Positions 1 through 56,566 of a stretch of 56,566 nt of DNA are shown here, one piece after another. Every line of letters starts with the position of its first letter. Positions within the stretch are counted from its first letter, which is position 1. A program made the position numbers and the translations under genes. The stretch is from Thermoanaerobaculia bacterium (lineage in GTDB: Bacteria; Acidobacteriota; Thermoanaerobaculia; Multivoradales; JAGPDF01), in assembly GCA_019911865.1 (NCBI GenBank), contig JAIOJQ010000385.1, positions 1 to 56,566 on the forward strand. The letters are read 5' to 3'. The notes under the pieces are model-generated. The model saw nothing but the letters and a program-made list of their open reading frames with translations. It searched no databases and was not told the DNA's origin.

Positions 1-250
1 TGTAGACGTCGAGAATCGCGCCGACGTCGCTGGGGTCCTCGTCGGCGAGCTCCAGGATGTCCCAGGTATCCGTCGCGGTCGAGGTGTAGGGGAAGCGCTG
101 GTGGTCTTCGATCACCGGATGAAGCGTTGCCTTGATCTGAACGGCTGAGGAGGCATCGACGTCGTCGTAGTAGCCGGGCGGCGGCTGGGCCGCGGCCGCG
201 CTGGCCGCGAGCAGGAGCAGGCCTGCCCCTAGAACGTTCGAAGGTCGCAT
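1..250 (-). CDS. Endonuclease I-family secreted nuclease, N-terminal fragment (CDS continues past left edge)
   Basis: Absent from the ORF track because there is no stop in the window. Reverse translation from ATG 250..248 gives MRPSNVLGAGLLLLAASAAAAQPPPGYYDDVDASSAVQIKATLHPVIEDHQRFPYTSTATDTWDILELADEDPSDVGAILDVY. This is a signal peptide followed by the YY..LK..LH..I..H..Y...W..L...DEDP pattern I associate with EndA/Vvn-type endonuclease I. Confidence 0.55.
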   Translation of the reverse strand, partial: MRPSNVLGAGLLLLAASAAAAQPPPGYYDDVDASSAVQIKATLHPVIEDHQRFPYTSTATDTWDILELADEDPSDVGAILDVY

Positions 251-610
251 CGGCGGTGAACTCTGGTCGTGGAGTCTATCGCCCGGCTCTGCCGAGGCCA
301 CCTGAACGCCCAAGAGAGCTCGCGGGGTTACATGTCGACTGGCCTCGGGATCTCCTTGGGACTCCGGTAACTCCATTGGCTCAAGAAATCGCGATCGGGC
401 TCAGTCAGGGAGGAAAACCAAGAACTGCCAGAGCTTTCCGGGAAGGAACGAAGGGGCCTCCAGGGGGGGCGCGCGCTGGGAACCAAAGAGCGACGCACTC
501 AGGCCGGCCGGAATCCTGGCGACCTAGGGACGAGATAGCAGGACAGGAGGCCTTCGGTTACGGACGTGAACGGCTGAGGCGTCGAAGAGGACGCGCGCCG
601 ACGCCGGTAC

Positions 611-883
611 TCAAACAAAACTTCTCACGAAACCAACAACCGCCGCGACGCCGCCCGCGAACAAGAATGCGGCGAGCACACAGCAACCCATCTCTCGACC
701 AAGTTTGCGCTGTCTCCCGGAGCGAGAGAGTGGAACTCCAAGCTCGCGAGACAGTTTTCCCTTGGCGCTGGATAATCCAGAGGCGCGTTTCCAGGAGAAC
801 GATAGACCGGGTATGCCCTTCTTGCGTCCCACGATGCACCCCCGAGTTAGCCTAGCCAGTAGAGCGTCCCAGGAAGAACCCAA
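611..883 (-). CDS. Hypothetical small membrane-anchored protein
   Basis: 90-codon ORF in a locally AT-richer patch. G/S/K/R-rich repeats (GIPGLSFSWKRASGLSSAKGKLSRELGVPLSRSG) are followed by a C-terminal hydrophobic anchor, MGCCVLAAFLFAGGVAAVVGFV. Same strand as its neighbours. Weak call. Confidence 0.3.
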   Translation of the reverse strand: MGSSWDALLARLTRGCIVGRKKGIPGLSFSWKRASGLSSAKGKLSRELGVPLSRSGRQRKLGREMGCCVLAAFLFAGGVAAVVGFVRSFV

Positions 884-990
884 AAGCGGCCTATCCCTTC
901 AGAGGTTGTTTGTTGACTTCGCCAAGGCGTGGCAAACCCGCGGAGACCCTTGCTCGAAAAAGTCGATGTTGGAAAGAGATTTGCACCCGC

Positions 991-1788
991 CTAGCGGAGG
1001 CGCTTCCTTCGCCGCAGCCGAGATCGCACGGCGTCAATCGATAGCGGCGGATTCGTAAGGTGGATCACAGCGTGGCAATTGGGACACACCGGTCGGAGGT
1101 CCTGCACAGGATCGACCTCGCGCTGCCCATGCGCCGCTCCGAGCGGCTTCAGGTGATGTACAACGACAAGGCGGGCGGCGTCTTCTCCATAGACACGCTC
1201 GAAGGTCATTCCGCAGCAGAGGCACTGGGAACCGTAGTGATGCAGGCAAGCAGCGCGGGCCCTGGGATTGCGCTCTGGCTTCGTCAGGCGGACTTCCTTG
1301 AGACGGCCTTCATAGAACGACTCTATTGAGCCGTCCGTTGGCTTGCTCCCGACGCTAGGCACTCGCCTTGCCCACTCCCGTTCGAGAGCTGTCGCAATGT
1401 CCGGGGCTATGGCGATTCCGGACCTCTGCGGCGACCAGTGCCCTCGGGAGAGTTTTCCAGAGCGCAGAACGGACCACGGAACTACAGGTTCCAAGGAGAG
1501 GTATTCCAAGTCCAGGTCGACGTACCACGAGCGCTTGCCTTCCCGCGCGAGGTCGGGATCCCAATGCTCTTCTTCACGAGGAGACGAGGTGATCCAGCCC
1601 ACCGCCACGATCCCCTTCGGTACTTCCACGAGACGGATCAGGAAGGCACGATCGCCGGGTTGCACTCTCTTGCGGTTGCCAACGCTCCATGAGAAGCCAG
1701 GTTTGCGATTACGGCGGGCCGCCCTGAGTTCGTCGAGGAGCGATCCCGGATATCGGCTCGGGTTCCAAGCTAGCAGGATGGTTGCCAT
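991..1788 (-). CDS. EVE/PUA-like domain fused to HNH endonuclease
   Basis: ORF 991..1965 trimmed to ATG 1788 (MATILLAWNPSRY...). The N-terminal ~150 aa follows an EVE/PUA-like pattern (WSVGNRKRVQPGDRAFLIRL..PKGIVAVGWITS...WYVDLDLEYL). The C-terminus has an HNH/zinc motif: CLCCG...VVHHLKPL...DLRPVCPNCHAVIH. Confidence 0.8.
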   Translation of the reverse strand: MATILLAWNPSRYPGSLLDELRAARRNRKPGFSWSVGNRKRVQPGDRAFLIRLVEVPKGIVAVGWITSSPREEEHWDPDLAREGKRSWYVDLDLEYLSLEPVVPWSVLRSGKLSRGHWSPQRSGIAIAPDIATALEREWARRVPSVGSKPTDGSIESFYEGRLKEVRLTKPERNPRARAACLHHYGSQCLCCGMTFERVYGEDAARLVVVHHLKPLGAAHGQREVDPVQDLRPVCPNCHAVIHLTNPPLSIDAVRSRLRRRKRLR

Positions 1789-1916
1789 GTTGACTCCGCC
1801 TGCACCGGGTGCGGGCCTGCCAGTCCAGCGGTTCGTCCGGTCAAGAGAGCCCGCGGCGAACTGATTGCAGGAAGGACGCAGCTTCCAGCTTGCAGCCGTC
1901 TCGTCACGCGGCCACC

Positions 1917-2297
1917 CTAGCTCTCGTCCCACGCTTCGAGCACCAGCCACTCGCTGGGGCTGCAAGCCGCGATCTCATCCGGGTACTTCGTGGTTTCTCC
2001 CAGCCAGTTGGGAAGCAGAACGTCGCCAGAGTCGAAGCTCCAGTGTTTCTTCGCCTCGGGAGGAGTGCCGTGAACGAAGGGAAGCAGGTGCTCTGCAAGA
2101 GCGGTGAACTTCAGCGGATAGCCATTCCCGCCAAGGTCGAGAGCCTTTCCCTGTTTCACAAGTTCACGAACCCAATCGAGCCCGCCCCAGCCCGTCTGCC
2201 AGACGGCCAGCGGGCTCCCGAGCGGCGAGTCAAACTCCGCGGCCACGCCGCGCCGACTCTCCTGTCGGAAAACGCTGATGTGCCATCCGATAGGCAT
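1917..2297 (-). CDS. Hypothetical protein (possible immunity-type small protein)
   Basis: 126-aa ORF with protein-like composition, on the same strand between the HNH gene and the YegP gene. No family recognised; SUKH/SMI1-like is only a guess. Confidence 0.55.
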   Translation of the reverse strand: MPIGWHISVFRQESRRGVAAEFDSPLGSPLAVWQTGWGGLDWVRELVKQGKALDLGGNGYPLKFTALAEHLLPFVHGTPPEAKKHWSFDSGDVLLPNWLGETTKYPDEIAACSPSEWLVLEAWDES

Positions 2298-2392
2298 CGG
2301 GGCGACCTCAGTTCCAGGGATGAGCGGCCTGCGACGAGCTATGCAACGGGAGCCAGGTCTCCGCAGCTACGTAGCCAGGAGACCTAGCCCGG

Positions 2393-2725
2393 CTAGATCT
2401 TGTCCTTCACCGTCGTCGTCGAACCGTTGCGCTTCACGGACTCGATGCCGGCGTCGCGCGAGCGCTCGGTCTCGTAGAGCTCGCTCGTGCCAATGACCTG
2501 CCCGTTCGTAGCCTTGAGATTGAAATGAAACTTGCCGTTCGTTGCAGTCTTGCGTTCGTACAGCGCGTCGTTCGCACAGTTCGCCTGGACCGAGGCAATG
2601 CCGGCTTCCGCGGAATCGCGGCGCTTGTAGAGCTCGCTCGCGAGAATCGTCTCGGCGTTGGCGGCCTTGAGGACAAAATGGTACTGGCCATCACTGCTCT
2701 TTGAAAGTTCGAACCAGCCGGACAT
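2393..2725 (-). CDS. yegP: YegP/DUF1508 family protein (two tandem repeats)
   Basis: ORF 2393..3151 trimmed to ATG 2725. MSGWFELSKSSDGQYHFVLKAANAETILASELY...ATNGKFHFNLKATNGQVIGTSELYETERSRDAGIESV shows two DUF1508 repeats. The upstream 140 codons are Arg/Pro-rich shadow. Confidence 0.85.
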   Translation of the reverse strand: MSGWFELSKSSDGQYHFVLKAANAETILASELYKRRDSAEAGIASVQANCANDALYERKTATNGKFHFNLKATNGQVIGTSELYETERSRDAGIESVKRNGSTTTVKDKI

Positions 2726-2782
2726 GGGACAGCCTCCTTCCGCTGGGCGAGGGCCGAGAGGGCCAACGCAGATTCTGGGGCC

Positions 2783-3030
2783 GAGCGTACGCCTAGCGAA
2801 CCGCGCTGGCAAGGAATGGCTCTGCTGGCGGGGCGTGGTGGCTAACGACCGACCGGCTGCAGAAGCTGCGTGCGAGTCGCACGCTTTCAGCAGGCCAGGG
2901 CGCGAGGTGAATCTCGCCACAACCGCTGCTCGACTCGAGCCTTGGCTAACAGCGGAGCGAGGCCGACGGATCGCCTGACCGGGTCTGCCGCTGGGCGGAG
3001 TCTGTCGCGCTCGGCGACCCATCGATTGCC
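2783..3030 (+). repeat. Copy A of a ~250-nt intergenic repeat
   Basis: Shares identical blocks with 5894..6175: cgcgctggcaaggaatggctctgc (2802..2825 and 5913..5936), gtcgcacgctttcagc (2876..2891 and 5988..6003) and cgcctgaccgggtctgccgct (2972..2992 and 6118..6138). The segments between the blocks are variable. Confidence 0.75.
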
Positions 3031-3538
3031 GATGGCCGGTCCAACTCTCGAACTCCCGGGAGGACGCCGTCCCGTGATTGAGCGACCGGTGCTCTCTGCG
3101 AAGCCTCCGTTCCCAGCCCGACCCCTCTGGAGCTTCATTGAGAGACCGCAATCACGACGGAAGATCAGAACCGGTCCAGAAGTCCCAAAGCTCCGCCTAA
3201 ACGTCTCGGCGTTTTCGTCGCTACCTCGAACTGGATCCCGGCTCGATCACCCGTCCGGCAACCCAGAGGTCGCCTCCGAGAGAGAGCAGTCTCCAGCCCG
3301 CCAGGTTCAAGTCATTGGCGGTCGACCAGCGGACTTCTCTGCGGAGATCGTCTCGACAGGACTAGAACTACCGGAACCACTCGACTTCCCGCACCGGACT
3401 CACCTGATACCTCATGGCTGAGCTCCTTCGGATCCGGGCGCCGGCTGCTGATCGGCTGGCACCTTTACGGTTGCTCGAGGTGCGATCCAACCTCCGGCGG
3501 CCACTTCGGGGCGTTGAGCGCGATAGAGTGAACCCGTC

Positions 3539-3760
3539 ATGGGCAAGCTGCTGATCGATTGGAACCCGCACCTCCGCACCCTCGCGGATCGAAAGCAGCA
3601 GGTCTTCGAGACGGTCTCGACCTCCTCGGCCATCGAGGGCGTTCGGATCGGGGCCCGGAAGTCGACGAAGGCCGCTGAGAAGGCAGCCCGGCTCACCGAC
3701 GAGAAGCTCTCCGTTGGTGCTTCACCGTCTACTCGATCACCGAAGCGAAAGGCTCGCTGA
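3539..3760 (+). CDS. Small hypothetical protein with a Fic-inhibitor-like S-x-x-x-E-G motif
   Basis: 73-aa ORF with ATG 3539. Third-position GC is high for about 60 codons and then poor, so the C-terminus is uncertain. ...VFETVSTSSAIEGVRIG contains [S/T]xxxE[G/N], as in VbhA-type antitoxins. No Fic gene is nearby. Confidence 0.45.
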   Translation: MGKLLIDWNPHLRTLADRKQQVFETVSTSSAIEGVRIGARKSTKAAEKAARLTDEKLSVGASPSTRSPKRKAR

Positions 3761-4050
3761 GCGGCTCGTAGTCCGCGGATCCGGGAGCTTGATCAGCGGC
3801 TTCGAATGGCCCCTGCCCTGGCGGCCTTATAGGCGCGGCCGCGGACCCAGGAAGAGATCTTCGCCGGCGGCAGCGCCAGGTAACGGGCCGCTTCCGAGAT
3901 CGCGTAGGTGCCGGTGTTGCGAAGGTCGGTCGAGATGGGCCTGTCTTCCGGGCGGAGAATCGAGGAGGCAGTCGGCGGCCCTGAGGCGTCCTCTCGAGCC
4001 GCCCTGGGCGTCCCGCCGGCCCGACCGAGGCTGGATAGGATCGAGCCAGA

Positions 4051-4599
4051 GTGAGCGCACTTCGCTGCACCGCCAGATTGCGGCGCCGGCTCGGGCTCGG
4101 AGAGCTTCCCGAACCCCGGCCCGGCGGTGCCACGCTCGGGGACTGGTACGCGCACCTGCTGACCGTCGATCGGCAGCCGCTAGTGCTGGCGGTGAGCGAG
4201 CGGTCGCTGCTCGCGGTCGTGTTGCCGGCTCGGGATCTCAAGAATCTGCGGAGGCACTTTCTGCGGGCGGTGCGCGGGAGGCTCGAGAGAGTCGGAGTGG
4301 GCGAGGCGGCGGTCGAGGCCGAGGTGGCTCGTCTCCAACCGCTCGCGTACGGGGTCACGCGGAGCCGAAGCGTCCTCGGGTCGATCAACGACTTCGTCTT
4401 TCAGCTGAAGGCGCGGGCCGCTCATCCGCTCGGCCGGGACTGGACGCCGCAGTCGTTCGAGGACGAGCTCGGCGAGATCCCCTGCTCGCCGCTCGGCTAC
4501 GAGCACCCGGCCGCCGTCGCGCGGCGGCTGCTTGCGGCGGAATCGCGCGTGCTTCGCGGGCCGTGGGGACCAACGGATTCGCCGCAGTCCACCGGCTGA
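4051..4599 (+). CDS. Conserved hypothetical protein
   Basis: 182-aa ORF with a GTG start: MSALRCTARL...TLGDWYAHLLTVDRQPLVLAVSERSLLAVVLPA...SRSVLGSINDFVFQL. Composition is protein-like. It resembles an uncharacterised family I recall as DUF6933-type (unverified). The overlapping 3714..4613 frame is Arg-rich shadow. Confidence 0.65.
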   Translation: MSALRCTARLRRRLGLGELPEPRPGGATLGDWYAHLLTVDRQPLVLAVSERSLLAVVLPARDLKNLRRHFLRAVRGRLERVGVGEAAVEAEVARLQPLAYGVTRSRSVLGSINDFVFQLKARAAHPLGRDWTPQSFEDELGEIPCSPLGYEHPAAVARRLLAAESRVLRGPWGPTDSPQSTG

Positions 4600-4667
4600 G
4601 CGCCAAAATATAGCTGGTTATGCGCGAAAGTAGATATAAACGGCAATAATTGGGTAAATTCCGCGCC

Positions 4668-5885
4668 ATGGACCCGATCCTCAACCCCTACTCCCCGGGC
4701 GCCGGCTCGCCACCGCCCGAGCTGGTCGGGCGCGACCCGGTGCTCGAACAGGCGCGCATCCTTCTGGGTCGGGTGCGCCTCGGACGACCCGAAAAGAGCC
4801 TTCTGCTCACCGGCCTCCGGGGCGTCGGCAAGACCGTGCTCCTCAACGAGATCCGGCGGACCGCGGAAGGGCAGGGTTACCGGACCGTCGCGATCGAAGC
4901 GCTCGAATCCAAGCCGCTCGCCGAACTGCTGATCCCTTACCTCAAGCAGCTCCTGTTCGACCTTGACCGGATGGCCGGAGCGGGAGCGAAGGTCAGGAAG
5001 GGCCTCGGCGTCCTCAGGAGCTTCATCGGGTCCATCCGCGTCACCGTCAGCGACGTCACCTTCGGGCTGGACATCGATCCGGAGCCCGGAGCGGCCGACA
5101 GCGGCGACCTCGAAATCGACCTGCCCAAGCTCTTCGTCGCCATCGCCGAGGCCGCCAAGGACAAGGGCACCGCGGTCGCTCTCTTCATCGACCAAGTGCA
5201 GTACTTCAGCCACAAAGAGCTCGGAGCCCTGGTCGTCTCCCTCCACCGCATCCAGCAGGAACAGTTGCCGTTGGTCTTCGTCGGTGCGGGCCTGCCGATT
5301 CTCCCGGGCATGGCCGGAGAGGCCAAGTCTTACGCCGAGCGGCTCCTGAGCTTCCCGGATATCGGGGCGCTGTCCGCAGCGGATGCGGCGAAAGCGCTCG
5401 AAGCGCCGGCGGCGGCGGCCGGGGTGACCTACGAGCGCAAAGCGATCGCCGAGATCTACCGGCTCACCCAGGGATATCCGTACTTCCTCCAGGAGTGGGG
5501 GTATCAGGCCTGGAACCTCGCGCCGGCGTCCCCAATCTCGCTCGAGATCGTCGAGCGGGCGACGCCGGTCGTGCTCCAGCGCCTCGACGCGAACTTCTTC
5601 AGGGTGCGCTTCGACCGCCTCACACCGAGCGAGAAGAGTTACCTGCGGGCCATGGCCGAGCTCGGCTCGGGCCCGTACCGCACGGGCGAGATCGCCGAGG
5701 TACTCGGCGTCAAGGTGACGAGCCTCGGGCCGGTGCGCGCGAAACTGATCCGCAAGGGAATGGTCTACAGCCCGGCCCATGGTGAGATGGCGTTCACGGT
5801 GCCGCTGTTCGACGAGTTCATGCGGCGCGCGATGCCGGATCGGGTCCAGCGACGTGGAGAACAGCGAGGCGGAAAGGCGAAGTGA
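4668..5885 (+). CDS. AAA_16/ORC-Cdc6-like ATPase with C-terminal winged-helix-like region
   Basis: ORF 4650..5885 trimmed to ATG 4668. LNPYSPGAGSPPPELVGRD...SLLLTGLRGVGKTVLLNEI is a Walker A motif and ALFIDQVQY is Walker B-like. A 60-nt AT-rich island (4601..4660) lies upstream. Confidence 0.85.
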   Translation: MDPILNPYSPGAGSPPPELVGRDPVLEQARILLGRVRLGRPEKSLLLTGLRGVGKTVLLNEIRRTAEGQGYRTVAIEALESKPLAELLIPYLKQLLFDLDRMAGAGAKVRKGLGVLRSFIGSIRVTVSDVTFGLDIDPEPGAADSGDLEIDLPKLFVAIAEAAKDKGTAVALFIDQVQYFSHKELGALVVSLHRIQQEQLPLVFVGAGLPILPGMAGEAKSYAERLLSFPDIGALSAADAAKALEAPAAAAGVTYERKAIAEIYRLTQGYPYFLQEWGYQAWNLAPASPISLEIVERATPVVLQRLDANFFRVRFDRLTPSEKSYLRAMAELGSGPYRTGEIAEVLGVKVTSLGPVRAKLIRKGMVYSPAHGEMAFTVPLFDEFMRRAMPDRVQRRGEQRGGKAK

Positions 5886-5893
5886 GCTTCGAA

Positions 5894-6175
5894 CAGCGTA
5901 CGCCGCCGGAGACGCGCTGGCAAGGAATGGCTCTGCGGGCGGGGCTACGGTGGGTAGCGAGCGGCTGGAGTCAGCAGTAGCTTGCGGGTCGCACGCTTTC
6001 AGCGGGCTAGGGCGCGACCTCGGGATTCATGTCCGGATCGCGCGGCGCGAGGTGAAGCTCGTCACGACCCCCACTCGTATCAAGCTTTGGCCCGAAGCGG
6101 AGCGAGCCCGACGGAGCGCCTGACCGGGTCTGCCGCTCGGCGGAGTCGGCCGCGCGCGGCGATCCATCGACCCGC
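5894..6175 (+). repeat. Copy B of the ~250-nt intergenic repeat (has an extra ~33-nt hairpin insert)
   Basis: Collinear with 2783..3030 and in the same orientation. It carries an extra segment at about 6018..6049 (cctcgggattcatgtccggatcgcgcggcgcg) flanked by gcgcga/tcgcgc inverted arms. Confidence 0.75.
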
Positions 6176-6255
6176 CGACCGCGAACGGATGTCTCACTTG
6201 AGCGGAGGGCCTCTACCGGAGTTGATGGATACTTGGATCCTCGCGATGGGGAGGA

Positions 6256-7116
6256 TTGGCTGATGGTGCAAGCTCTCGCTGCAGACTGAGAGGACAGGGT
6301 TGGGCCGTGGCCAGAGATGACTATGCGTTCGGAGAGGCGGGGGCCGCGGTGGAGGAGCAGGTCCGCGATCAACTGCAGAAAGAAGTGCGACTATTCGAGC
6401 GCGCTGTGGATCTAGCGAAGGCTGCAATCGGGTCAGCCGCGCTCGCAGAGGCAGATCGACAGAGGGTGATAGCGACGGGTCTTCTGGGGAGACTGCTTCG
6501 TCTTTCCGAGGCGGGTGTCCTGCTGACGCTGCGAGGTCTGGAGCACGACGCAGCGATTCTCATTCGCGCGGCGGTCGAGCTCTACGTGAAGCTCCGGCAC
6601 TGCGCTCTCGATCCGGACTTCCATCGTCGGTATGTCGACGCTGATCTCTACCGTAGGCGGAAGCTGGCCAATGGTTCGCTCTCTCTACCCGATTTGCCGA
6701 AAGTCCGGAAGACGAGCCTCGAAGAGGCGAAGCGGGAGCTCCAGGCGGAGATCGACGGGCGGGGAGCCAAGGAGCTTCCAGGAATCGAGCAGCTCTGCAC
6801 GGATGCAGGGTGCGCAAGGGACTACCAGTCCGTCTTCCGCATTACGAGCGCAGCGGTCCACACGGCGCCGAGAGTCCTGAATGACTTGGTTGAGATGAAG
6901 GACGGAAGGCTGGTCGGCTTCGATTTCGGTCCGAGGGCGGCCAAGGCGAACAGCTACATCCTGACTCTTGCCGAATACCTTCTGAGGGCCACACGGGACT
7001 TCCAGAACCTGATGGGCTCGAAAGCGCCCTCTGAGGAGTTCCAACAAATGTGGATCGAACAGCAGGAGGCATGCGCAGGACTGGCTCAGGCGGGAGAGGC
7101 CGAGGAAGAGGTCTGA
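6256..7116 (+). CDS. Hypothetical protein, DUF5677-like
   Basis: 286-codon ORF. The TTG start at 6256 is uncertain; GTG near 6307 is possible. ...LLGRLLRLSEAGVLLTLRGLEHDAAILIRAAVELYVKLRH... resembles the helical DUF5677 pattern (from memory). Confidence 0.6.
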   Translation: MADGASSRCRLRGQGWAVARDDYAFGEAGAAVEEQVRDQLQKEVRLFERAVDLAKAAIGSAALAEADRQRVIATGLLGRLLRLSEAGVLLTLRGLEHDAAILIRAAVELYVKLRHCALDPDFHRRYVDADLYRRRKLANGSLSLPDLPKVRKTSLEEAKRELQAEIDGRGAKELPGIEQLCTDAGCARDYQSVFRITSAAVHTAPRVLNDLVEMKDGRLVGFDFGPRAAKANSYILTLAEYLLRATRDFQNLMGSKAPSEEFQQMWIEQQEACAGLAQAGEAEEEV

Positions 7117-7179
7117 CGAGTTCCTAGAGCCTCAATTTGCTTGGCTACTGGGGCGAAGTGCTCCGGCCATGCGTCTGCG

Positions 7180-8367
7180 CTATCTCCCGGGCATCGTAAA
7201 CTCGACAACGAACATCTCGCCGCCAAACGGAACCCGCAGTTGAACCTTGTCTCCGCGAGCTCGGGAGAGGTGCACGATGCCGCCGTAGAAAGTTCCGGGA
7301 TTCAGCGTGTGTCTTCGTGCGAGCGATGAAGCCATGGCTTGGTAGGACGCCTTGTGCTGCTCTTCGATTGCTCGGGCCTGAGCAAATCTCCGATCGAACG
7401 CGGCATTGCGCTCTGCGGGGGACGGCCAATTCGTGATGACTCCCGATCTGCTGGTCGTTCCCGAGTAGCTTCCCGTCACCGAAGTGCCCAGAGGAGAACG
7501 GCTGCGCGCCGAGAAGTCGCCTGAATGTGTTGTCGCTTCCCGGTAGCTGGTAGTCGTCGGCTGTGTGTCGGCATACGCGGCCATTCCCGCCGCGATTCCA
7601 TTGAGCGCCTCTGACCATGCCTGTTTCGTGCGGATCTTCTTCTCGTACTCCTCCGGGCCGAAGACTCGAAGAGGGACAGCAGCAATGCGCTCTCTTTCCC
7701 GCTTGAAGCAGGTTGCCGCGATGGTTGACGGATCAAAGGTAATCGAACGGCCTGTTCCGTTCGCCAGATACACAAACGCCTGAGTATCTCGACCAGCGGT
7801 GAAGGATACCCGCAACTGGAGATCACCGTCCTCGGCAGTTCCGATGACGAATGACGTACCTTCGATCCACCGCGCTTCGTAGGATATGGCCGCTGCACGA
7901 CGTTCCGGTCTATAGGGAACCGCATTCGCCTGCAGCTCCGCATCGCTTTCTAAGCGAAGGTCCTCGGTGGCTCGAACCGCGGGTTTGATCCTCCTGTCGG
8001 AGCTTTGACCCCGCGCCAACGACCCATCCTTCACCAGCTGATTGCCCAACGCGACAATTCGGCAGTCAGCCGTGACTACATACTGCAGCCGAGACTTCGC
8101 GCACTCCTCGAGCGCATGCACCGAAGCCTCTTCGTCATCGGCGGCGCCCCAGTAATACCCGGCAGCCCAGGTCCCGGATTCATCCACTGCCACCGCGAAA
8201 GCCTTATGAGGTCCGGGCTTCCCTAAGTACTTCTTGAACTCCGCCTCATACGGTGGTTTCGCGAGGAGTGTTGTAGACGTCGCGAAAACCACGCTGATTA
8301 CGATGGCAAGCAACCCACGTCGTGCGACCCCGACCCCCTGCCTTTTCTCGAGTGTCTTCGCTGCCAT
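7180..8367 (-). CDS. Membrane-anchored/secreted protein with DUF4189-like N-terminal module
   Basis: 395 aa. A TM/signal segment (LLAIVISVVFATSTTLLA) is followed by HKAFAVAVDESGTWAAGYYWGAADDEEASVHALEECAKS...ADC. The C-terminal domain is unknown. GC is noticeably lower than in the flanks. Confidence 0.7.
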   Translation of the reverse strand: MAAKTLEKRQGVGVARRGLLAIVISVVFATSTTLLAKPPYEAEFKKYLGKPGPHKAFAVAVDESGTWAAGYYWGAADDEEASVHALEECAKSRLQYVVTADCRIVALGNQLVKDGSLARGQSSDRRIKPAVRATEDLRLESDAELQANAVPYRPERRAAAISYEARWIEGTSFVIGTAEDGDLQLRVSFTAGRDTQAFVYLANGTGRSITFDPSTIAATCFKRERERIAAVPLRVFGPEEYEKKIRTKQAWSEALNGIAAGMAAYADTQPTTTSYREATTHSGDFSARSRSPLGTSVTGSYSGTTSRSGVITNWPSPAERNAAFDRRFAQARAIEEQHKASYQAMASSLARRHTLNPGTFYGGIVHLSRARGDKVQLRVPFGGEMFVVEFTMPGR

Positions 8368-8484
8368 CTGTCTTACCTCACCTTCTTGAGCGTCTGCGGA
8401 GCAATGATGCCTTGACTTGCCCGGCGCTTCAAGTGGACTCGGTCGGTTGAGAGTTTCCTGATTCCGCTGCTGGCCGCCTGAGCT

Positions 8485-8943
8485 TCATCGGACATCACTC
8501 GATCGAGTTACTCCGTCATGACCTTCGTCCGGCCGTTCCAGGCCGGGAGCTGAACGTCGATTCCGCGGCAGTATGCGGCAGCGGGGTCGCACGATCGCCA
8601 TCTTCGACCGGCACGAGCGCCCAATGCGGACAAACGCGTTGTGGCGCATCCGGAATCCGGGGAGATGATGCCGAAACCACGACGGCGACGCGTATAGGTT
8701 CCAGTAAGCCTCTTCCTTCTTGACACCGGCGCGTCCGTTGCGCTCCATTCCCAGTGGCAGAGCCCGGGCTCCGTGTCGATCCGCCAAGTGATAGCAAGGA
8801 GTGTGAGGGACGCTGACATCGACGAGGAATTCGCCGATGCGGTGGCGATTGCCGATCGTGACGCCGCTCCCGAGCAGCCCCTCTGTTGACAGGTTCTTTC
8901 CGCATGGGGCGCCGCATTCCTCGGTGCCGATCTGTCCCGTCAA
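8485..8943 (-). pseudogene. MOSC-domain gene remnant (N-terminally truncated, probably frameshifted)
   Basis: GKNLSTEGLLGSGVTIGNRHRIGEFLVDVSVPHTPCYHLADRHG matches the MOSC core (GENl.t.G......iGdr..iG...l.v...r.PC..l). The sequence after ~ERNGRAGV becomes junk-like, and there is no room for the N-terminal half before the upstream gene. Confidence 0.35.
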
Positions 8944-8994
8944 CCACGCGAGGTGGTCGCGCGGGTAGGGAAGCCGTCCAGATGAGCTCCCGAT

Positions 8995-9582
8995 TCAAGG
9001 CTCGATGTTGGGCAGCATGTTCGGATCGCGCGGCGCCAGCTTCCAGTTCCCGTCCGGCTGGAGCGTCGCGGCATCGGATTCTCGAACGATCGTTGATCCG
9101 AACGCCAAGCAGGGAATGACCTCTCCTCCCGGCTCAGGCTCCCTCCACTCGCCATCCTCGCCAAGGAGGTACCCGTCGGAAAGCCGGAAGATCTGCGGTG
9201 GCGATCCGATCGCAAAGCAGGCAACGGGCGGCACGGGCCATCCCTCCGGTTGAAAGTCCGCGAGGTCTTCTCGTCCCATCTTGAGGGAGGGTGGAAACTC
9301 CGCGGTAAGCCACTGGGGGATGTAGCCCTCGGCAAAGGCTCGCAGCTCGTGGTCGACCCGCTCGACGTCAGCCTGGACCTGGTCTGCATCGGCTCCGGGG
9401 CGGTCCGCAGCGCGCCATCGAAACATCCGCTGTACCCCTTCGAGCGTCGCAAGATCGTGCCTGCGGAGCGTTCCGGCCTCGAGTGCCCGGTACTCCGGCG
9501 TCCTTCGCAGCGCCTTGAGCTCTGCGAGGAGCTCCTGGCGCGCACGCTCGCCGACCGTCACAGCCTCGTTCGGATCGTACAT
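8995..9582 (-). CDS. Hypothetical protein
   Basis: 195-aa ORF with ATG 9582 and an in-frame stop 29 codons upstream. Composition is protein-like (MYDPNEAVTVGERARQELLAELKALRRTPEYRALE...). No family recognised. Confidence 0.65.
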   Translation of the reverse strand: MYDPNEAVTVGERARQELLAELKALRRTPEYRALEAGTLRRHDLATLEGVQRMFRWRAADRPGADADQVQADVERVDHELRAFAEGYIPQWLTAEFPPSLKMGREDLADFQPEGWPVPPVACFAIGSPPQIFRLSDGYLLGEDGEWREPEPGGEVIPCLAFGSTIVRESDAATLQPDGNWKLAPRDPNMLPNIEP

Positions 9583-9808
9583 TTCGAACTCCCGAAAGTG
9601 CAGTCCGCCGAACCGAGGACATGAGGTGCCTCGGGTCGCGCCGTCGCAGCATCTGGCTCGCTTCGTCTAGTCCAGAGACTCGGTAAAGCGTACCAATCTC
9701 GCTTCCTCGGCGGACGCCCTCCCAGTCCCCAAGAACAAGTTGACGAAAACCTCTGGACATTCCCAGACGGGCCGGTAACCTCTCGACTGCTGGACGGGGG
9801 AGCCGACG

Positions 9809-10057
9809 ATGCCTCAAGCCAAGAATGCGACCGGAGTCAACCCAGAGCAGGTTCGCGCCACGTTTCCGTTTCCTGCAACCTGGTCCCCGATCGCGGCGGA
9901 CGCGGCACGGCTGGCCCTGATGGTTCTGGTTGTCGCCGGCGTCTTCGCGTTTCTGGGCTACTCGGGTGAGAGGCTCATCCTGACGGCGCTCGGCGGCGCC
10001 GCGGTCTGGCGCCTCGTCTTCGGTCTGGCGGCGCCGAGGCCCAAGACCGAGAGCTGA
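9809..10057 (+). CDS. Small membrane protein (2 predicted TM helices)
   Basis: 82 aa. SD-like GGGGGAG lies 7 nt upstream of the ATG. Hydrophobic stretches: LALMVLVVAGVFAFLGY and LILTALGGAAVWRLVFGLAA. Confidence 0.5.
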   Translation: MPQAKNATGVNPEQVRATFPFPATWSPIAADAARLALMVLVVAGVFAFLGYSGERLILTALGGAAVWRLVFGLAAPRPKTES

Positions 10058-10101
10058 GGGCGGCGCTTGAATTCCGCCAGTTAGGCGACTACAGTAGTTA
10101 C

Positions 10102-10509
10102 ATGAAGAGACCCAAGAGCCGGGAGACCCAGCGGCCCGGCAGGCCTTCCCGCAAGGCGAAGACGCTCGGCGGGGCAGTAGTCGAGCAGCAGGGGCGCGAG
10201 GCGAGCAAGGCCCGGGCGCACCGCGCGGCCACCTTTGGCTTGCGGGAGGCCAAGGCCCGGCTCTCCGAGCTCGTCCGCCTGGCCCGCACCGGCCAGATCG
10301 TCACGATCACCGATCATGGCGAGCCGGTCGCCCGCCTCGTCGCTCCCTCCGAGCTCTCCCTCGAGGAACGGCTCGACGCCATGGAGCGCCGCGGCGAGCT
10401 CGAGCCCGCCCGCGGGCCTTGGCCGGTCGACCTCGCGGTACCCATCTTCCCGGCAGAGGCGGCCGACCTTCTCCAGCGCTACCTGCGTGATGACCGGGAC
10501 AGCGACTGA
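10102..10509 (+). CDS. Phd/YefM-family type II antitoxin
   Basis: FGLREAKARLSELVRLARTGQIVTITDHGEPVARLVAP is the Phd/YefM signature. The 45-aa basic N-terminal extension may be over-called. The stop overlaps the PIN gene. Confidence 0.75.
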   Translation: MKRPKSRETQRPGRPSRKAKTLGGAVVEQQGREASKARAHRAATFGLREAKARLSELVRLARTGQIVTITDHGEPVARLVAPSELSLEERLDAMERRGELEPARGPWPVDLAVPIFPAEAADLLQRYLRDDRDSD

Positions 10510-10954
10510 GCCGTCCGCCGTCGCCCCGACCTATTGGGATTCGTCGGCCGTGATCGCGACGCTTGCCGATGAGACGAGGTCTCCCGCCGCGCTCGCGGTC
10601 CTGCAGTCTGCCGGACGCGTGCATCTGCTCTCGACGCTCGCTTGGTCGGAGGTGCTCGCGGGGGTGAGTCGTCTCGTCCGTGAGGGCAAGGTCACGCTCG
10701 CCCAGCGCAACCGCGCCGCGGACCGCCTGGCCCGTGCCCCTTGGCAGGCCTTCGCGGGGCAGCCGGATCGCCAGCTGGCGCGAGACCTCGCGCAGCGCCA
10801 CGCGCTGCGCGGCCCCGACCTGTGGCACCTGACGCTCGCGCTCACGGTGCGCCAGCAGCTCGAGGAGCTCGAGTTCTGCTGCTTTGACCTGGCCCTGGCG
10901 ACCGCGGCCGCCGCGGAGGGGCTCCCGGTGGTTGCGATGGGGGAGACTTCGTGA
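10490..10954 (+). CDS. vapC: PIN-domain toxin (VapC-like)
   Basis: Frame of ORF 10235..10954 trimmed to ATG 10490. YWDSSAVIATL...STLAWSEVL...LRGPDLWHLTLAL...CCFDLAL shows PIN-type acidic residue spacing. It overlaps the antitoxin 3' end by 20 nt. Confidence 0.8.
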   Translation: MTGTATEPSAVAPTYWDSSAVIATLADETRSPAALAVLQSAGRVHLLSTLAWSEVLAGVSRLVREGKVTLAQRNRAADRLARAPWQAFAGQPDRQLARDLAQRHALRGPDLWHLTLALTVRQQLEELEFCCFDLALATAAAAEGLPVVAMGETS

Positions 10955-10979
10955 CCTCGAGGCCTGCCCGCAGGTTTCC

Positions 10980-12131
10980 ATGACGGTGCCCGGCCCGGGC
11001 GACGGGGACCTGCTCGACTTCGTCTCCAAGCTCGCGGCTCTGGCCGCGGAGACTGAGGAGATCGAGTCCGCGATTCAGCGGGCCGCCGACCTCGCGCAGG
11101 AGCACTTCGACCTGGTCGCGGCGAGCGTCTGGCTGGTCGATCCGGCCCGCCCGAAGTACCTCGAGCTTCGAGCGCTCTCGACCCGGACGCCGATGGCGAG
11201 CCCTCCGGCCTGGTCCATTCCAGCCGCACGCGGCGTTGTCGGCCGGGCGCTCCGGCAGGAGCGGCCGCAGCTGCTCGTCGACGTTCACTCGGACTCCGAC
11301 TACCTGGCGCAGTTTCCGGAGACGATCGCCGAGGTCGTGATCCCGCTTCGGCACCGGGACGGGGCGCTCGGGGCCGTCGTCTTCGACGCCGACCGACCGG
11401 AGGCCTTGTCGAGCGAGAAGGTGGCGCTGCTCGAGGCGGTCGCCAGCCAGCTCGCGGGCCTGGCGCGGTTTGCGGCGATCGAGCGGCGCAATCAGGAGAT
11501 GACCTTCGAGCTCGAGCAGTCCAACCTCCGCTTGCGCGAGCGAAACGAGTCCCTGAGCGAGTTCGCGACGACGGACGCGCTCACGGGCCTGCCCAACCGG
11601 CGCCAGTTCGACCAGACCCTCGAAACCGAGTGGCGCCGGGCAACCCGGGGCGAAGCTCCCATCGCGATCATTCTGGGGGACATCGACTACTTCAAGCGGC
11701 TCAACGATACGGCCGGCCATCAGCGGGGCGACGTCGTCCTGGCCGAGGTGGCCGAGGTCCTCCGCGGGGCCTTCACTCGTGCCGGGGACCTTGCCGCCCG
11801 CTACGGGGGCGAGGAGTTCGTTGTCGTGCTCCCGGATACCCCCCTCGAGACCGCGGCCGAGCTCGCCGAGCAGGCTCGTGCCCGGATCGAGGCGCGTGCC
11901 ATCGAGCACCCGGCCTCCCAGCTCGGGCCAGTGGTGACCCTGTCGATGGGTGTGGCCTCGGTCGTGCCCGGCCTCGGCGGCGACCCGGCCCTGCTCCTCG
12001 CAGAGGCCGATGCCGCGCTCTACCGCGCCAAGGCGAGGGGGCGCAATCGAGTGGAACTTGCGGGAGGCGAACTGCAGCCGGGCTCGAAGCTCCCGGGGTT
12101 CAAGACCCAAGTCGCGAGGCCTGAGACATGA
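10980..12131 (+). CDS. GAF-GGDEF diguanylate cyclase
   Basis: ORF 10884..12131 trimmed to ATG 10980. A GAF-like N-terminus (VWLVDPARPKYLELRAL...VVIPLRHRDGALGAVVFD) is followed by DALTGLPNRRQF, ILGDIDYFKRLND and RYGGEEFVVVLPDT. Confidence 0.85.
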   Translation: MTVPGPGDGDLLDFVSKLAALAAETEEIESAIQRAADLAQEHFDLVAASVWLVDPARPKYLELRALSTRTPMASPPAWSIPAARGVVGRALRQERPQLLVDVHSDSDYLAQFPETIAEVVIPLRHRDGALGAVVFDADRPEALSSEKVALLEAVASQLAGLARFAAIERRNQEMTFELEQSNLRLRERNESLSEFATTDALTGLPNRRQFDQTLETEWRRATRGEAPIAIILGDIDYFKRLNDTAGHQRGDVVLAEVAEVLRGAFTRAGDLAARYGGEEFVVVLPDTPLETAAELAEQARARIEARAIEHPASQLGPVVTLSMGVASVVPGLGGDPALLLAEADAALYRAKARGRNRVELAGGELQPGSKLPGFKTQVARPET

Positions 12132-12307
12132 CGCCGAAGGACCCTCGAAGCTATGTCATCGCGATGCTTCGCCGGGATCTCGGACGCGAACCTACCGAGC
12201 GCGAGGTTGAGGTCTGGGTCGAGTGGATCGGGGCCAGCAGCGCGCTCGATCCGGATTCGAAGTACCCGGGCTTCCGGCTCGTGAGGAGGAAAAGGCCGGA
12301 GCGGTGA
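12128..12307 (+). CDS. Small ORF, DUF4214-like fragment
   Basis: 59 aa, below the track cutoff: MTPKDPRSYVIAMLRRDLGREPTEREVEVWVEWIGASS...FRLVRRKRPER. Its 3' end lies inside the 62-bp direct repeat. It is a paralogue of 16565..16750 (shared RRDLG.E ... FRLVR.K.PER). Confidence 0.3.
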   Translation: MTPKDPRSYVIAMLRRDLGREPTEREVEVWVEWIGASSALDPDSKYPGFRLVRRKRPER

Positions 12308-12336
12308 GGGCTTACTCGGCGCGCTCGGCGGCCTCG
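12272..12336 (+). repeat. Left copy of a 62-65 bp imperfect direct repeat
   Basis: ttccggctcgtgaggaggaaaaggccggagcggtgagggcttactcggcgcgctcggcggcctcg aligns with ttcaggctcgtgagggggaaagggccggagcggtgaggcctattcgccgcgctcggcggcctcg at 16715..16778, about 85% identical. Confidence 0.8.
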
Positions 12337-12456
12337 GGCGTGCAACCCTTGGCTGCAGCGCCGCGAGCTTGGAGTGGCTCCCCACGAAGCGCCGGACGGA
12401 GCTTGCGCAGGGCTAGCCTGGCCGCTCCTCGACCGCGGAGACGGACCTGTGCTCGG

Positions 12457-13239
12457 TCAACCCGCCACGTTCCGGTACTTCCTGCCGACGACATAGCAGC
12501 GGCTGGTAGCAGGGCGTTCGATCCTCAGCAAGTCTGCTACGAGCGACCAAGTCGACACGGCGCCTTCTTGATCGAGCGTCGCATTGTCTTGCGGTCTGGC
12601 GAGTACGGGTCCATCGTTGGATTCTCCGATCTCGTCGAGATCGCCCCTCTTGGCGAGTTCAGCGAACTCCCGAGCAGCGCAGTGGGCGTCAATCCGATTC
12701 TCGTTGCCGCCGAGCGGCCCCCCGTACTCATGCGCCGGCTTGAAGTCGCCAGCAACGAAGGCTTCCCAGACAAGCAGGGAAGGCGAGTCAGCGTTGGGCT
12801 CGGTTGACTCCAGCTCCCGGAACCGCGTGAGCATCCGGAGGCGACCGGTTGGCCGGACCAGAGGTTCGAGCGCAAGGAAGGCGAGCTGCGTTGCTCGCAC
12901 GGCCGCGGAAGCACCCGCCTGGAGATACCACTCGTGTTTCTTCTCCGCATCGAAGCGCCAGCGGAAGAGGGTTCCTCGGTCGAACGTCCTCACGAGTGGT
13001 GTCCACATTGGAGCTTCCACACCCAGCGCGACGCGGCGATGATTGGCGATGTCGTCGCGGAGCGCCTCCTGCAGGGCAGCTAGCCGCGAGAATCGGACAT
13101 TCAATGGACCTTGATTTTCAGGAACCTCGGAATCAACTCGACCCCACGCGAAGGACTTCCCAGCAACGCCTCCATCGCGGCCGACCTCCACGGTTCCAAC
13201 ATCAATGCAGTAGCTGACGATCTCCATAGGTCCCTCCAT
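12457..13239 (-). CDS. Hypothetical protein, possible RNase H-like (DUF429-like) nuclease fold
   Basis: ORF 12457..13785 trimmed to ATG 13239 (MEGPMEIVSYCIDVGTVEV...). The upstream 180 codons are shadow overlapping the WYL gene. The spacing of acidic/His residues in CIDVG ... ALGVEAPMW ... NRIDAHCAAREFA suggests an RNase H-like fold (weak). Confidence 0.65.
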   Translation of the reverse strand: MEGPMEIVSYCIDVGTVEVGRDGGVAGKSFAWGRVDSEVPENQGPLNVRFSRLAALQEALRDDIANHRRVALGVEAPMWTPLVRTFDRGTLFRWRFDAEKKHEWYLQAGASAAVRATQLAFLALEPLVRPTGRLRMLTRFRELESTEPNADSPSLLVWEAFVAGDFKPAHEYGGPLGGNENRIDAHCAAREFAELAKRGDLDEIGESNDGPVLARPQDNATLDQEGAVSTWSLVADLLRIERPATSRCYVVGRKYRNVAG

Positions 13240-13277
13240 TCGACTCGACCAGCCGGACGTGACGGCGCGCTTCGGCT

Positions 13278-14246
13278 TCAATCCTCGGTGGGCTTGTCGG
13301 GGCTCCAGGTCACGCGGTCGATGCTCGGTTGCTCGGATTGGAGCCGCCTCTCGAGGCGGAACTGGGCTCGGACGTCGAATTCGACAGTCAGGCGCCCTTG
13401 GCGGTCCCAATGTTCGGTCTGATCCGGGTGCCATTTGCGCTCGGCGATACGGGGAGAAGCCGCTTTGGAAAAGGTGATGCGTACGCGGCGGACCGGGGCA
13501 CCGTCGGTCTGGAGGCCGTCGATTCCCTCCCGGACGTAGCGGGAAAGGTCGAAGTCGACCGGGAGTTCGAAGGTCCGCTCGGTCACGGTGGCCGCGCGGA
13601 TGCGGGCGAGCAGGAAAGTGCGGCGCGCCCCGGACCGGTGATCGTGGCCATAGAGGTTCCAATCGCCGTCCGTGACGATGAGGCCGTACGGATCGATTCG
13701 TCGTCGTCGCGCAGGCTCTCCCGGCTTCTGATAGGTGACCGCCAGAGTGAGCGAGCGACGAAGAGAGTCCAGGACGGCGTCCCACACCTTCGCCCGGATA
13801 GCTGCCGCGGGCTGGCCCGTGAATGCGACGCGGGACGTGATCCAGTTTGCCGCGAAGCGCTCGCGTTCCGGGAGCGCGCGCTCAAAGAGTCCGAACGCGC
13901 GGCGTGCAGCAGCCTCCCAGGGCGTGCCGGCGTATTGCCCCAGGGCCTCGCGCATCAGCAGAAGCGCGTGGAGATCGGTCTCGGAAAGCAGAACGGCCGG
14001 TAGAGCGAAAGCAGGCTCGGCGTAGTGCCATCCCTTCCGGTGTTCGTCGTAGACGAGCGGTGCACCGAGCGAGTCCCGCAAGTAGGCGAAATCGCGCTGG
14101 ATCGTGCGGGTCGAAACGCCGAGCTCACGAGCCAGCGAAGCCTGGCTCACTCGCTCCCCGTCCCGCAATCGGGCATCGATCTCGAGCAGGCGACCGAAGG
14201 AGGAGAGGTAATCGCCGGGGCGATGGAGCGTCCTCATTGTTCTCAT
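13278..14246 (-). CDS. WYL-domain transcriptional regulator (HTH-WYL-WCX; BrxR/CapW/PafBC-like)
   Basis: The N-terminal HTH is SQASLARELGVSTRTIQRDFAYLRD. The central region is LTLAVTYQKPGEPARRRRIDPYGLIVTDGDWNLYGHDHRSGARRTFLLARI (WYL-type). There is a C-terminal extension. It is divergent from the AAA+ gene. Confidence 0.85.
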   Translation of the reverse strand: MRTMRTLHRPGDYLSSFGRLLEIDARLRDGERVSQASLARELGVSTRTIQRDFAYLRDSLGAPLVYDEHRKGWHYAEPAFALPAVLLSETDLHALLLMREALGQYAGTPWEAAARRAFGLFERALPERERFAANWITSRVAFTGQPAAAIRAKVWDAVLDSLRRSLTLAVTYQKPGEPARRRRIDPYGLIVTDGDWNLYGHDHRSGARRTFLLARIRAATVTERTFELPVDFDLSRYVREGIDGLQTDGAPVRRVRITFSKAASPRIAERKWHPDQTEHWDRQGRLTVEFDVRAQFRLERRLQSEQPSIDRVTWSPDKPTED

Positions 14247-14258
14247 TCGATCCTGTCA

Positions 14259-14291
14259 CAGGACCCCGGACAGGGTCTGTCCAGGGTCCGG
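14259..14291. promoter_or_regulatory. 33-bp near-palindrome in the WYL/AAA+ divergent intergenic region (candidate operator)
   Basis: caggaccccggacag-ggt-ctgtccagggtccgg: the 15-nt arms match at 13 of 15 positions, with a perfect core GGACAG-N3-CTGTCC. It lies 31 nt upstream of the AAA+ GTG and 13 nt upstream of the WYL start. Confidence 0.5.
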
Positions 14292-14321
14292 TCGTCATGC
14301 TGCGCGTGAAAGGAGATTCAT

Positions 14322-15698
14322 GTGTTGGCTCAGACCTCCCCCCGTTCCGTCGACTCCCTCGCCCCCGCTCCTTCCTCGCGCAGCGAGCCGCTTCACAAGC
14401 GCTCGACCGCCGAGTTCCGTCGACTGCTTGGCGCCGCTACGAGCGACGATGTTCTGGTACGGCTTGCTTCCAACTTCCTCGGAGTCGAGACCCCGATGCG
14501 GCACTACCAGCTGCACGGCAAACTCCGGACCGCACTCGCTTGGCATACGCTCCCGGACTTCCTCGCGATGCAAGGGCTCGTTGTTGCCGGCGCTGTGGGT
14601 AGCACCGGCTCCGGAAGGCACGCGTCCGAGGAGCTCGGCGTCGCCGAGTTCGAGAGCCTCCGGCTCGGTCGCGACCTCTGGCTCGAGATCCCGAAGAACC
14701 TGCTGATCTTTGTGGAGTCGGAGGAGGGCAGCAGCGCTCAGCGGGCGGTGTTGCGCTTCGAGATGGACTTGATGCGCGAAGGCCGTGTGGCGGTTGGGGC
14801 TTTTCATCTCGACCCCCACCCTCGGCTGCTCGAGGACTGGTTCGATTACACACGGCGCGCCAACCCTCTGCGCGGGCGCAAGCTCTTCGCCAACGGGACC
14901 CTGATCGAGGGACGGCCGGAAGTGGAGCGCGGGCGGCTCTTCCTTCCCGAGGTCGTCCGTCAACGGCTCGACTTTGCGCTCCGTCGCTTCGTCTCTCCGG
15001 CCACAGCGCGGCTCGCCGCGCTCGGCGTACGTCAACGCGCCGGACTGATTCTTGCGGGGCCGCCGGGAACCGGGAAGAGCACGCTCGGCAAGGAGCTCGT
15101 CGAGACCCTCGCCACGAGCCTGCTCTGGATCACCCCCGGCGACCTGAGTGAAGCGAATGATGTCCGGGAGGCTTACGAGATCGCGCGCTGGCTCGCGCCC
15201 ACCGTGGTCTTTCTGGAGGATCTCGATCTCGTCGCGGAAAGCCGCGAGCGTGGCAATCGGGGATCCATGCTCGGCCAGCTGATGAACGAGCTCGACGGCG
15301 GCGTCGGTGATCACCCGGTACTGACCATCGCCACGACGAATCGACTCGAGGTGGTCGAGCAGGCGGTCAGCAATCGTCCTGGCCGCTTCGATCAGATTCT
15401 GGAGATCGGACCGCCCGACTCGGTCTCTCGCCGCGGCATGCTCGTCCATCGGTTGCGCAATGCGGATCTCGCCGAGGACCTTCTCGACTGGTCATGCGGG
15501 CTCCTCGAGGGCGCCACGGGCGCGGAGATCGAGGAGGTGGCAAACTCTGCCCTGGCGGCAGCCGTTTTCGAAGAGGGGGCGGGAGAGTCACGCCCTCACA
15601 TCACGCGGTCGCACCTCGAAGAGGCGCTCGAGCGAGTGTCCCGTCACATCGCAGACCGCAAAGTGGGGTTCGATCGTCCAGCGGCGCGCCAACGTTGA
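14322..15698 (+). CDS. Classical-clade AAA+ ATPase (FtsH/CDC48-like module) with ~230-aa unknown N-terminal domain
   Basis: GTG start with AGGAG 6 nt upstream. Motifs: GLILAGPPGTGKSTLGKEL (Walker A), VVFLEDLDLV (Walker B), VLTIATTNRLEVVEQAVSNRPGRFDQILEIGPPD (sensor-1/SRH). Confidence 0.85.
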   Translation: MLAQTSPRSVDSLAPAPSSRSEPLHKRSTAEFRRLLGAATSDDVLVRLASNFLGVETPMRHYQLHGKLRTALAWHTLPDFLAMQGLVVAGAVGSTGSGRHASEELGVAEFESLRLGRDLWLEIPKNLLIFVESEEGSSAQRAVLRFEMDLMREGRVAVGAFHLDPHPRLLEDWFDYTRRANPLRGRKLFANGTLIEGRPEVERGRLFLPEVVRQRLDFALRRFVSPATARLAALGVRQRAGLILAGPPGTGKSTLGKELVETLATSLLWITPGDLSEANDVREAYEIARWLAPTVVFLEDLDLVAESRERGNRGSMLGQLMNELDGGVGDHPVLTIATTNRLEVVEQAVSNRPGRFDQILEIGPPDSVSRRGMLVHRLRNADLAEDLLDWSCGLLEGATGAEIEEVANSALAAAVFEEGAGESRPHITRSHLEEALERVSRHIADRKVGFDRPAARQR

Positions 15699-15749
15699 GC
15701 GCCTACCAATGAGCAGCCCACGGAGGCTTTCCGAAAAGGGAGAAGCCCG

Positions 15750-16493
15750 ATGAGCGCAGATCCGCAAAACGACCCGATCGTCTGGTACCCGGGCAGCGGA
15801 AGGGACGTCGGCCTCTGCCTTACGGACATCGACGACAATCCGGTCGGTCTCCACCTGCGGCGAGCCGATGGGAGTGGCGATGTTCGGCTCTGGATGTCCG
15901 ACTACCACCCGGAGGTGGAAGCCGAGATGTCTCGCGAGACGCCGGAGGTTTCGGGCTTCGAGTCTCCGGATTGGAAACAGCAATTCGGGGTCTCGGGGCT
16001 GCGGTGTCGGAACGTCGACACGCTGGTCAGCGCCGATTGGTCCCAGGTACGCAAGGAAACAGGGGAGCTCCGTCGAGCAGATATGTTCCCGGAAGCGGAC
16101 AACCCGAGGTACGACCGAGCTACCCTCGAGGTCGAAGTCGACCGGCGTTCCCGAGGGATCAGGAGCCGGGATCGCTACGAGGTTTGGTTCTCACCGTTCG
16201 AGTCAGGAACGATGGTCCGCCGCGTTCTGGCGCCCGGTCGATTCGCGGTGGTCGGCATTGTTCTTCTGCGTGTAGGGGGATTCGGGGACCTCCGTCCGCC
16301 GGGGCCGACGCACCACGAACCGCCGTTCTTCGATGAGGTCGCGAAGCATCTGGGACTCCCGGAGTTCGTTCTGACAGACGAGGAGCCTGGAGAGCGCTCG
16401 CCTTGGACGAGGCGCCCGTATGAGGTCACGGGGCATGCCCTTCAGGGCTGGAAGGTTCCTGCGACGGTGAACATGTATCGGCGACGCGACTGA
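15750..16493 (+). CDS. Hypothetical protein (co-oriented with the AAA+ gene)
   Basis: 247 aa, starting 51 nt after the AAA+ stop: MSADPQNDPIVWYPGSGRDVGLCLTDIDDNPVGLHL... Composition is protein-like. No family recognised. Confidence 0.65.
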   Translation: MSADPQNDPIVWYPGSGRDVGLCLTDIDDNPVGLHLRRADGSGDVRLWMSDYHPEVEAEMSRETPEVSGFESPDWKQQFGVSGLRCRNVDTLVSADWSQVRKETGELRRADMFPEADNPRYDRATLEVEVDRRSRGIRSRDRYEVWFSPFESGTMVRRVLAPGRFAVVGIVLLRVGGFGDLRPPGPTHHEPPFFDEVAKHLGLPEFVLTDEEPGERSPWTRRPYEVTGHALQGWKVPATVNMYRRRD

Positions 16494-16564
16494 GCGCGCG
16501 ACGGCCTCAACCGCTGATGGGCCGCAACGATCAGAGCTTCCTGCGCTTGGCGCTGTGAGATCTG

Positions 16565-16750
16565 ATGCCCGAGCGTGCTTCCGCGTTGATCGACGGCGGA
16601 CTTGCTGCGGAGAGGCGCGATCTCGGTGGAGAGGCCTTCTCCGGCTGGCTTCGCCGTGCTTGGAAGGAGCCTGCGGCCCCCGGCTGGATCTTCGAGCTGC
16701 TCTGGCAGCCGACCTTCAGGCTCGTGAGGGGGAAAGGGCCGGAGCGGTGA
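16565..16750 (+). CDS. Small ORF, paralogue of 12128..12307
   Basis: 61 aa, ...AAERRDLGGEAFSGWL...TFRLVRGKGPER. The 3' end lies in the right copy of the direct repeat. Confidence 0.3.
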   Translation: MPERASALIDGGLAAERRDLGGEAFSGWLRRAWKEPAAPGWIFELLWQPTFRLVRGKGPER

Positions 16751-16778
16751 GGCCTATTCGCCGCGCTCGGCGGCCTCG
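16715..16778 (+). repeat. Right copy of the 62-65 bp imperfect direct repeat
   Basis: See 12272..12336. It spans the convergent 3' ends of 16565..16750 (+) and 16754..16978 (-). Confidence 0.8.
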
Positions 16779-16978
16779 AGCTCATTGTCGACTCCCAGCT
16801 GGCGGGCGGCCGAGTCGTACATGAGGCGCGCGGCTTTCTTGGCGTCCTCGAGCTTGCGAACCTCGGCCTCGACCGCCGCGAGCTTGGCGGCAATCTGGCG
16901 ATCCGCGTCCCGGTAAGCGTCCAGGGCGACTCGGAGGGTGTTTTCCAGCAGCCGGACTTGCTCGGCACCGTAGGTCAC
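16754..16978 (-). CDS. Small coiled-coil protein
   Basis: 74 aa with a GTG start and high third-position GC: ...RQIAAKLAAVEAEVRKLEDAKKAARLMYDSAARQL...EAAERGE. Only its last ~8 codons are duplicated, at 12312..12335. Confidence 0.45.
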   Translation of the reverse strand: MTYGAEQVRLLENTLRVALDAYRDADRQIAAKLAAVEAEVRKLEDAKKAARLMYDSAARQLGVDNELEAAERGE

Positions 16979-17232
16979 GGGCCGAATCCTATCCCGGGGG
17001 TGACGCGCGGCGGGAATGGCGGAACCCAGTCCGGGGGACCGGCTCTGGTGAACCGGAACGGTCCGGCTGGCTACGGCGCTTCCTGGCGGTGCGAGATTCC
17101 GGCACAGGCTATTCTTCGGGTAGCAACGGTTCAGCAGCGGTAATCCCCCCCGGGCGCGTCCACGCTGCGTGAGCAGCCCGGAGGAACGGCCACGCCGCTG
17201 TGAGGGCGGCCAGGGGAGAGGGGGGCAGGGCC

Positions 17233-18873
17233 ATGATCGTCTATTCGACCGTCCTCAAGGTTGCTCGCGGATCGGAGCCCGGGTTCAGGCGCGCGATCTT
17301 CGAGTGGCTCACCACGAAGCACCACACTCCAACTCTGGGTGGCGTACGGGCCGCCGAAGAGCTCACCAGCGGCGCCGGAGGGCGAATCGGTCAGAGCCCG
17401 GCCTGGCTCGATGTACTCGACGACCGCGGCGGCGAGTCTCCCGACTGGAGGACGCTCGGCGTCCGCTACCGGCATCCGGATAGCCAGGACGCCAATCGCA
17501 GCTGGGTCACGGTCGCCGGCTACCGGAGAGGCCTTCCGGAGACGGACGATGTGATCACCGTGGAGCTGCGCGTCGAGGAGATGAGTCCGCTCGTTCGGAC
17601 GAAGTTCGAACCCTCGCGCCCGAATCTGATCGATCTGCTCTTGCGCCACTGCGCGCCGTCGCCGGCAACGCCAGGCCTCAAGGTCCGCGACTTGAAGACA
17701 CCCGAGGACGTCGGCCGCTGGGCCGAAGGACTCCATTCGATGAACCGCCGCGTGCCCTACGTGCTCGTCAGCCCGACGGAGCAGTGGACGGGTCGCTATC
17801 TTGCCGACGCCGATGTGCTGCAGCACCTTCTCCTGGGAGTAGCCGAGGTCGCCCGAATTCCGATCGAAGCGGACCAGTTCCTGGTCACCGACAAGATCGG
17901 CAAGCCATACTCTGCCTGGTGGGGGGCCGTCGCGTTCTACCTGCCGCCATCCGCCCGCTGGAGTTCCCAGCGGGGCACGCTGTTTCCCGTCAAGCGCTTC
18001 CTCCGGGAAGAACTCGAACGGGAGGAGAAGCCCGAAGCGAACCTGATCTTCCCGCACGTCCTCCACTGGGCGAACTGGCACGCTGCCGACTCGGTGATTC
18101 GCTGGGAAGCCCTGACCGATATCGCCGCCCGCGCGCGCCTCACGGCCGCCCGGGCGCGAATCGCTCAGGAGGGTGCCGGCGACCAGGCGGAGCTGCTCAA
18201 GCTCTTCGAGAAGGAAGTCGAGAGGCAGTCTCTCGATCTCGAAGTCCTGCGCAAGGCGCACGATGCGGCGGCCGAGGAGCGGGATCTGGCGCGACTGGAG
18301 CTCGAAGAGAAGACGGCGGAGGTCGAGTTCCAGAAGTCGGCGTTCATCCAGATGCAGGAACAGATGACCCGCGAGGCGCCGCGAGTCGAGCTCACGGCCG
18401 AGCTCGCCGAAGCGGTCCTCGCCTTCGCCGGCGGACGAGCGAATCTCACGTCCGCTTTGGCCTTGGTGGCCGCGGCGAGGCCCAACCGGGTCGAGATCCT
18501 GGAAAGCGCCTGGCGTTCGGCCCGCGAGGCCGACACGCTCGAGCCCCGAGTGGTCCGGCATGCCACGGACCTGCTCCTCACCCTCTCGGGGCCCTATTGG
18601 GAGCAGCTACGGGAAGGCAAGGGTGATGCCGGGGCCCGGGGGCTCTTCGGGGACAGCTACGCGGCCCGGGAATCGGAGACAGTCGCGACCAATCGGCGGG
18701 CGCGAGACCTCCGGACCTTCAACTACTCCGGCGAGTCCGTCCGGATGGAGAGCCACCTCCGGGTGGGCGTCAAGGACTCGATCGCCACCACCTGGCGCTG
18801 TCACTTCCTCTGGGACTCCGTCCGCCAGCGCATCGTGATCGGGCACTGCGGCAAGCATCTCGATTTCCGCTGA
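17233..18873 (+). CDS. Large hypothetical protein with central coiled coil and RelE/ParE-like C-terminal motif
   Basis: ORF 17200..18873 trimmed to ATG 17233 (MIVYSTVLKV...). The coiled coil is ...LEVLRKAHDAAAEERDLARLELEEKTAEVEFQKSAFIQMQEQM. The C-terminus is RTFNYSGESVRMESHLRVGVKDSIATTWRCHFLWDSVRQRIVIGHCGKHLDFR. Confidence 0.75.
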   Translation: MIVYSTVLKVARGSEPGFRRAIFEWLTTKHHTPTLGGVRAAEELTSGAGGRIGQSPAWLDVLDDRGGESPDWRTLGVRYRHPDSQDANRSWVTVAGYRRGLPETDDVITVELRVEEMSPLVRTKFEPSRPNLIDLLLRHCAPSPATPGLKVRDLKTPEDVGRWAEGLHSMNRRVPYVLVSPTEQWTGRYLADADVLQHLLLGVAEVARIPIEADQFLVTDKIGKPYSAWWGAVAFYLPPSARWSSQRGTLFPVKRFLREELEREEKPEANLIFPHVLHWANWHAADSVIRWEALTDIAARARLTAARARIAQEGAGDQAELLKLFEKEVERQSLDLEVLRKAHDAAAEERDLARLELEEKTAEVEFQKSAFIQMQEQMTREAPRVELTAELAEAVLAFAGGRANLTSALALVAAARPNRVEILESAWRSAREADTLEPRVVRHATDLLLTLSGPYWEQLREGKGDAGARGLFGDSYAARESETVATNRRARDLRTFNYSGESVRMESHLRVGVKDSIATTWRCHFLWDSVRQRIVIGHCGKHLDFR

Positions 18874-18905
18874 TGGGCTGAGTCAATCGGCGCGAAAAGC
18901 AGGCC

Positions 18906-19844
18906 TCACCAGCTGTTCATGATGTCCTTGAGGTGGAACAGGCTTCCTGACGGGACGATCTTCGAGACCGAGCGTTGGCCGGCGAGTACGAAGACGAGGG
19001 TGGTGAGGACGACCAGGATGAGTTTGATCCAGCGGGTGAAGTAGCCGGTGACGACGGTGGAAATCTCGGCGTCGGTCGTTGCCGCGACAAAAGCACGAAC
19101 AACCAGGGAATCGCTCGCAAACTCGGCGTTAAGACTGGCGATCTGCGGGTTAAGGACGAGGTGAATCAAGTTGATCAGGACGAAGCTCACCAAAAGGCGC
19201 ACGCCGAGACGGATCAGATAGGTGAGGAAGTGATCCGTGATGCTGGTCGTGAAGCGATTCGGTGAGAAGGCAATGAAGATCGGAGCGTAGAGGGGAACAA
19301 AGAGTGCCTCCAGAACTGGCCAGAACGCCGCAAAATAGATGACGAGGACTCCGGCGAAGACAATGAAGGCTGAGCCCATCATCAGCAAGACGGGCAACAT
19401 GCCAACTCCTGTTGCCAAGCCACCGGCGGCTTTTGCGAGGATGATCTGGTTCGAGGCTTCGATCAGGTGAAGCGTCTGAGTGACCGACGAGGCCCACTGC
19501 CCGGCGTCCGGTAGAGCGAACTCGGAGAGCATGTAGGGCAGTCCAACGATCAGATGGCGAATGGGGCCCACAACGAAGAACGCGGCAAAGAAGGCTGTAT
19601 AGATGGCCCAGCGGATGAACCGACCGGGAAGTGCAGCCACGTCCTCACCGCGCGAGGTTACATAGAGAAAGCCCAGCCGGATGAGTTCCAAAGTGGCAAG
19701 GGCCAGGAACAGGTTGCGGCACCACGGATTGATCTGAATCAGGTAGGTGCCGATTGCTCCTTTGACCTGTATCAGGAACTGTCCGACGTCATTGGAAAAG
19801 GAGAAGGCAAAACTCTGAAAGGCTTCATTGAAGGAAGGGTGCAT
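18906..19844 (-). CDS. trbL: TrbL/VirB6-family polytopic T4SS membrane protein
   Basis: ORF trimmed to ATG 19844 (MHPSFNEAFQSFAF...). It has at least 6 hydrophobic helices and sits immediately downstream of the trbJ-like gene. GC is about 53%, against about 68% in the flanks. Confidence 0.65.
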   Translation of the reverse strand: MHPSFNEAFQSFAFSFSNDVGQFLIQVKGAIGTYLIQINPWCRNLFLALATLELIRLGFLYVTSRGEDVAALPGRFIRWAIYTAFFAAFFVVGPIRHLIVGLPYMLSEFALPDAGQWASSVTQTLHLIEASNQIILAKAAGGLATGVGMLPVLLMMGSAFIVFAGVLVIYFAAFWPVLEALFVPLYAPIFIAFSPNRFTTSITDHFLTYLIRLGVRLLVSFVLINLIHLVLNPQIASLNAEFASDSLVVRAFVAATTDAEISTVVTGYFTRWIKLILVVLTTLVFVLAGQRSVSKIVPSGSLFHLKDIMNSW

Positions 19845-19860
19845 GGCTGGTGGCGGTCGC

Positions 19861-20718
19861 TCAGCTGCCCGGCTGGAGAATGCTTCCGACGTCGATGGTG
19901 CCCGGGTCCTCGGGATCGACAATCACCGTGGCCAACATGCCGCGCGTCGTCTCGAGGGCGGCGCGTTGGTTTTCGATCTCGTTCTGGAGGGCGAGCGTTT
20001 CGAGGTTCGACAGCTGCATCTGGGAGTGGTGCTGGTGGTTCTGGACCTGAAAGTCCATCGAATCGAGCATCTCCTGCGCACGGCGTTCGAGCGTCTCCAT
20101 GCCCATGTCGATCCCGAACATCTCTTCGGCCATGCGAGCATCGCGAATGATCTGCTGGATCTGTTGGAGCCGGACAGCGAAGGGCTGCAAGCGCCAGGAG
20201 AGGTAGTTCTGGGCGTAGGAGGTCCCCCGAGTCGTCTTGGAGATGATTCGATAGCGTTCGATCAGGCGGTCGAGCTCGCCGGTGACTTGCCGCCCGTAGA
20301 CGGTCTCCGGGTACTGGCCAGTGGCGCCGCTTTCGTCGATGACGCCGGTCCCCCACGAGTCGGTGTTGCCGAAGAGAATCTCCCAGTTGGCGGCGAGGTT
20401 CTCGAGAGTCTGGGCATACCCCATCGTGTCGGGGTTCATGTCGGGATCCTCTTCCGTCCCGCCAAGCGTCTGGTAGATCCGGGCGTTCATGCCGACGTCG
20501 TCGTCAAAGAGCATTTCGACGTCCGCGTACCACTGCATCGCCAGCGAGTAGTACTCGGAATAGGCGCGGACGTACTCCATGATGCGCTCGTAGCTGGACG
20601 AGGCGATGTGTGCCACGTCAGTGACCGGAATCTGCGCTGCGGCCCGGCTCGCGGTGGCGAGGGGCACGGCGAGCGTGGCAGCCACGAGCACGCAGCCGAA
20701 CAACTTGCGGGGCTTCAT
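19861..20718 (-). CDS. trbJ: TrbJ/VirB5-like secreted T4SS protein
   Basis: Trimmed to ATG 20718, with GGAGGA 6 nt upstream. A signal peptide (MKPRKLFGCVLVAATLAVPLATASRAAAQ) is followed by IPVTDVAHI..., then helical/coiled-coil Q-rich segments. Confidence 0.65.
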   Translation of the reverse strand: MKPRKLFGCVLVAATLAVPLATASRAAAQIPVTDVAHIASSSYERIMEYVRAYSEYYSLAMQWYADVEMLFDDDVGMNARIYQTLGGTEEDPDMNPDTMGYAQTLENLAANWEILFGNTDSWGTGVIDESGATGQYPETVYGRQVTGELDRLIERYRIISKTTRGTSYAQNYLSWRLQPFAVRLQQIQQIIRDARMAEEMFGIDMGMETLERRAQEMLDSMDFQVQNHQHHSQMQLSNLETLALQNEIENQRAALETTRGMLATVIVDPEDPGTIDVGSILQPGS

Positions 20719-21209
20719 TGGGATTCCTCCTGGTGCAAGAAGGCGAAGCGGGCCGCGCGGGTGAGCGCAACCTCGCGGGCGACGATCCGGTCCTCGTCCT
20801 CGCTGCTCGCGTCGGCAGGAAGGCTCGCAACGACGGCGTCGATGCGATGGACTTCCTGCTCGGCAAAGAGTCTCGCTACCGCTGCAGCGAAGTAGAACTC
20901 CGCTTCCGTGAAGCTCGGCTTCCAAGTCGCGGCGCGAGCGAGCTCGAGTCTGCCGGGAAGCTTCGAGAGAAGCGCTTCAATTCCGAGGCGTCCGGCCTTG
21001 ATGAGGGCATAGTCCTGGACGCCTGTAGAGGAGCGTTCAAGGCCGCGAGAGGCGAGAAAGTTGGCCTCGACAGCGAGAAGCTGTTGGAGATACCAGACCA
21101 GCATGGCGTGGGTGGCGTCGGCCGTCGTCGCGTGCTGCGAGTCGAGCGCCAATGTCTCCGGCCGCTCGAACTCGGTGAGCCTCTCTTTGAGGCGAGCCAA
21201 AACGGACAA
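20715..21209 (-). CDS. Hypothetical protein, first gene of the trbJ-trbL sub-operon
   Basis: 164 aa with a TTG start (uncertain). GGGAGGGG lies upstream. The stop overlaps the trbJ ATG (ATGA). Confidence 0.6.
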   Translation of the reverse strand: MSVLARLKERLTEFERPETLALDSQHATTADATHAMLVWYLQQLLAVEANFLASRGLERSSTGVQDYALIKAGRLGIEALLSKLPGRLELARAATWKPSFTEAEFYFAAAVARLFAEQEVHRIDAVVASLPADASSEDEDRIVAREVALTRAARFAFLHQEESQ

Positions 21210-21260
21210 AACCCCTCCCGAAGCACCGAGCGAACCTAGGGCAACTGCGCGACGTGCCGC

Positions 21261-21290
21261 AGTATAACAGGCAGTTATGCGACCGGTAAA
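21261..21290 (-). promoter_or_regulatory. Candidate sigma70-like promoter for the trbJ-trbL sub-operon
   Basis: On the minus strand: TTTACC (21290..21285), 18 nt, TATACT (21266..21261), about 50 nt upstream of the 21209 start. The -10 overlaps the ATAAC-N5-GTTAT palindrome. Confidence 0.35.
21264..21282. promoter_or_regulatory. ATAAC-N5-GTTATGCGA palindromic site (copy 1 of 2)
   Basis: ATAACaggcaGTTATGCGA. The same 14 fixed bases recur at 49062..49080. Confidence 0.45.
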
Positions 21291-21308
21291 CCCGGTCCGC
21301 TTTCGGGG

Positions 21309-22988
21309 TCAATCCGAGAGGTGGTGGAGTTCGATTTCGAGGAACCGGGCCTTGACGGTCAACTGTTCGACTGAGGCCCGTGCACTGCTGCGAATCCCGG
21401 CGGCCTTGTTGGCCCTCGCGTGCGTGATGGCGGGCCTGGAGCCGGTCAAGCCCGCGATCCGGCGGACAGCACGGTCGATCTGGAGCTTGAGGGACTGTTC
21501 GGCCGATGCGCGGGGCTCCGGTCCAGAGGCTGGCGGTGGCGTGTTAGCGAGGTCAGCGAGAGAAAAGTTCGGGGTCGTGACACGCACCGAGCCCGCCTCG
21601 GAGGCCAAGGCGGTGAAAATCCCGGGCAGTCTTGGCCTGCCCGGTCGCATGAGGGTGCCGGATTCGCCCTTCTGGCGCTCCACGAGGCCGGCTGCGGCTT
21701 CCCCTGCGATGGCCAAGGCGAAGGCTCGGAGGCGGGGATCGTCGGGCAGGTAGAGCCGGGCGGACTGTTTCGAGAGAGCATCGGCCTGCCAGCGCACCAG
21801 GCGACCAACCACCTGCCGGAAGAAGAGCTCGGTCGAGGTAACAGCCGCGTAGACGCCGACTCGAAGCCGCGGAATGTCGACTCCCTCAGAGACCATCCGG
21901 ACGGCGACAATCCAGGGCTCCCTCCCCTTGCGGAAACGCTCGATCCAGTGGGAAGCGGAGGAGTTGTCCGACAGGACGACGGTCGGCATCGAGCCGGTGA
22001 GCTGGCGCAGATGAAAGGCGATATCCCGGGCGTGCTGCTGGTCCATCGCGAGGACAAGTCCGCCCGCATGGGGTGCCCCGGATTGTCGAGTCCGGACGAG
22101 GTCCTGGTGGGCTTGCCGAAGCACCTCGGGAAGCCAGTTGCCGTGAGGCGAAAGCGCGGTGCGGAGCCGATGGTTGAGCTCGTCGACGCCGATCGAGTCT
22201 TCGAAGGTGGCCGTACGAAGGCCGGCCTTCGAGGACCTCCACTCGAAGGTGCCGCCAACGTGGGGGAATGCGATCGGCCGACAGACGCGATCAGCGACCG
22301 CCTGGGCGTAGCCGTAGCGAAAGTCGGGAGCAGCCTGACCGTCCGAGGCGTAGGCGACAAAGGGGATCGGCCTGCCGTCGGATCGAAACGGCGTCCCAGA
22401 CAGCGCGATTCGATGGGCCGCGGCGCCTACGGCCAGGGCCAACGCCTCGCCCCAGCGCGCCTCGTCGCCGGCGTGATGGATCTCGTCGAGCAGGACGACG
22501 GTGGGAAGCCGGGCAACGAAGCGGGCAACGGCCTCGGGGTGAAGCGCGAGCTGGTGGTAGGTCAGGACGACGCCGTCGTAGGAGCGACGGAGCGGACATC
22601 CCGGAGTCCAGGCCCAGTCGAGTTCGAAGCCGTGCTCGTGGGCCGCGAAAGCCCACTGGCGGGTAAGGTGCGCTGTCGGAACGACAACGAGGAGCTGAGT
22701 GGCGCGACGTGTCTGGAAGAGCTGGCGTGCTGCTAGAACGCCGAAGGCGGTCTTGCCGGCACCCGGACAGCTCTCGGCGAGGAAGTCTGGCGCCGAAGAG
22801 CCGGAAAGGCACGCGAGTGCCTCGGATTGCCAACGCCGGAGCGGGGTCAAAGCTGGAACGTGAGGAGTAGCTACTGTTTTCTGACGAGGGCTTCCTGGGC
22901 GGCCGGAGAGAGGGGCCCAAAGGCGTTTTCGAGAGCCACGAGAAGATCGGCAGGCGGAGCTTCGCCGCTGGCGAGGCGGAAAGCCCAA
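21309..22988 (-). CDS. SF2 DEAD/DEAH-type helicase (type III restriction Res-like core)
   Basis: Motifs: ESCPGAGKTAFG (motif I), VVLLDEIHHAG (motif II), ALSGTPFRSD (motif III), MVSEGVDIPRLRVGVY (V/VI). The true start is probably near 22860, because the first ~40 codons overlap the upstream lipoprotein gene and are Arg-rich. Confidence 0.85.
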   Translation of the reverse strand: MGFPPRQRRSSACRSSRGSRKRLWAPLSGRPGSPRQKTVATPHVPALTPLRRWQSEALACLSGSSAPDFLAESCPGAGKTAFGVLAARQLFQTRRATQLLVVVPTAHLTRQWAFAAHEHGFELDWAWTPGCPLRRSYDGVVLTYHQLALHPEAVARFVARLPTVVLLDEIHHAGDEARWGEALALAVGAAAHRIALSGTPFRSDGRPIPFVAYASDGQAAPDFRYGYAQAVADRVCRPIAFPHVGGTFEWRSSKAGLRTATFEDSIGVDELNHRLRTALSPHGNWLPEVLRQAHQDLVRTRQSGAPHAGGLVLAMDQQHARDIAFHLRQLTGSMPTVVLSDNSSASHWIERFRKGREPWIVAVRMVSEGVDIPRLRVGVYAAVTSTELFFRQVVGRLVRWQADALSKQSARLYLPDDPRLRAFALAIAGEAAAGLVERQKGESGTLMRPGRPRLPGIFTALASEAGSVRVTTPNFSLADLANTPPPASGPEPRASAEQSLKLQIDRAVRRIAGLTGSRPAITHARANKAAGIRSSARASVEQLTVKARFLEIELHHLSD

Positions 22989-23446
22989 AGATAGTTGGGG
23001 ACCGCGTCCTTCATGGCTGAGCTCCGGTGAGGAGGCGGTTCTGTGCCAAAGGAAAAGCGATAGCTGTAGAGGGCACTTAGTGGGTCAGTCACTGGAGCAG
23101 CCGATAGCGCATCGGAGGACCGAATGGTGGACCCGAAGTGAAGTGCGCAGTTGGGTGAATCCCCGAGGTTGAGTGTGCGACAAGTCTGAATGCCTTCGTC
23201 CCAAAGGGTGTCGGTCCATTCCGCGACAGGCGTGCCCGCATCGGCGTGTTGCCTCGCCTTTCTCCCTTCCTCCGCCCAGAAGGCAACATCGAACTTCGGA
23301 TCGGGGTTCCTCGAAGCCAGCATCTCGAGCGCGTCGTGCCCGCTGGCTGCGTTCGCACTCGACCCCGAGGCGCTCGTCTTCGAGCAACCAGAAAGGACGA
23401 CCAGCGCCACGGCCAAGACGACAACGGAAGCCCACAAGTTCTTCAT
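22871..23446 (-). CDS. Lipoprotein, unknown function
   Basis: MKNLWASVVVLAVALVVLSGC has a lipobox (LSGC). 191 aa. Confidence 0.7.
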   Translation of the reverse strand: MKNLWASVVVLAVALVVLSGCSKTSASGSSANAASGHDALEMLASRNPDPKFDVAFWAEEGRKARQHADAGTPVAEWTDTLWDEGIQTCRTLNLGDSPNCALHFGSTIRSSDALSAAPVTDPLSALYSYRFSFGTEPPPHRSSAMKDAVPNYLWAFRLASGEAPPADLLVALENAFGPLSPAAQEALVRKQ

Positions 23447-23556
23447 GGCGACGACCTCACTCTTGCCGGCCTTCCAGCCGACGCCGGGTGCCGGAGGAGG
23501 CCGCCACCGTCAGTGCGGCCCTCCTGCGGCACGAGCGCCCGGCGTTCAGCCAGCGA

Positions 23557-24210
23557 TCAATGCTTGCCGTAGAGCTCCTGAAGCAGAGGACGGACCTTCG
23601 GCGTAAACGGATCCACACCGCCACTCTCCTCGAGCGCCCGCTTGTAGAGCTGCTCGGTGTGGGGTTCGAGATCGGACTCATCGAACTCGAGCCAGCGGAT
23701 GGCTTGCTGTTTCCAGCGGTTCACCAGGTCGATCAGCATCTGGGGATGCTCGCGATTGACGAAGGTCAAATCGAAGAACTTCACGAAGAGCCGTTCGAAG
23801 ACGAGTTCGACCGGGAACCGGAGAACCCAGAGGACTTGCGGATTGGGCGGCCGCGCATCGCGGATCTGCTGCCGCTCGATGTAGCCGTCGCGGTGGAGCC
23901 GGAACAGGATCGTGTTGAGGGTGTCTTTGGCCGGCGTTGCCGCGGTGCGGGCAGGATTGGACGCCTTGTGCCGCTGGAACAGGTCGAAGATCTGCCCGGA
24001 GTCGGCGCTGCCGCCAAGGTGAGCGATGGCCAGGTAGGTGGCGAACTCGAGCTCGGAGAGCGAGGGGAGCTTGGCGAGGGCCTCGCGCAGCTCTGCGATG
24101 TCGAACGGCTGGGTCTTGTTCGCGCTCTTCGCCGCTCGCTTCGGCGCGGACACAGGAGTCTTCTTCTTGGCAGTCACGGTGGAATGATAACAGAGTGTTT
24201 GGCGTCTCAA
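23557..24210 (-). CDS. Hypothetical protein (basic N-terminus, possible winged-helix)
   Basis: 217-codon ORF. The TTG at 24210 overlaps the nuclease stop; GTG at 24177 is an alternative start. Composition is protein-like (…LSELEFATYLAIAHLGGSADSGQIFDLF…ILFRLHRDGYIERQ). Confidence 0.65.
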   Translation of the reverse strand: MRRQTLCYHSTVTAKKKTPVSAPKRAAKSANKTQPFDIAELREALAKLPSLSELEFATYLAIAHLGGSADSGQIFDLFQRHKASNPARTAATPAKDTLNTILFRLHRDGYIERQQIRDARPPNPQVLWVLRFPVELVFERLFVKFFDLTFVNREHPQMLIDLVNRWKQQAIRWLEFDESDLEPHTEQLYKRALEESGGVDPFTPKVRPLLQELYGKH

Positions 24211-24767
24211 GGGTTAGCTGTTGCAGTGGCACTGCGTCTCGGGCCCCGGTACTGCCAGGGCGGCACGGGGGACTCGTCACTCCACAGACCCAGACGACGC
24301 GAGCGCGCGGTCTGCTCGGCCGCTGAGAGGGCGGATTCGTTCGAGTAGCGAAGGTAATGCCAGGCAAAGCCGCGCCGAACGAGTTCCAGGTTGATGTCGA
24401 GGCCGTCGTCGGACCGGTAAAGGCGAGCCAGCGTGCGCCCGTACTTGTCCTGTCCGAACTCCCAGAGGCGGACATACTGACGGTAGGCGAGCTGAGAAAG
24501 CGCTCGCTTGGCGTGCCCGCCGAAGGCCTGCCCCTTCTCGGGAGCGTCGATGCTGGCAAGGCGTATGCGCACCTCTTCTCGGGCGGAATCGCCGCTGCGC
24601 ACGACGGAGACCGTGTCGCCGTCGTGGATGGCGACCACGAGCGCCTCGGGAAGCTCGCCGAGCTTGGGTGGTGCGGTAGGCGTCGTCGCATCGCGCGCGG
24701 TCAGGAGCAGCGCGAGGACGAGCAGCGCGGCCGGAGCCGCGAGGCCGAGCAGGCGACGCACTCTCAA
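24207..24767 (-). CDS. nuc: Secreted thermonuclease (staphylococcal nuclease/SNase family)
   Basis: A signal peptide is followed by VVAIHDGDTVSV...VRIRLASIDAPEKGQAFG...YGRTLARLY...LNLELVRRGFAWHY. Confidence 0.9.
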   Translation of the reverse strand: MRVRRLLGLAAPAALLVLALLLTARDATTPTAPPKLGELPEALVVAIHDGDTVSVVRSGDSAREEVRIRLASIDAPEKGQAFGGHAKRALSQLAYRQYVRLWEFGQDKYGRTLARLYRSDDGLDINLELVRRGFAWHYLRYSNESALSAAEQTARSRRLGLWSDESPVPPWQYRGPRRSATATANP

Positions 24768-25000
24768 CCCCTGTAGGTCCTTCGGTCGGCGAGGCGCGAG
24801 GGAATCGGCGGAAAGGGCGTGCCGTTGCGCTGCTCGGCGCGAAGCAGCGCTGCCTCGAGTGCGACCTCGACGAACGCCTGCACGCCGCTCCGGGTCCAGA
24901 ACGCCGCGGCCTGGACGCGCTCAGCGATGGGGGTGGCCACGTTGAGGGTCGTCACCGGCGTGCGTGTTCTCTTCGCGCTCAAGGTGTACGCGGATTCCAT
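24764..25000 (-). CDS. Ribbon-helix-helix (CopG/ParG-like) protein
   Basis: 78 aa from ATG 25000, in the frame of ORF 24764..25654. RTPVTTLNVATPIAERVQAAAFWTRSGVQAFVEVALEAALLRAE has beta-strand plus two-helix RHH topology. The stop overlaps the nuc start. Confidence 0.6.
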   Translation of the reverse strand: MESAYTLSAKRTRTPVTTLNVATPIAERVQAAAFWTRSGVQAFVEVALEAALLRAEQRNGTPFPPIPSRLADRRTYRG

Positions 25001-25785
25001 GGGCCGTTTTCGTCGAGGTAGTTCTCCAGCGGATCCTCTGGGCTGAAGTCTGCCAGCCTTGGGTCGGGAGCGAAACTCGGGGGATCGGCCGCTGGAATCG
25101 GGGAAGCCGGTTCGCGCTCGAGGACCGAGCCCAGGTCGCCGCCCTGGGCGGCGAGGGCGATGCGCTCGTCGAGACGGTCGCGGTAGCTCTCCTCGATGAA
25201 GGTGAGAGCCGCCGGTGGAAGGTCGTGCTGGCGCGCCAGGTCGAGAAAGCCGTCGAGCAGTCTCTGCGAAAGGGCCCCGACGCCGGCAAAGTAGCCGGCG
25301 GTCCAGCAGCTGCGAAACGACTCGTAAAGATGGCTGCCCGGCTCGGCGAAGGGCTTGCCGCTGCGCGTGCTGTCGGGAAAGACCGTCCTCGACCACTCGT
25401 GGAAGCCCGGATTCCAGGGCTGCCTGCCGAGCAGCGAAGGGGCCGGAGCCATCCCGATACCTTCCTGGGCGAGCTCGTCGATCAGCGGGACGATCCAGCC
25501 GGGAGCGGAGCGATAAAGCTCCCAAGCCGAGTCCAGGTCGAGCGCCGGCGGGTAGGGTGGAGTCGTCAGAACGTCGTAGAGGCCGCGCCGAGCGTGGTCG
25601 AGCAGCAACAGGCCGCCACAGGCAAACCCGGCCCGGTAGCAGGATCCGAACCACCGGTGCGGGCGCGATCCCCGCTGGCCGTCGTAGGCCGCCGCGATCG
25701 GGTCGGCCGCTCCGGCGGCACTCTCGAACCAGCTGGCCGTCCAGGCGGCAAACGACATCGGAAGCGTCCTCGAGGTGCCGGTCAC
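24979..25785 (-). CDS. Hypothetical protein
   Basis: 268 aa, with 4-nt overlaps to both neighbours. Composition is protein-like (…WELYRSAPGWIVPLIDELAQEGIG…). Confidence 0.65.
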   Translation of the reverse strand: MTGTSRTLPMSFAAWTASWFESAAGAADPIAAAYDGQRGSRPHRWFGSCYRAGFACGGLLLLDHARRGLYDVLTTPPYPPALDLDSAWELYRSAPGWIVPLIDELAQEGIGMAPAPSLLGRQPWNPGFHEWSRTVFPDSTRSGKPFAEPGSHLYESFRSCWTAGYFAGVGALSQRLLDGFLDLARQHDLPPAALTFIEESYRDRLDERIALAAQGGDLGSVLEREPASPIPAADPPSFAPDPRLADFSPEDPLENYLDENGPWNPRTP

Positions 25786-26174
25786 GGGAGCCTGGGCGTT
25801 CGTGGCGGCGACGGGAGCTTCGGGTCCGCGGCCTGGACCCTGCGCAGCAGGCGATCCATGGTCTGGGAGTAGGTGGCCGCGACGATCACGAGCACGGCGC
25901 GGCAGGATGGCGTGGTGCGTGAGCCTTCAGGAACGTGCAAGCAGAGCTGATAGGCCCGGCCCCACAGGGGCGAGGCCCTGCGGGCCTCGAGGGACCAGAA
26001 TTCGGGTAGCGAATAGGTGGCGTGCTCCTCCGGGCTCGCAAGCGCCGCCAGGGCCTCAGCGTCCGCAGCTGGCTCGGCGGACGCCTCGAGACGCTGCACT
26101 GCCGCCTCGCGGGCGCAGGAGGCCGTGAGCAGGAGAAGGGCCCCGGCGGCGAGTGTGAGCCGCGAACGCCTCAT
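25782..26174 (-). CDS. Lipoprotein (possible VirB7-like/T4SS-associated)
   Basis: MRRSRLTLAAGALLLLTASC has a lipobox. 130 aa. 4-nt overlap with parB. Confidence 0.65.
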   Translation of the reverse strand: MRRSRLTLAAGALLLLTASCAREAAVQRLEASAEPAADAEALAALASPEEHATYSLPEFWSLEARRASPLWGRAYQLCLHVPEGSRTTPSCRAVLVIVAATYSQTMDRLLRRVQAADPKLPSPPRTPRLP

Positions 26175-27124
26175 GCACGCTCCGGGTCCTGGGCGGCGAG
26201 TCGCTCGAGCTCGGCGGTCAAGGCGGGCTCGAAGTCCTTGGGCTCGTCGGGGGACGGGATGCCGAGCTGCTCGAACAGGACCGTGGCGAGCCGGACGGGG
26301 ACCCTGCCGAGCGTGACGTGGGCGCCGAGGTTCGCCGGACCGACTCGGGATCCAGGTGCACGCTTGGCGGCCGAGTTTTCGGCCCGGGCCAGGCCTTGGG
26401 GGCTCAGGTAGCGGGGCTCCGGAGCGTCAAGCGCGGTGCCGCTCTTCCTGGCTTCACGCCAGGCAGCGAGCGAGCGGTCGAAGTTCCGGAGGATGCGACT
26501 CTGCTGCTCGGGTTTCAGGCGCGAAAAGGTGAGCGCCGCCTCGAAGGTCTCGAAGAGGCGACGCTCGAAGGCGGACCGCATGAAGCGCGTCCCATCCTCC
26601 TTCGAGTCGGGATCGACACCCTGGCGGGGAACGGGATGGAGCGCGAGCAGCTTCGAGACCCGGCTCTCGCTGATGCCGATCTGCTCGGCGAGCTGCCGCT
26701 GGGTGCGCTCCGGGTGGAGCGCGAGGGCCTTGCGGCAATGGCGGGCCACGTCGTAGAAGTCGAGACCGCGCCGCGCCGTGTTCTCGGCCAGGTTCCAGGC
26801 CATTCGAGCGAACAGGTCACGCTCGAACTGCTCGGAGACGATGGCGCGGATCGACTTCCATCCGAGCCGGGTCGCGGCTCGAAAGCGTCGCTCCCCCGAG
26901 ACGATCTGGTAGTGGCCTTCGGATTCCGGATGCGCAATGACGAGGATCGGTGTCTGGAGACCCAAGGCGGCAAGGCTCTTGGCCAGGTCGTCCACCCGGT
27001 TGGCCTCGTCGTCGGAGATGGTCTCCTTGCCGATCCGCGTGCGGGCCTGCCTTTCGTCCGGATGAATTCGGTCGAGCGGAAGTTCGCGGATCTCGACTTC
27101 GGCGGCAGTCGCGGCCTTGCTCAT
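26171..27124 (-). CDS. parB: ParB/KorB-like N-terminal-domain protein
   Basis: ELPLDRIHPDERQARTRI...LAKSLAALGLQTPILV...YQIVSGERRFRAATRLGW is the ParB/Srx box. An HTH-like segment (TQRQLAEQIGISESRVSKLL) follows. Confidence 0.85.
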   Translation of the reverse strand: MSKAATAAEVEIRELPLDRIHPDERQARTRIGKETISDDEANRVDDLAKSLAALGLQTPILVIAHPESEGHYQIVSGERRFRAATRLGWKSIRAIVSEQFERDLFARMAWNLAENTARRGLDFYDVARHCRKALALHPERTQRQLAEQIGISESRVSKLLALHPVPRQGVDPDSKEDGTRFMRSAFERRLFETFEAALTFSRLKPEQQSRILRNFDRSLAAWREARKSGTALDAPEPRYLSPQGLARAENSAAKRAPGSRVGPANLGAHVTLGRVPVRLATVLFEQLGIPSPDEPKDFEPALTAELERLAAQDPERA

Positions 27125-28728
27125 CGCAGCTGTACTTCCCGAGGCAGCAGCACCGGCTCGCCCTGGCGCGTGTCGACGTAGGTGCCGGGAAGGGCCATGT
27201 CGGCGGTCACCTGGACGGTGAAACCGTAGCCGTGCCGGATCGTGAGGGTCGGCGGGATGTTCGAGTTGCGGCGCAGCAGCTCCGAGGCCGCCCGGTGGAA
27301 CTCTTGGGCGACTGCGAGGCTGGTGATCTCGGACGGCGAGAGGCTCTGCGCCCCGAGAATGCCGCCCGCGCTGGTAGTGCCGTCATCGTCGGTGGCGATC
27401 TGGTAGCCGGCGGAGATGGCCGACAAAAGCAGGGCGTGACCGAAGACCTTGAAGAAGTGGTAGTTGACGCGGTCGCGAAGGCCTGAGGCTCCGACCAGGT
27501 CGGCTCCGGGCATCCCCTCGAGCGAAAGGGAGCGACCGTCCGGAAAGAGGATGCGGTTCCAGGCCACCAGAAGCCGCTCCTGCCCGGCAACGAGTCGGCT
27601 CGCGTACTCACCGATCAAGCGCGAACCCTGTGGGATCAGCAGGTGACGCCCGCTCGCCGAGTCGTAGACGTCGCGGGCGACCAGGGCCCGGGTCTGGCCC
27701 GGCAGGTCCGAGTTGATGGCCGTCTCGAGCACGGCGGGGATCAAGGTGCCCTGCTGGATGAGGTAGCGCGTCGTCGGAGCGACGACCGGGTTTTCGAGCA
27801 CCGGCGCGCCGCCGTCGGCCGAGAGCCAGCCGTCGCCATGTCGTCGTGCTCCGCCGCGACCCCCGCCCGCATACGAGGCCGCAACCGGGCCGCTCGCAGA
27901 GGCTGCTTGCACGCTCGCCGGTGCGCCGGGCACATAGACGCTTGCCGCCGGAGGCGCGCTGTCCGGGGCGGCCTGGCCGAGCTGGGGGGCATAGGCCGAG
28001 CTCGCCAGCGAGGTGGCGCCGAGCACCTGGTTGGAAAGTCGCTCGCGGACCTGCCGCTGCAGGTCCTGGATGCCGAGCGGGTCGTTGGAATCGCGCTCCG
28101 CGCGCGCTCCAGATTGCCGCCGGGCCGATCTGGTCCGCGAGGCATCGCCCCACCCGTCGGGCGTGATGGCGGACTCGAGCGCCTTCTGGAGCGGATCCGG
28201 TCCGCCGTGGCGCTCGTTGTAGGCCGCCTGCCGCTCAGCCTCGCGCTCGGCGACCAACTGGGTCAGCCGGGGGTCGTTCTCGAAGGCGACATCCCGGGCG
28301 TTGCGCGCAGGGGCAACCTCCACCCCGACCGAGCCCGCCAGCGAGCCTCTGGGCTCGAGGTTCGCCGACAGTCGGGCCCGCTCGCGCTCGAGCTCCAGGG
28401 AGGTATAACGAGCGCGGCTGTCGTCGAGCGGGGCGCCCGTGTACGTCTTCTTCTCCTGGCGCTCCTGGTCGCGGCTCGGGCCGCTGAAGGCCACGGCCCA
28501 GGCGAGGATCCCGAACAGGACGAGAGCGGCCACCAGGACGCCGCGATTGGTGCGAGGCGTGCGCGGGGGAGCCTGTCGGACCGTGCCTTCGAGTGAGCCC
28601 GTGCCTTCCATCACACGATCCTTGGGCTGCGCTCGGGTGTGGTCCAAGGTGTGGTCGAGCCCTGGATCGGCCCCCTCACCTTCGGGCCGAGCGGCTCCCG
28701 GCTTGCCGGAGTACTTGCCGAACCACAT
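27121..28728 (-). CDS. trbI: TrbI/VirB10
   Basis: An N-terminal TM segment and a Pro/Ala-rich linker are followed by the conserved C-terminal domain IPAVLETAINSDLPGQTRALVARDVYDS...LIPQGSRLIGEY...RILFPDGRSLSLEGMPGADLVGASGL. Confidence 0.9.
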   Translation of the reverse strand: MWFGKYSGKPGAARPEGEGADPGLDHTLDHTRAQPKDRVMEGTGSLEGTVRQAPPRTPRTNRGVLVAALVLFGILAWAVAFSGPSRDQERQEKKTYTGAPLDDSRARYTSLELERERARLSANLEPRGSLAGSVGVEVAPARNARDVAFENDPRLTQLVAEREAERQAAYNERHGGPDPLQKALESAITPDGWGDASRTRSARRQSGARAERDSNDPLGIQDLQRQVRERLSNQVLGATSLASSAYAPQLGQAAPDSAPPAASVYVPGAPASVQAASASGPVAASYAGGGRGGARRHGDGWLSADGGAPVLENPVVAPTTRYLIQQGTLIPAVLETAINSDLPGQTRALVARDVYDSASGRHLLIPQGSRLIGEYASRLVAGQERLLVAWNRILFPDGRSLSLEGMPGADLVGASGLRDRVNYHFFKVFGHALLLSAISAGYQIATDDDGTTSAGGILGAQSLSPSEITSLAVAQEFHRAASELLRRNSNIPPTLTIRHGYGFTVQVTADMALPGTYVDTRQGEPVLLPREVQLR

Positions 28729-28734
28729 GGCCGC

Positions 28735-29727
28735 TTACCGACCGCCCGGATAGTTGCGGTTGACGAGCTTCAACTGGCTCTTGCTTCCTCCTACGCCCGA
28801 AGTCAGCCAGATCTCGCGGTAGATGCCGTCGATCTTGAGCCAGCGGCCGTCGACGAGGCGGAAGTTCGGCAGGATCGACTGCTTCTCGTTCGCGCCCACG
28901 GCCAGCACGCCGGGCAGCTCGAGCGCAGTACGATTAGCGGGCAGGCGAAGGAAGGTATGCGCCCCGTCGTCGAAGACCTGGTCCGGAAGCCACGGAGACT
29001 TCCTGTTGCCACCGACCTTGTAGCTGAAATTGACGTTGGACAGATCGGTGGTGACCGTGTGCTCCTCGATCTGCGCGGCGTCAGCCCTCGCCGCCGCTTG
29101 CTCGGCCGCGAGGCGGCGCCACTCGGCAAGCATCGATTCGGGGTAGTAGAAAGAGAGCCTCTGAGGGTCAGAGGTCAGGCCTCCCTGCTCGGTCGAACGC
29201 AGCTCCACGAGGTAGGTCCGCCCCTGATCGGTGTGAAGAATCAGGTTCGTGCGCAGGTGCGGCGCGAAAGCCTTGATGAAGGCGTGCTGGACGCGGCCAG
29301 CTCCGGTGCCCGAGAAGGCCGGCTCCACGCTCCAGCGTTCGGTATCCCCGAGGGCGATGCCTAGAACCGTCTCGCCGCGGTCGAGCGCGATGTCACAGAC
29401 GGTGAGCACCGGGCACTCGACACGGGCCTCGCCCTGACCGTATGGCAGCAGGGTGTAGCCGTTGGCGAGCACGGTCTCCGGCATCTTCCCCGCAGAGCGT
29501 CGGCCGCTGAGGACCGCCTTTTCGACGACGTCGGGCACATCCGGCAAGTCCGGCGTGGACAGTTCCTCGCCCATCTCAGCGCCGGCGGCGGCGACGTCTT
29601 CGGGCCCTGCCTCCTGGGCTGCGCGCTCGAGCTCGGCAGCGATTGAAGCACCGGGCGAATCGCCATGGGCCGGCGCGAGGGCGAGGAAGGGCAGCAAGCA
29701 AAGAGCGGCGACGCGGCGAATCAACAT
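28735..29727 (-). CDS. trbG: TrbG/VirB9
   Basis: It has a signal peptide (MLIRRVAALCLLPFLALAPAHG) and a two-domain VirB9-like sequence (…NVNFSYKVGGNRKSPWLPDQVFDDGAHTFLRLP…). It sits between the trbF and trbI homologues. Confidence 0.85.
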   Translation of the reverse strand: MLIRRVAALCLLPFLALAPAHGDSPGASIAAELERAAQEAGPEDVAAAGAEMGEELSTPDLPDVPDVVEKAVLSGRRSAGKMPETVLANGYTLLPYGQGEARVECPVLTVCDIALDRGETVLGIALGDTERWSVEPAFSGTGAGRVQHAFIKAFAPHLRTNLILHTDQGRTYLVELRSTEQGGLTSDPQRLSFYYPESMLAEWRRLAAEQAAARADAAQIEEHTVTTDLSNVNFSYKVGGNRKSPWLPDQVFDDGAHTFLRLPANRTALELPGVLAVGANEKQSILPNFRLVDGRWLKIDGIYREIWLTSGVGGSKSQLKLVNRNYPGGR

Positions 29728-29781
29728 GCGGCTTCTCCTGGGTGAGAGGGAATCAGGGCGATGGGTGTTCGGAAACGTCGG

Positions 29782-30495
29782 TCAAAGATCCTTGAGCCGA
29801 GTCCAGTTGACGTCGGTGATGTAGAGGCCGAGCGGGTTCTCCGCGAGGGTGTCGGCGGACTCGACCCGGCGCAGCTCGGCCCGCAAGGCGGCCCGCCACT
29901 GCGATCTCTGGCCGCTCGCCGATCCGGCCCCGCCGCGAGTCTCGACCCACTCGATCTGCCAGCTGTCCTCGCCAAGCCGGAGGACGGACTCGACCTGGAT
30001 CTGGACGCGAAACTCGTTCGCGTAAGGGTTGTTTTCGCGCAGGTGCTGGTTGACGACGCCTTCGGCCGACTGGGTGAGATAGGCGTAGCTGCGTTCGATC
30101 AGAACCCGCTGCGCAGACGGATCGGAGACGACCGAGCGGGTATTCCAGATCCAGTGGGAAAGCAGCGACCGGATGAGGCGTTCGTCGAGCTTCTTGAGTT
30201 GCTCGGCCGGACCGAAGTTGGCCACCGCGCCGAACTTGTCGACTTCGACCACGTAGGGCACGACCTTGGACTGCCGGCCCAGAAGAAACAGCGCAGCCGT
30301 CTCGAAGAAGACGAGGACGAGCAGGCTCACCGCGAGAAGCTGCCAGTTGCGCCGCGCCAGCACGAGGTTGCCGAACCGGTTGTCCCAGCCGTGGCGAGCG
30401 CGATGAAAACGCCGCTCGTTCTGCTCGGCGATCGACTGGGAGGCCGAGGCACGGAAGGTCTTGTCGGGGGCAGCAGCGGCGCGGGCGGCGCTCAC
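29782..30495 (-). CDS. trbF: TrbF/VirB8
   Basis: …RRNWQLLAVSLLVLVFFETAALFLL (TM) is followed by SKVVPYVVEVDKFGAV… and an NTF2-like C-terminus. Confidence 0.85.
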   Translation of the reverse strand: MSAARAAAAPDKTFRASASQSIAEQNERRFHRARHGWDNRFGNLVLARRNWQLLAVSLLVLVFFETAALFLLGRQSKVVPYVVEVDKFGAVANFGPAEQLKKLDERLIRSLLSHWIWNTRSVVSDPSAQRVLIERSYAYLTQSAEGVVNQHLRENNPYANEFRVQIQVESVLRLGEDSWQIEWVETRGGAGSASGQRSQWRAALRAELRRVESADTLAENPLGLYITDVNWTRLKDL

Positions 30496-30926
30496 GAGCG
30501 GGCTCCTCCAGAGAGAGGTTCAGAGGATGGGGGAAGAGGAAGCGTCGGTTCGATCTCGGGCTGCGGGGCGCTCGAAGGCCGCCCCGCGAGAGCGTCGGCT
30601 TCCATCTGCCAGACCGTGTGCGCGATCTGAACTCGCCGGCAGTTGACCTGCTCGATGGATGCGGCCGCACACGCCGCGCGGGCGGCCGACCAGGTCGCGC
30701 TCTGCTGGCTCGCCTGCTGCCGCCAGAAGGGGATGTCGAAGCGCCGAGACGGCACCTGCGAGGCCAGCGAGAGAATCGGATCGGTATTGGCCTGCTCGCG
30801 CAGGTGCTCCTGGCGAAAGTGCCGGCCAAAGACCAGGGCGACGAAGATCATGGAGGGAAGCAGCGCCAGCGCCCAGTGCCGGGCGCGGAGCTTTCCGTCC
30901 GCGAGGTCCGAGCGGATCTCACCCAC
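30492..30926 (-). CDS. Small single-pass membrane protein between trbE and trbF (entry-exclusion/TrbK-like position)
   Basis: GTG at 30926 with GGAGGAA 7 nt upstream; it overlaps the trbE stop by 8 nt. The TM segment is WALALLPSMIFVALVF, followed by a Cys-containing periplasmic tail. The longer track ORF (to 31028) overlaps trbE. Confidence 0.5.
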   Translation of the reverse strand: MGEIRSDLADGKLRARHWALALLPSMIFVALVFGRHFRQEHLREQANTDPILSLASQVPSRRFDIPFWRQQASQQSATWSAARAACAAASIEQVNCRRVQIAHTVWQMEADALAGRPSSAPQPEIEPTLPLPPSSEPLSGGARS

Positions 30927-33435
30927 GAGGGCTTCCTCCCGCGGCGAAGGCAAGGGGCGCAACCTCGGCCGGAGTGTCCAGACAGAGCCCCATGGCCTCC
31001 ACCCAAGGCTCGATCCAGGCTTCTCCATAGCGCCGGAAGAGATCCCGGGCGAGCTGGACCCTTTCGGGCGAGGAGGCGGTCGTGAAGGCGAGCGCCAGCG
31101 GCCCGAGCTTGAGGTCGAGCAGACGCGAGCCCTCTGGGCTCAGGAGGTAGTAGTGCTTCTTGGGCGTCGCGGTGGCCAGGATTTCGCGCTGCCGGTCGTT
31201 GAGGCCGAGCGCCGTGTAGTGCTCGGCGCCCTGGGGCGAGAGCGCCTGCGGGTTCGGAAGCAGGATCTTCGTCGGGCAGCTCTCGAGCAGCGCCGCCTTG
31301 TGGGGCGAGTGGAAAACGTCTGCGAGTGACTGCGTGGCCATGACCACGGCGGCGTTCTTCTTGCGGTACTCCTTGAGCGCCCTGCGTAGCCAGGTGGCAA
31401 AGAGGTCGTGCAGCAGAAAGGTCCAGCACTCGTCGACGACGATGAGAGTCGGGCGGCCGTCGAGCTTCGCCTCGAGCCGGTGAAAGAGGTAGAGCAAGGC
31501 CGGCAGAGTCGCTCGCGGCCCGGCCTCCATCAGGTGGCTCATCTCGAACGTCAGGAACCGGGCATCGGCGAGCTGATCGTGATCCGCGTCGAACAGGGCG
31601 CCAAAAGCCTCGCCGGCAAGGTACGGGCGAATGGCTTCCCGCAAGTCGAAGTCCTGGACCTTCGAGGCGAACTCGGTGAGGGTCGGAGTCGGTGAGGAGG
31701 CCATGAGGTCCAGCGCGCGCGAAATCGCACGCCGTCGCTCCGGCGTGACGGCAGCATCCGAGCCGCCCTGGATTGCAAAGAGCTGTTCGAGCCACTCACC
31801 GGCCCAGGCGCGCTCGTTGGGGTCGGCGATGCCCTGAAGCGGCGCGAAAGCGAGCCTGTCGACTCCCGAGAAGACGTCGTAGTGCGTGCCGCCGCAGGCA
31901 AGCGTCGGAACATAGGCGCTGTAGCCCTTGTCGAAACAGAGAACACGGGCGCTCGGATAGCGCAGCCACGACAGCTCGAGGAAACACAGCAGCGAGGACT
32001 TGCCCGTGCCCGTAGGGCCGAGAATCAGGCTGTGGCCGACGTCGCCGCCGGCGCCGCCAGCCTCAGCGCCTCCGCCCGTGTGCAGGTTCAAGAAGAAGGG
32101 CGTCTCCCCCGTCGAATAGGTCACCGCGAGGCAGCTCGAGCCCTTGGGCATCAAGGGAGAGGGGTTTCGGGTATTGCCTGCCCAAAGCGCCGTGAGGGGG
32201 AGCAGGTCGGCGAGCGTTGAGGAGCCGATCGGTGGCTGGCGAACGTTCTGGTAGGTGTGGCCGGGAAGGCTTCCCAGGAAGGCTTCGACGGCGTTTACCG
32301 TTTCGAGCCGGGCGCCGAATCCCTTGGACCGCAGCTCCTTGATGACCAGCGTTGCGGCTTCGTCGGCGCGACGGGATTCGGTGTCGTGAACGACGACGAC
32401 GTTGGTCAGGAATCCGTAGCGCTGGGTTCCCGAAGCGTTGTCGGCGACCGCCGAATCCACCGACTCGACGAGCTTGACCGCGTCGAGGTTGGCGGCGTGG
32501 CGGGAAAAGGTGGCGTTCTGCGCCGCCTGCGACTCCGAGCGCTCATAGCTCTCCTTGCTCTGCAGGATCGCCGCGAAGCCGAAGATCTGACCCTTCCAGT
32601 ACCTCCGTCGCTTCTCGAGTTCTCCGGCGGCCTCCGGGGAGTCGAGCGGCAGGAAGCGGGTGGACCACCGGCAGCGGATCGGCAGACGCCCGAGGGCATC
32701 GAGCATCGCCGGCTGGCTCTCGAAGGGCAGTCCCTCCACGCCGATGACGCGGAGGTGGTCCTGCCCGATGCGGGGCAGAAAGCCGGCCACGAAGTCCTGG
32801 TCAGCGATTCGGTAGTCGATGTACTCGCTGTAGCGGCCCAGAGTGATGGGTTGCCAGATGCCGTTCAGGGCGCCGTGCAGGTATTCGAGGAGGCCGTCAG
32901 AGTCGAGGCGCCGCGTTGCGAGCACGGGTCGAAGCTGCTCGCCGAATTCCGCGGCCTTGGTCTCGAAGACTTCGAGCAAGCGCCCCCAGTCCGTGGCCGC
33001 CGCGCCGTCGTAGCCCGAAACGAAGAGTTTGCCGAGCCGGGTCTCGACCTGCTTGGGCGGTGACCAGGTCAGGGCCAGGTAGAAAACCGTCTCGAAACTC
33101 GCTCCGCTTGCGAACTCCGCAGCGCGCTCCAGTTCGATGGAGCGCGAGACGGGATCGAGAAATCGACCGCGCCCGGGATATTCGAGAATCGGTCGGCGAA
33201 CGGCGTCGACGTGAAGTGCCGAGTCCGAGCCCAGCAGAAGCAGCGCTCGGTTGACCTGGGAGATGAGTGCCTCGAGCTCTTCGGGCGTGGCCGAGTCGAG
33301 GTCTGGGCCGCGGTATTTCCAGGCTGTAAGCAGCGTGCCGTCTTTCTGAACCAGGACTCCGTCGGCGACGAAGCTGCCGTAGTTGACGAGGTCCGCGACA
33401 CCTTGCGGCTCCTGCTGGAAGTCCTTGAACCACAT
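30919..33435 (-). CDS. trbE: TrbE/VirB4 ATPase
   Basis: ORF 30919..34152 trimmed to ATG 33435 (MWFKDFQQEPQGVADLVNYGSF...), which overlaps the trbD stop (TGATG). Walker A is LILGPTGTGKSSL and Walker B is TLIVVDECW. Confidence 0.95.
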   Translation of the reverse strand: MWFKDFQQEPQGVADLVNYGSFVADGVLVQKDGTLLTAWKYRGPDLDSATPEELEALISQVNRALLLLGSDSALHVDAVRRPILEYPGRGRFLDPVSRSIELERAAEFASGASFETVFYLALTWSPPKQVETRLGKLFVSGYDGAAATDWGRLLEVFETKAAEFGEQLRPVLATRRLDSDGLLEYLHGALNGIWQPITLGRYSEYIDYRIADQDFVAGFLPRIGQDHLRVIGVEGLPFESQPAMLDALGRLPIRCRWSTRFLPLDSPEAAGELEKRRRYWKGQIFGFAAILQSKESYERSESQAAQNATFSRHAANLDAVKLVESVDSAVADNASGTQRYGFLTNVVVVHDTESRRADEAATLVIKELRSKGFGARLETVNAVEAFLGSLPGHTYQNVRQPPIGSSTLADLLPLTALWAGNTRNPSPLMPKGSSCLAVTYSTGETPFFLNLHTGGGAEAGGAGGDVGHSLILGPTGTGKSSLLCFLELSWLRYPSARVLCFDKGYSAYVPTLACGGTHYDVFSGVDRLAFAPLQGIADPNERAWAGEWLEQLFAIQGGSDAAVTPERRRAISRALDLMASSPTPTLTEFASKVQDFDLREAIRPYLAGEAFGALFDADHDQLADARFLTFEMSHLMEAGPRATLPALLYLFHRLEAKLDGRPTLIVVDECWTFLLHDLFATWLRRALKEYRKKNAAVVMATQSLADVFHSPHKAALLESCPTKILLPNPQALSPQGAEHYTALGLNDRQREILATATPKKHYYLLSPEGSRLLDLKLGPLALAFTTASSPERVQLARDLFRRYGEAWIEPWVEAMGLCLDTPAEVAPLAFAAGGSPRG

Positions 33436-33797
33436 CAGAGGCGGCTCCGGAACTCCGGTACCGTCCGAGGATTGGCCCTGGTCGAGGGCCGGGCCGGATA
33501 GAAGTCCTGGTAGGGGATCGACCGGATGAAGGTACGGAACATCTGGCTGTCCTTCTTCGAGGCCAGTCGAATGCCGAAGTGGCCCCCGAGAAAGACGAGG
33601 AGGCCAAGCAGCTTCGCCCACAGAGACGGCACGCCGATCAGCAGGACGAGAAACAGCACGGCGTTGGCGCCCACCAGCTCGCGCTCGGCTCCCATGACGA
33701 GCAGCGGACGCCAGAGCCCGGCCGGAAGGGGCCGACGAGTCGAGCGCGAGCGCCGAGGCGTGGAGTCCGTGGACATCGTGGCGAGCGTGGAGACCAT
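33435..33797 (-). CDS. trbD: TrbD/VirB3
   Basis: 120 aa: …LWRPLLVMGAERELVGANAVLFLVLLIGVPSLWAKLLGLLVFLGGHFGIRLASKKD. It lies directly upstream of trbE. Confidence 0.8.
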   Translation of the reverse strand: MVSTLATMSTDSTPRRSRSTRRPLPAGLWRPLLVMGAERELVGANAVLFLVLLIGVPSLWAKLLGLLVFLGGHFGIRLASKKDSQMFRTFIRSIPYQDFYPARPSTRANPRTVPEFRSRL

Positions 33798-33866
33798 GTT
33801 CCGCGAGCGTCACGAAAGCCGGCAGCCTCGCGGGCCGGCCTTGAGTGAGGCGCTGCGGAGGACGCG

Positions 33867-34079
33867 TCAGCCTGGGAAGAGGAGAGAGACGAGGCTCGCA
33901 GCGCCCACGATCAGCGAGCCGCCGAGGATCACCTGGGCGAGCCGGCGAAGGCCCGCCGAGTTGCCCGAAAACACCCAGATGATGCCGGCGATGATGATTC
34001 CGAGGACCACCAGGGCCCGGGCGACGTTGCCGGACAAGGCGTCGATGATGCTGTTGAGAATCTGTTCGAACTCGGGCAT
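33867..34079 (-). CDS. trbC: TrbC/VirB2 pilin-family protein
   Basis: 70 aa with two hydrophobic helices (ARALVVLGIIIAGIIWVF; LAQVILGGSLIVGAASLVSLLF). It sits between trbB and trbD. Confidence 0.75.
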   Translation of the reverse strand: MPEFEQILNSIIDALSGNVARALVVLGIIIAGIIWVFSGNSAGLRRLAQVILGGSLIVGAASLVSLLFPG

Positions 34080-34164
34080 GTCCCTCTCCCCTTGTGGCGC
34101 CGGACCGTCCAGTGGCTCGGCATTGGAGGAACGTTACCCAGGGGCATAACATCTTGTCAAGCGC

Positions 34165-35223
34165 CTAGAAAACCTCCGGAGGTTCTCCCTCCTCGAGCCG
34201 GTAGGACCCGTCCTTCTCGCGCCCAGCGAGCCGGGCCACCCGCGTAACCTGGCGGCGGCCGTCCACGCGTTCGATCTGGACGATCATGTGGACTGTCATC
34301 GAGATCAGGAAACTCTGCGACGGGACGCCGGCCTCCTGCGCGGCGTTGTCGAGCCGCAGCAGGGCGAGCAGCGGGGTCTCGCCATGGATCGTCGCGGCGC
34401 CGCCGCGGTGCGTGGTCCAGGCCTTGAGCATTTCGAGTGCCTCGGCCCCGCGGACCTCGCCCACGATGATCCGGTCGGGCTTCTCGCGCATCGCCTGGTG
34501 GATCAGATGCCGCAGGAGGACCTCCGGCGGCGAAGTCCGGAGGGCTTGTACGTTGCGGGCCGGGCACTGAAGCTCCCGGACGTCCTCAGCGAGGAAGAAG
34601 CGCAGATTCGGCTCGGTGGCGACCATCTCCTGCAGGAGCGCGTTGATGAAGGTCGTCTTGCCCGCCCCCGTGTTGCCCGAGACCAGGATGTTGTCGTGCC
34701 GGCGGAGGGCCTCACGTACGGCCGAGAGGTGAGCCGGTCGAATCACTCCGGCCTCGGCGTAGTCATCGAGCGTGAAGATCCGGGCTGCGCGCTTTCTCAG
34801 GGTGATCGTCGGAGCCGTCGTGATCGGCGGCAGGATGCCGGAGATTCGCGATCCATCGAAAGGGAGCTCGGCGTTGAGGATCGGCGAGTCGGCCGTGATG
34901 CGCGTGCCGAGGTAGGTCGCGATGGTTGCCAGGGCGCTTTCGACGTTTCGGGGCTCGACCCGATCCTCGAGGTCGACGAGGCCGCGATCGAACGCATCGA
35001 ACCAGACGTGGCCGTCGGCGTTGACGCCGATGTCGGTGACGGTCGGATCTTCGAGCAGCTGGGTGATGACGAAGCCGAGCTCGCGCCGGAGCATCGACTG
35101 GATGCGTCTTTCGCGCAGCTCGGCTCCGGAAGTGGCCACGCCCCGGTCGAGCTCGGCAGGGTCGGCGGCAGAGGTCCGGGGGGCGGCAGGGTCTGGGCTC
35201 ATCGGGTCGTCCTCAAGGCACAT
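34165..35223 (-). CDS. trbB: TrbB/VirB11 secretion ATPase
   Basis: ORF 34165..35694 trimmed to ATG 35223, which overlaps the traG stop (TGATG); ATG 35202 is an alternative. Walker A is ILVSGNTGAGKTTF, and …IIVGEVRGAEALEML… is present. Confidence 0.9.
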   Translation of the reverse strand: MCLEDDPMSPDPAAPRTSAADPAELDRGVATSGAELRERRIQSMLRRELGFVITQLLEDPTVTDIGVNADGHVWFDAFDRGLVDLEDRVEPRNVESALATIATYLGTRITADSPILNAELPFDGSRISGILPPITTAPTITLRKRAARIFTLDDYAEAGVIRPAHLSAVREALRRHDNILVSGNTGAGKTTFINALLQEMVATEPNLRFFLAEDVRELQCPARNVQALRTSPPEVLLRHLIHQAMREKPDRIIVGEVRGAEALEMLKAWTTHRGGAATIHGETPLLALLRLDNAAQEAGVPSQSFLISMTVHMIVQIERVDGRRQVTRVARLAGREKDGSYRLEEGEPPEVF

Positions 35224-37343
35224 CAGGCCGCGTCGTGGTAGGGGTTCTTGCTCGCCCGGCGCTTCAGGACCGGGTGCTCGAAATAGCGGATGCGCTGGGT
35301 GCGATAGGGGAGTTCGCCGGCGACCAGGAGCAGCTGCTCGTCGGGTGCGATGCGCCGTACCTCGTCGGGGGTCAGAAGGCGACGACTGGCCTGGCCGAGG
35401 CTCTCTCCATGGCTCTGGTTCGAGGAGCCGACGTGCTTGTCGGAAAACAGGCCGCCGGCGTGCGGGCTGTTCGAACCCTCGTTGAGCGATTGGTTCTCGG
35501 TAAAGACCGTGGTCGTGCCGGCCATCTTCGAGAGGTACTCGGCGGTGAATTCGTCGGCCGTGCCGAAGGCCTGGAGAATGCGGGTGTTGCCGATCAGCGT
35601 CTCCCAGGAGTTCGGATAGAGGCCCTTGAGCTGCGAAAGATCCTGCACGAGCATCCAGAGCGAGATCGAGTAGGCGCGGGCGTAGGCGATGCACTCTTCA
35701 ATCACCGGCAGCCGGCGAAGGGCCGCGAATTCGTCGAGCAGAAACAGTACCCTCCCCACGGTTTCCTTGGGCCGGCGCAGCAATCCGCGCAGCGCCGAAC
35801 CGATCAGAAGCGCCATCCAGCGGCCATGGGAGGCCAGCCGATCTGGCGGCAGCACGAGGTAGACCGTCGACGGGATGAGGCCGAGCTGCCACAAGTCGAA
35901 GGAGGTCTTCGAGAGGCTCTCGACCATCGCCGGCGAATCGAGAAAGCGCGTGTGCTGGTCGGCAGTGGCGAAGATGCCCGAGCGGGTCTTCTCGTCCTGG
36001 GCGCGGATGCGGTCGGCGCTCCACTGGAGCCGTTCGAGGACGGTGGCCACCGGGCCGGTGCCCGCAACCAGCGACCGGATGTGGAGCAGGAGCTCAGCCT
36101 GGCCTCGGGCCGGCAGTCCGCGCTTGGTGGTGTTTACCAGGTGCCGCAGGATGTAGTCCGGGCCGGACTTGGCTCGCCGCTGGTCCTGCTTCGTCCCGAC
36201 GAACTGCGCCTCTTCTTCCCGTTCCTGGTCGTCCATCTGGAGCGACCTGGCCGACTGCGCTCGCACCCGGGCCATGGCGCGCAGTTGATGGATCAGCTCG
36301 GTGCCTCCGAGCGAGAGCAGGCGGCGCACCTCGATCAGGGTTCGGCACGGATCGCCCTTCGGATAGATCGTCGCGACCCAGAGGATGAAGGCGGTCAGGA
36401 GCGCTTCGGCTTGCTCCGTCCAGAACGGCTCGCTGTTGGCGTGGAGCGCCTGCGGGACGAGGATCGAGGCCAGGAGCGCGGCATCGTCCACGCAGGTGTC
36501 GGTGGCCGGATCGAGCCAGTCCATCGGGTTGTAGCAGGCGCGCTGAGGCTTGAGCACCGCATCCCAAGCGTGCCCTTCCGGGGTGCCCCGCAGGCGCTCC
36601 TGACCGGGCTGGTCGGAGCCCACGCCCAGGTAGTCCTCGAGGTCGTTGATTCCGAGCCGTCCGAGGGCGTCGAACGGGTCGAAGGCCACGATCGTCTGCC
36701 CCAGGTAGCGAGCCCGGTACCTCGCCGTGACGGCGAAGTTCTCGCCCTTGAGGTCGGTCACCATGACGGACCCGCCGGCGTAGGCGAGCAGGTTCGGAAT
36801 CACCAGGGAGACGCCCTTGCCCGCGCCGGTCGAGGCGCAGGTGAGCACGTGGGCCTCGCTGTCGGCGCGCAGCAGCTCGCCGCGTGGATTCGTCCCGACG
36901 ACCAAGCCGTACCCGGGATCGAGGAACTGGTCGGGACGGGCCCAGCGCGAAGAGCCGAAGGTATCCGACTGGCCGGACGCCGAAAGCTTGCGGCCCCGCT
37001 TGACCTTGGTGAGCGCGAAGAAGACGACGGCAAGCCCCATGAGGACGAGAGGAAAGGCGTCGACCTCGCCTCGCTGGCCCGCTCGCCTGGGTTGGGCTCT
37101 CTGGGCCTTGGTCGAAGCCACGAGTGCGCCCAGCGGTCCGCCGGAGCTGCGCGGCTTGGCCTCGGCCTTGGCCGACTTCGGCTTGGGCGGCGCGGTAGCC
37201 GCGCGCGGGGTGAGCGCGGCAAGGAGCAAAAGGCCCACGACGCCAAGCGGAATGGCGATCGCGGCGACGCGCGAAAGCGGCGTCACGAAGGTGCGGCGCA
37301 GCCGTGGAAACAGATAGGCGAGGGGCAGTCGGGCTTGGCTCAC
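35223..37343 (-). CDS. traG: TraG/VirD4 type IV coupling protein
   Basis: It has N-terminal TM helices, Walker A LTCASTGAGKGVSLVIPNLL, and LFLLDEFAAL (Walker B). The start overlaps the giant ORF stop by 4 nt. Confidence 0.9.
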   Translation of the reverse strand: MSQARLPLAYLFPRLRRTFVTPLSRVAAIAIPLGVVGLLLLAALTPRAATAPPKPKSAKAEAKPRSSGGPLGALVASTKAQRAQPRRAGQRGEVDAFPLVLMGLAVVFFALTKVKRGRKLSASGQSDTFGSSRWARPDQFLDPGYGLVVGTNPRGELLRADSEAHVLTCASTGAGKGVSLVIPNLLAYAGGSVMVTDLKGENFAVTARYRARYLGQTIVAFDPFDALGRLGINDLEDYLGVGSDQPGQERLRGTPEGHAWDAVLKPQRACYNPMDWLDPATDTCVDDAALLASILVPQALHANSEPFWTEQAEALLTAFILWVATIYPKGDPCRTLIEVRRLLSLGGTELIHQLRAMARVRAQSARSLQMDDQEREEEAQFVGTKQDQRRAKSGPDYILRHLVNTTKRGLPARGQAELLLHIRSLVAGTGPVATVLERLQWSADRIRAQDEKTRSGIFATADQHTRFLDSPAMVESLSKTSFDLWQLGLIPSTVYLVLPPDRLASHGRWMALLIGSALRGLLRRPKETVGRVLFLLDEFAALRRLPVIEECIAYARAYSISLWMLVQDLSQLKGLYPNSWETLIGNTRILQAFGTADEFTAEYLSKMAGTTTVFTENQSLNEGSNSPHAGGLFSDKHVGSSNQSHGESLGQASRRLLTPDEVRRIAPDEQLLLVAGELPYRTQRIRYFEHPVLKRRASKNPYHDAA

Positions 37344-40300
37344 CGGCTGATTCCTTTCGACGGAGCGGCAATGGCACGCGCGGCCGCCGCGGCCGTGCGA
37401 CCGGCAGCCAGCGCGGCGGAGACGAACGGTTTGACCTGGGGCGCGACGAAAGTCATCGCTTTCTGAACCCCCTCGCGGGCGACGAGGCTCGCCAGCCGGA
37501 CGATCTCCTGGGCCTGACCCTGAGAGAGCCGCTCCAGAGCCCCCTGGACCCTGCGACTCGTCTGAGTGAAGTTGAGAGCGGAAAGGGCGGCGTTCGCCGC
37601 GGTGGACACCGGGCTTTGGGCGCCCGCCCCGGGGGCCTTCCCGCCGGGCGAGGGACGCGGCAGCGCCGCGCTCGGTCCTCGCGTGCCTGGAAGGGAAGGC
37701 GCGCGAGCCGGACTCGGAGCGTCCCGGGTGACACCCGGCTGCAAGGCGACCGAACGGTCGCGAGCGAGCGCGCCGAGCGCCGAGCGCGTGGCCGACAGGG
37801 AGGTGGATTTCGCCGTGGCGACGGCGCTTCGCGTCAGCCGCTCCGGATCGTCATCGAGGAGCCGCTCGGCCGCATGGAACGCGATCTGAGCCGTCGTCAG
37901 GATGCGAGCCGTCCTGGCGGCGGCAACCGCCGCCGGCGTGTACGCCTCGGCCGGAAGGTGGCGCGCTGCGCGGGCAGCCTCGGCGGCCTCAAGGTCGAAG
38001 CTCGCACCCTCGGCGCGAAGTTCGCCGAGCCGCTTCTCGAATCGCTCCGCGGCCTCGGCGGGCGCTGGACGCGCACCGAGAGAGCGGTTCTGCTCGCGCG
38101 CCAGGTCCTTGCCCGAACGCTCCAACTGCTCGCGAACCTGTTCCATCTCGACGATCCTCGAGGAGAGCCGGAGAATCTCGTCCCGGGCACCTTCCCAGGA
38201 ATCGGGAAGGGCCAAAGCCGACGTAAGAGGAGCTGCGCCAGGACGGTGCACCTCGAGCGTTGGCGCAGAAGGTCCCGGAGCAGGTGCAGCTGAGCCCACG
38301 TGGTCGAGCCGTTCCAGCGTCGGCCGAGCCGGTTGCGCAGCCCTTTCCGAGGCCTCCGGGGCTTGGCGCACGGCGGCAGGGCCTTCGCGGGCAAGCTCGG
38401 GTTCGCGCGCCTGGTGAACGACCGCAAGGGCGAGCTGGGAACCCAGATTCTGCGGGCGGTCGAGTACGACGGCCAGATCGCGCTCGCTTTTCCCGAAGAC
38501 CAGCTCGACTTGCTCGTTCGGCGTGCCGGCGAGCAGGCGCTGGATCTGGCCGGCGTAGCGGGGTCCGTCGATTTCAACCACGATCGGTCGGCCCTCGCCG
38601 AGGGCCAGGTGCTCGCCGCTGCGCGCATGGGCGACGTAGTGGTGGTCGAGCTCGAGAAGCGGCGTCGGCCCGTCCTTGGGCCCACCCTCGATCCGGATTC
38701 CGCCTCGGGGGTCGAAGCCCGCGATGCGTCCGGACTCGAGCGGCCCTCCCGGCTCGGAGCGGAACCGGACGAAGTCGCCTTGCGCAAAGCTGCGCTCGGC
38801 CGAGCGATACGTGACCATGTGGGCAGCCTCGGCGGGCGCGATCCGTTCGATCCGGACCGCGTTTCCGCCGACCCCCTGTCCGGAGGCCACGGCGGCGAGC
38901 TGCTGCCCTTCCCGGTCCACGGCGACGAGGCGGAAGGCGGACATCGACCCGCCCGGTTCGCGCCGGTAGAGCCAGTCGCCGGGGCGCCAGTGCTCGGCCC
39001 GGAGGGTCTCGGGCGAGAGGGCCGGCACTTTCTCCCGGACTTCGACCCGGACCTGCTCATCGAGGTTCAAGCGGCCGGCGCGGTGGAGATGGGCGCGGAC
39101 CGTGTCCGTGCGCTCGGCAAGCACCTGCCCGGCGCGGTCGGCGTCGAGCGAGAGGTTGGTGACGAGCAGAGCGGGCGCAGGCCCGGGAGCGGCGAGCGCT
39201 GTCGAGGTCGCGCGTACCTCGCGGTCGGAGTCGACCTCGACCACGCGGACCCGCGCAGGTGAGCCCGCAAGCGCCGCCGAGAGGGCGGCCGAAACTTGAA
39301 CGCCCGGATCGTTGGCGGTCGGGCGGCGCCAGAGCGCGGCCAGGGCCGAGCCGGCGTAGCGGCGCTCCGCGGCCGGAATCAAGCGCTCGCCGGCTGTGGC
39401 CGCCAGCAGGGCCGGCCCCCGAGCAGCGAAGGGGGAAAGCTCGGGGTGCCGCGCGGCGAAGACCACTCGCAACCCCCCGGCATGAGCGCGATCGACCAGG
39501 CCGCGAAGCTCGTGGACCGCGAGCCGCTCGGCGCCGTGGACGATGGCTACCGGCGCAACCCGCCCAGCCCCGAACGCCCAGCCGCCGCCTTCGAGGAAGT
39601 ACCGGCGCGAGGCGATCTGTCCGGCGGGAATGCCGGCCTCGAGAAGTTCGCCGCGCTGCTCGAAGCCGGTTGTCACGTGCACGGGATGCCAGCCGCGCCG
39701 CGCGAGTTCGCGGTGGAGACCCACCGCAAAGGGCGTGGCCGCGGACGCTTGCGCGCCGCCATCGCGGCTCGTGACGAACGAGAACTGATGTCGATTCTCG
39801 AGGACCTCGGCGACGGCAGCGCGATCGGCCGGATCGGCAATCGCACCGCGGAGCCGGGTTTCCAGCTCTTGCGGCCGCGCCGAGGCGGGCACGATCGGTT
39901 CGACGTCGCGGCCGCGGGCGATCTGGGCGGCCACGTAGAGCTCCTCGGCGTAGTTGTCCACGCGGGCAAGGCGCGAGCCGTCGGGCGAGAAGACGACGTC
40001 GGCCCTCCGGTGAAGCTGTTCATCGAGCGCTTCGAGCGCGACGCTTCCTCCCGTATGCACCCAGGCGCGAGTCAGCACCTCGTCGAACGCGAAGGCAGGC
40101 GAGCGCTCGGAAAGCTCGGCGAGCGAGCGCGCGATGGCCACCTCCGGATCGTTCGTCGGCCGATGGGAGCCCTCGATCTTCTGGCTCTTCAGGATGGCCT
40201 CGGCGTTCTGAACGAAGGCCTCCCGGCTCTTGCCGTAGCGCTCGAGGTACTCCGTCTCCCGAGCGAATCTGGCGAACAGTTCCGGGCTCTCGGCCTGGAC

Positions 40301-43300
40301 CCTCGCCGCCTCGGTCATCAGGTGCGGGATCGGAGGCACTCGGGGAGGCTCGGGCGGCTGGGGCGGCCGGGAAGCCCCGGAACTGCCGGGCGGCTCGCCC
40401 GGCGAACCGGGTGAGGGCGCCTGCTGCTCCACGGCCGGAAGGGCGGACGGCTCCGGGGGAGGGGCCGCCTGGCGCGCACGCTCGGGCGCGAGCTCTGCGA
40501 CCGCGAAGGCGTGGACGCGGCCGTCACCAGAGTCCCACAGGCGCAGCTGATCGCCGTGGGTCGCCCCGCCATCGAGAGCCATCAACCGATCGGTTGCCGG
40601 CGCGACGCCGGACTCGATCGGCGTGTGACCGAAGAAGACACGCTCGGACACCGGCGGCTCGCCAGCCTGCCACCACGGGACCTTCGCCCCGTCGGCTCGG
40701 GCGACATTCCGAATCGACAGGACGGTTTGCGGCTCCTGATCCTCGAACGAGCGACCCGGGGAGAGTCCCGCGTGAACGACGAGACCTTGCGGCAGGCGCA
40801 GTGCGTGCGGCAGGCGCCCGAGAAAGTCGAGATAGCTGTCGGGAACCGTGCGCGAGCCGGACTCCGCGCCGAAGCTCTCGAAAGTCGCAGCGAGACCGCT
40901 GCCGAGAAACATCCCCTCCTTCTCGCGCCCGTGAAGTGCCAGCAGCCGCTGTTCGTGATTTCCGCGAACGCCCAGGAAGCTCTCGCCGAGACTCTGGACG
41001 TAGTCGAGCACCTGCTTCGAGTCAGGCCCCCGGTCGACCAGGTCGCCGACCGAGACCAGCACATCGCCCCGGTCCGGGCGAAACTCCAGCCGCTCGAGCG
41101 CGCGCTTGAGTGTCCCGAGCTCACCGTGGACGTCACCGACTACGAGCACGCGTCGCCCCGCGAGGGCTTGGCGCGCGTCGTCGACGACCAGGCCCGCGGA
41201 AGTTGCGCTCCGCTCGACCGGAGCCACGGTCGACCGCGCCGAGGCGGGCGCCACGGGCAAGGACGCATCGAACTCGGTCAGGTCCAGCACGTCGGGGGCA
41301 TCGGCCATCCGTGCGGCTACCGGCGACCTGCCGGGTGGGCGAGCTTCTCCCTCACGGGTCTTGGCCGTTGCCTCTGGAGCAGGCTCCTCCCGAGCCCGGG
41401 CGGGTGAGTCGATGCGGCGTACCTGCCCGGCGTTGAGGGCAGCCCAAATGTGCTGGCCACTTTGGACGGAATAGGTCGAGTCGTAGCCGCCGGCGAGCAG
41501 CCGATCGCGAACGGCCATCATGGCCTCGGCGCGATGATCGTCGTTGTCGAGATCGAAACCGGGGCGGGAGCGGGCGAAGGCCGCGCCGGCGGCGTCGAGA
41601 AAGGAGGCCCCCGCGATGCGGTCTCCAGAAAGCAGGTCCCCACGCTCGCGAGCGAGAGCGACGGCGGCCGGATCCAGCGTCGCTAGGTAGTCGGCCGGGT
41701 AGCCGTGGAGGAGCGAAAACGGCCGGGCAATCGAGACCTCGAGCTCGACGACTTCCTTCGAGTGAGGCCCCGGCGATGCGGCGAACTGTTCGGCGAGTTC
41801 GCGGTGCTGCGTGAAGTTGATACCAGCGACCAGTCCGCGACGTCGTCCGTCGACGGACAGGTCATCGGCTACGGCTTGTCCTCGGTAGGAGGATCGTCCG
41901 GGGACCGGTAGTGGGACTCCGTCGGGGGATACGAAAACGGTGGCGGGTAGCCCAAGGCCTGGGACAGCGCGAGGACGCCCATCGGGCCGGTCTCTTCGAG
42001 CTTCGCTCGCAGCTCCGGGGGCCTCTGGGCGAGGTACTCCTCCCAAGTTGGAAGCGGCTTGGAATCGGGGGTCGGCGGGTTCATCGGGGCTCCTGAGTGT
42101 AGTTGAGGGGGCCGAGAGGACCTCGGTCGGGGCGGCAGGCGGCGCCGCTGGCTCGGTCCATCCGGCGAGCGGCGCGCCGACAGCGACTCTCGGAACGGCC
42201 TCGTGGGCAGAACGCCGAGTGGGCTCGGACTCGGATCGCAGCTCGAGCTCGTCACGCAGTCGGAACCGAATGGCGCGAGGATCAAGCCCTTCCGAAGCGA
42301 GCCTCTCCACGTAGTCGGCTGCGTCCCCTTTGGGCGCAAGCCAGGCAGGCGCCGTGGCAATGGATACCTTGGAGACAATGGATCCGAGGGCGCCGCCCAC
42401 GGCGGCGGCTTGCCTCGCGCCGGCCTCGTCCTTGTCGGGCCAGACGATGACCGAGGCGCCGCGCAGGAACTCCAGATTGCGCTGCTGGGGTCGGTTCGAG
42501 GCGCTGTGCGTGCCGTAGGCCTGGAGGCCGAGTGCGGCAAGGGCGTCGGCGGCCTTCTCGCCCTCGACGAGAAAGACCGGACGGGCCGGATTGAAGGCCA
42601 CCTCCGAGCGGTAAAGAGGCGCATCGGCCGCGTGGAGCTTCTCGGCCTCGGGCGTTCCGCGGCGATTGAGCGACCAGCCACCGCGAAACCAACGGACCTG
42701 CTTGGTGCCGGTTTCGTTGCCGGGCGCGTCCTTGTCCCAACGCGCCTTGTAGGCAAAGAGGTTCCCGTCTCGATCTCGAATGGCCCAGACGTGCTGCGGC
42801 GTACCGAAAGTCGGATGCCGGAGCTTGTAGGGATCCGGCCAGGCCTTCATCGGCGTCCAAGCGACGGGACTGCGCTCGACCTCGTGCCTCGAGGGTTCAC
42901 TGCGCCGGACCTCGAACGAGGGCGCGTCGCTCTTGAAGGTGTCGTAGCTGACGCCGAGAGCGCCCAGCACGCGCTCGTGGCTGCAGCCGGCGTAGCAGTG
43001 GAGTAGCGGCTTGCCATCGCCGCCGGTACCGATCGACAGACTTCGGCGGCCGCTCTTGGCGCCGTCCTTGTGGCCCGGGCAGAAGGCCTGAAACTGGTGG
43101 GAAGGGCCCGTCGGCTTGAAGCCACCCGAGTCGAGCAGGCGGCGAACCTGGTCGACCGCGTCGGGGGCGTAGACGCGCCTCGAGAGCGCGCGCGACTCGG
43201 GACTGGACGGCGAGGAAGGCCCGCTCATCGATGGAACTCCTGCAGTTGGTGGGGAAACGGGGGGCGAGGGCGCAGGCTCGCTCAGCGGCCCGGCGCTGGG

Positions 43301-46300
43301 GCTTCGCTCGTCGCCCGATCGATCGCCGGCAGCGGCTCCAGCAGCGCCTTCTTGTAGCTCGCCACCGCGAACCAACCGCCGAGCCAGCCCCCGACCATCG
43401 CCAGGATCAGCAGCAGCAGCGCCGCCGCCGCGTACTCCGCCCAGAACCTTTTGCTCGGCGCCAGAGCGATCTTGAGAGCCTGCTTGTGCTCGTTGGCCTC
43501 CTTGCGCAGGAGCGTCTGGTGCTGGAGCGCCTTGTTCAGACCGTCCTGCACGCGCTCGCGCAGCTTCGAAAACTCCGAGGTCATCGTCGGTATCGCCGCG
43601 TCCACCTTGGCGAGCTGCGCCGAGAGCGTCTGCGGCGTCTCTCCCGGATGCTCGGGCAACTCGAAGGCCGTCGCCAGCTTCTGGACCTGCTCCTCGATCC
43701 TCTGGAGGCGGGGAGCGACGGTGCCCAGGTCGTCGGTCGAACTCTCGGAGGTCATCAGCAGCCTCGCGAGTGCCTGGACGATCTCTGCCTGGAGACCCAG
43801 CGTCTCCTCCACCTGAGCCTGGGTGTGTTGGAGGAGGCCCAGAACCGCCTCCGGCGCTGCCGCCGGGGTTTCCGTGGCCACTGGTGCCGATTGGCCATGG
43901 ATCGGGACCGTCGGGAGGTGAGTCGTCTTGGCGAAGGGACCGTTCGAGCCGGACATAGCGGAGATCCTCCGGAGTCAGTGCGACAGTTGGCGAAAGCGTG
44001 GCGGCGATCCATTCGGCGCGAAGCCGTGTGTCGGTGCTCTCGAGGGCCTCGAGGCGTCCGAGAAGAAGTCCTTTCGACTCCTCGGGTCGATCGAGGGCGG
44101 GGATGTCGAGCGCGAGCATTTGCCGCACGGTGTCGACGCTTTCCATGTAGCGCGGCAGGTCGCCCGCCACGGCGGCGGCCTCGACGTTCTCGAGATTGAT
44201 CGAGCCGTAGAGAAGGCGTCGCTGGTGTTCCGTTCGCGTGAGCCCGGGAGGGACCGTGGCGCGAAGTTCGCGGTGAATCTCCCGGGCGAAGGCCAGCGTC
44301 GCCTCGGCGTTGAGCAGGTAGCGTGAGGGCACGCCGGACCGCTCCATCTGCCAGGACGCGAAGGCGGAAACCACCGGTGAGGGCAGGCGCCGAAGATCGT
44401 CGGCTCGATCCCGGTGAACGCTTGTGTACTGACCCCGAAGCGCCTCGGCAAGCGTCGTCCACGCCCGCAGGCGTTGCTCCGCCTCGCTCGCTTGCTCGAA
44501 GCGCGTCCAGGCCTGGTAGGCCAGGTGGCTCAGGCCCGGCGTCTCCTGATCCATCGCGTCGAGCGGCCGGGCGTGCGCGGCGAGCGAGGCGATCAGCTGC
44601 TCGGTCGCGGCGCGAGCGCGGCCCTCGTCGCGGACGATGCCATTGGCAAGCGGTGCCGCCGCGGCTCCCGAACTCGAGCTTGCCGCCAGAGCCATCGGAC
44701 GAAGGTGGGGCGCCTCGAACAGGGTGGCGAGCTGCTGTGGGTCGTCCGTGACGACCGCGACGTGGTACCTCGAGCGGGTCAAGTCGACGGTCGGGTTGGC
44801 CGAGGAGAGCACCTGGGCCTGTTCTCCCGTGTGGTAGGCCGCCAGGACCTCGTCCTTGGTGATGGATTGGGCCGAGTGCGAAGTGACCGAATAGCCGAAG
44901 TCGAACGTATTCAGATGCTGCGAGGAAAGCTGGACGCGGATCGGCTCGCCATGGGCTCGGCGTCGATCGAGCTCGAAGACGGCGATCTGCTCGCTGGCAC
45001 TCGCTGGGTCCGGCCGAACCTCGACGAGCGTGGCCAGGTCGCCGTTGTTGATGCTCTCGGCTCTCTCGGTCTTGCGAAACTGCACGCGGTCGCCGACGAC
45101 GAGCGTGAGCTTGGACATCTCGAGCGCGGACACCTGGCCCGACAGCTCTCGAACGGAGACCGTGGCTTCCGTGCCGTCGGGAAGCGCGAGGGTCACGCTC
45201 GCGGTGTTGGAATCGGCCCGCCGGACCTCGACATAGGAGTCCCGGCGAAGCCGAAGATCGCCGTGGCCGGTTGGAAAGTGGAGAAAGAGCGGATGCGGAT
45301 CTCGGGAGTTGTTGGCGCGAAGGTAAGCCGAGATATCGCCGGAGTCCGCTGCCGTCCAGGAGAGATCCCGCAGCCGCAAGAGTGAGATCTGACCGCGGCG
45401 TGGATCGAGCTCTCCAAGAGGCCCGAGCCGGAGCTCCCGGACGATTCCAGCGAACTCGTCGCGCGCAGCGTGCGTCGGAAAGACCACCAGGCTCTCGTCG
45501 CGCCGTTCCGGAGGGTTTGCCAGGTAGAGCGCCGCGACAGCCTCGCGCTGGACGTAGGGGTCCTGGACGACGATGAGGTTGCGGGCGGCCGTATCGGGCC
45601 GAGCGAGGCTTCGGTAGTCCTCGAGTCGCCCGGTGAGCTTCTCGCGCTTCTTGGCAACTTCGGCCGAGCCGAGCTCCGGCAGGGCGCAGAGCGCCTCTCG
45701 GGTGCGCTCGATCCCCCGAGCCGCGACAAAGGCCAAAAGTTCGCGGCGGCGGGTCACGAGAGCGGAGTCCGATCGAGAGGTCGCGCGCAGCTCGTAGAGG
45801 GCCCTGCCGGGCCGCTGGTGCGTGGCAAACGCAGCCACGCGCAGCGCATTGGCATCGGCCGGGGCGCGTCGACTCGTGGGATCGGGCGCGTGCTGGCGAT
45901 TGAGCTCCTGGATCCGGTAGATCGGCACGCCGAAAGCCGAGAGCTGCTGGGGGATCGAGCCCGCGGGGACTGCGTGATGTTGCTGGCGATCGCCCACCGC
46001 GTAGACCTTGGCGCCGGCGTGAAGGGCCATGCGGGCGAATCGATTCCAGTCCTCCTGACCGGTCTGGCCGACCTCGTCGAGAATCCAGAGCTCCCGCGAG
46101 GCCAGATCCTTCGGCAGTGGCCGCCGGATGAAGCCCTGTACCGTCTCGGCTCCGACGCCGTACTCGCCGAGAGATTCGACCGCGCGCCGGGTTGGCGCAA
46201 AGAAGCGGACCGTCCAGCCCTCGCGCCGGGCGAGCGCCTGCAGCGCTTCGAGTGATCGAGACTTTCCGGCGCCGGGGCCGGCCTCGAGCATGGCGATCGA

Positions 46301-49063
46301 ACTCGTGCCCCGCAGCGCCTGGCCGAGGGCGAGCAGCTGCTGGTCGGTCAGGTTCTTGAGGGCGGCCGGTTCGGGACTTGCGGCCTGCTGCTCCTGGTAC
46401 CAGCGGCGAAGGGATTCAAGGTCCCGCACGGTCGCGGGCGCGATTGCCTGCGGCCGGGCCATGAGCTGCGTCATGAGGCTGTAGTTGTCGGTTTCAGCCG
46501 CGCGCGCCCCTTGCGTGGTCAGTTGGTCTTTCGAGTGCGGCAGCAGGCCATGGAGCCGGCGCGCGATCGCCGCGTCGACCGCGCGCGTCGTGGCGCGGAT
46601 CGCCTCGTCCTGGCGAAGGCCCGAAACTCGCAAGAGCCGAATCAAGGCGGTCCTCTGGAGCTCGCCGCGGGAGAAGACGGAGTTGCGCTCGGCCAGGCGG
46701 GCTACGGCGTACTCGACGCTCGCTTTGGCCGTCGGCGGCAAAGGCCGCCTCTCGTCCGGGCTGGCGGGCGAGGAACGCAGTTGCGACGCGCTCGATCCTC
46801 GCGTCCCGGGAGGCGGAGCCAGGGTGACCCCGGGCGTATCGAGTCCGAATGTCTGCCGAGCCTCGTCCGCAAACGCTCCAGGGTGGGAGGCAGCCAGCGC
46901 CGTGAGGGCGTCGGATTGAATCTGCCGGGCATGAGCTTCGAGCAAGATGCCGTGAGGTGGCTGCGTGATCGAGGCGAGCAGGATCTCGGCAGCCGGAGCG
47001 GATGCCGCGAACTGCTCGGGACTGCGGACCGCGAGAGTGCCTCGCGCCGAGTCGGCCACCAGCAGAAGCGCCTGACCGCGGCCCTCCGATCGGGCAAGGG
47101 AAGAGACACGCCTGGCCACTCGATCGAGAAAGGAAGGGTGCTCGACGGCGCGCACGGCCTTGGCGCGAAGGCCGGTGCCGGAGGGCAGCACGATGTGGTC
47201 GGCGCTCTCGACCGCGAGCAAGGCGGTCGCCTCGGCCCGAGGGGGTGCGGGTTCGCTCGGATCCTCGCCGGCGATGACGAGGGTGCCGCGACGGTCCGGG
47301 TCGAGCGCCAGGCTTCGCTCGCGGGCGGCGCGGGAGAGCGAGAGCGCATCGAATCCGAGCTGACGCCCCTTCTGTTGCCACTGCGGGATCAGGGCTTCCC
47401 AGCGGATGCGCCCGGGTTTGGCCTCGCGGGTCGTCAAGACGGCGTGGTCGCGCAGCTGCTGGCGGGTCCGTGGGGTGGTCCTGGACGGATCCAAGCCGGC
47501 CGCGCGCATGCGCTCGGCTTGCGCCGCGGTGATCTTGGTCGCACGTGAGGAGAAGGCTCGAGCGACGCTCTCTGGAACATCGGCGAGGCGAGCGACGAGC
47601 GTTTGGGGGTCGATCTCGACGCGGTAGCCCAGCGCGCGAAGCTCGGAGGCAAGCTGCGCGGAGTAGAGCTGCTCGTAGTGGCGAACGTGCTGCCGGATGA
47701 GAAGCGGATTGAGCGGACCGTAACCTCGACCCCGACGGGCGAGGTTGAGCACGAAGGCGTGGGTATGCAGCTGCGGATCGAGTGCCCGGGAAAAGCCGTG
47801 GTCGAACCGGGCTACCAGGAACTCTCCGGTCGCGACGAAGGCACGTCTCGACTCGGTGCCGGCGTCGCGCTCCATCGCCGCCAGAGCGGTGAGTACGGCT
47901 CGCCGATGGGCTTCGAGGATGCGGGAGTCCTCACCGAGCAGCGCCTGGACGGAGACCGACTTGTCCGGGGCGAAGATGTAGTCGAAGCCGGCGCGCCGGG
48001 TCTCGGGCGTCTCGCCGCGCGCAGGTTGCGCGAGTGTCCGAGCTCCGTCGGGGCTTCGCCCTTCTGCGAGGTTCTCGAAGGCTCGCGCCTCGATGGGCTC
48101 GTCGGACGAAAGGCCGAGGCGAGCCGCGAGCTTGCCGGTCCACAACCCCTCCCCAGAATCGAGCATGAGGCCCGTGCTCTCGCCCGGAACGAACGGCGGA
48201 GGCGAGCCGGGAGTTCGGAAGACGGGAGCCAGGCCCCGAAGCTGGGCGTCCGCAAGGACGCCGCCGAGCTCGGACGGAGCGAGCTCGAGCCTGCGCACTT
48301 CGAGGGCGCCGAAGCTGGCGCTCGATGGGTCGGCTGCGGCTTGAAGCAAGAGCGCCGCGCCCGGCTGCAGGATGAGCTCGCGGCCGCCCCCGAGAGGGAT
48401 GGCAAACCCCGTGAGACCCGACTCGGCGAGAACGCCGGGCTCGGCCAGCGGCGAGCTGGCTTGAAGGCGGGTGAGAAGAGGTGCGAGTGCGTCCCGGGGC
48501 TCACCCGATTGCGGGACCGGAAGATGGCGAGCCTCCGGGTCGAACTCCGGATAGAGCGCCTGGATTCGCGAGGAGAAGGCCGCGAGCGTTTCCGGAGTCG
48601 CCGGAATCCACCAGCGCCGAGTTTCGAAACCTCTGGACTGCTCGTAGAGGATTCCACCCGAGGTGAGCCGAAGGACTTCCTCGCCGCCGATTCTCACGGA
48701 AGGACCCGAGGCTTGTCCCGGCCCAGTGCTCCCGATCCCGAGGTAAACGCCGTGCGCCTGAAGGTGGGCTGTGATCTGGCGCAGCTCGGCAAGGGCCACC
48801 GCTTCGCCCGGAGTCAGAGACTCGGGAGAGCGACCGACCGGGAGGAGGTTGGGGGAGTCGGGGTCGGCTGGGCCCGGACGGCCCGCACGAACCCAGCCGG
48901 GCCGCGCCTCTTCGGCGAGGGCCGCGTCGACCGCCGCGGTCGCGGCGGCGACATCTTGTCGGAGCGAGGGCGCCACCTCGGCGGCGCCCTGGGCGAGCTG
49001 CTCGCGGTAGTAGCTCTTGGCGTGACCCGCGGAGAGGCCGCCCGTTCCGTGCACAACGCCCAT
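37340..49063 (-). CDS. Stop-free 3,907-codon ORF: MOBF relaxase + RecD-like helicase + Zn/Toprim primase + unknown domain + PPP metallophosphatase + helicase-like tail. Probably composite (see findings).
   Basis: A single frame with no stop over 11,724 nt. The recognisable domains are listed as separate features. Two internal segments (43282..43956, 41869..42084) have about 50% third-position GC in this frame, against about 80-85% elsewhere. Confidence 0.6.
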   Translation of the reverse strand: MGVVHGTGGLSAGHAKSYYREQLAQGAAEVAPSLRQDVAAATAAVDAALAEEARPGWVRAGRPGPADPDSPNLLPVGRSPESLTPGEAVALAELRQITAHLQAHGVYLGIGSTGPGQASGPSVRIGGEEVLRLTSGGILYEQSRGFETRRWWIPATPETLAAFSSRIQALYPEFDPEARHLPVPQSGEPRDALAPLLTRLQASSPLAEPGVLAESGLTGFAIPLGGGRELILQPGAALLLQAAADPSSASFGALEVRRLELAPSELGGVLADAQLRGLAPVFRTPGSPPPFVPGESTGLMLDSGEGLWTGKLAARLGLSSDEPIEARAFENLAEGRSPDGARTLAQPARGETPETRRAGFDYIFAPDKSVSVQALLGEDSRILEAHRRAVLTALAAMERDAGTESRRAFVATGEFLVARFDHGFSRALDPQLHTHAFVLNLARRGRGYGPLNPLLIRQHVRHYEQLYSAQLASELRALGYRVEIDPQTLVARLADVPESVARAFSSRATKITAAQAERMRAAGLDPSRTTPRTRQQLRDHAVLTTREAKPGRIRWEALIPQWQQKGRQLGFDALSLSRAARERSLALDPDRRGTLVIAGEDPSEPAPPRAEATALLAVESADHIVLPSGTGLRAKAVRAVEHPSFLDRVARRVSSLARSEGRGQALLLVADSARGTLAVRSPEQFAASAPAAEILLASITQPPHGILLEAHARQIQSDALTALAASHPGAFADEARQTFGLDTPGVTLAPPPGTRGSSASQLRSSPASPDERRPLPPTAKASVEYAVARLAERNSVFSRGELQRTALIRLLRVSGLRQDEAIRATTRAVDAAIARRLHGLLPHSKDQLTTQGARAAETDNYSLMTQLMARPQAIAPATVRDLESLRRWYQEQQAASPEPAALKNLTDQQLLALGQALRGTSSIAMLEAGPGAGKSRSLEALQALARREGWTVRFFAPTRRAVESLGEYGVGAETVQGFIRRPLPKDLASRELWILDEVGQTGQEDWNRFARMALHAGAKVYAVGDRQQHHAVPAGSIPQQLSAFGVPIYRIQELNRQHAPDPTSRRAPADANALRVAAFATHQRPGRALYELRATSRSDSALVTRRRELLAFVAARGIERTREALCALPELGSAEVAKKREKLTGRLEDYRSLARPDTAARNLIVVQDPYVQREAVAALYLANPPERRDESLVVFPTHAARDEFAGIVRELRLGPLGELDPRRGQISLLRLRDLSWTAADSGDISAYLRANNSRDPHPLFLHFPTGHGDLRLRRDSYVEVRRADSNTASVTLALPDGTEATVSVRELSGQVSALEMSKLTLVVGDRVQFRKTERAESINNGDLATLVEVRPDPASASEQIAVFELDRRRAHGEPIRVQLSSQHLNTFDFGYSVTSHSAQSITKDEVLAAYHTGEQAQVLSSANPTVDLTRSRYHVAVVTDDPQQLATLFEAPHLRPMALAASSSSGAAAAPLANGIVRDEGRARAATEQLIASLAAHARPLDAMDQETPGLSHLAYQAWTRFEQASEAEQRLRAWTTLAEALRGQYTSVHRDRADDLRRLPSPVVSAFASWQMERSGVPSRYLLNAEATLAFAREIHRELRATVPPGLTRTEHQRRLLYGSINLENVEAAAVAGDLPRYMESVDTVRQMLALDIPALDRPEESKGLLLGRLEALESTDTRLRAEWIAATLSPTVALTPEDLRYVRLERSLRQDDSPPDGPDPWPIGTSGHGNPGGSAGGGSGPPPTHPGSGGGDAGSPGRDRPGTREAADDLREFDRRPGHRRSPPPEDRGAGPEAGDGLRVARASGRDAADALGAARQGGRGDTDDDLGVFEAARARAGRSEQGAPAPDAPAQGGQRAQAGSQDRSGAEQKVLGGVRGGGAAAADPGDGRGLARRLVRGGELQEGAAGAAAGDRSGDERSPSAGPLSEPAPSPPVSPPTAGVPSMSGPSSPSSPESRALSRRVYAPDAVDQVRRLLDSGGFKPTGPSHQFQAFCPGHKDGAKSGRRSLSIGTGGDGKPLLHCYAGCSHERVLGALGVSYDTFKSDAPSFEVRRSEPSRHEVERSPVAWTPMKAWPDPYKLRHPTFGTPQHVWAIRDRDGNLFAYKARWDKDAPGNETGTKQVRWFRGGWSLNRRGTPEAEKLHAADAPLYRSEVAFNPARPVFLVEGEKAADALAALGLQAYGTHSASNRPQQRNLEFLRGASVIVWPDKDEAGARQAAAVGGALGSIVSKVSIATAPAWLAPKGDAADYVERLASEGLDPRAIRFRLRDELELRSESEPTRRSAHEAVPRVAVGAPLAGWTEPAAPPAAPTEVLSAPSTTLRSPDEPADPRFQAASNLGGVPRPEAPGAASEARRDRPDGRPRAVPGLGLPATVFVSPDGVPLPVPGRSSYRGQAVADDLSVDGRRRGLVAGINFTQHRELAEQFAASPGPHSKEVVELEVSIARPFSLLHGYPADYLATLDPAAVALARERGDLLSGDRIAGASFLDAAGAAFARSRPGFDLDNDDHRAEAMMAVRDRLLAGGYDSTYSVQSGQHIWAALNAGQVRRIDSPARAREEPAPEATAKTREGEARPPGRSPVAARMADAPDVLDLTEFDASLPVAPASARSTVAPVERSATSAGLVVDDARQALAGRRVLVVGDVHGELGTLKRALERLEFRPDRGDVLVSVGDLVDRGPDSKQVLDYVQSLGESFLGVRGNHEQRLLALHGREKEGMFLGSGLAATFESFGAESGSRTVPDSYLDFLGRLPHALRLPQGLVVHAGLSPGRSFEDQEPQTVLSIRNVARADGAKVPWWQAGEPPVSERVFFGHTPIESGVAPATDRLMALDGGATHGDQLRLWDSGDGRVHAFAVAELAPERARQAAPPPEPSALPAVEQQAPSPGSPGEPPGSSGASRPPQPPEPPRVPPIPHLMTEAARVQAESPELFARFARETEYLERYGKSREAFVQNAEAILKSQKIEGSHRPTNDPEVAIARSLAELSERSPAFAFDEVLTRAWVHTGGSVALEALDEQLHRRADVVFSPDGSRLARVDNYAEELYVAAQIARGRDVEPIVPASARPQELETRLRGAIADPADRAAVAEVLENRHQFSFVTSRDGGAQASAATPFAVGLHRELARRGWHPVHVTTGFEQRGELLEAGIPAGQIASRRYFLEGGGWAFGAGRVAPVAIVHGAERLAVHELRGLVDRAHAGGLRVVFAARHPELSPFAARGPALLAATAGERLIPAAERRYAGSALAALWRRPTANDPGVQVSAALSAALAGSPARVRVVEVDSDREVRATSTALAAPGPAPALLVTNLSLDADRAGQVLAERTDTVRAHLHRAGRLNLDEQVRVEVREKVPALSPETLRAEHWRPGDWLYRREPGGSMSAFRLVAVDREGQQLAAVASGQGVGGNAVRIERIAPAEAAHMVTYRSAERSFAQGDFVRFRSEPGGPLESGRIAGFDPRGGIRIEGGPKDGPTPLLELDHHYVAHARSGEHLALGEGRPIVVEIDGPRYAGQIQRLLAGTPNEQVELVFGKSERDLAVVLDRPQNLGSQLALAVVHQAREPELAREGPAAVRQAPEASERAAQPARPTLERLDHVGSAAPAPGPSAPTLEVHRPGAAPLTSALALPDSWEGARDEILRLSSRIVEMEQVREQLERSGKDLAREQNRSLGARPAPAEAAERFEKRLGELRAEGASFDLEAAEAARAARHLPAEAYTPAAVAAARTARILTTAQIAFHAAERLLDDDPERLTRSAVATAKSTSLSATRSALGALARDRSVALQPGVTRDAPSPARAPSLPGTRGPSAALPRPSPGGKAPGAGAQSPVSTAANAALSALNFTQTSRRVQGALERLSQGQAQEIVRLASLVAREGVQKAMTFVAPQVKPFVSAALAAGRTAAAAARAIAAPSKGISR
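40500..41165 (-). other. Domain: PPP-family (calcineurin-like/ApaH-PrpE-like) metallophosphoesterase
   Basis: RRVLVVGDVHGELGTL, LVSVGDLVDRGPDS, LGVRGNHEQRL, GLVVHAGL, VFFGHTP. Confidence 0.8.
41869..42084 (-). CDS. Alternative-frame (+1) small ORF nested in the giant ORF
   Basis: AGGAG-N5-ATG at 42084. 71 aa: MNPPTPDSKPLPTWEEYLAQRPPELRAKLEETGPMGVLALSQALGYPPPF... Third-position GC is 83% here and 53% in the giant frame (hand count). Pro-rich, so less certain. Confidence 0.4.
   Translation of the reverse strand: MNPPTPDSKPLPTWEEYLAQRPPELRAKLEETGPMGVLALSQALGYPPPFSYPPTESHYRSPDDPPTEDKP
42090..43228 (-). other. Module: DNA primase (CHC2-like zinc motif + Toprim) with its own SD and ATG at 43228
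   Basis: AGGAG-N8-ATG at 43228 (MSGPSSPSS...). FQAFCPGHKDG...LLHCYAGCSHERVLGALG; VFLVEGEKAADALAALG; VIVWPDKDEAGARQ; PKGDAADYV. Confidence 0.8.
43282..43956 (-). CDS. Alternative-frame (+1) gene nested in the giant ORF: coiled-coil protein with C-terminal TM helix
   Basis: GGAGGA-N8-ATG at 43956. 224 aa of normal composition (…LQRIEEQVQKLATAFELPEHP…KEANEHKQALKIAL…WAEYAAAALLLLILAMVGGWLGGWFAV). Hand-counted third-position GC is about 85% in this frame and about 50% in the giant frame. Confidence 0.65.
   Translation of the reverse strand: MSGSNGPFAKTTHLPTVPIHGQSAPVATETPAAAPEAVLGLLQHTQAQVEETLGLQAEIVQALARLLMTSESSTDDLGTVAPRLQRIEEQVQKLATAFELPEHPGETPQTLSAQLAKVDAAIPTMTSEFSKLRERVQDGLNKALQHQTLLRKEANEHKQALKIALAPSKRFWAEYAAAALLLLILAMVGGWLGGWFAVASYKKALLEPLPAIDRATSEAPAPGR
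44700..46400 (-). other. Domain: RecD/TraA-like P-loop helicase
   Basis: IAMLEAGPGAGKSRSLEAL (46262..46290), LWILDEVGQ, VYAVGDRQQH, FDFGYSVTSHSAQSITKDEV (about 44832..44910). Confidence 0.8.
47450..49063 (-). other. Domain: TrwC/TraI-type (MOBF) relaxase
   Basis: AKSYYREQ near the N-terminus; GLWTGKLAARLGL; RAGFDYIFAPDKSVSVQAL; ARFDHGFSRALDPQLHTHAFVLN (compare TrwC FRHETSRERDPQLHTHAVILN). About 280 aa are inserted between the YY segment and W.GK..LGL. Confidence 0.85.
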
Positions 49064-49080
49064 AACGTTACGTTATGCGA
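49062..49080. promoter_or_regulatory. ATAAC-N5-GTTATGCGA palindromic site (copy 2 of 2), overlapping the relaxase start codon
   Basis: ATAACgttacGTTATGCGA, followed by TAACGC. On the minus strand the GTTATG contains the ATG at 49063. Confidence 0.45.
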
Positions 49081-49145
49081 TAACGCAACGCTAGGCAACA
49101 CAGAGACGCAACCCCGCCTCTGACGGGTGCGCGCGGCTGGACGCC

Positions 49146-49781
49146 TCAGCCGCGGGTGGGGGAGTTGCCCACGTACTTCTCGGCGACGATGCGCTCGGCA
49201 TCGGCAGCGAGCTGGGTGATCGTTTCCATGGGGATGGCCTTGCCCCCGAGCCCGTGGGCCTGAAGGGCGAGGGTAAGGAAGGTCGTCTGGGTCTCGATGG
49301 CTCGCAACACCTGCGCGAGGCTGCCGCCACCTTGCTCGAGAGCCCGCCGCAGAGTCAGGGTGACCCAGTCTTCGAGCAGCAGGTTGAGCCGGCTCGCCTC
49401 GGCATGAGCCTCGCGACGCAGCGAGTCCGGGAGCATCAGGATCCAGTGCTCGTGGTACTCGTTGAGGACCCGCTGAACGTAACGGCTCAGCGAGACGCCC
49501 GCCGACCGGGCCGCGGCCTGAAACGGTTCGAGGTCGGCCTTCGGGACGCGGATGAGGTCGGTGTCGGGCGCGGCGGCGCGCGCGATGCGCAGCAGATCCT
49601 GGATGTGCTGCGAGACCGGTCGATGCATTGCCTCGGCCTCGGCTGCGAGCTCCTGGAAATGATCGGCGTCGAGGTAGAGGCTGACCCGGTTCTTGCTGTC
49701 CGACCAGGCGTGCCGGGGCCGTTTCGGACCGGAACTTGCGGCCGGCAAACTGGACGCTGGCGGTTTCTTTCGCGAAGCCAT
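49146..49781 (-). CDS. Tandem ribbon-helix-helix protein (relaxosome accessory/MobC-TrwA-like position)
   Basis: ORF trimmed to ATG 49781 (MASRKKPPASS...). There are two RHH-like units: RVSLYLDADHFQELAAEAEAMHRPVSQHIQDLL and LIRVPKADLEPFQAAARSAGVSLSRYVQRVL. It lies directly upstream of the relaxase. Confidence 0.6.
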   Translation of the reverse strand: MASRKKPPASSLPAASSGPKRPRHAWSDSKNRVSLYLDADHFQELAAEAEAMHRPVSQHIQDLLRIARAAAPDTDLIRVPKADLEPFQAAARSAGVSLSRYVQRVLNEYHEHWILMLPDSLRREAHAEASRLNLLLEDWVTLTLRRALEQGGGSLAQVLRAIETQTTFLTLALQAHGLGGKAIPMETITQLAADAERIVAEKYVGNSPTRG

Positions 49782-49817
49782 GGGTGCCCTCTCAGACGCG
49801 GTTTCAAGAATTCTTGT

Positions 49818-49848
49818 GTTATCTGGCGTTACCTTAACGCAGTGTAAC
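49818..49848. promoter_or_regulatory. Array of four GTTAT/GTTAC/TTAAC/GTAAC half-sites at ~10-11 bp spacing in an AT-rich island (oriT/operator candidate)
   Basis: GTTATctggcGTTACcTTAACgcagtGTAAC lies within the low-GC patch 49801..49870, upstream of the RHH gene and between the transfer genes and the SSB block. Confidence 0.4.
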
Positions 49849-49984
49849 ACAGCGCGCTAAGAACCGTGGGCAGAAAAGGTTGCAGGCTCACAGGGGCCGG
49901 GCGAACGGATGGGGTCCGAGCGTTAGGTATGGGCCCTTTTCCCGCCCCTCGATCGGGCAGGGAGAAGGGGTGCTTCGGGAAGCG

Positions 49985-50698
49985 CTACCGGAGCCGATCG
50001 AACGCGGCTTCGGCGGCTTTGGCGGCGCGGTGAGCGTCCATCTCGGCGGCCTTGAGGCTCTCGACTTCTTCGGCGGGGGCTCCGGCGGCCTCGGCATCCT
50101 TGCGGGCGGCGTGGGCGGTGGCGACTTCCTCGCGGCAGGCGCGGACCCACTGCTCGGCGGCCTGCTTCTCGGCGGCGCGGCGGGCGATCTCGCGGCGCTC
50201 GGCCTCGGCCGTGGTGTCGGGCATCTTGGGCGAGCTGGGCGCGTACTCTCCGGGGCCGTCGTAGCTCTTGGCGCGCGGTCCCTGCTCGTTGCGGTCGGTA
50301 GCCTTGAAAGCCGCGGCGGCGAAGATCAGCCGGTGGGCGCCGACGTTCCACTGCGGGCGGGTGTGCTTCTTGCCGGCCTTGTCGGTGTAGGTCCGAACCT
50401 CGCGCGCGGCGGTGATCTCGACGAGGTCGCCGCGCTCGAGGTCGTGGGGCAGGTACTCGGCGGCGCAGTTGAGAAAGACGGGCGGCGCGTCGGGGTTCTC
50501 CTTCGAGCGCTGGACGAGGGTAAACAGGACGAGGTCCGGGCGCTCCTCGGCGATCTCCTGCACGTAAGCGCCGAGCTCCTCGTCGAAACGCTCGACGCGG
50601 CGGCCGGCGCGGCGGATGCTGCGGAAGGGGGAGCGTTCCTCCTTCTTCTGGATCAAGACTCCGGCGAGTTTCACGGTGGCGGTCGGGTTCGTGTTCAT
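49985..50698 (-). CDS. Divergent OB-fold SSB-like protein with Ala/Glu-rich helical tail
   Basis: Trimmed to ATG 50698, with GAGGAAG upstream. TVKLAGVLIQKKEERSPF...LVLFTLVQRSKE...FLNCAAEYLPHDLERGDLVEITAAREVRTYTDKAGKKHTRPQWNVGAHRLIF follows the SSB OB-fold pattern. Confidence 0.6.
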   Translation of the reverse strand: MNTNPTATVKLAGVLIQKKEERSPFRSIRRAGRRVERFDEELGAYVQEIAEERPDLVLFTLVQRSKENPDAPPVFLNCAAEYLPHDLERGDLVEITAAREVRTYTDKAGKKHTRPQWNVGAHRLIFAAAAFKATDRNEQGPRAKSYDGPGEYAPSSPKMPDTTAEAERREIARRAAEKQAAEQWVRACREEVATAHAARKDAEAAGAPAEEVESLKAAEMDAHRAAKAAEAAFDRLR

Positions 50699-50712
50699 GG
50701 CTTGCTTCCTCT

Positions 50713-51026
50713 CTCTCGGTTCCGGCTGGCTGGAGTGCCGCCGGTTCAAAAATCCTTTTCCCCTCACGTCCTCTTTTCTGCGTCTTCGGCTTCCCGTCTG
50801 TCCGTCCTGCCCGTCTTCGCCCGCCGAGAGGCGGGCAGGGCGGACGGACGGGAAGCTGAGCCGGAGGGCGGCGAGCCATGAAGATCAGATTGCGGAGCGT
50901 CTGCCACGAGGCGTGCCAGTACGTCTCATCGCTGGCGCGACTCGTGGGCGGAGCGGCCTGCCTTTCGGCGAGCCGCCCGGAGGCGCCCCCAGCAGAAAAG
51001 AGGACGTGAGGGGAAAAAACCGAGAG
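50713..51026. promoter_or_regulatory. ~310-nt nested inverted-repeat structure upstream of the SSB-like gene (ssDNA promoter/ssi-like or 5'-UTR structure candidate)
   Basis: The outer 9-bp arms are 50713..50721 and 51018..51026. Perfect 26-bp arms are 50756..50781 (ttttcccctcacgtcctcttttctgc) and 50992..51017. An inner 68-nt hairpin (50789..50856) has a 19-bp stem with two G-T pairs, plus a GCCCGCC-gaga-GGCGGGC tip. Confidence 0.55.
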
Positions 51027-51382
51027 GATTCCTTCGTCCTTCAGGTCTTGGCCGTTGCAGGAGAGATCGCAGCGCAGTGGCGGGGAGCGCGCCCTGGGGC
51101 CGCCTCCGATCGGACCCGAGGGGAGACCGCGGAGGACGCGAGCGGCGGAGCTTGCCGAGCCGCGGAAGGCAAGCTCCGGCCCCCGGGTGGACCCCCCCGG
51201 CTACTGGAGCGGAGCGCCCAGCGGCAGCGCGAGCAGCCCGACGTCCGGAAGGCCTCCTTCTGCGACGGCCCGGCAGAAGGTGAGCGACACGCTACCGGCG
51301 CACGCCGAGACTCCGGCGCGAGAGCAACTGCCAAAGCGCTCGGGGTGTCAGCCGGAAAGTGCTGTGCGCTGCGAGGACGCCT

Positions 51383-51787
51383 TCAGCTCGCGACCGACCA
51401 GTCCTCGATCTTGAGCTCGGGTACCCGGGTGAACTCGCGCAGATTCCGGGTCACCAGAGTCAGCTTCCGAATCTGCGCTTGGGCGGCAATCAACAGGTCA
51501 TAGGCCCCGATGTTCTGGCCCGACCGGACCAAGCGAAGCCGAATCTCGGCGGCCGCCTCGGCATCCTCGGGAAGCAGCTCGAGCACGGGGAATGCGAGGC
51601 TCTGAATCCTTCGCAACTCCGCCTCGGATCGAGAGCTCTTGAGGGCGCCATAGTGGAGCTCATGATGCACGAGGCACGGCAGTCCCACCGAACCCGGCGC
51701 CTGACGCCGCAAGCGGCGGGCGACTGTCGACGAGGAATCCCGCAGCGCGTCGACGACGGCATTCGTATCGAGCAGGTAGCGGATCAT
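51383..51787 (-). CDS. vapC: VapC PIN-domain toxin
   Basis: Trimmed to ATG 51787: MIRYLLDTNAVVDAL...LVHHELHYGALKS...NIGAYDLLIAAQAQIRKLTLVTRNLREFTRVPELKIEDWS. It closely parallels MvpT/VapC. Confidence 0.9.
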   Translation of the reverse strand: MIRYLLDTNAVVDALRDSSSTVARRLRRQAPGSVGLPCLVHHELHYGALKSSRSEAELRRIQSLAFPVLELLPEDAEAAAEIRLRLVRSGQNIGAYDLLIAAQAQIRKLTLVTRNLREFTRVPELKIEDWSVAS

Positions 51788-52029
51788 CGAAACAGCTTCT
51801 CGAGTTCGGGGTTTTCGACGAGCGGCAACTCCTCTTCGACGGCCGCGAGAAAGTCGTCGTCGAAAGGTCCCTGGAGAGAACGGAGCCAGTCCCAGTTGTC
51901 CGGGATCGGTTCGAGCACGACCGTGTTGCCGACCTTGCGGATCCGCACTTCCTTCGCATCGAACCGGTAGGCGCGAGGAAGCCGCACCGCCTGCGAGCGG
52001 CCTGTCCAGAAGACTTTGGCGGTGTCCAT
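51784..52029 (-). CDS. vapB: VapB (AbrB/SpoVT-fold) antitoxin
   Basis: Trimmed to ATG 52029, with GGAG upstream: MDTAKVFWTGRSQAVRLPRAYRFDAKEVRIRKVGNTVVLEP. 4-nt overlap with vapC. Confidence 0.85.
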   Translation of the reverse strand: MDTAKVFWTGRSQAVRLPRAYRFDAKEVRIRKVGNTVVLEPIPDNWDWLRSLQGPFDDDFLAAVEEELPLVENPELEKLFR

Positions 52030-52182
52030 GGGAGATCTCCGGAGCATGGTAGGCATTAGAAGTATACGGCACCTCCCCGCAGAACAGAAGGCCCAGCCCC
52101 CATCGAGCTTGCCGGCGAGGCGCGCGGCCTCGCAAAGCCCGCCGGCGGGAAGGGCTGCGATCCTCGAGCCACGTGCCGCCCC

Positions 52183-52386
52183 TCAGCCAAGCCACCCGAG
52201 CAGGAAGCCGAGCAGCTCGCCGGCCGGCGGGGCGAGCAGCAGGCCGGCGAGTGCGGCGATCCAGAAGCGTGAGGGCAGCGCGACGGCCGGCCAGGCGGCC
52301 GCCGCGCTCCTGCGGTGGCCGAGCTCGGCGAAGAGCGCTCCCCACTCCCGGTTGCGACGGCGGATGAAGCGGATGAGTCCGGACAT
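52183..52386 (-). CDS. Small hydrophobic protein (paralogue 1)
   Basis: 67 aa from ATG 52386, with AGGAGG-N9: MSGLIRFIRRRNREW...PSRFWIAALAGLLLAPPAGELLGFLLGWLG. Confidence 0.45.
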   Translation of the reverse strand: MSGLIRFIRRRNREWGALFAELGHRRSAAAAWPAVALPSRFWIAALAGLLLAPPAGELLGFLLGWLG

Positions 52387-52510
52387 CCTCGACGGCCTCC
52401 TCTCGGCCTGCCGCGCGAGACCCTTTCTCGCGGGGGCCGCGCCGCGCACCCCCGCGAGAAAGGGGAGAGAGAAGGGCAGCTGGAGTGGCTCAGCTCAGTC
52501 CGCCGGCGCG

Positions 52511-52828
52511 CTAGGGCGCCGGGACGCGCAGCTCGCAGATCGGCAGCAAGACGTACCCGGAGCGAACGCGTTGGCCCGTGTCGCGCACGAGTCCGCTGGC
52601 GAGCAACGCTGCGAGCATTCCGGTGTTCTCCGAGTAGTCCTTGATCAGGACGTGACCCGGCTCGAGGGCGAAGTCCGGCAGGGCCACCGTCGCGCAGGCG
52701 ACGGGCTCGCCATCCTCGAGGCTGCGCAGCCGAATGGCGATCTGGCCAGGCGCCTCGCGGTAGCGCGCGAGCTCAGCCGAGCATGGGAGGCCGCAGAAGA
52801 CGACGGGAGTCGGCACGGCGGATTCCAT
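52511..52828 (-). CDS. Small conserved hypothetical protein (DUF4313-like, from memory)
   Basis: 105 aa from ATG 52828: MESAVPTPVVFCGLPCSAELARYREAPGQIAIRLRSLEDGEPVACATVALPDFALEPGHVLIKDYSENTGMLAALLASGLV. The IKDYSEN.G motif is recalled from plasmid leading-region proteins. Confidence 0.55.
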   Translation of the reverse strand: MESAVPTPVVFCGLPCSAELARYREAPGQIAIRLRSLEDGEPVACATVALPDFALEPGHVLIKDYSENTGMLAALLASGLVRDTGQRVRSGYVLLPICELRVPAP

Positions 52829-52946
52829 GGGAAATCTCCTCTTTTCTGGGCGCTTCTGCCTGCGCCCGATGCTTGGCGAGGGGCGCAGGAAGACGCGCCC
52901 CGGGCGCCCGGCTTTCCTCGGGCTCGACAAGAGAAACCTCTTCGAA

Positions 52947-53144
52947 TCAGGGAAAGGCTTCGAGGAAGATCCAGCCGAGCAGCAGTCCGAGCGACCAGCC
53001 GATCGCGGGTCCAACCAGAGCGAGCGTGACGGCCAGACCGAACAGCGACACTGCCCGTTCGCGGCGCAGCAGCCAGAGCGAGAAGCGAGACGGCGATGAC
53101 CGGAGCGAACCGAGGAGTTCGGAACGACTCTTGGCATACGACAT
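52947..53144 (-). CDS. Small hydrophobic protein (paralogue 2)
   Basis: 65 aa from ATG 53144, with AGGAGG-N7: MSYAKSRSELLGSLRSSPSRFSLWLL...LFGLAVTLALVGPAIGWSLGLLLGWIFL. It shares PSRF(W/S) and LLGxLLGW with paralogue 1. Confidence 0.45.
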   Translation of the reverse strand: MSYAKSRSELLGSLRSSPSRFSLWLLRRERAVSLFGLAVTLALVGPAIGWSLGLLLGWIFLEAFP

Positions 53145-53530
53145 CGTGGGCCTCCTGGACCTGCTGGGAGGCGCCCGGTCCAAGATCCGACGGCGGGCGC
53201 GACGCGCCGTCGGCGCGCGGCGTCGGGACTCGGCTCGACGTGGGTGTCTGGCCGGGGGGGGGCGATGCGGGCAATCGAGATCTCCCCGCGTTACTCAAAC
53301 GGGTCAGCCGGAATAGAGGAGTTCTTCTACTGCGAGGCCAACGTCGCGCGTAGCTGGGCGCAGCAGCGCCGGCGAAAGGTCTCGCTCGCCATGAACAGGT
53401 GATGGCGTGAGTTGGCCGTCTGGATGCCGTGAGACCCTGCGCCGGCCTACGGTCGGTTGGCAAGCCCCCGGCGAGCCGCTCGGAGGGGAGCGACTGCGAG
53501 GGTTATCACCAGAAAGCGGCTCTCGTCGAC

Positions 53531-53776
53531 CTATCGATAGGCTTCTCGGCGGTTGCCAACGGCGAGTACTTCGATCCCGATGTCGATGTGGCTACGCAGA
53601 ATCCGATAGTCGCCCGAGCGCAGGCGAAACGTGGGGGTCCGTGCACCTTCGTAGTGGCGCACATCGCCGACACCAGAGGTGACGAAGCGATCGAGGGAAT
53701 CAAGGACTTGGTTCTGGAAGACGCGATCGAGCTTGCGAAGCTTCCGCTTCGCCGCGGTAGTTCACTGAACTTCCAT
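53531..53776 (-). pseudogene. RelE/ParE-family toxin gene with in-frame TGA at codon 5
   Basis: Not in the track. ATG 53776 lies 1 nt after the antitoxin stop: M E V Q [TGA 53764..53762] TTAAKRKLRKLDRVFQNQVLDSLDRFVTSGVGDVRHYEGARTPTFRLRSGDYRILRSHIDIGIEVLAVGNRREAYR, then TAG at 53533..53531. Confidence 0.6.
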
Positions 53777-53777
53777 C

Positions 53778-54029
53778 TCAGGCCAGGTCGCGTTCGCGGC
53801 GCAGTCCCGCTGACGTCGAACGGGGCGCGTCTGACGGCTCGGCGAGTGACTCGGCGAGGTCGGCAAGCTCTCCAGGCGAGAGCTCCTCATCCTCGACCGG
53901 CACTGCGGCCAGCGCCCGGTCGAGCGCGGTGCTCGCAGAGCGTCCCAGGGCCGCAAGAACGCGCGTTGCGGTGTCGACTTCGGAGTCCGGAAGCGTATCG
54001 ACAAGCTGGTGGAGTTGCTCGCGGCTCAT
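53778..54029 (-). CDS. Antitoxin-like small acidic protein (partner of the RelE remnant)
   Basis: Trimmed to ATG 54029: MSREQLHQLVDTLPDSEVDTATRVLAALG... It lies immediately upstream of the RelE-like frame. Confidence 0.6.
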   Translation of the reverse strand: MSREQLHQLVDTLPDSEVDTATRVLAALGRSASTALDRALAAVPVEDEELSPGELADLAESLAEPSDAPRSTSAGLRRERDLA

Positions 54030-54170
54030 GACACCCCCAAGTGTGCTTCCACCGCGAGGACGGTTCCGCACGGTTCGAAGCGATGCGGATTCGGTAGGGC
54101 CGGCAAGGGGTCACCACCCGCAAGCGGAGCTTACGCCGCAGCGCGGCGAGATCGCGCCCCTAGAGGAATC

Positions 54171-54401
54171 TCAGTTCCGGCGTCGGGCGTTGATAAAGGA
54201 GAGCCAGTAGCCGAAAAGCCCGGCGAGAGTGTTGACGGCCCAGCACTTGGCCTCCGCCGAGGCCTTTGGCGAAAGGAAGATTCCCATCGCAAGCGGTACA
54301 GCTAGAAAGGTGATGGTGAGCTGGATGGTCAGCGAGACCATCCACTCTGCTGGGGAGTCGGGCACCGTCGAGGCCGGGCTATCGGGTGCCTCGAGCGTCA
54401 C
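54171..54401 (-). CDS. Small membrane protein (2 TM)
   Basis: 76 aa with a GTG start: WMVSLTIQLTITFLAVPLAMGIFL and CWAVNTLAGLFGYWLSFI. Confidence 0.5.
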   Translation of the reverse strand: MTLEAPDSPASTVPDSPAEWMVSLTIQLTITFLAVPLAMGIFLSPKASAEAKCWAVNTLAGLFGYWLSFINARRRN

Positions 54402-54510
54402 GTCGCTCGAGCAGGCGGGCTAAAGGCTTCGAGAGCAACCGGGGCAGAATCGCCAGCGCTGCAAACGTGACGACAAATGCGCCGACGGCCAACTTGGTCA
54501 GAGGATCCAT
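54379..54510 (-). CDS. 43-aa hydrophobic peptide
   Basis: Below the track cutoff. GGAGGGAG-N7-ATG at 54510: MDPLTKLAVGAFVVTFAALAILPRLLSKPLARLLERRDARGTR. It overlaps the next gene's start. Confidence 0.3.
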   Translation of the reverse strand: MDPLTKLAVGAFVVTFAALAILPRLLSKPLARLLERRDARGTR

Positions 54511-54568
54511 ACTCGGCTCCCTCCCGCCTGCGACGCGGGTCTATTCCTTTCTACCACAAGCGGAAGAA

Positions 54569-54608
54569 CCCGCCGGGTCCGGGGAGAGAGGGACCCGGAC
54601 CCGGCGGG
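54569..54608 (-). terminator. Strong GC hairpin downstream of ssb (candidate terminator)
   Basis: Perfect 14-bp arms cccgccgggtccgg (54569..54582) and ccggacccggcggg (54595..54608) with a 12-nt loop. On the minus strand it is followed by TTCTTCCGCTTG, only a weak U-tract. Confidence 0.35.
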
Positions 54609-54745
54609 GTGAAGCGTCGTGGGCGACCCGACTTCGCCGCGGAGAGCCTTGGGGAGGGGTCACTCGCTCCGGGTCGGGACCGGAGAGAAGAGAGCGCGAC
54701 GGCCGGGACGTATTCGCGCCGTAGCGCGACGCCGGCGCCGAAGCC

Positions 54746-55180
54746 TCAGGCCGCGACCTCGACCTGCTCGTCGAACTCCTCGAAGCCCTCGACCTCGCCC
54801 GCGTCGGCCTCGACCGGCGTCGGCGCGCCTTGCGGGCGAGGACCGAGCACCTGGAAGGCCTGGCCGGCCAGCTGGACCTGCTTGGCGTTGAACTCGACGC
54901 CGTTCGCGTCGATCGCCTTGAGCGACCGGTAGCTGAGCGCCGCATCCAGGGCGACGAGGCGCCCCTTGGTCACCAGCGCGCAGACGCGCTCGGCCGAACG
55001 ACCGAAGAAGGCCACGTCGTGGAAGGCCGTGCGCTCCTGGCGCACGCCCGCCTTGTCCTTGAAGACGGTGTTGGTCGCCACCGTCAGGTGCGCGAGCTTC
55101 GTGCCGTTACCGAGCACCTTGAGCTCGGGGGTGCGCACCGCGTTGCCGATCAGGGTGACCTGGTTGTTGATCTGGGCCAT
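54746..55180 (-). CDS. ssb: Single-stranded DNA-binding protein
   Basis: MAQINNQVTLIGNAVRTPELKVLGNGTKLAHLTVATNTVFKDKAGVRQERTAFHDVAFFGRSAERV...KGRLVALDAALSYRS, with an acidic tail (EVEGFEEFDEQVEVAA). Confidence 0.9.
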   Translation of the reverse strand: MAQINNQVTLIGNAVRTPELKVLGNGTKLAHLTVATNTVFKDKAGVRQERTAFHDVAFFGRSAERVCALVTKGRLVALDAALSYRSLKAIDANGVEFNAKQVQLAGQAFQVLGPRPQGAPTPVEADAGEVEGFEEFDEQVEVAA

Positions 55181-55336
55181 GACGCTCTCCTACTCCTGCA
55201 GTCGCGACCGGAGGAGGCATTCCTCCGTGTCAAGTTGGTGTTTCGAGCTTCGGCTCTTCCGGAGTCGCCCCTTCGCCTGAGCGAGGGGGCGACCTCGGGA
55301 GCGGATCGGCTGTGTTCGTGTTGAGGGAGCGCTCGA

Positions 55337-55651
55337 TCACGCGAAGGCGTGAACGAGATAGCTGCTGGCGAGCTGCTCGGCCGGGTCGTCGTCGGGCGCG
55401 CAGCGCAGCTTCTGTGCCAGCGTCTCGAGGGCCGCGCGGGCCGGGAGCGCCGCGAACAGCAGCGCCGCCACGCCGAGCTTCTCGCGCAGGGCGGAGCTGG
55501 CGAGATCGCGTTCCCACTCGGGCAGCGTGCTCTTGGCGACCGCGTCCTCGAAGTCGTGCTCGAGCTCCTCGAGCTTGGCGAGGAACGGAGCGTCGAGCGA
55601 AGCACCGGAGAAGTCGGTCGTGTCGATGTGCAGGTCGTCGAACTGGCGCAT
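55337..55651 (-). CDS. Hypothetical acidic helical protein
   Basis: 104 aa from ATG 55651, with GAGAGGG upstream: MRQFDDLHIDTTDFSGASLDAPFLAKLEELEHDFEDAVAKSTLPEWERDL... The rest of track ORF 55337..56527 is junk-like. Confidence 0.6.
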   Translation of the reverse strand: MRQFDDLHIDTTDFSGASLDAPFLAKLEELEHDFEDAVAKSTLPEWERDLASSALREKLGVAALLFAALPARAALETLAQKLRCAPDDDPAEQLASSYLVHAFA

Positions 55652-55680
55652 GCTGCCCTCTCTCTTCTCTATCTCGATCC

Positions 55681-55732
55681 GGTTCATCCGAATCGCGCCT
55701 CGCCCCCGGGCAGGGCGCGATTCGAGTGAACC
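55681..55732. other. 19-bp imperfect inverted repeat 30 nt upstream of the 55651 start
   Basis: ggttcatccgaatcgcgcc / ggcgcgattcgagtgaacc: 17 of 19 positions pair, with a 14-nt loop. Confidence 0.5.
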
Positions 55733-56401
55733 GGGTCTTCTTGGACCTCCTGTGTCCTTGGATGCGAGACCCGTAAGGGGCAACGCCCGTGCGAGCCGAA
55801 GGCGAGAAGCCTCTTCTCGAAGCGCTCTCCCGACCCGCGGAGGGAAAGCGCGGCGGCGAGGCTTTCGGAGGGTCCTTCGCGAACGAGAGACATCCGAGTG
55901 CGCAGGATCACCTGCCGCGTGCGCAGCTGCGGCGCGGGCGGCGCCGGCAAAGCCGGAGGGCAGGCTCTGAATGAGACCTATCGGGAGATTCGAGAAGCGC
56001 GGCCTCGTAGCGACCCACGCTGACCAGAAGCAAGGGCGACGCCTTTTCAGGCGCCAGGCCCGCCCCGCCCCTGAGGAAGGGTCTTGGCCTTGGATGAGGA
56101 TGGGTATTTGCGGGGCGGACCCGCCCCTGGCAGGTGCGGATGGGCGTTGAGAGGCGGGGGAACCTCGAATTGGGCCAAGGCGGATCAGGAGCGGCGGAGA
56201 AGTAGGGCCAGAAGGCGAAATCTGTCCTCGGACGAACACCTTCGGGAAGCCCGAGAACTCTACTCGTTCTGACCTCTCTGCTCGTTGGATTATGGCGTTG
56301 CTTGAGGAGTAGCCGAACGTGAAAGGCTCCCCAAGGCGCCACCAGGAGGTGGTCCCGCGCACGTTCGACCTCTTTTTGGGCAAGCTAATCGGACCGCGAC
56401 G

Positions 56402-56566
56402 ATGACCAAGAAGGAGAAGATCGCACGGGCGCAAGCGCCCGTCGCGCGAGCGCATCACTACGTCCCAGGCTTCTACCTCGCAGGCTTCACGCCGAGCGGC
56501 CGACGCGACGACTTCCTGTGGGTCCACGACCGGCAGGAGGGGAGACAGTTTCGCGCGAGGCCCGAC
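56402..56566 (+). CDS. DUF4238-family protein, N-terminal fragment (continues past right edge)
   Basis: Not in the track because there is no stop. MTKKEKIARAQAPVARAHHYVPGFYLAGFTPSGRRDDFLWVHDRQEG shows the HHYVP.FYL..F signature I associate with DUF4238. Confidence 0.6.
   Translation, partial: MTKKEKIARAQAPVARAHHYVPGFYLAGFTPSGRRDDFLWVHDRQEGRQFRARPD

Follow-up and report, generated by a model that had tools for sequence, protein, structure and literature searches.

What does a long nested hairpin do when it lies directly in front of what may be the first gene of a mobile element to enter a recipient cell? In the window (the whole stretch of DNA analysed here, 56,566 nucleotides (nt)), the initial annotation described a hairpin of about 310 nt upstream of a gene that it called SSB-like, and proposed a candidate element of the Frpo/ssi type, in which single-stranded DNA folds to form a promoter or priming site. 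Initiation signals folded from single-stranded DNA are already known in leading regions, and the promoters of this kind described with experimental support in PMC11541004, PMC9849209 and PMC12672017 come from enterobacterial IncF and IncI plasmids, where they were recognized by homology or by sigma-70 boxes. Judged from its sequence, the element studied here is non-homologous to these and differently built. Its structure, lack of coding capacity, conservation, position and wobble pairing on the predicted transferred strand (T-strand) agree with the proposal; homology and promoter hexamers do not.

The plus strand is the template of every gene called between 49985 and 55651. Upstream of the hairpin lie vapBC, several small open reading frames (ORFs) and a true SSB gene, all on the minus strand. 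The gene next to the hairpin, ssbL (49985..50698, minus strand; GC3 of ~0.91), encodes an orphan protein of 237 amino acids that is possibly SSB-like, and its ATG is 14 nt from the hairpin base. Matches of ssbL to SSB were marginal in Pfam (E = 0.078) and in PDB (E = 0.45), its AlphaFold model has a pLDDT of 53, and we therefore keep the earlier label for this gene in a weakened form. Beyond ssbL are a gene for an RHH-type accessory protein of 211 amino acids in the position of TrwA (49146..49781, minus strand; Pfam RHH_1, E = 0.0024) and one for a MOBF relaxase-helicase of 3907 amino acids (37340..49063, minus strand) with matches to Pfam TrwC (E = 2e-53), AAA_30 and Metallophos. The central part of the relaxase gives matches to DNA primase families (phrog_239, E = 1.9e-18; phrog_6088, E = 8.3e-18) and also to NF005477 (E = 9.5e-14); the Pfam search of the relaxase called no primase domain. 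The initial annotation did not include this primase region, which gives rise to a rival reading of the hairpin as a priming site. A gene for a type IV coupling protein (T4CP) follows downstream on the minus strand; its matches are at most 37% identical, with ~35% identity to sphingomonad plasmids, and the nearest matches to the relaxase N terminus are at most 38% identical once the relative described below (L011) is set aside. By these T4CP and relaxase identities the host element, which has a G+C content of 68%, is distant from any sequenced plasmid.

The whole nested hairpin occupies 50713..51026 of the plus strand (314 nt) and was recovered in minimum free energy (MFE) folds. The plus strand is at once its predicted folding strand, the predicted transferred strand and the template of ssbL. 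An outer stem, P0, is formed in the MFE fold by a 5′ arm, CTCTCGGTT (50713..50721, plus strand), and a 3′ arm, AACCGAGAG (51018..51026, plus strand). This 9-base-pair (bp) stem had been thought to include the Shine–Dalgarno (SD) region of the gene; the stem exists, but in its MFE register 2 nt remain between it and the SD core, GAGG (50708–50711). In the register of the consensus fold with L011, P0 lies at 50707–50713 and 51022–51028, overlaps the complement of the ssbL SD and covers the core. On its 5′ side, P0 is followed by a one-sided bulge of 34 nt (50722..50755, plus strand) that has no partner on the 3′ side and that consists of a small hairpin (50722–50744) and an unpaired A/T-rich run, TTCAAAAATCC (50745–50755), the counterpart of which in L011 is GGTCAAAATCC. 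The closing stem P1 then pairs 50756..50781 with 50992..51017 on the plus strand. Here the initial annotation was borne out, as the 26-nt arms are 100% complementary and otherwise absent from the window; the 26-mer is single-copy, and two or more matches were obtained in 0 of 100 shuffles.

P1 encloses two domains. Inner hairpin A (50786..50859, plus strand), with 31-nt arms at 50786–50816 and 50829–50859, had been described as 68 nt long with two stem mismatches, both G–T. It is 74 nt long and contains two to four mismatches, depending on which of two alternative registers is adopted at its apex; the nature of the mismatches was given correctly, and each of the four non-Watson–Crick oppositions is G–T on the plus strand. 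The central domain (50861..50985, plus strand) forms hairpins B, C (50904–50947) and D (50948–50985) in the MFE fold and, in the consensus fold, a single irregular rod whose GGA/GGA and GA/GA internal loops are conserved. The 3′ flank (51027..51052, plus strand) is conserved and ends the conserved block. Two hairpins further along were noted earlier and are present, one pairing 51147–51156 with 51168–51177 (a 10-bp stem) and one at ~51257–51279 (CCTTCTGC...GCAGAAGG); we leave them out of the element because they lie beyond 51052, where conservation in L011 ends.

Folding the plus strand with DNA parameters had been suggested as a check, and it returned a stable hairpin: as single-stranded DNA, 50700–51040 reached −123.1 kcal/mol on the plus strand (z = −13.9) and −114.7 kcal/mol on the minus strand (z = −8.8). 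When 300-nt windows were folded as DNA along the whole 56.5 kb, 50751–51050 was the most stable on both strands, with GC-corrected z-scores of −8.7 (plus) and −6.4 (minus). The interval 50713–51026 is non-coding. Codon-position GC periodicity is absent across 50700–51380, and the ORFs that cross this stretch, in which the initial annotation likewise saw no convincing gene, are broken in L011. We rejected three candidates on this basis: a 43-amino-acid ORF at 50878–51009 (plus strand), which is frameshifted in L011; a 318-amino-acid out-of-frame ORF on the minus strand, which is broken there; and an in-frame GTG extension of ssbL, which runs into a stop. No paralogue of the 314-nt fold was found within the window, blastn against PLSDB plasmids returned zero matches to the element, and a terminator scan left the hairpin unflagged. 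In Rfam 15, no family matched at its gathering score; the look-alikes below threshold were miRNA precursors and mraW (37 bits, with a gathering score of 50 bits).

We found a single diverged relative, L011, a metagenome contig from JGI on which hairpin, ssbL, RHH gene and giant relaxase gene follow one another as in the window. Its proteins are 68–69% (ssbL), 82% (RHH) and 72% (relaxase N terminus) identical to those of the window. The non-coding element, from 50699 to ~51052, is 87.8% identical (301/343), whereas identity falls to 52–66% at third positions in the codons of ssbL, RHH and relaxase, to 56% in the spacer between ssbL and RHH, and to 49% in the DNA upstream of 51052, so that conservation is lost at that point. 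By this alignment the constraint on the element is at least as strong as that on the first two codon positions of the flanking genes, and its identity to L011 above third codon positions, spacer and upstream DNA indicates that the element is under purifying selection. Conservation in a related element had been named as a check of the proposal, and L011 carries the hairpin with its stems kept. Substitutions and indels cluster in loops, and invariant runs of 21–29 nt are found in the central domain, with some invariant runs in junctions.

The pattern of change also follows the stems. A two-sequence consensus fold in the plus orientation contains 111 pairs, none of which is broken in either sequence; 6 have changed on both sides and ~16 on one side by way of a wobble pair. 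Hairpin A shows one double change from T–A to C–G, one base inserted in each arm, giving an additional pair, and switches from wobble to Watson–Crick pairing. These changes are suggestive of stem maintenance by covariation, as a sign drawn from two independent sequences, which makes the covariation thin and short of statistical proof. Searches of 5.8 billion proteins and of 1.84 billion representatives turned up only one cluster of ssbL homologues; exact-protein matches proved to be clonal copies with an identical spacer, and the locus, which is found in contig WBUA01000001.1 of assembly GCA_009026165.1, recurs in at least 20 contigs that stem from several public sequencing runs. A search for related loci in genomes and viral contigs found nothing, and a scan for the arm pattern gave 0 copies in 185,579 species genomes and one unrelated chance match each in viral contigs and metagenomes. 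A comparable hairpin is absent from three distant MOBF loci (L022–L024); as the leading regions there are organized differently, this absence is uninformative.

Both strands can fold, and the plus strand folds better. In the comparison of the two loci, the plus strand reached −123.9 kcal/mol against −117.1 kcal/mol for the minus strand in the window, and −131.1 against −118.7 kcal/mol in L011. G–T pairs number 7 on the plus strand and 2 on the minus strand in the window (7 and 1 in L011), and 1 × 1 C–A mismatches are absent from the plus strand. In L011, the two internal mismatches of P1 are T–G on the plus strand and C–A on the sense strand. With RNA parameters, the consensus energy was −182 kcal/mol for the plus orientation and −136 kcal/mol for the sense orientation. 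F-plasmid controls showed asymmetry in the same direction, with the T-strand folding better. At 8.7 kcal per 300 nt, the plus-strand advantage of the hairpin exceeds by ~1 s.d. a bias towards plus-strand folding that runs through the window (mean 2.9 kcal per 300 nt, s.d. 5.2), so G+T richness or mutational bias could explain the wobble polarity.

Whether the plus strand is also the strand that enters the recipient depends on the origin of transfer (oriT). The MOBF nic pattern GCGT-N3-GTNT, common to R388 and F, is matched on the plus strand by GCGTTAGGTAT/G (49920..49931, continuing GGGCCC; core 49920–49930; a slash marks the nick), 149 nt upstream of the start of the RHH gene and antisense to the transfer genes. 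The corresponding sites are GCGTATTGTCT/ATAGC in R388 and GCGTGGGGTGT/GGTGC in F, both checked in reference records, and the GTGT/GTCT rule (GTNT core) for MOBF nic sites has been described (PMC4176350). The pattern is not rare, with 7 matches in the window against 5.7 expected. The match at 49920 falls within a 19-nt block of the plus strand, GCGTTAGGTATGGGCCCTT, that is invariant in L011 and is one of a few conserved blocks in the otherwise poorly conserved ssbL–RHH spacer. R388 has its nic on the corresponding strand, 156 nt before the gene that occupies the trwA position, which its record leaves unnamed; two distant MOBF loci carry the pattern on that strand as well, 144 nt (L022) and 192 nt (L024) ahead of their first transfer gene; and in the F plasmid, the nic core is on the strand that templates the leading genes. 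From this geometry of strand and distance, which matches R388, L022 and L024, nic is predicted between 49930 and 49931 on the plus strand. We infer from a nick on this strand that the plus strand is transferred and that ssbL is the first gene to enter the recipient, and the hairpin would then belong to the leading region, 783 nt (0.78 kb) from the predicted nic. The initial annotation contained no predicted oriT or nic, which is the basis for calling the region leading.

How closely, then, does the element resemble known single-strand systems? The F elements Frpo1 and Frpo2 and the ssi of IncI1 plasmids (ColIb-P9/pESBL) share with it a non-coding T-strand stem-loop of ~300 nt in the leading region upstream of an ssb-type gene. 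Examined with the same tools, Frpo1 and Frpo2 are ~330-nt T-strand hairpins with bases ~46 nt from the downstream start codon. As positive controls they were the top T-strand outliers in the sliding-fold scan (z of ~−2.6), and like them the hairpin folds better on the T-strand than on the complement and is an outlier in folding energy, although a far stronger one (z of −8.7). Frpo forms one long imperfect rod, whereas the hairpin branches, is closed by a perfect stem of 26 bp and has a 34-nt bulge on one side. It also shows no sequence similarity to Frpo1 or Frpo2 (best blastn E = 0.47); E ≤ 1e-6 has been used as the BLAST criterion for Frpo/ssi similarity (PMC11541004). Paired −35/−10 elements, which had been suggested as something to look for in the folded stems, were not found, in keeping with the remark in the initial annotation that no clean hexamers could be seen in the stem: matches to TTGACA/TATAAT at 9/12 or better in or near the stems numbered 0, in a scan that gives just 8/12 in the genuine F Frpo and with a consensus that may not be the rules of the sigma factor of the host. 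The single 8/12 match in the element is not conserved in L011, and TANNNT is absent from both strands of the element in both homologues. Because similarity to Frpo1/2 and −35/−10 boxes are both missing, we do not file the element as a member of Frpo, but it may work like Frpo.

Other systems offer partial likenesses. The single-strand origins ssoA, ssoU and ssoT of rolling-circle plasmids, and Sso1 of ICEBs1, are orientation-specific, folded, non-coding regions that act only in single-stranded form, on which RNA polymerase makes a primer, also after conjugative transfer; they are not positioned as promoters of a downstream gene. The hairpin is likewise orientation-specific, highly folded and non-coding, but a rolling-circle replicon is not evident here. 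In R1162/RSF1010, a primase linked to MobA acts at ssiA and ssiB, ~40-nt hairpins on opposite strands inside oriV, and the primase is of a different type. The present element resembles that system in joining a relaxase fused to a primase with a folded single-strand site near oriT; the PHROG matches inside the relaxase point to a cognate primase, which would presumably be delivered to the recipient. Where RSF1010 has short paired oriV hairpins, the present element has one fold of 314 nt that precedes a gene. R388 is similar in its relaxase family, its RHH accessory gene and a nic core ~150 nt upstream of that gene, a likeness that belongs to 49920–49930 and not to the hairpin; the nic-like motif beside the hairpin is incomplete, and its distance from the stem is too great.

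The reading that we favour, tentatively and stopping somewhat short of calling it probable, is that the hairpin is a single-strand initiation element that acts on the incoming strand in the manner of Frpo or sso. Structure, conservation, stem maintenance, polarity, position, gene orientation and the F control all speak for it. The entering plus strand would fold into long duplex stems while still single-stranded, and RNA synthesis would begin on the fold and proceed through ssbL towards nic, yielding early ssbL mRNA, a primer for the complementary strand, or both. The stable stems may also delay conversion of the segment to double-stranded DNA, as reported for an F single-strand promoter (bioRxiv 10.64898/2026.01.09.698686); Frpo function and roadblock behaviour have been described in that work and in PMC11541004, PMC9849209 and PMC12672017. 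In sense transcripts that read through the region, the same pairing would cover the ssbL SD. We infer RNA polymerase as the acting enzyme, together with every step of this activity. Counting against the Frpo-like reading are the missing hexamers, the missing similarity to Frpo, the comparison of two sequences, a polarity of ~1 s.d., a nic that is predicted, and the primase in the relaxase. A more speculative form, which we consider distinctly unlikely, is a single-strand promoter without boxes, in which RNA polymerase or a relaxase-tethered primase would load on a fold that resembles a bubble or fork junction. The perfect 26-bp duplex would then adjoin a permanently open 34-nt bubble on the template side that holds the only A/T-rich run; the first incoming gene would be activated in a high-GC lineage, while the same pairing would silence translation of ssbL from read-through in the donor. 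To our knowledge, no single-strand promoter has been described in this high-GC host lineage.

Several rivals explain parts of these data. The absence of promoter hexamers and the primase matches in the middle of the relaxase are also what a primase-dependent ssi would give, with the relaxase-fused primase entering with the 5′ end of the T-strand and priming the fold in cis, 0.78 kb away; expression of ssbL would then follow conversion of the segment to double-stranded DNA. The invariant runs of 21–29 nt, including those in unpaired junctions, suggest sequence-specific recognition by a protein, and T-strand polarity and leading-region position fit this rival equally. However, a priming site need not adjoin a gene, yet 14 nt separate the ssbL ATG from the hairpin base, which overlaps the SD tract. 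Known primase ssi sites span ~40–150 nt, unlike this 314-nt branched fold, and Pfam called no primase domain. The primase-dependent site thus accounts for the absent boxes but not for the tight juxtaposition with the ssbL SD and ATG, and we judge it unlikely, if deserving of serious weight. Action at the level of RNA, as a sense 5′ untranslated region or intercistronic structure or as a cis-antisense RNA of plus polarity that represses ssbL, in the way that FinP acts on traJ, strikes us as improbable. A sense structure could hide the ssbL SD, serve as a target of RNase III or end vapBC transcription. The first of these was raised in the initial annotation. The sense strand also folds strongly (−114.7 kcal/mol; z = −8.8), with the SD tract paired. 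A run of T5 follows P1 on the sense strand (GGATTTTTGAA), and the G–U-compatible polarity suits an RNA of plus polarity as well as it suits single-stranded DNA. Selection mainly on a sense RNA is nevertheless opposed by the wobble polarity, as the non-Watson–Crick positions become C–A in each homologue and the consensus fold is less stable by 46 kcal/mol; an antisense RNA would lack both a promoter-like site upstream on the plus strand and a T-run after the fold. Neither Rfam at its gathering scores nor the terminator scan lent support to an RNA element, and conservation follows the downstream module while the upstream genes differ in L011. Translational silencing of read-through transcripts could possibly coexist with a role of the DNA.

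The position of the hairpin also bears on whether it could itself be part of oriT, as a site of recognition by relaxase or accessory protein and of termination. Nic would then lie ~22 nt 3′ of the stem, at GGTCT/TGG (~51048), and the hairpin and ssbL would be transferred last. A second nic-like motif, CAGGTCT/TGGCC (~51042–51052), is indeed found in the 3′ flank at the edge of the conserved block; it has the GTCT of R388 nic and is conserved in L011, and MOBF oriTs bear an inverted repeat 5′ of nic (PMC4176350). But the motif lacks the GCGT part, which is present in the full core at 49920–49930 with an R388-like geometry repeated in L022 and L024. The stem is 22 nt from the motif (8 nt in R388), the 314-nt branched repeat is unlike known MOBF IR2, and two functional nics 1.1 kb apart would probably delete the segment between them; we regard this reading as very improbable. 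The perfect 26-bp terminal-like repeats around ~210 nt recall a selfish or neutral palindrome, such as a MITE or an IS remnant with terminal inverted repeats and no function for the host element. This origin is scarcely credible and we ruled it out, as the sequence is single-copy in the window with none in 185,579 species genomes, lacks a target-site duplication, is syntenic, and is under stronger constraint than the flanking coding DNA.

The build of the hairpin, with its branched interior, a 34-nt bulge and a closing stem of 26 bp, sets it apart from the known elements, and it belongs to a very distant high-GC MOBF element with a relaxase–primase fusion. If it does act as a single-strand initiation element, this would suggest that RNA synthesis on the folded incoming strand is a general solution in conjugation that can be built without canonical boxes, and surveys based on homology and boxes would then undercount such elements. 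A span of 1.2 kb holds the predicted nic, the first leading gene and the fold, which makes this a directly testable case, and the relaxase–primase fusion would allow priming by RNA polymerase and priming by primase to be told apart experimentally.

The predicted origin of transfer lies on the + strand and comprises a match to the nic core, GCGTTAGGTAT|GGGCCC (49920-49931), together with the small inverted repeats GTGTTA..TAACAC and CGTTA..TAACG (49817-49850), which occupy an A/T-richer interval between the nic-core match and the start of the accessory-protein gene RHH. The 19-nt block around the nic-core match is unchanged in L011, the only diverged relative of the locus that was found. A small repeat is also present at the equivalent position in L011, but it differs from that of the window. 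Nowhere in the window do the two strands differ more in folding than across the predicted origin and the coding region of the weakly SSB-like gene ssbL (49801-50450): the + strand is the more stable by 21-27 kcal/mol per 300 nt, which reflects its richness in G+T.

The 3,907-aa protein (37340-49063, - strand) combines a TrwC relaxase with helicase, DNA primase and metallophosphatase parts. The primase part is supported by PHROG matches only, and a Pfam search of the protein returned no primase match. Its SYY motif occupies residues 17-19 and the Pfam TrwC match begins at residue 305, a spacing that suggests an insertion of ~280 aa within the relaxase domain. A palindrome, CATAACGT-T-ACGTTATG (49061-49077), overlaps the relaxase start codon.

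Within the nested hairpin, the P1 arm of the 26-nt perfect stem contains a 12-mer, CAGAAAAGAGGA (50770-50781 / 50992-51003), that recurs at 52837-52848, where it forms the Shine-Dalgarno region of a 105-aa gene (start 52828). The P1 arm has the appearance of a ribosome-binding tract that was copied. Beside the hairpin, where the conserved block ends, lies another nic-like motif, CAGGTCT|TGGCC (51042-51052, + strand), which is incomplete. In the consensus fold it pairs weakly, with many wobble pairs, with the start-codon region of ssbL, and the motif could be a chance match.

A second strong hairpin, with 30-nt arms, spans 55676-55737 and has a z of about -6 on either strand. A 104-aa gene (55337-55651, - strand) begins ~25 nt downstream of it, and the true SSB gene (54746-55180, - strand) comes next. 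Smaller perfect or near-perfect hairpins (52421-52464 and 52848-52900) were found 20-35 nt upstream of two further small leading-region genes, and clear strand polarity was not seen for these.

At least 20 contigs carry the locus with 100% identity (L001-L010 and L016-L021), and they come from several sequencing runs that look unrelated. Either the element or its host is thus widespread or clonal.
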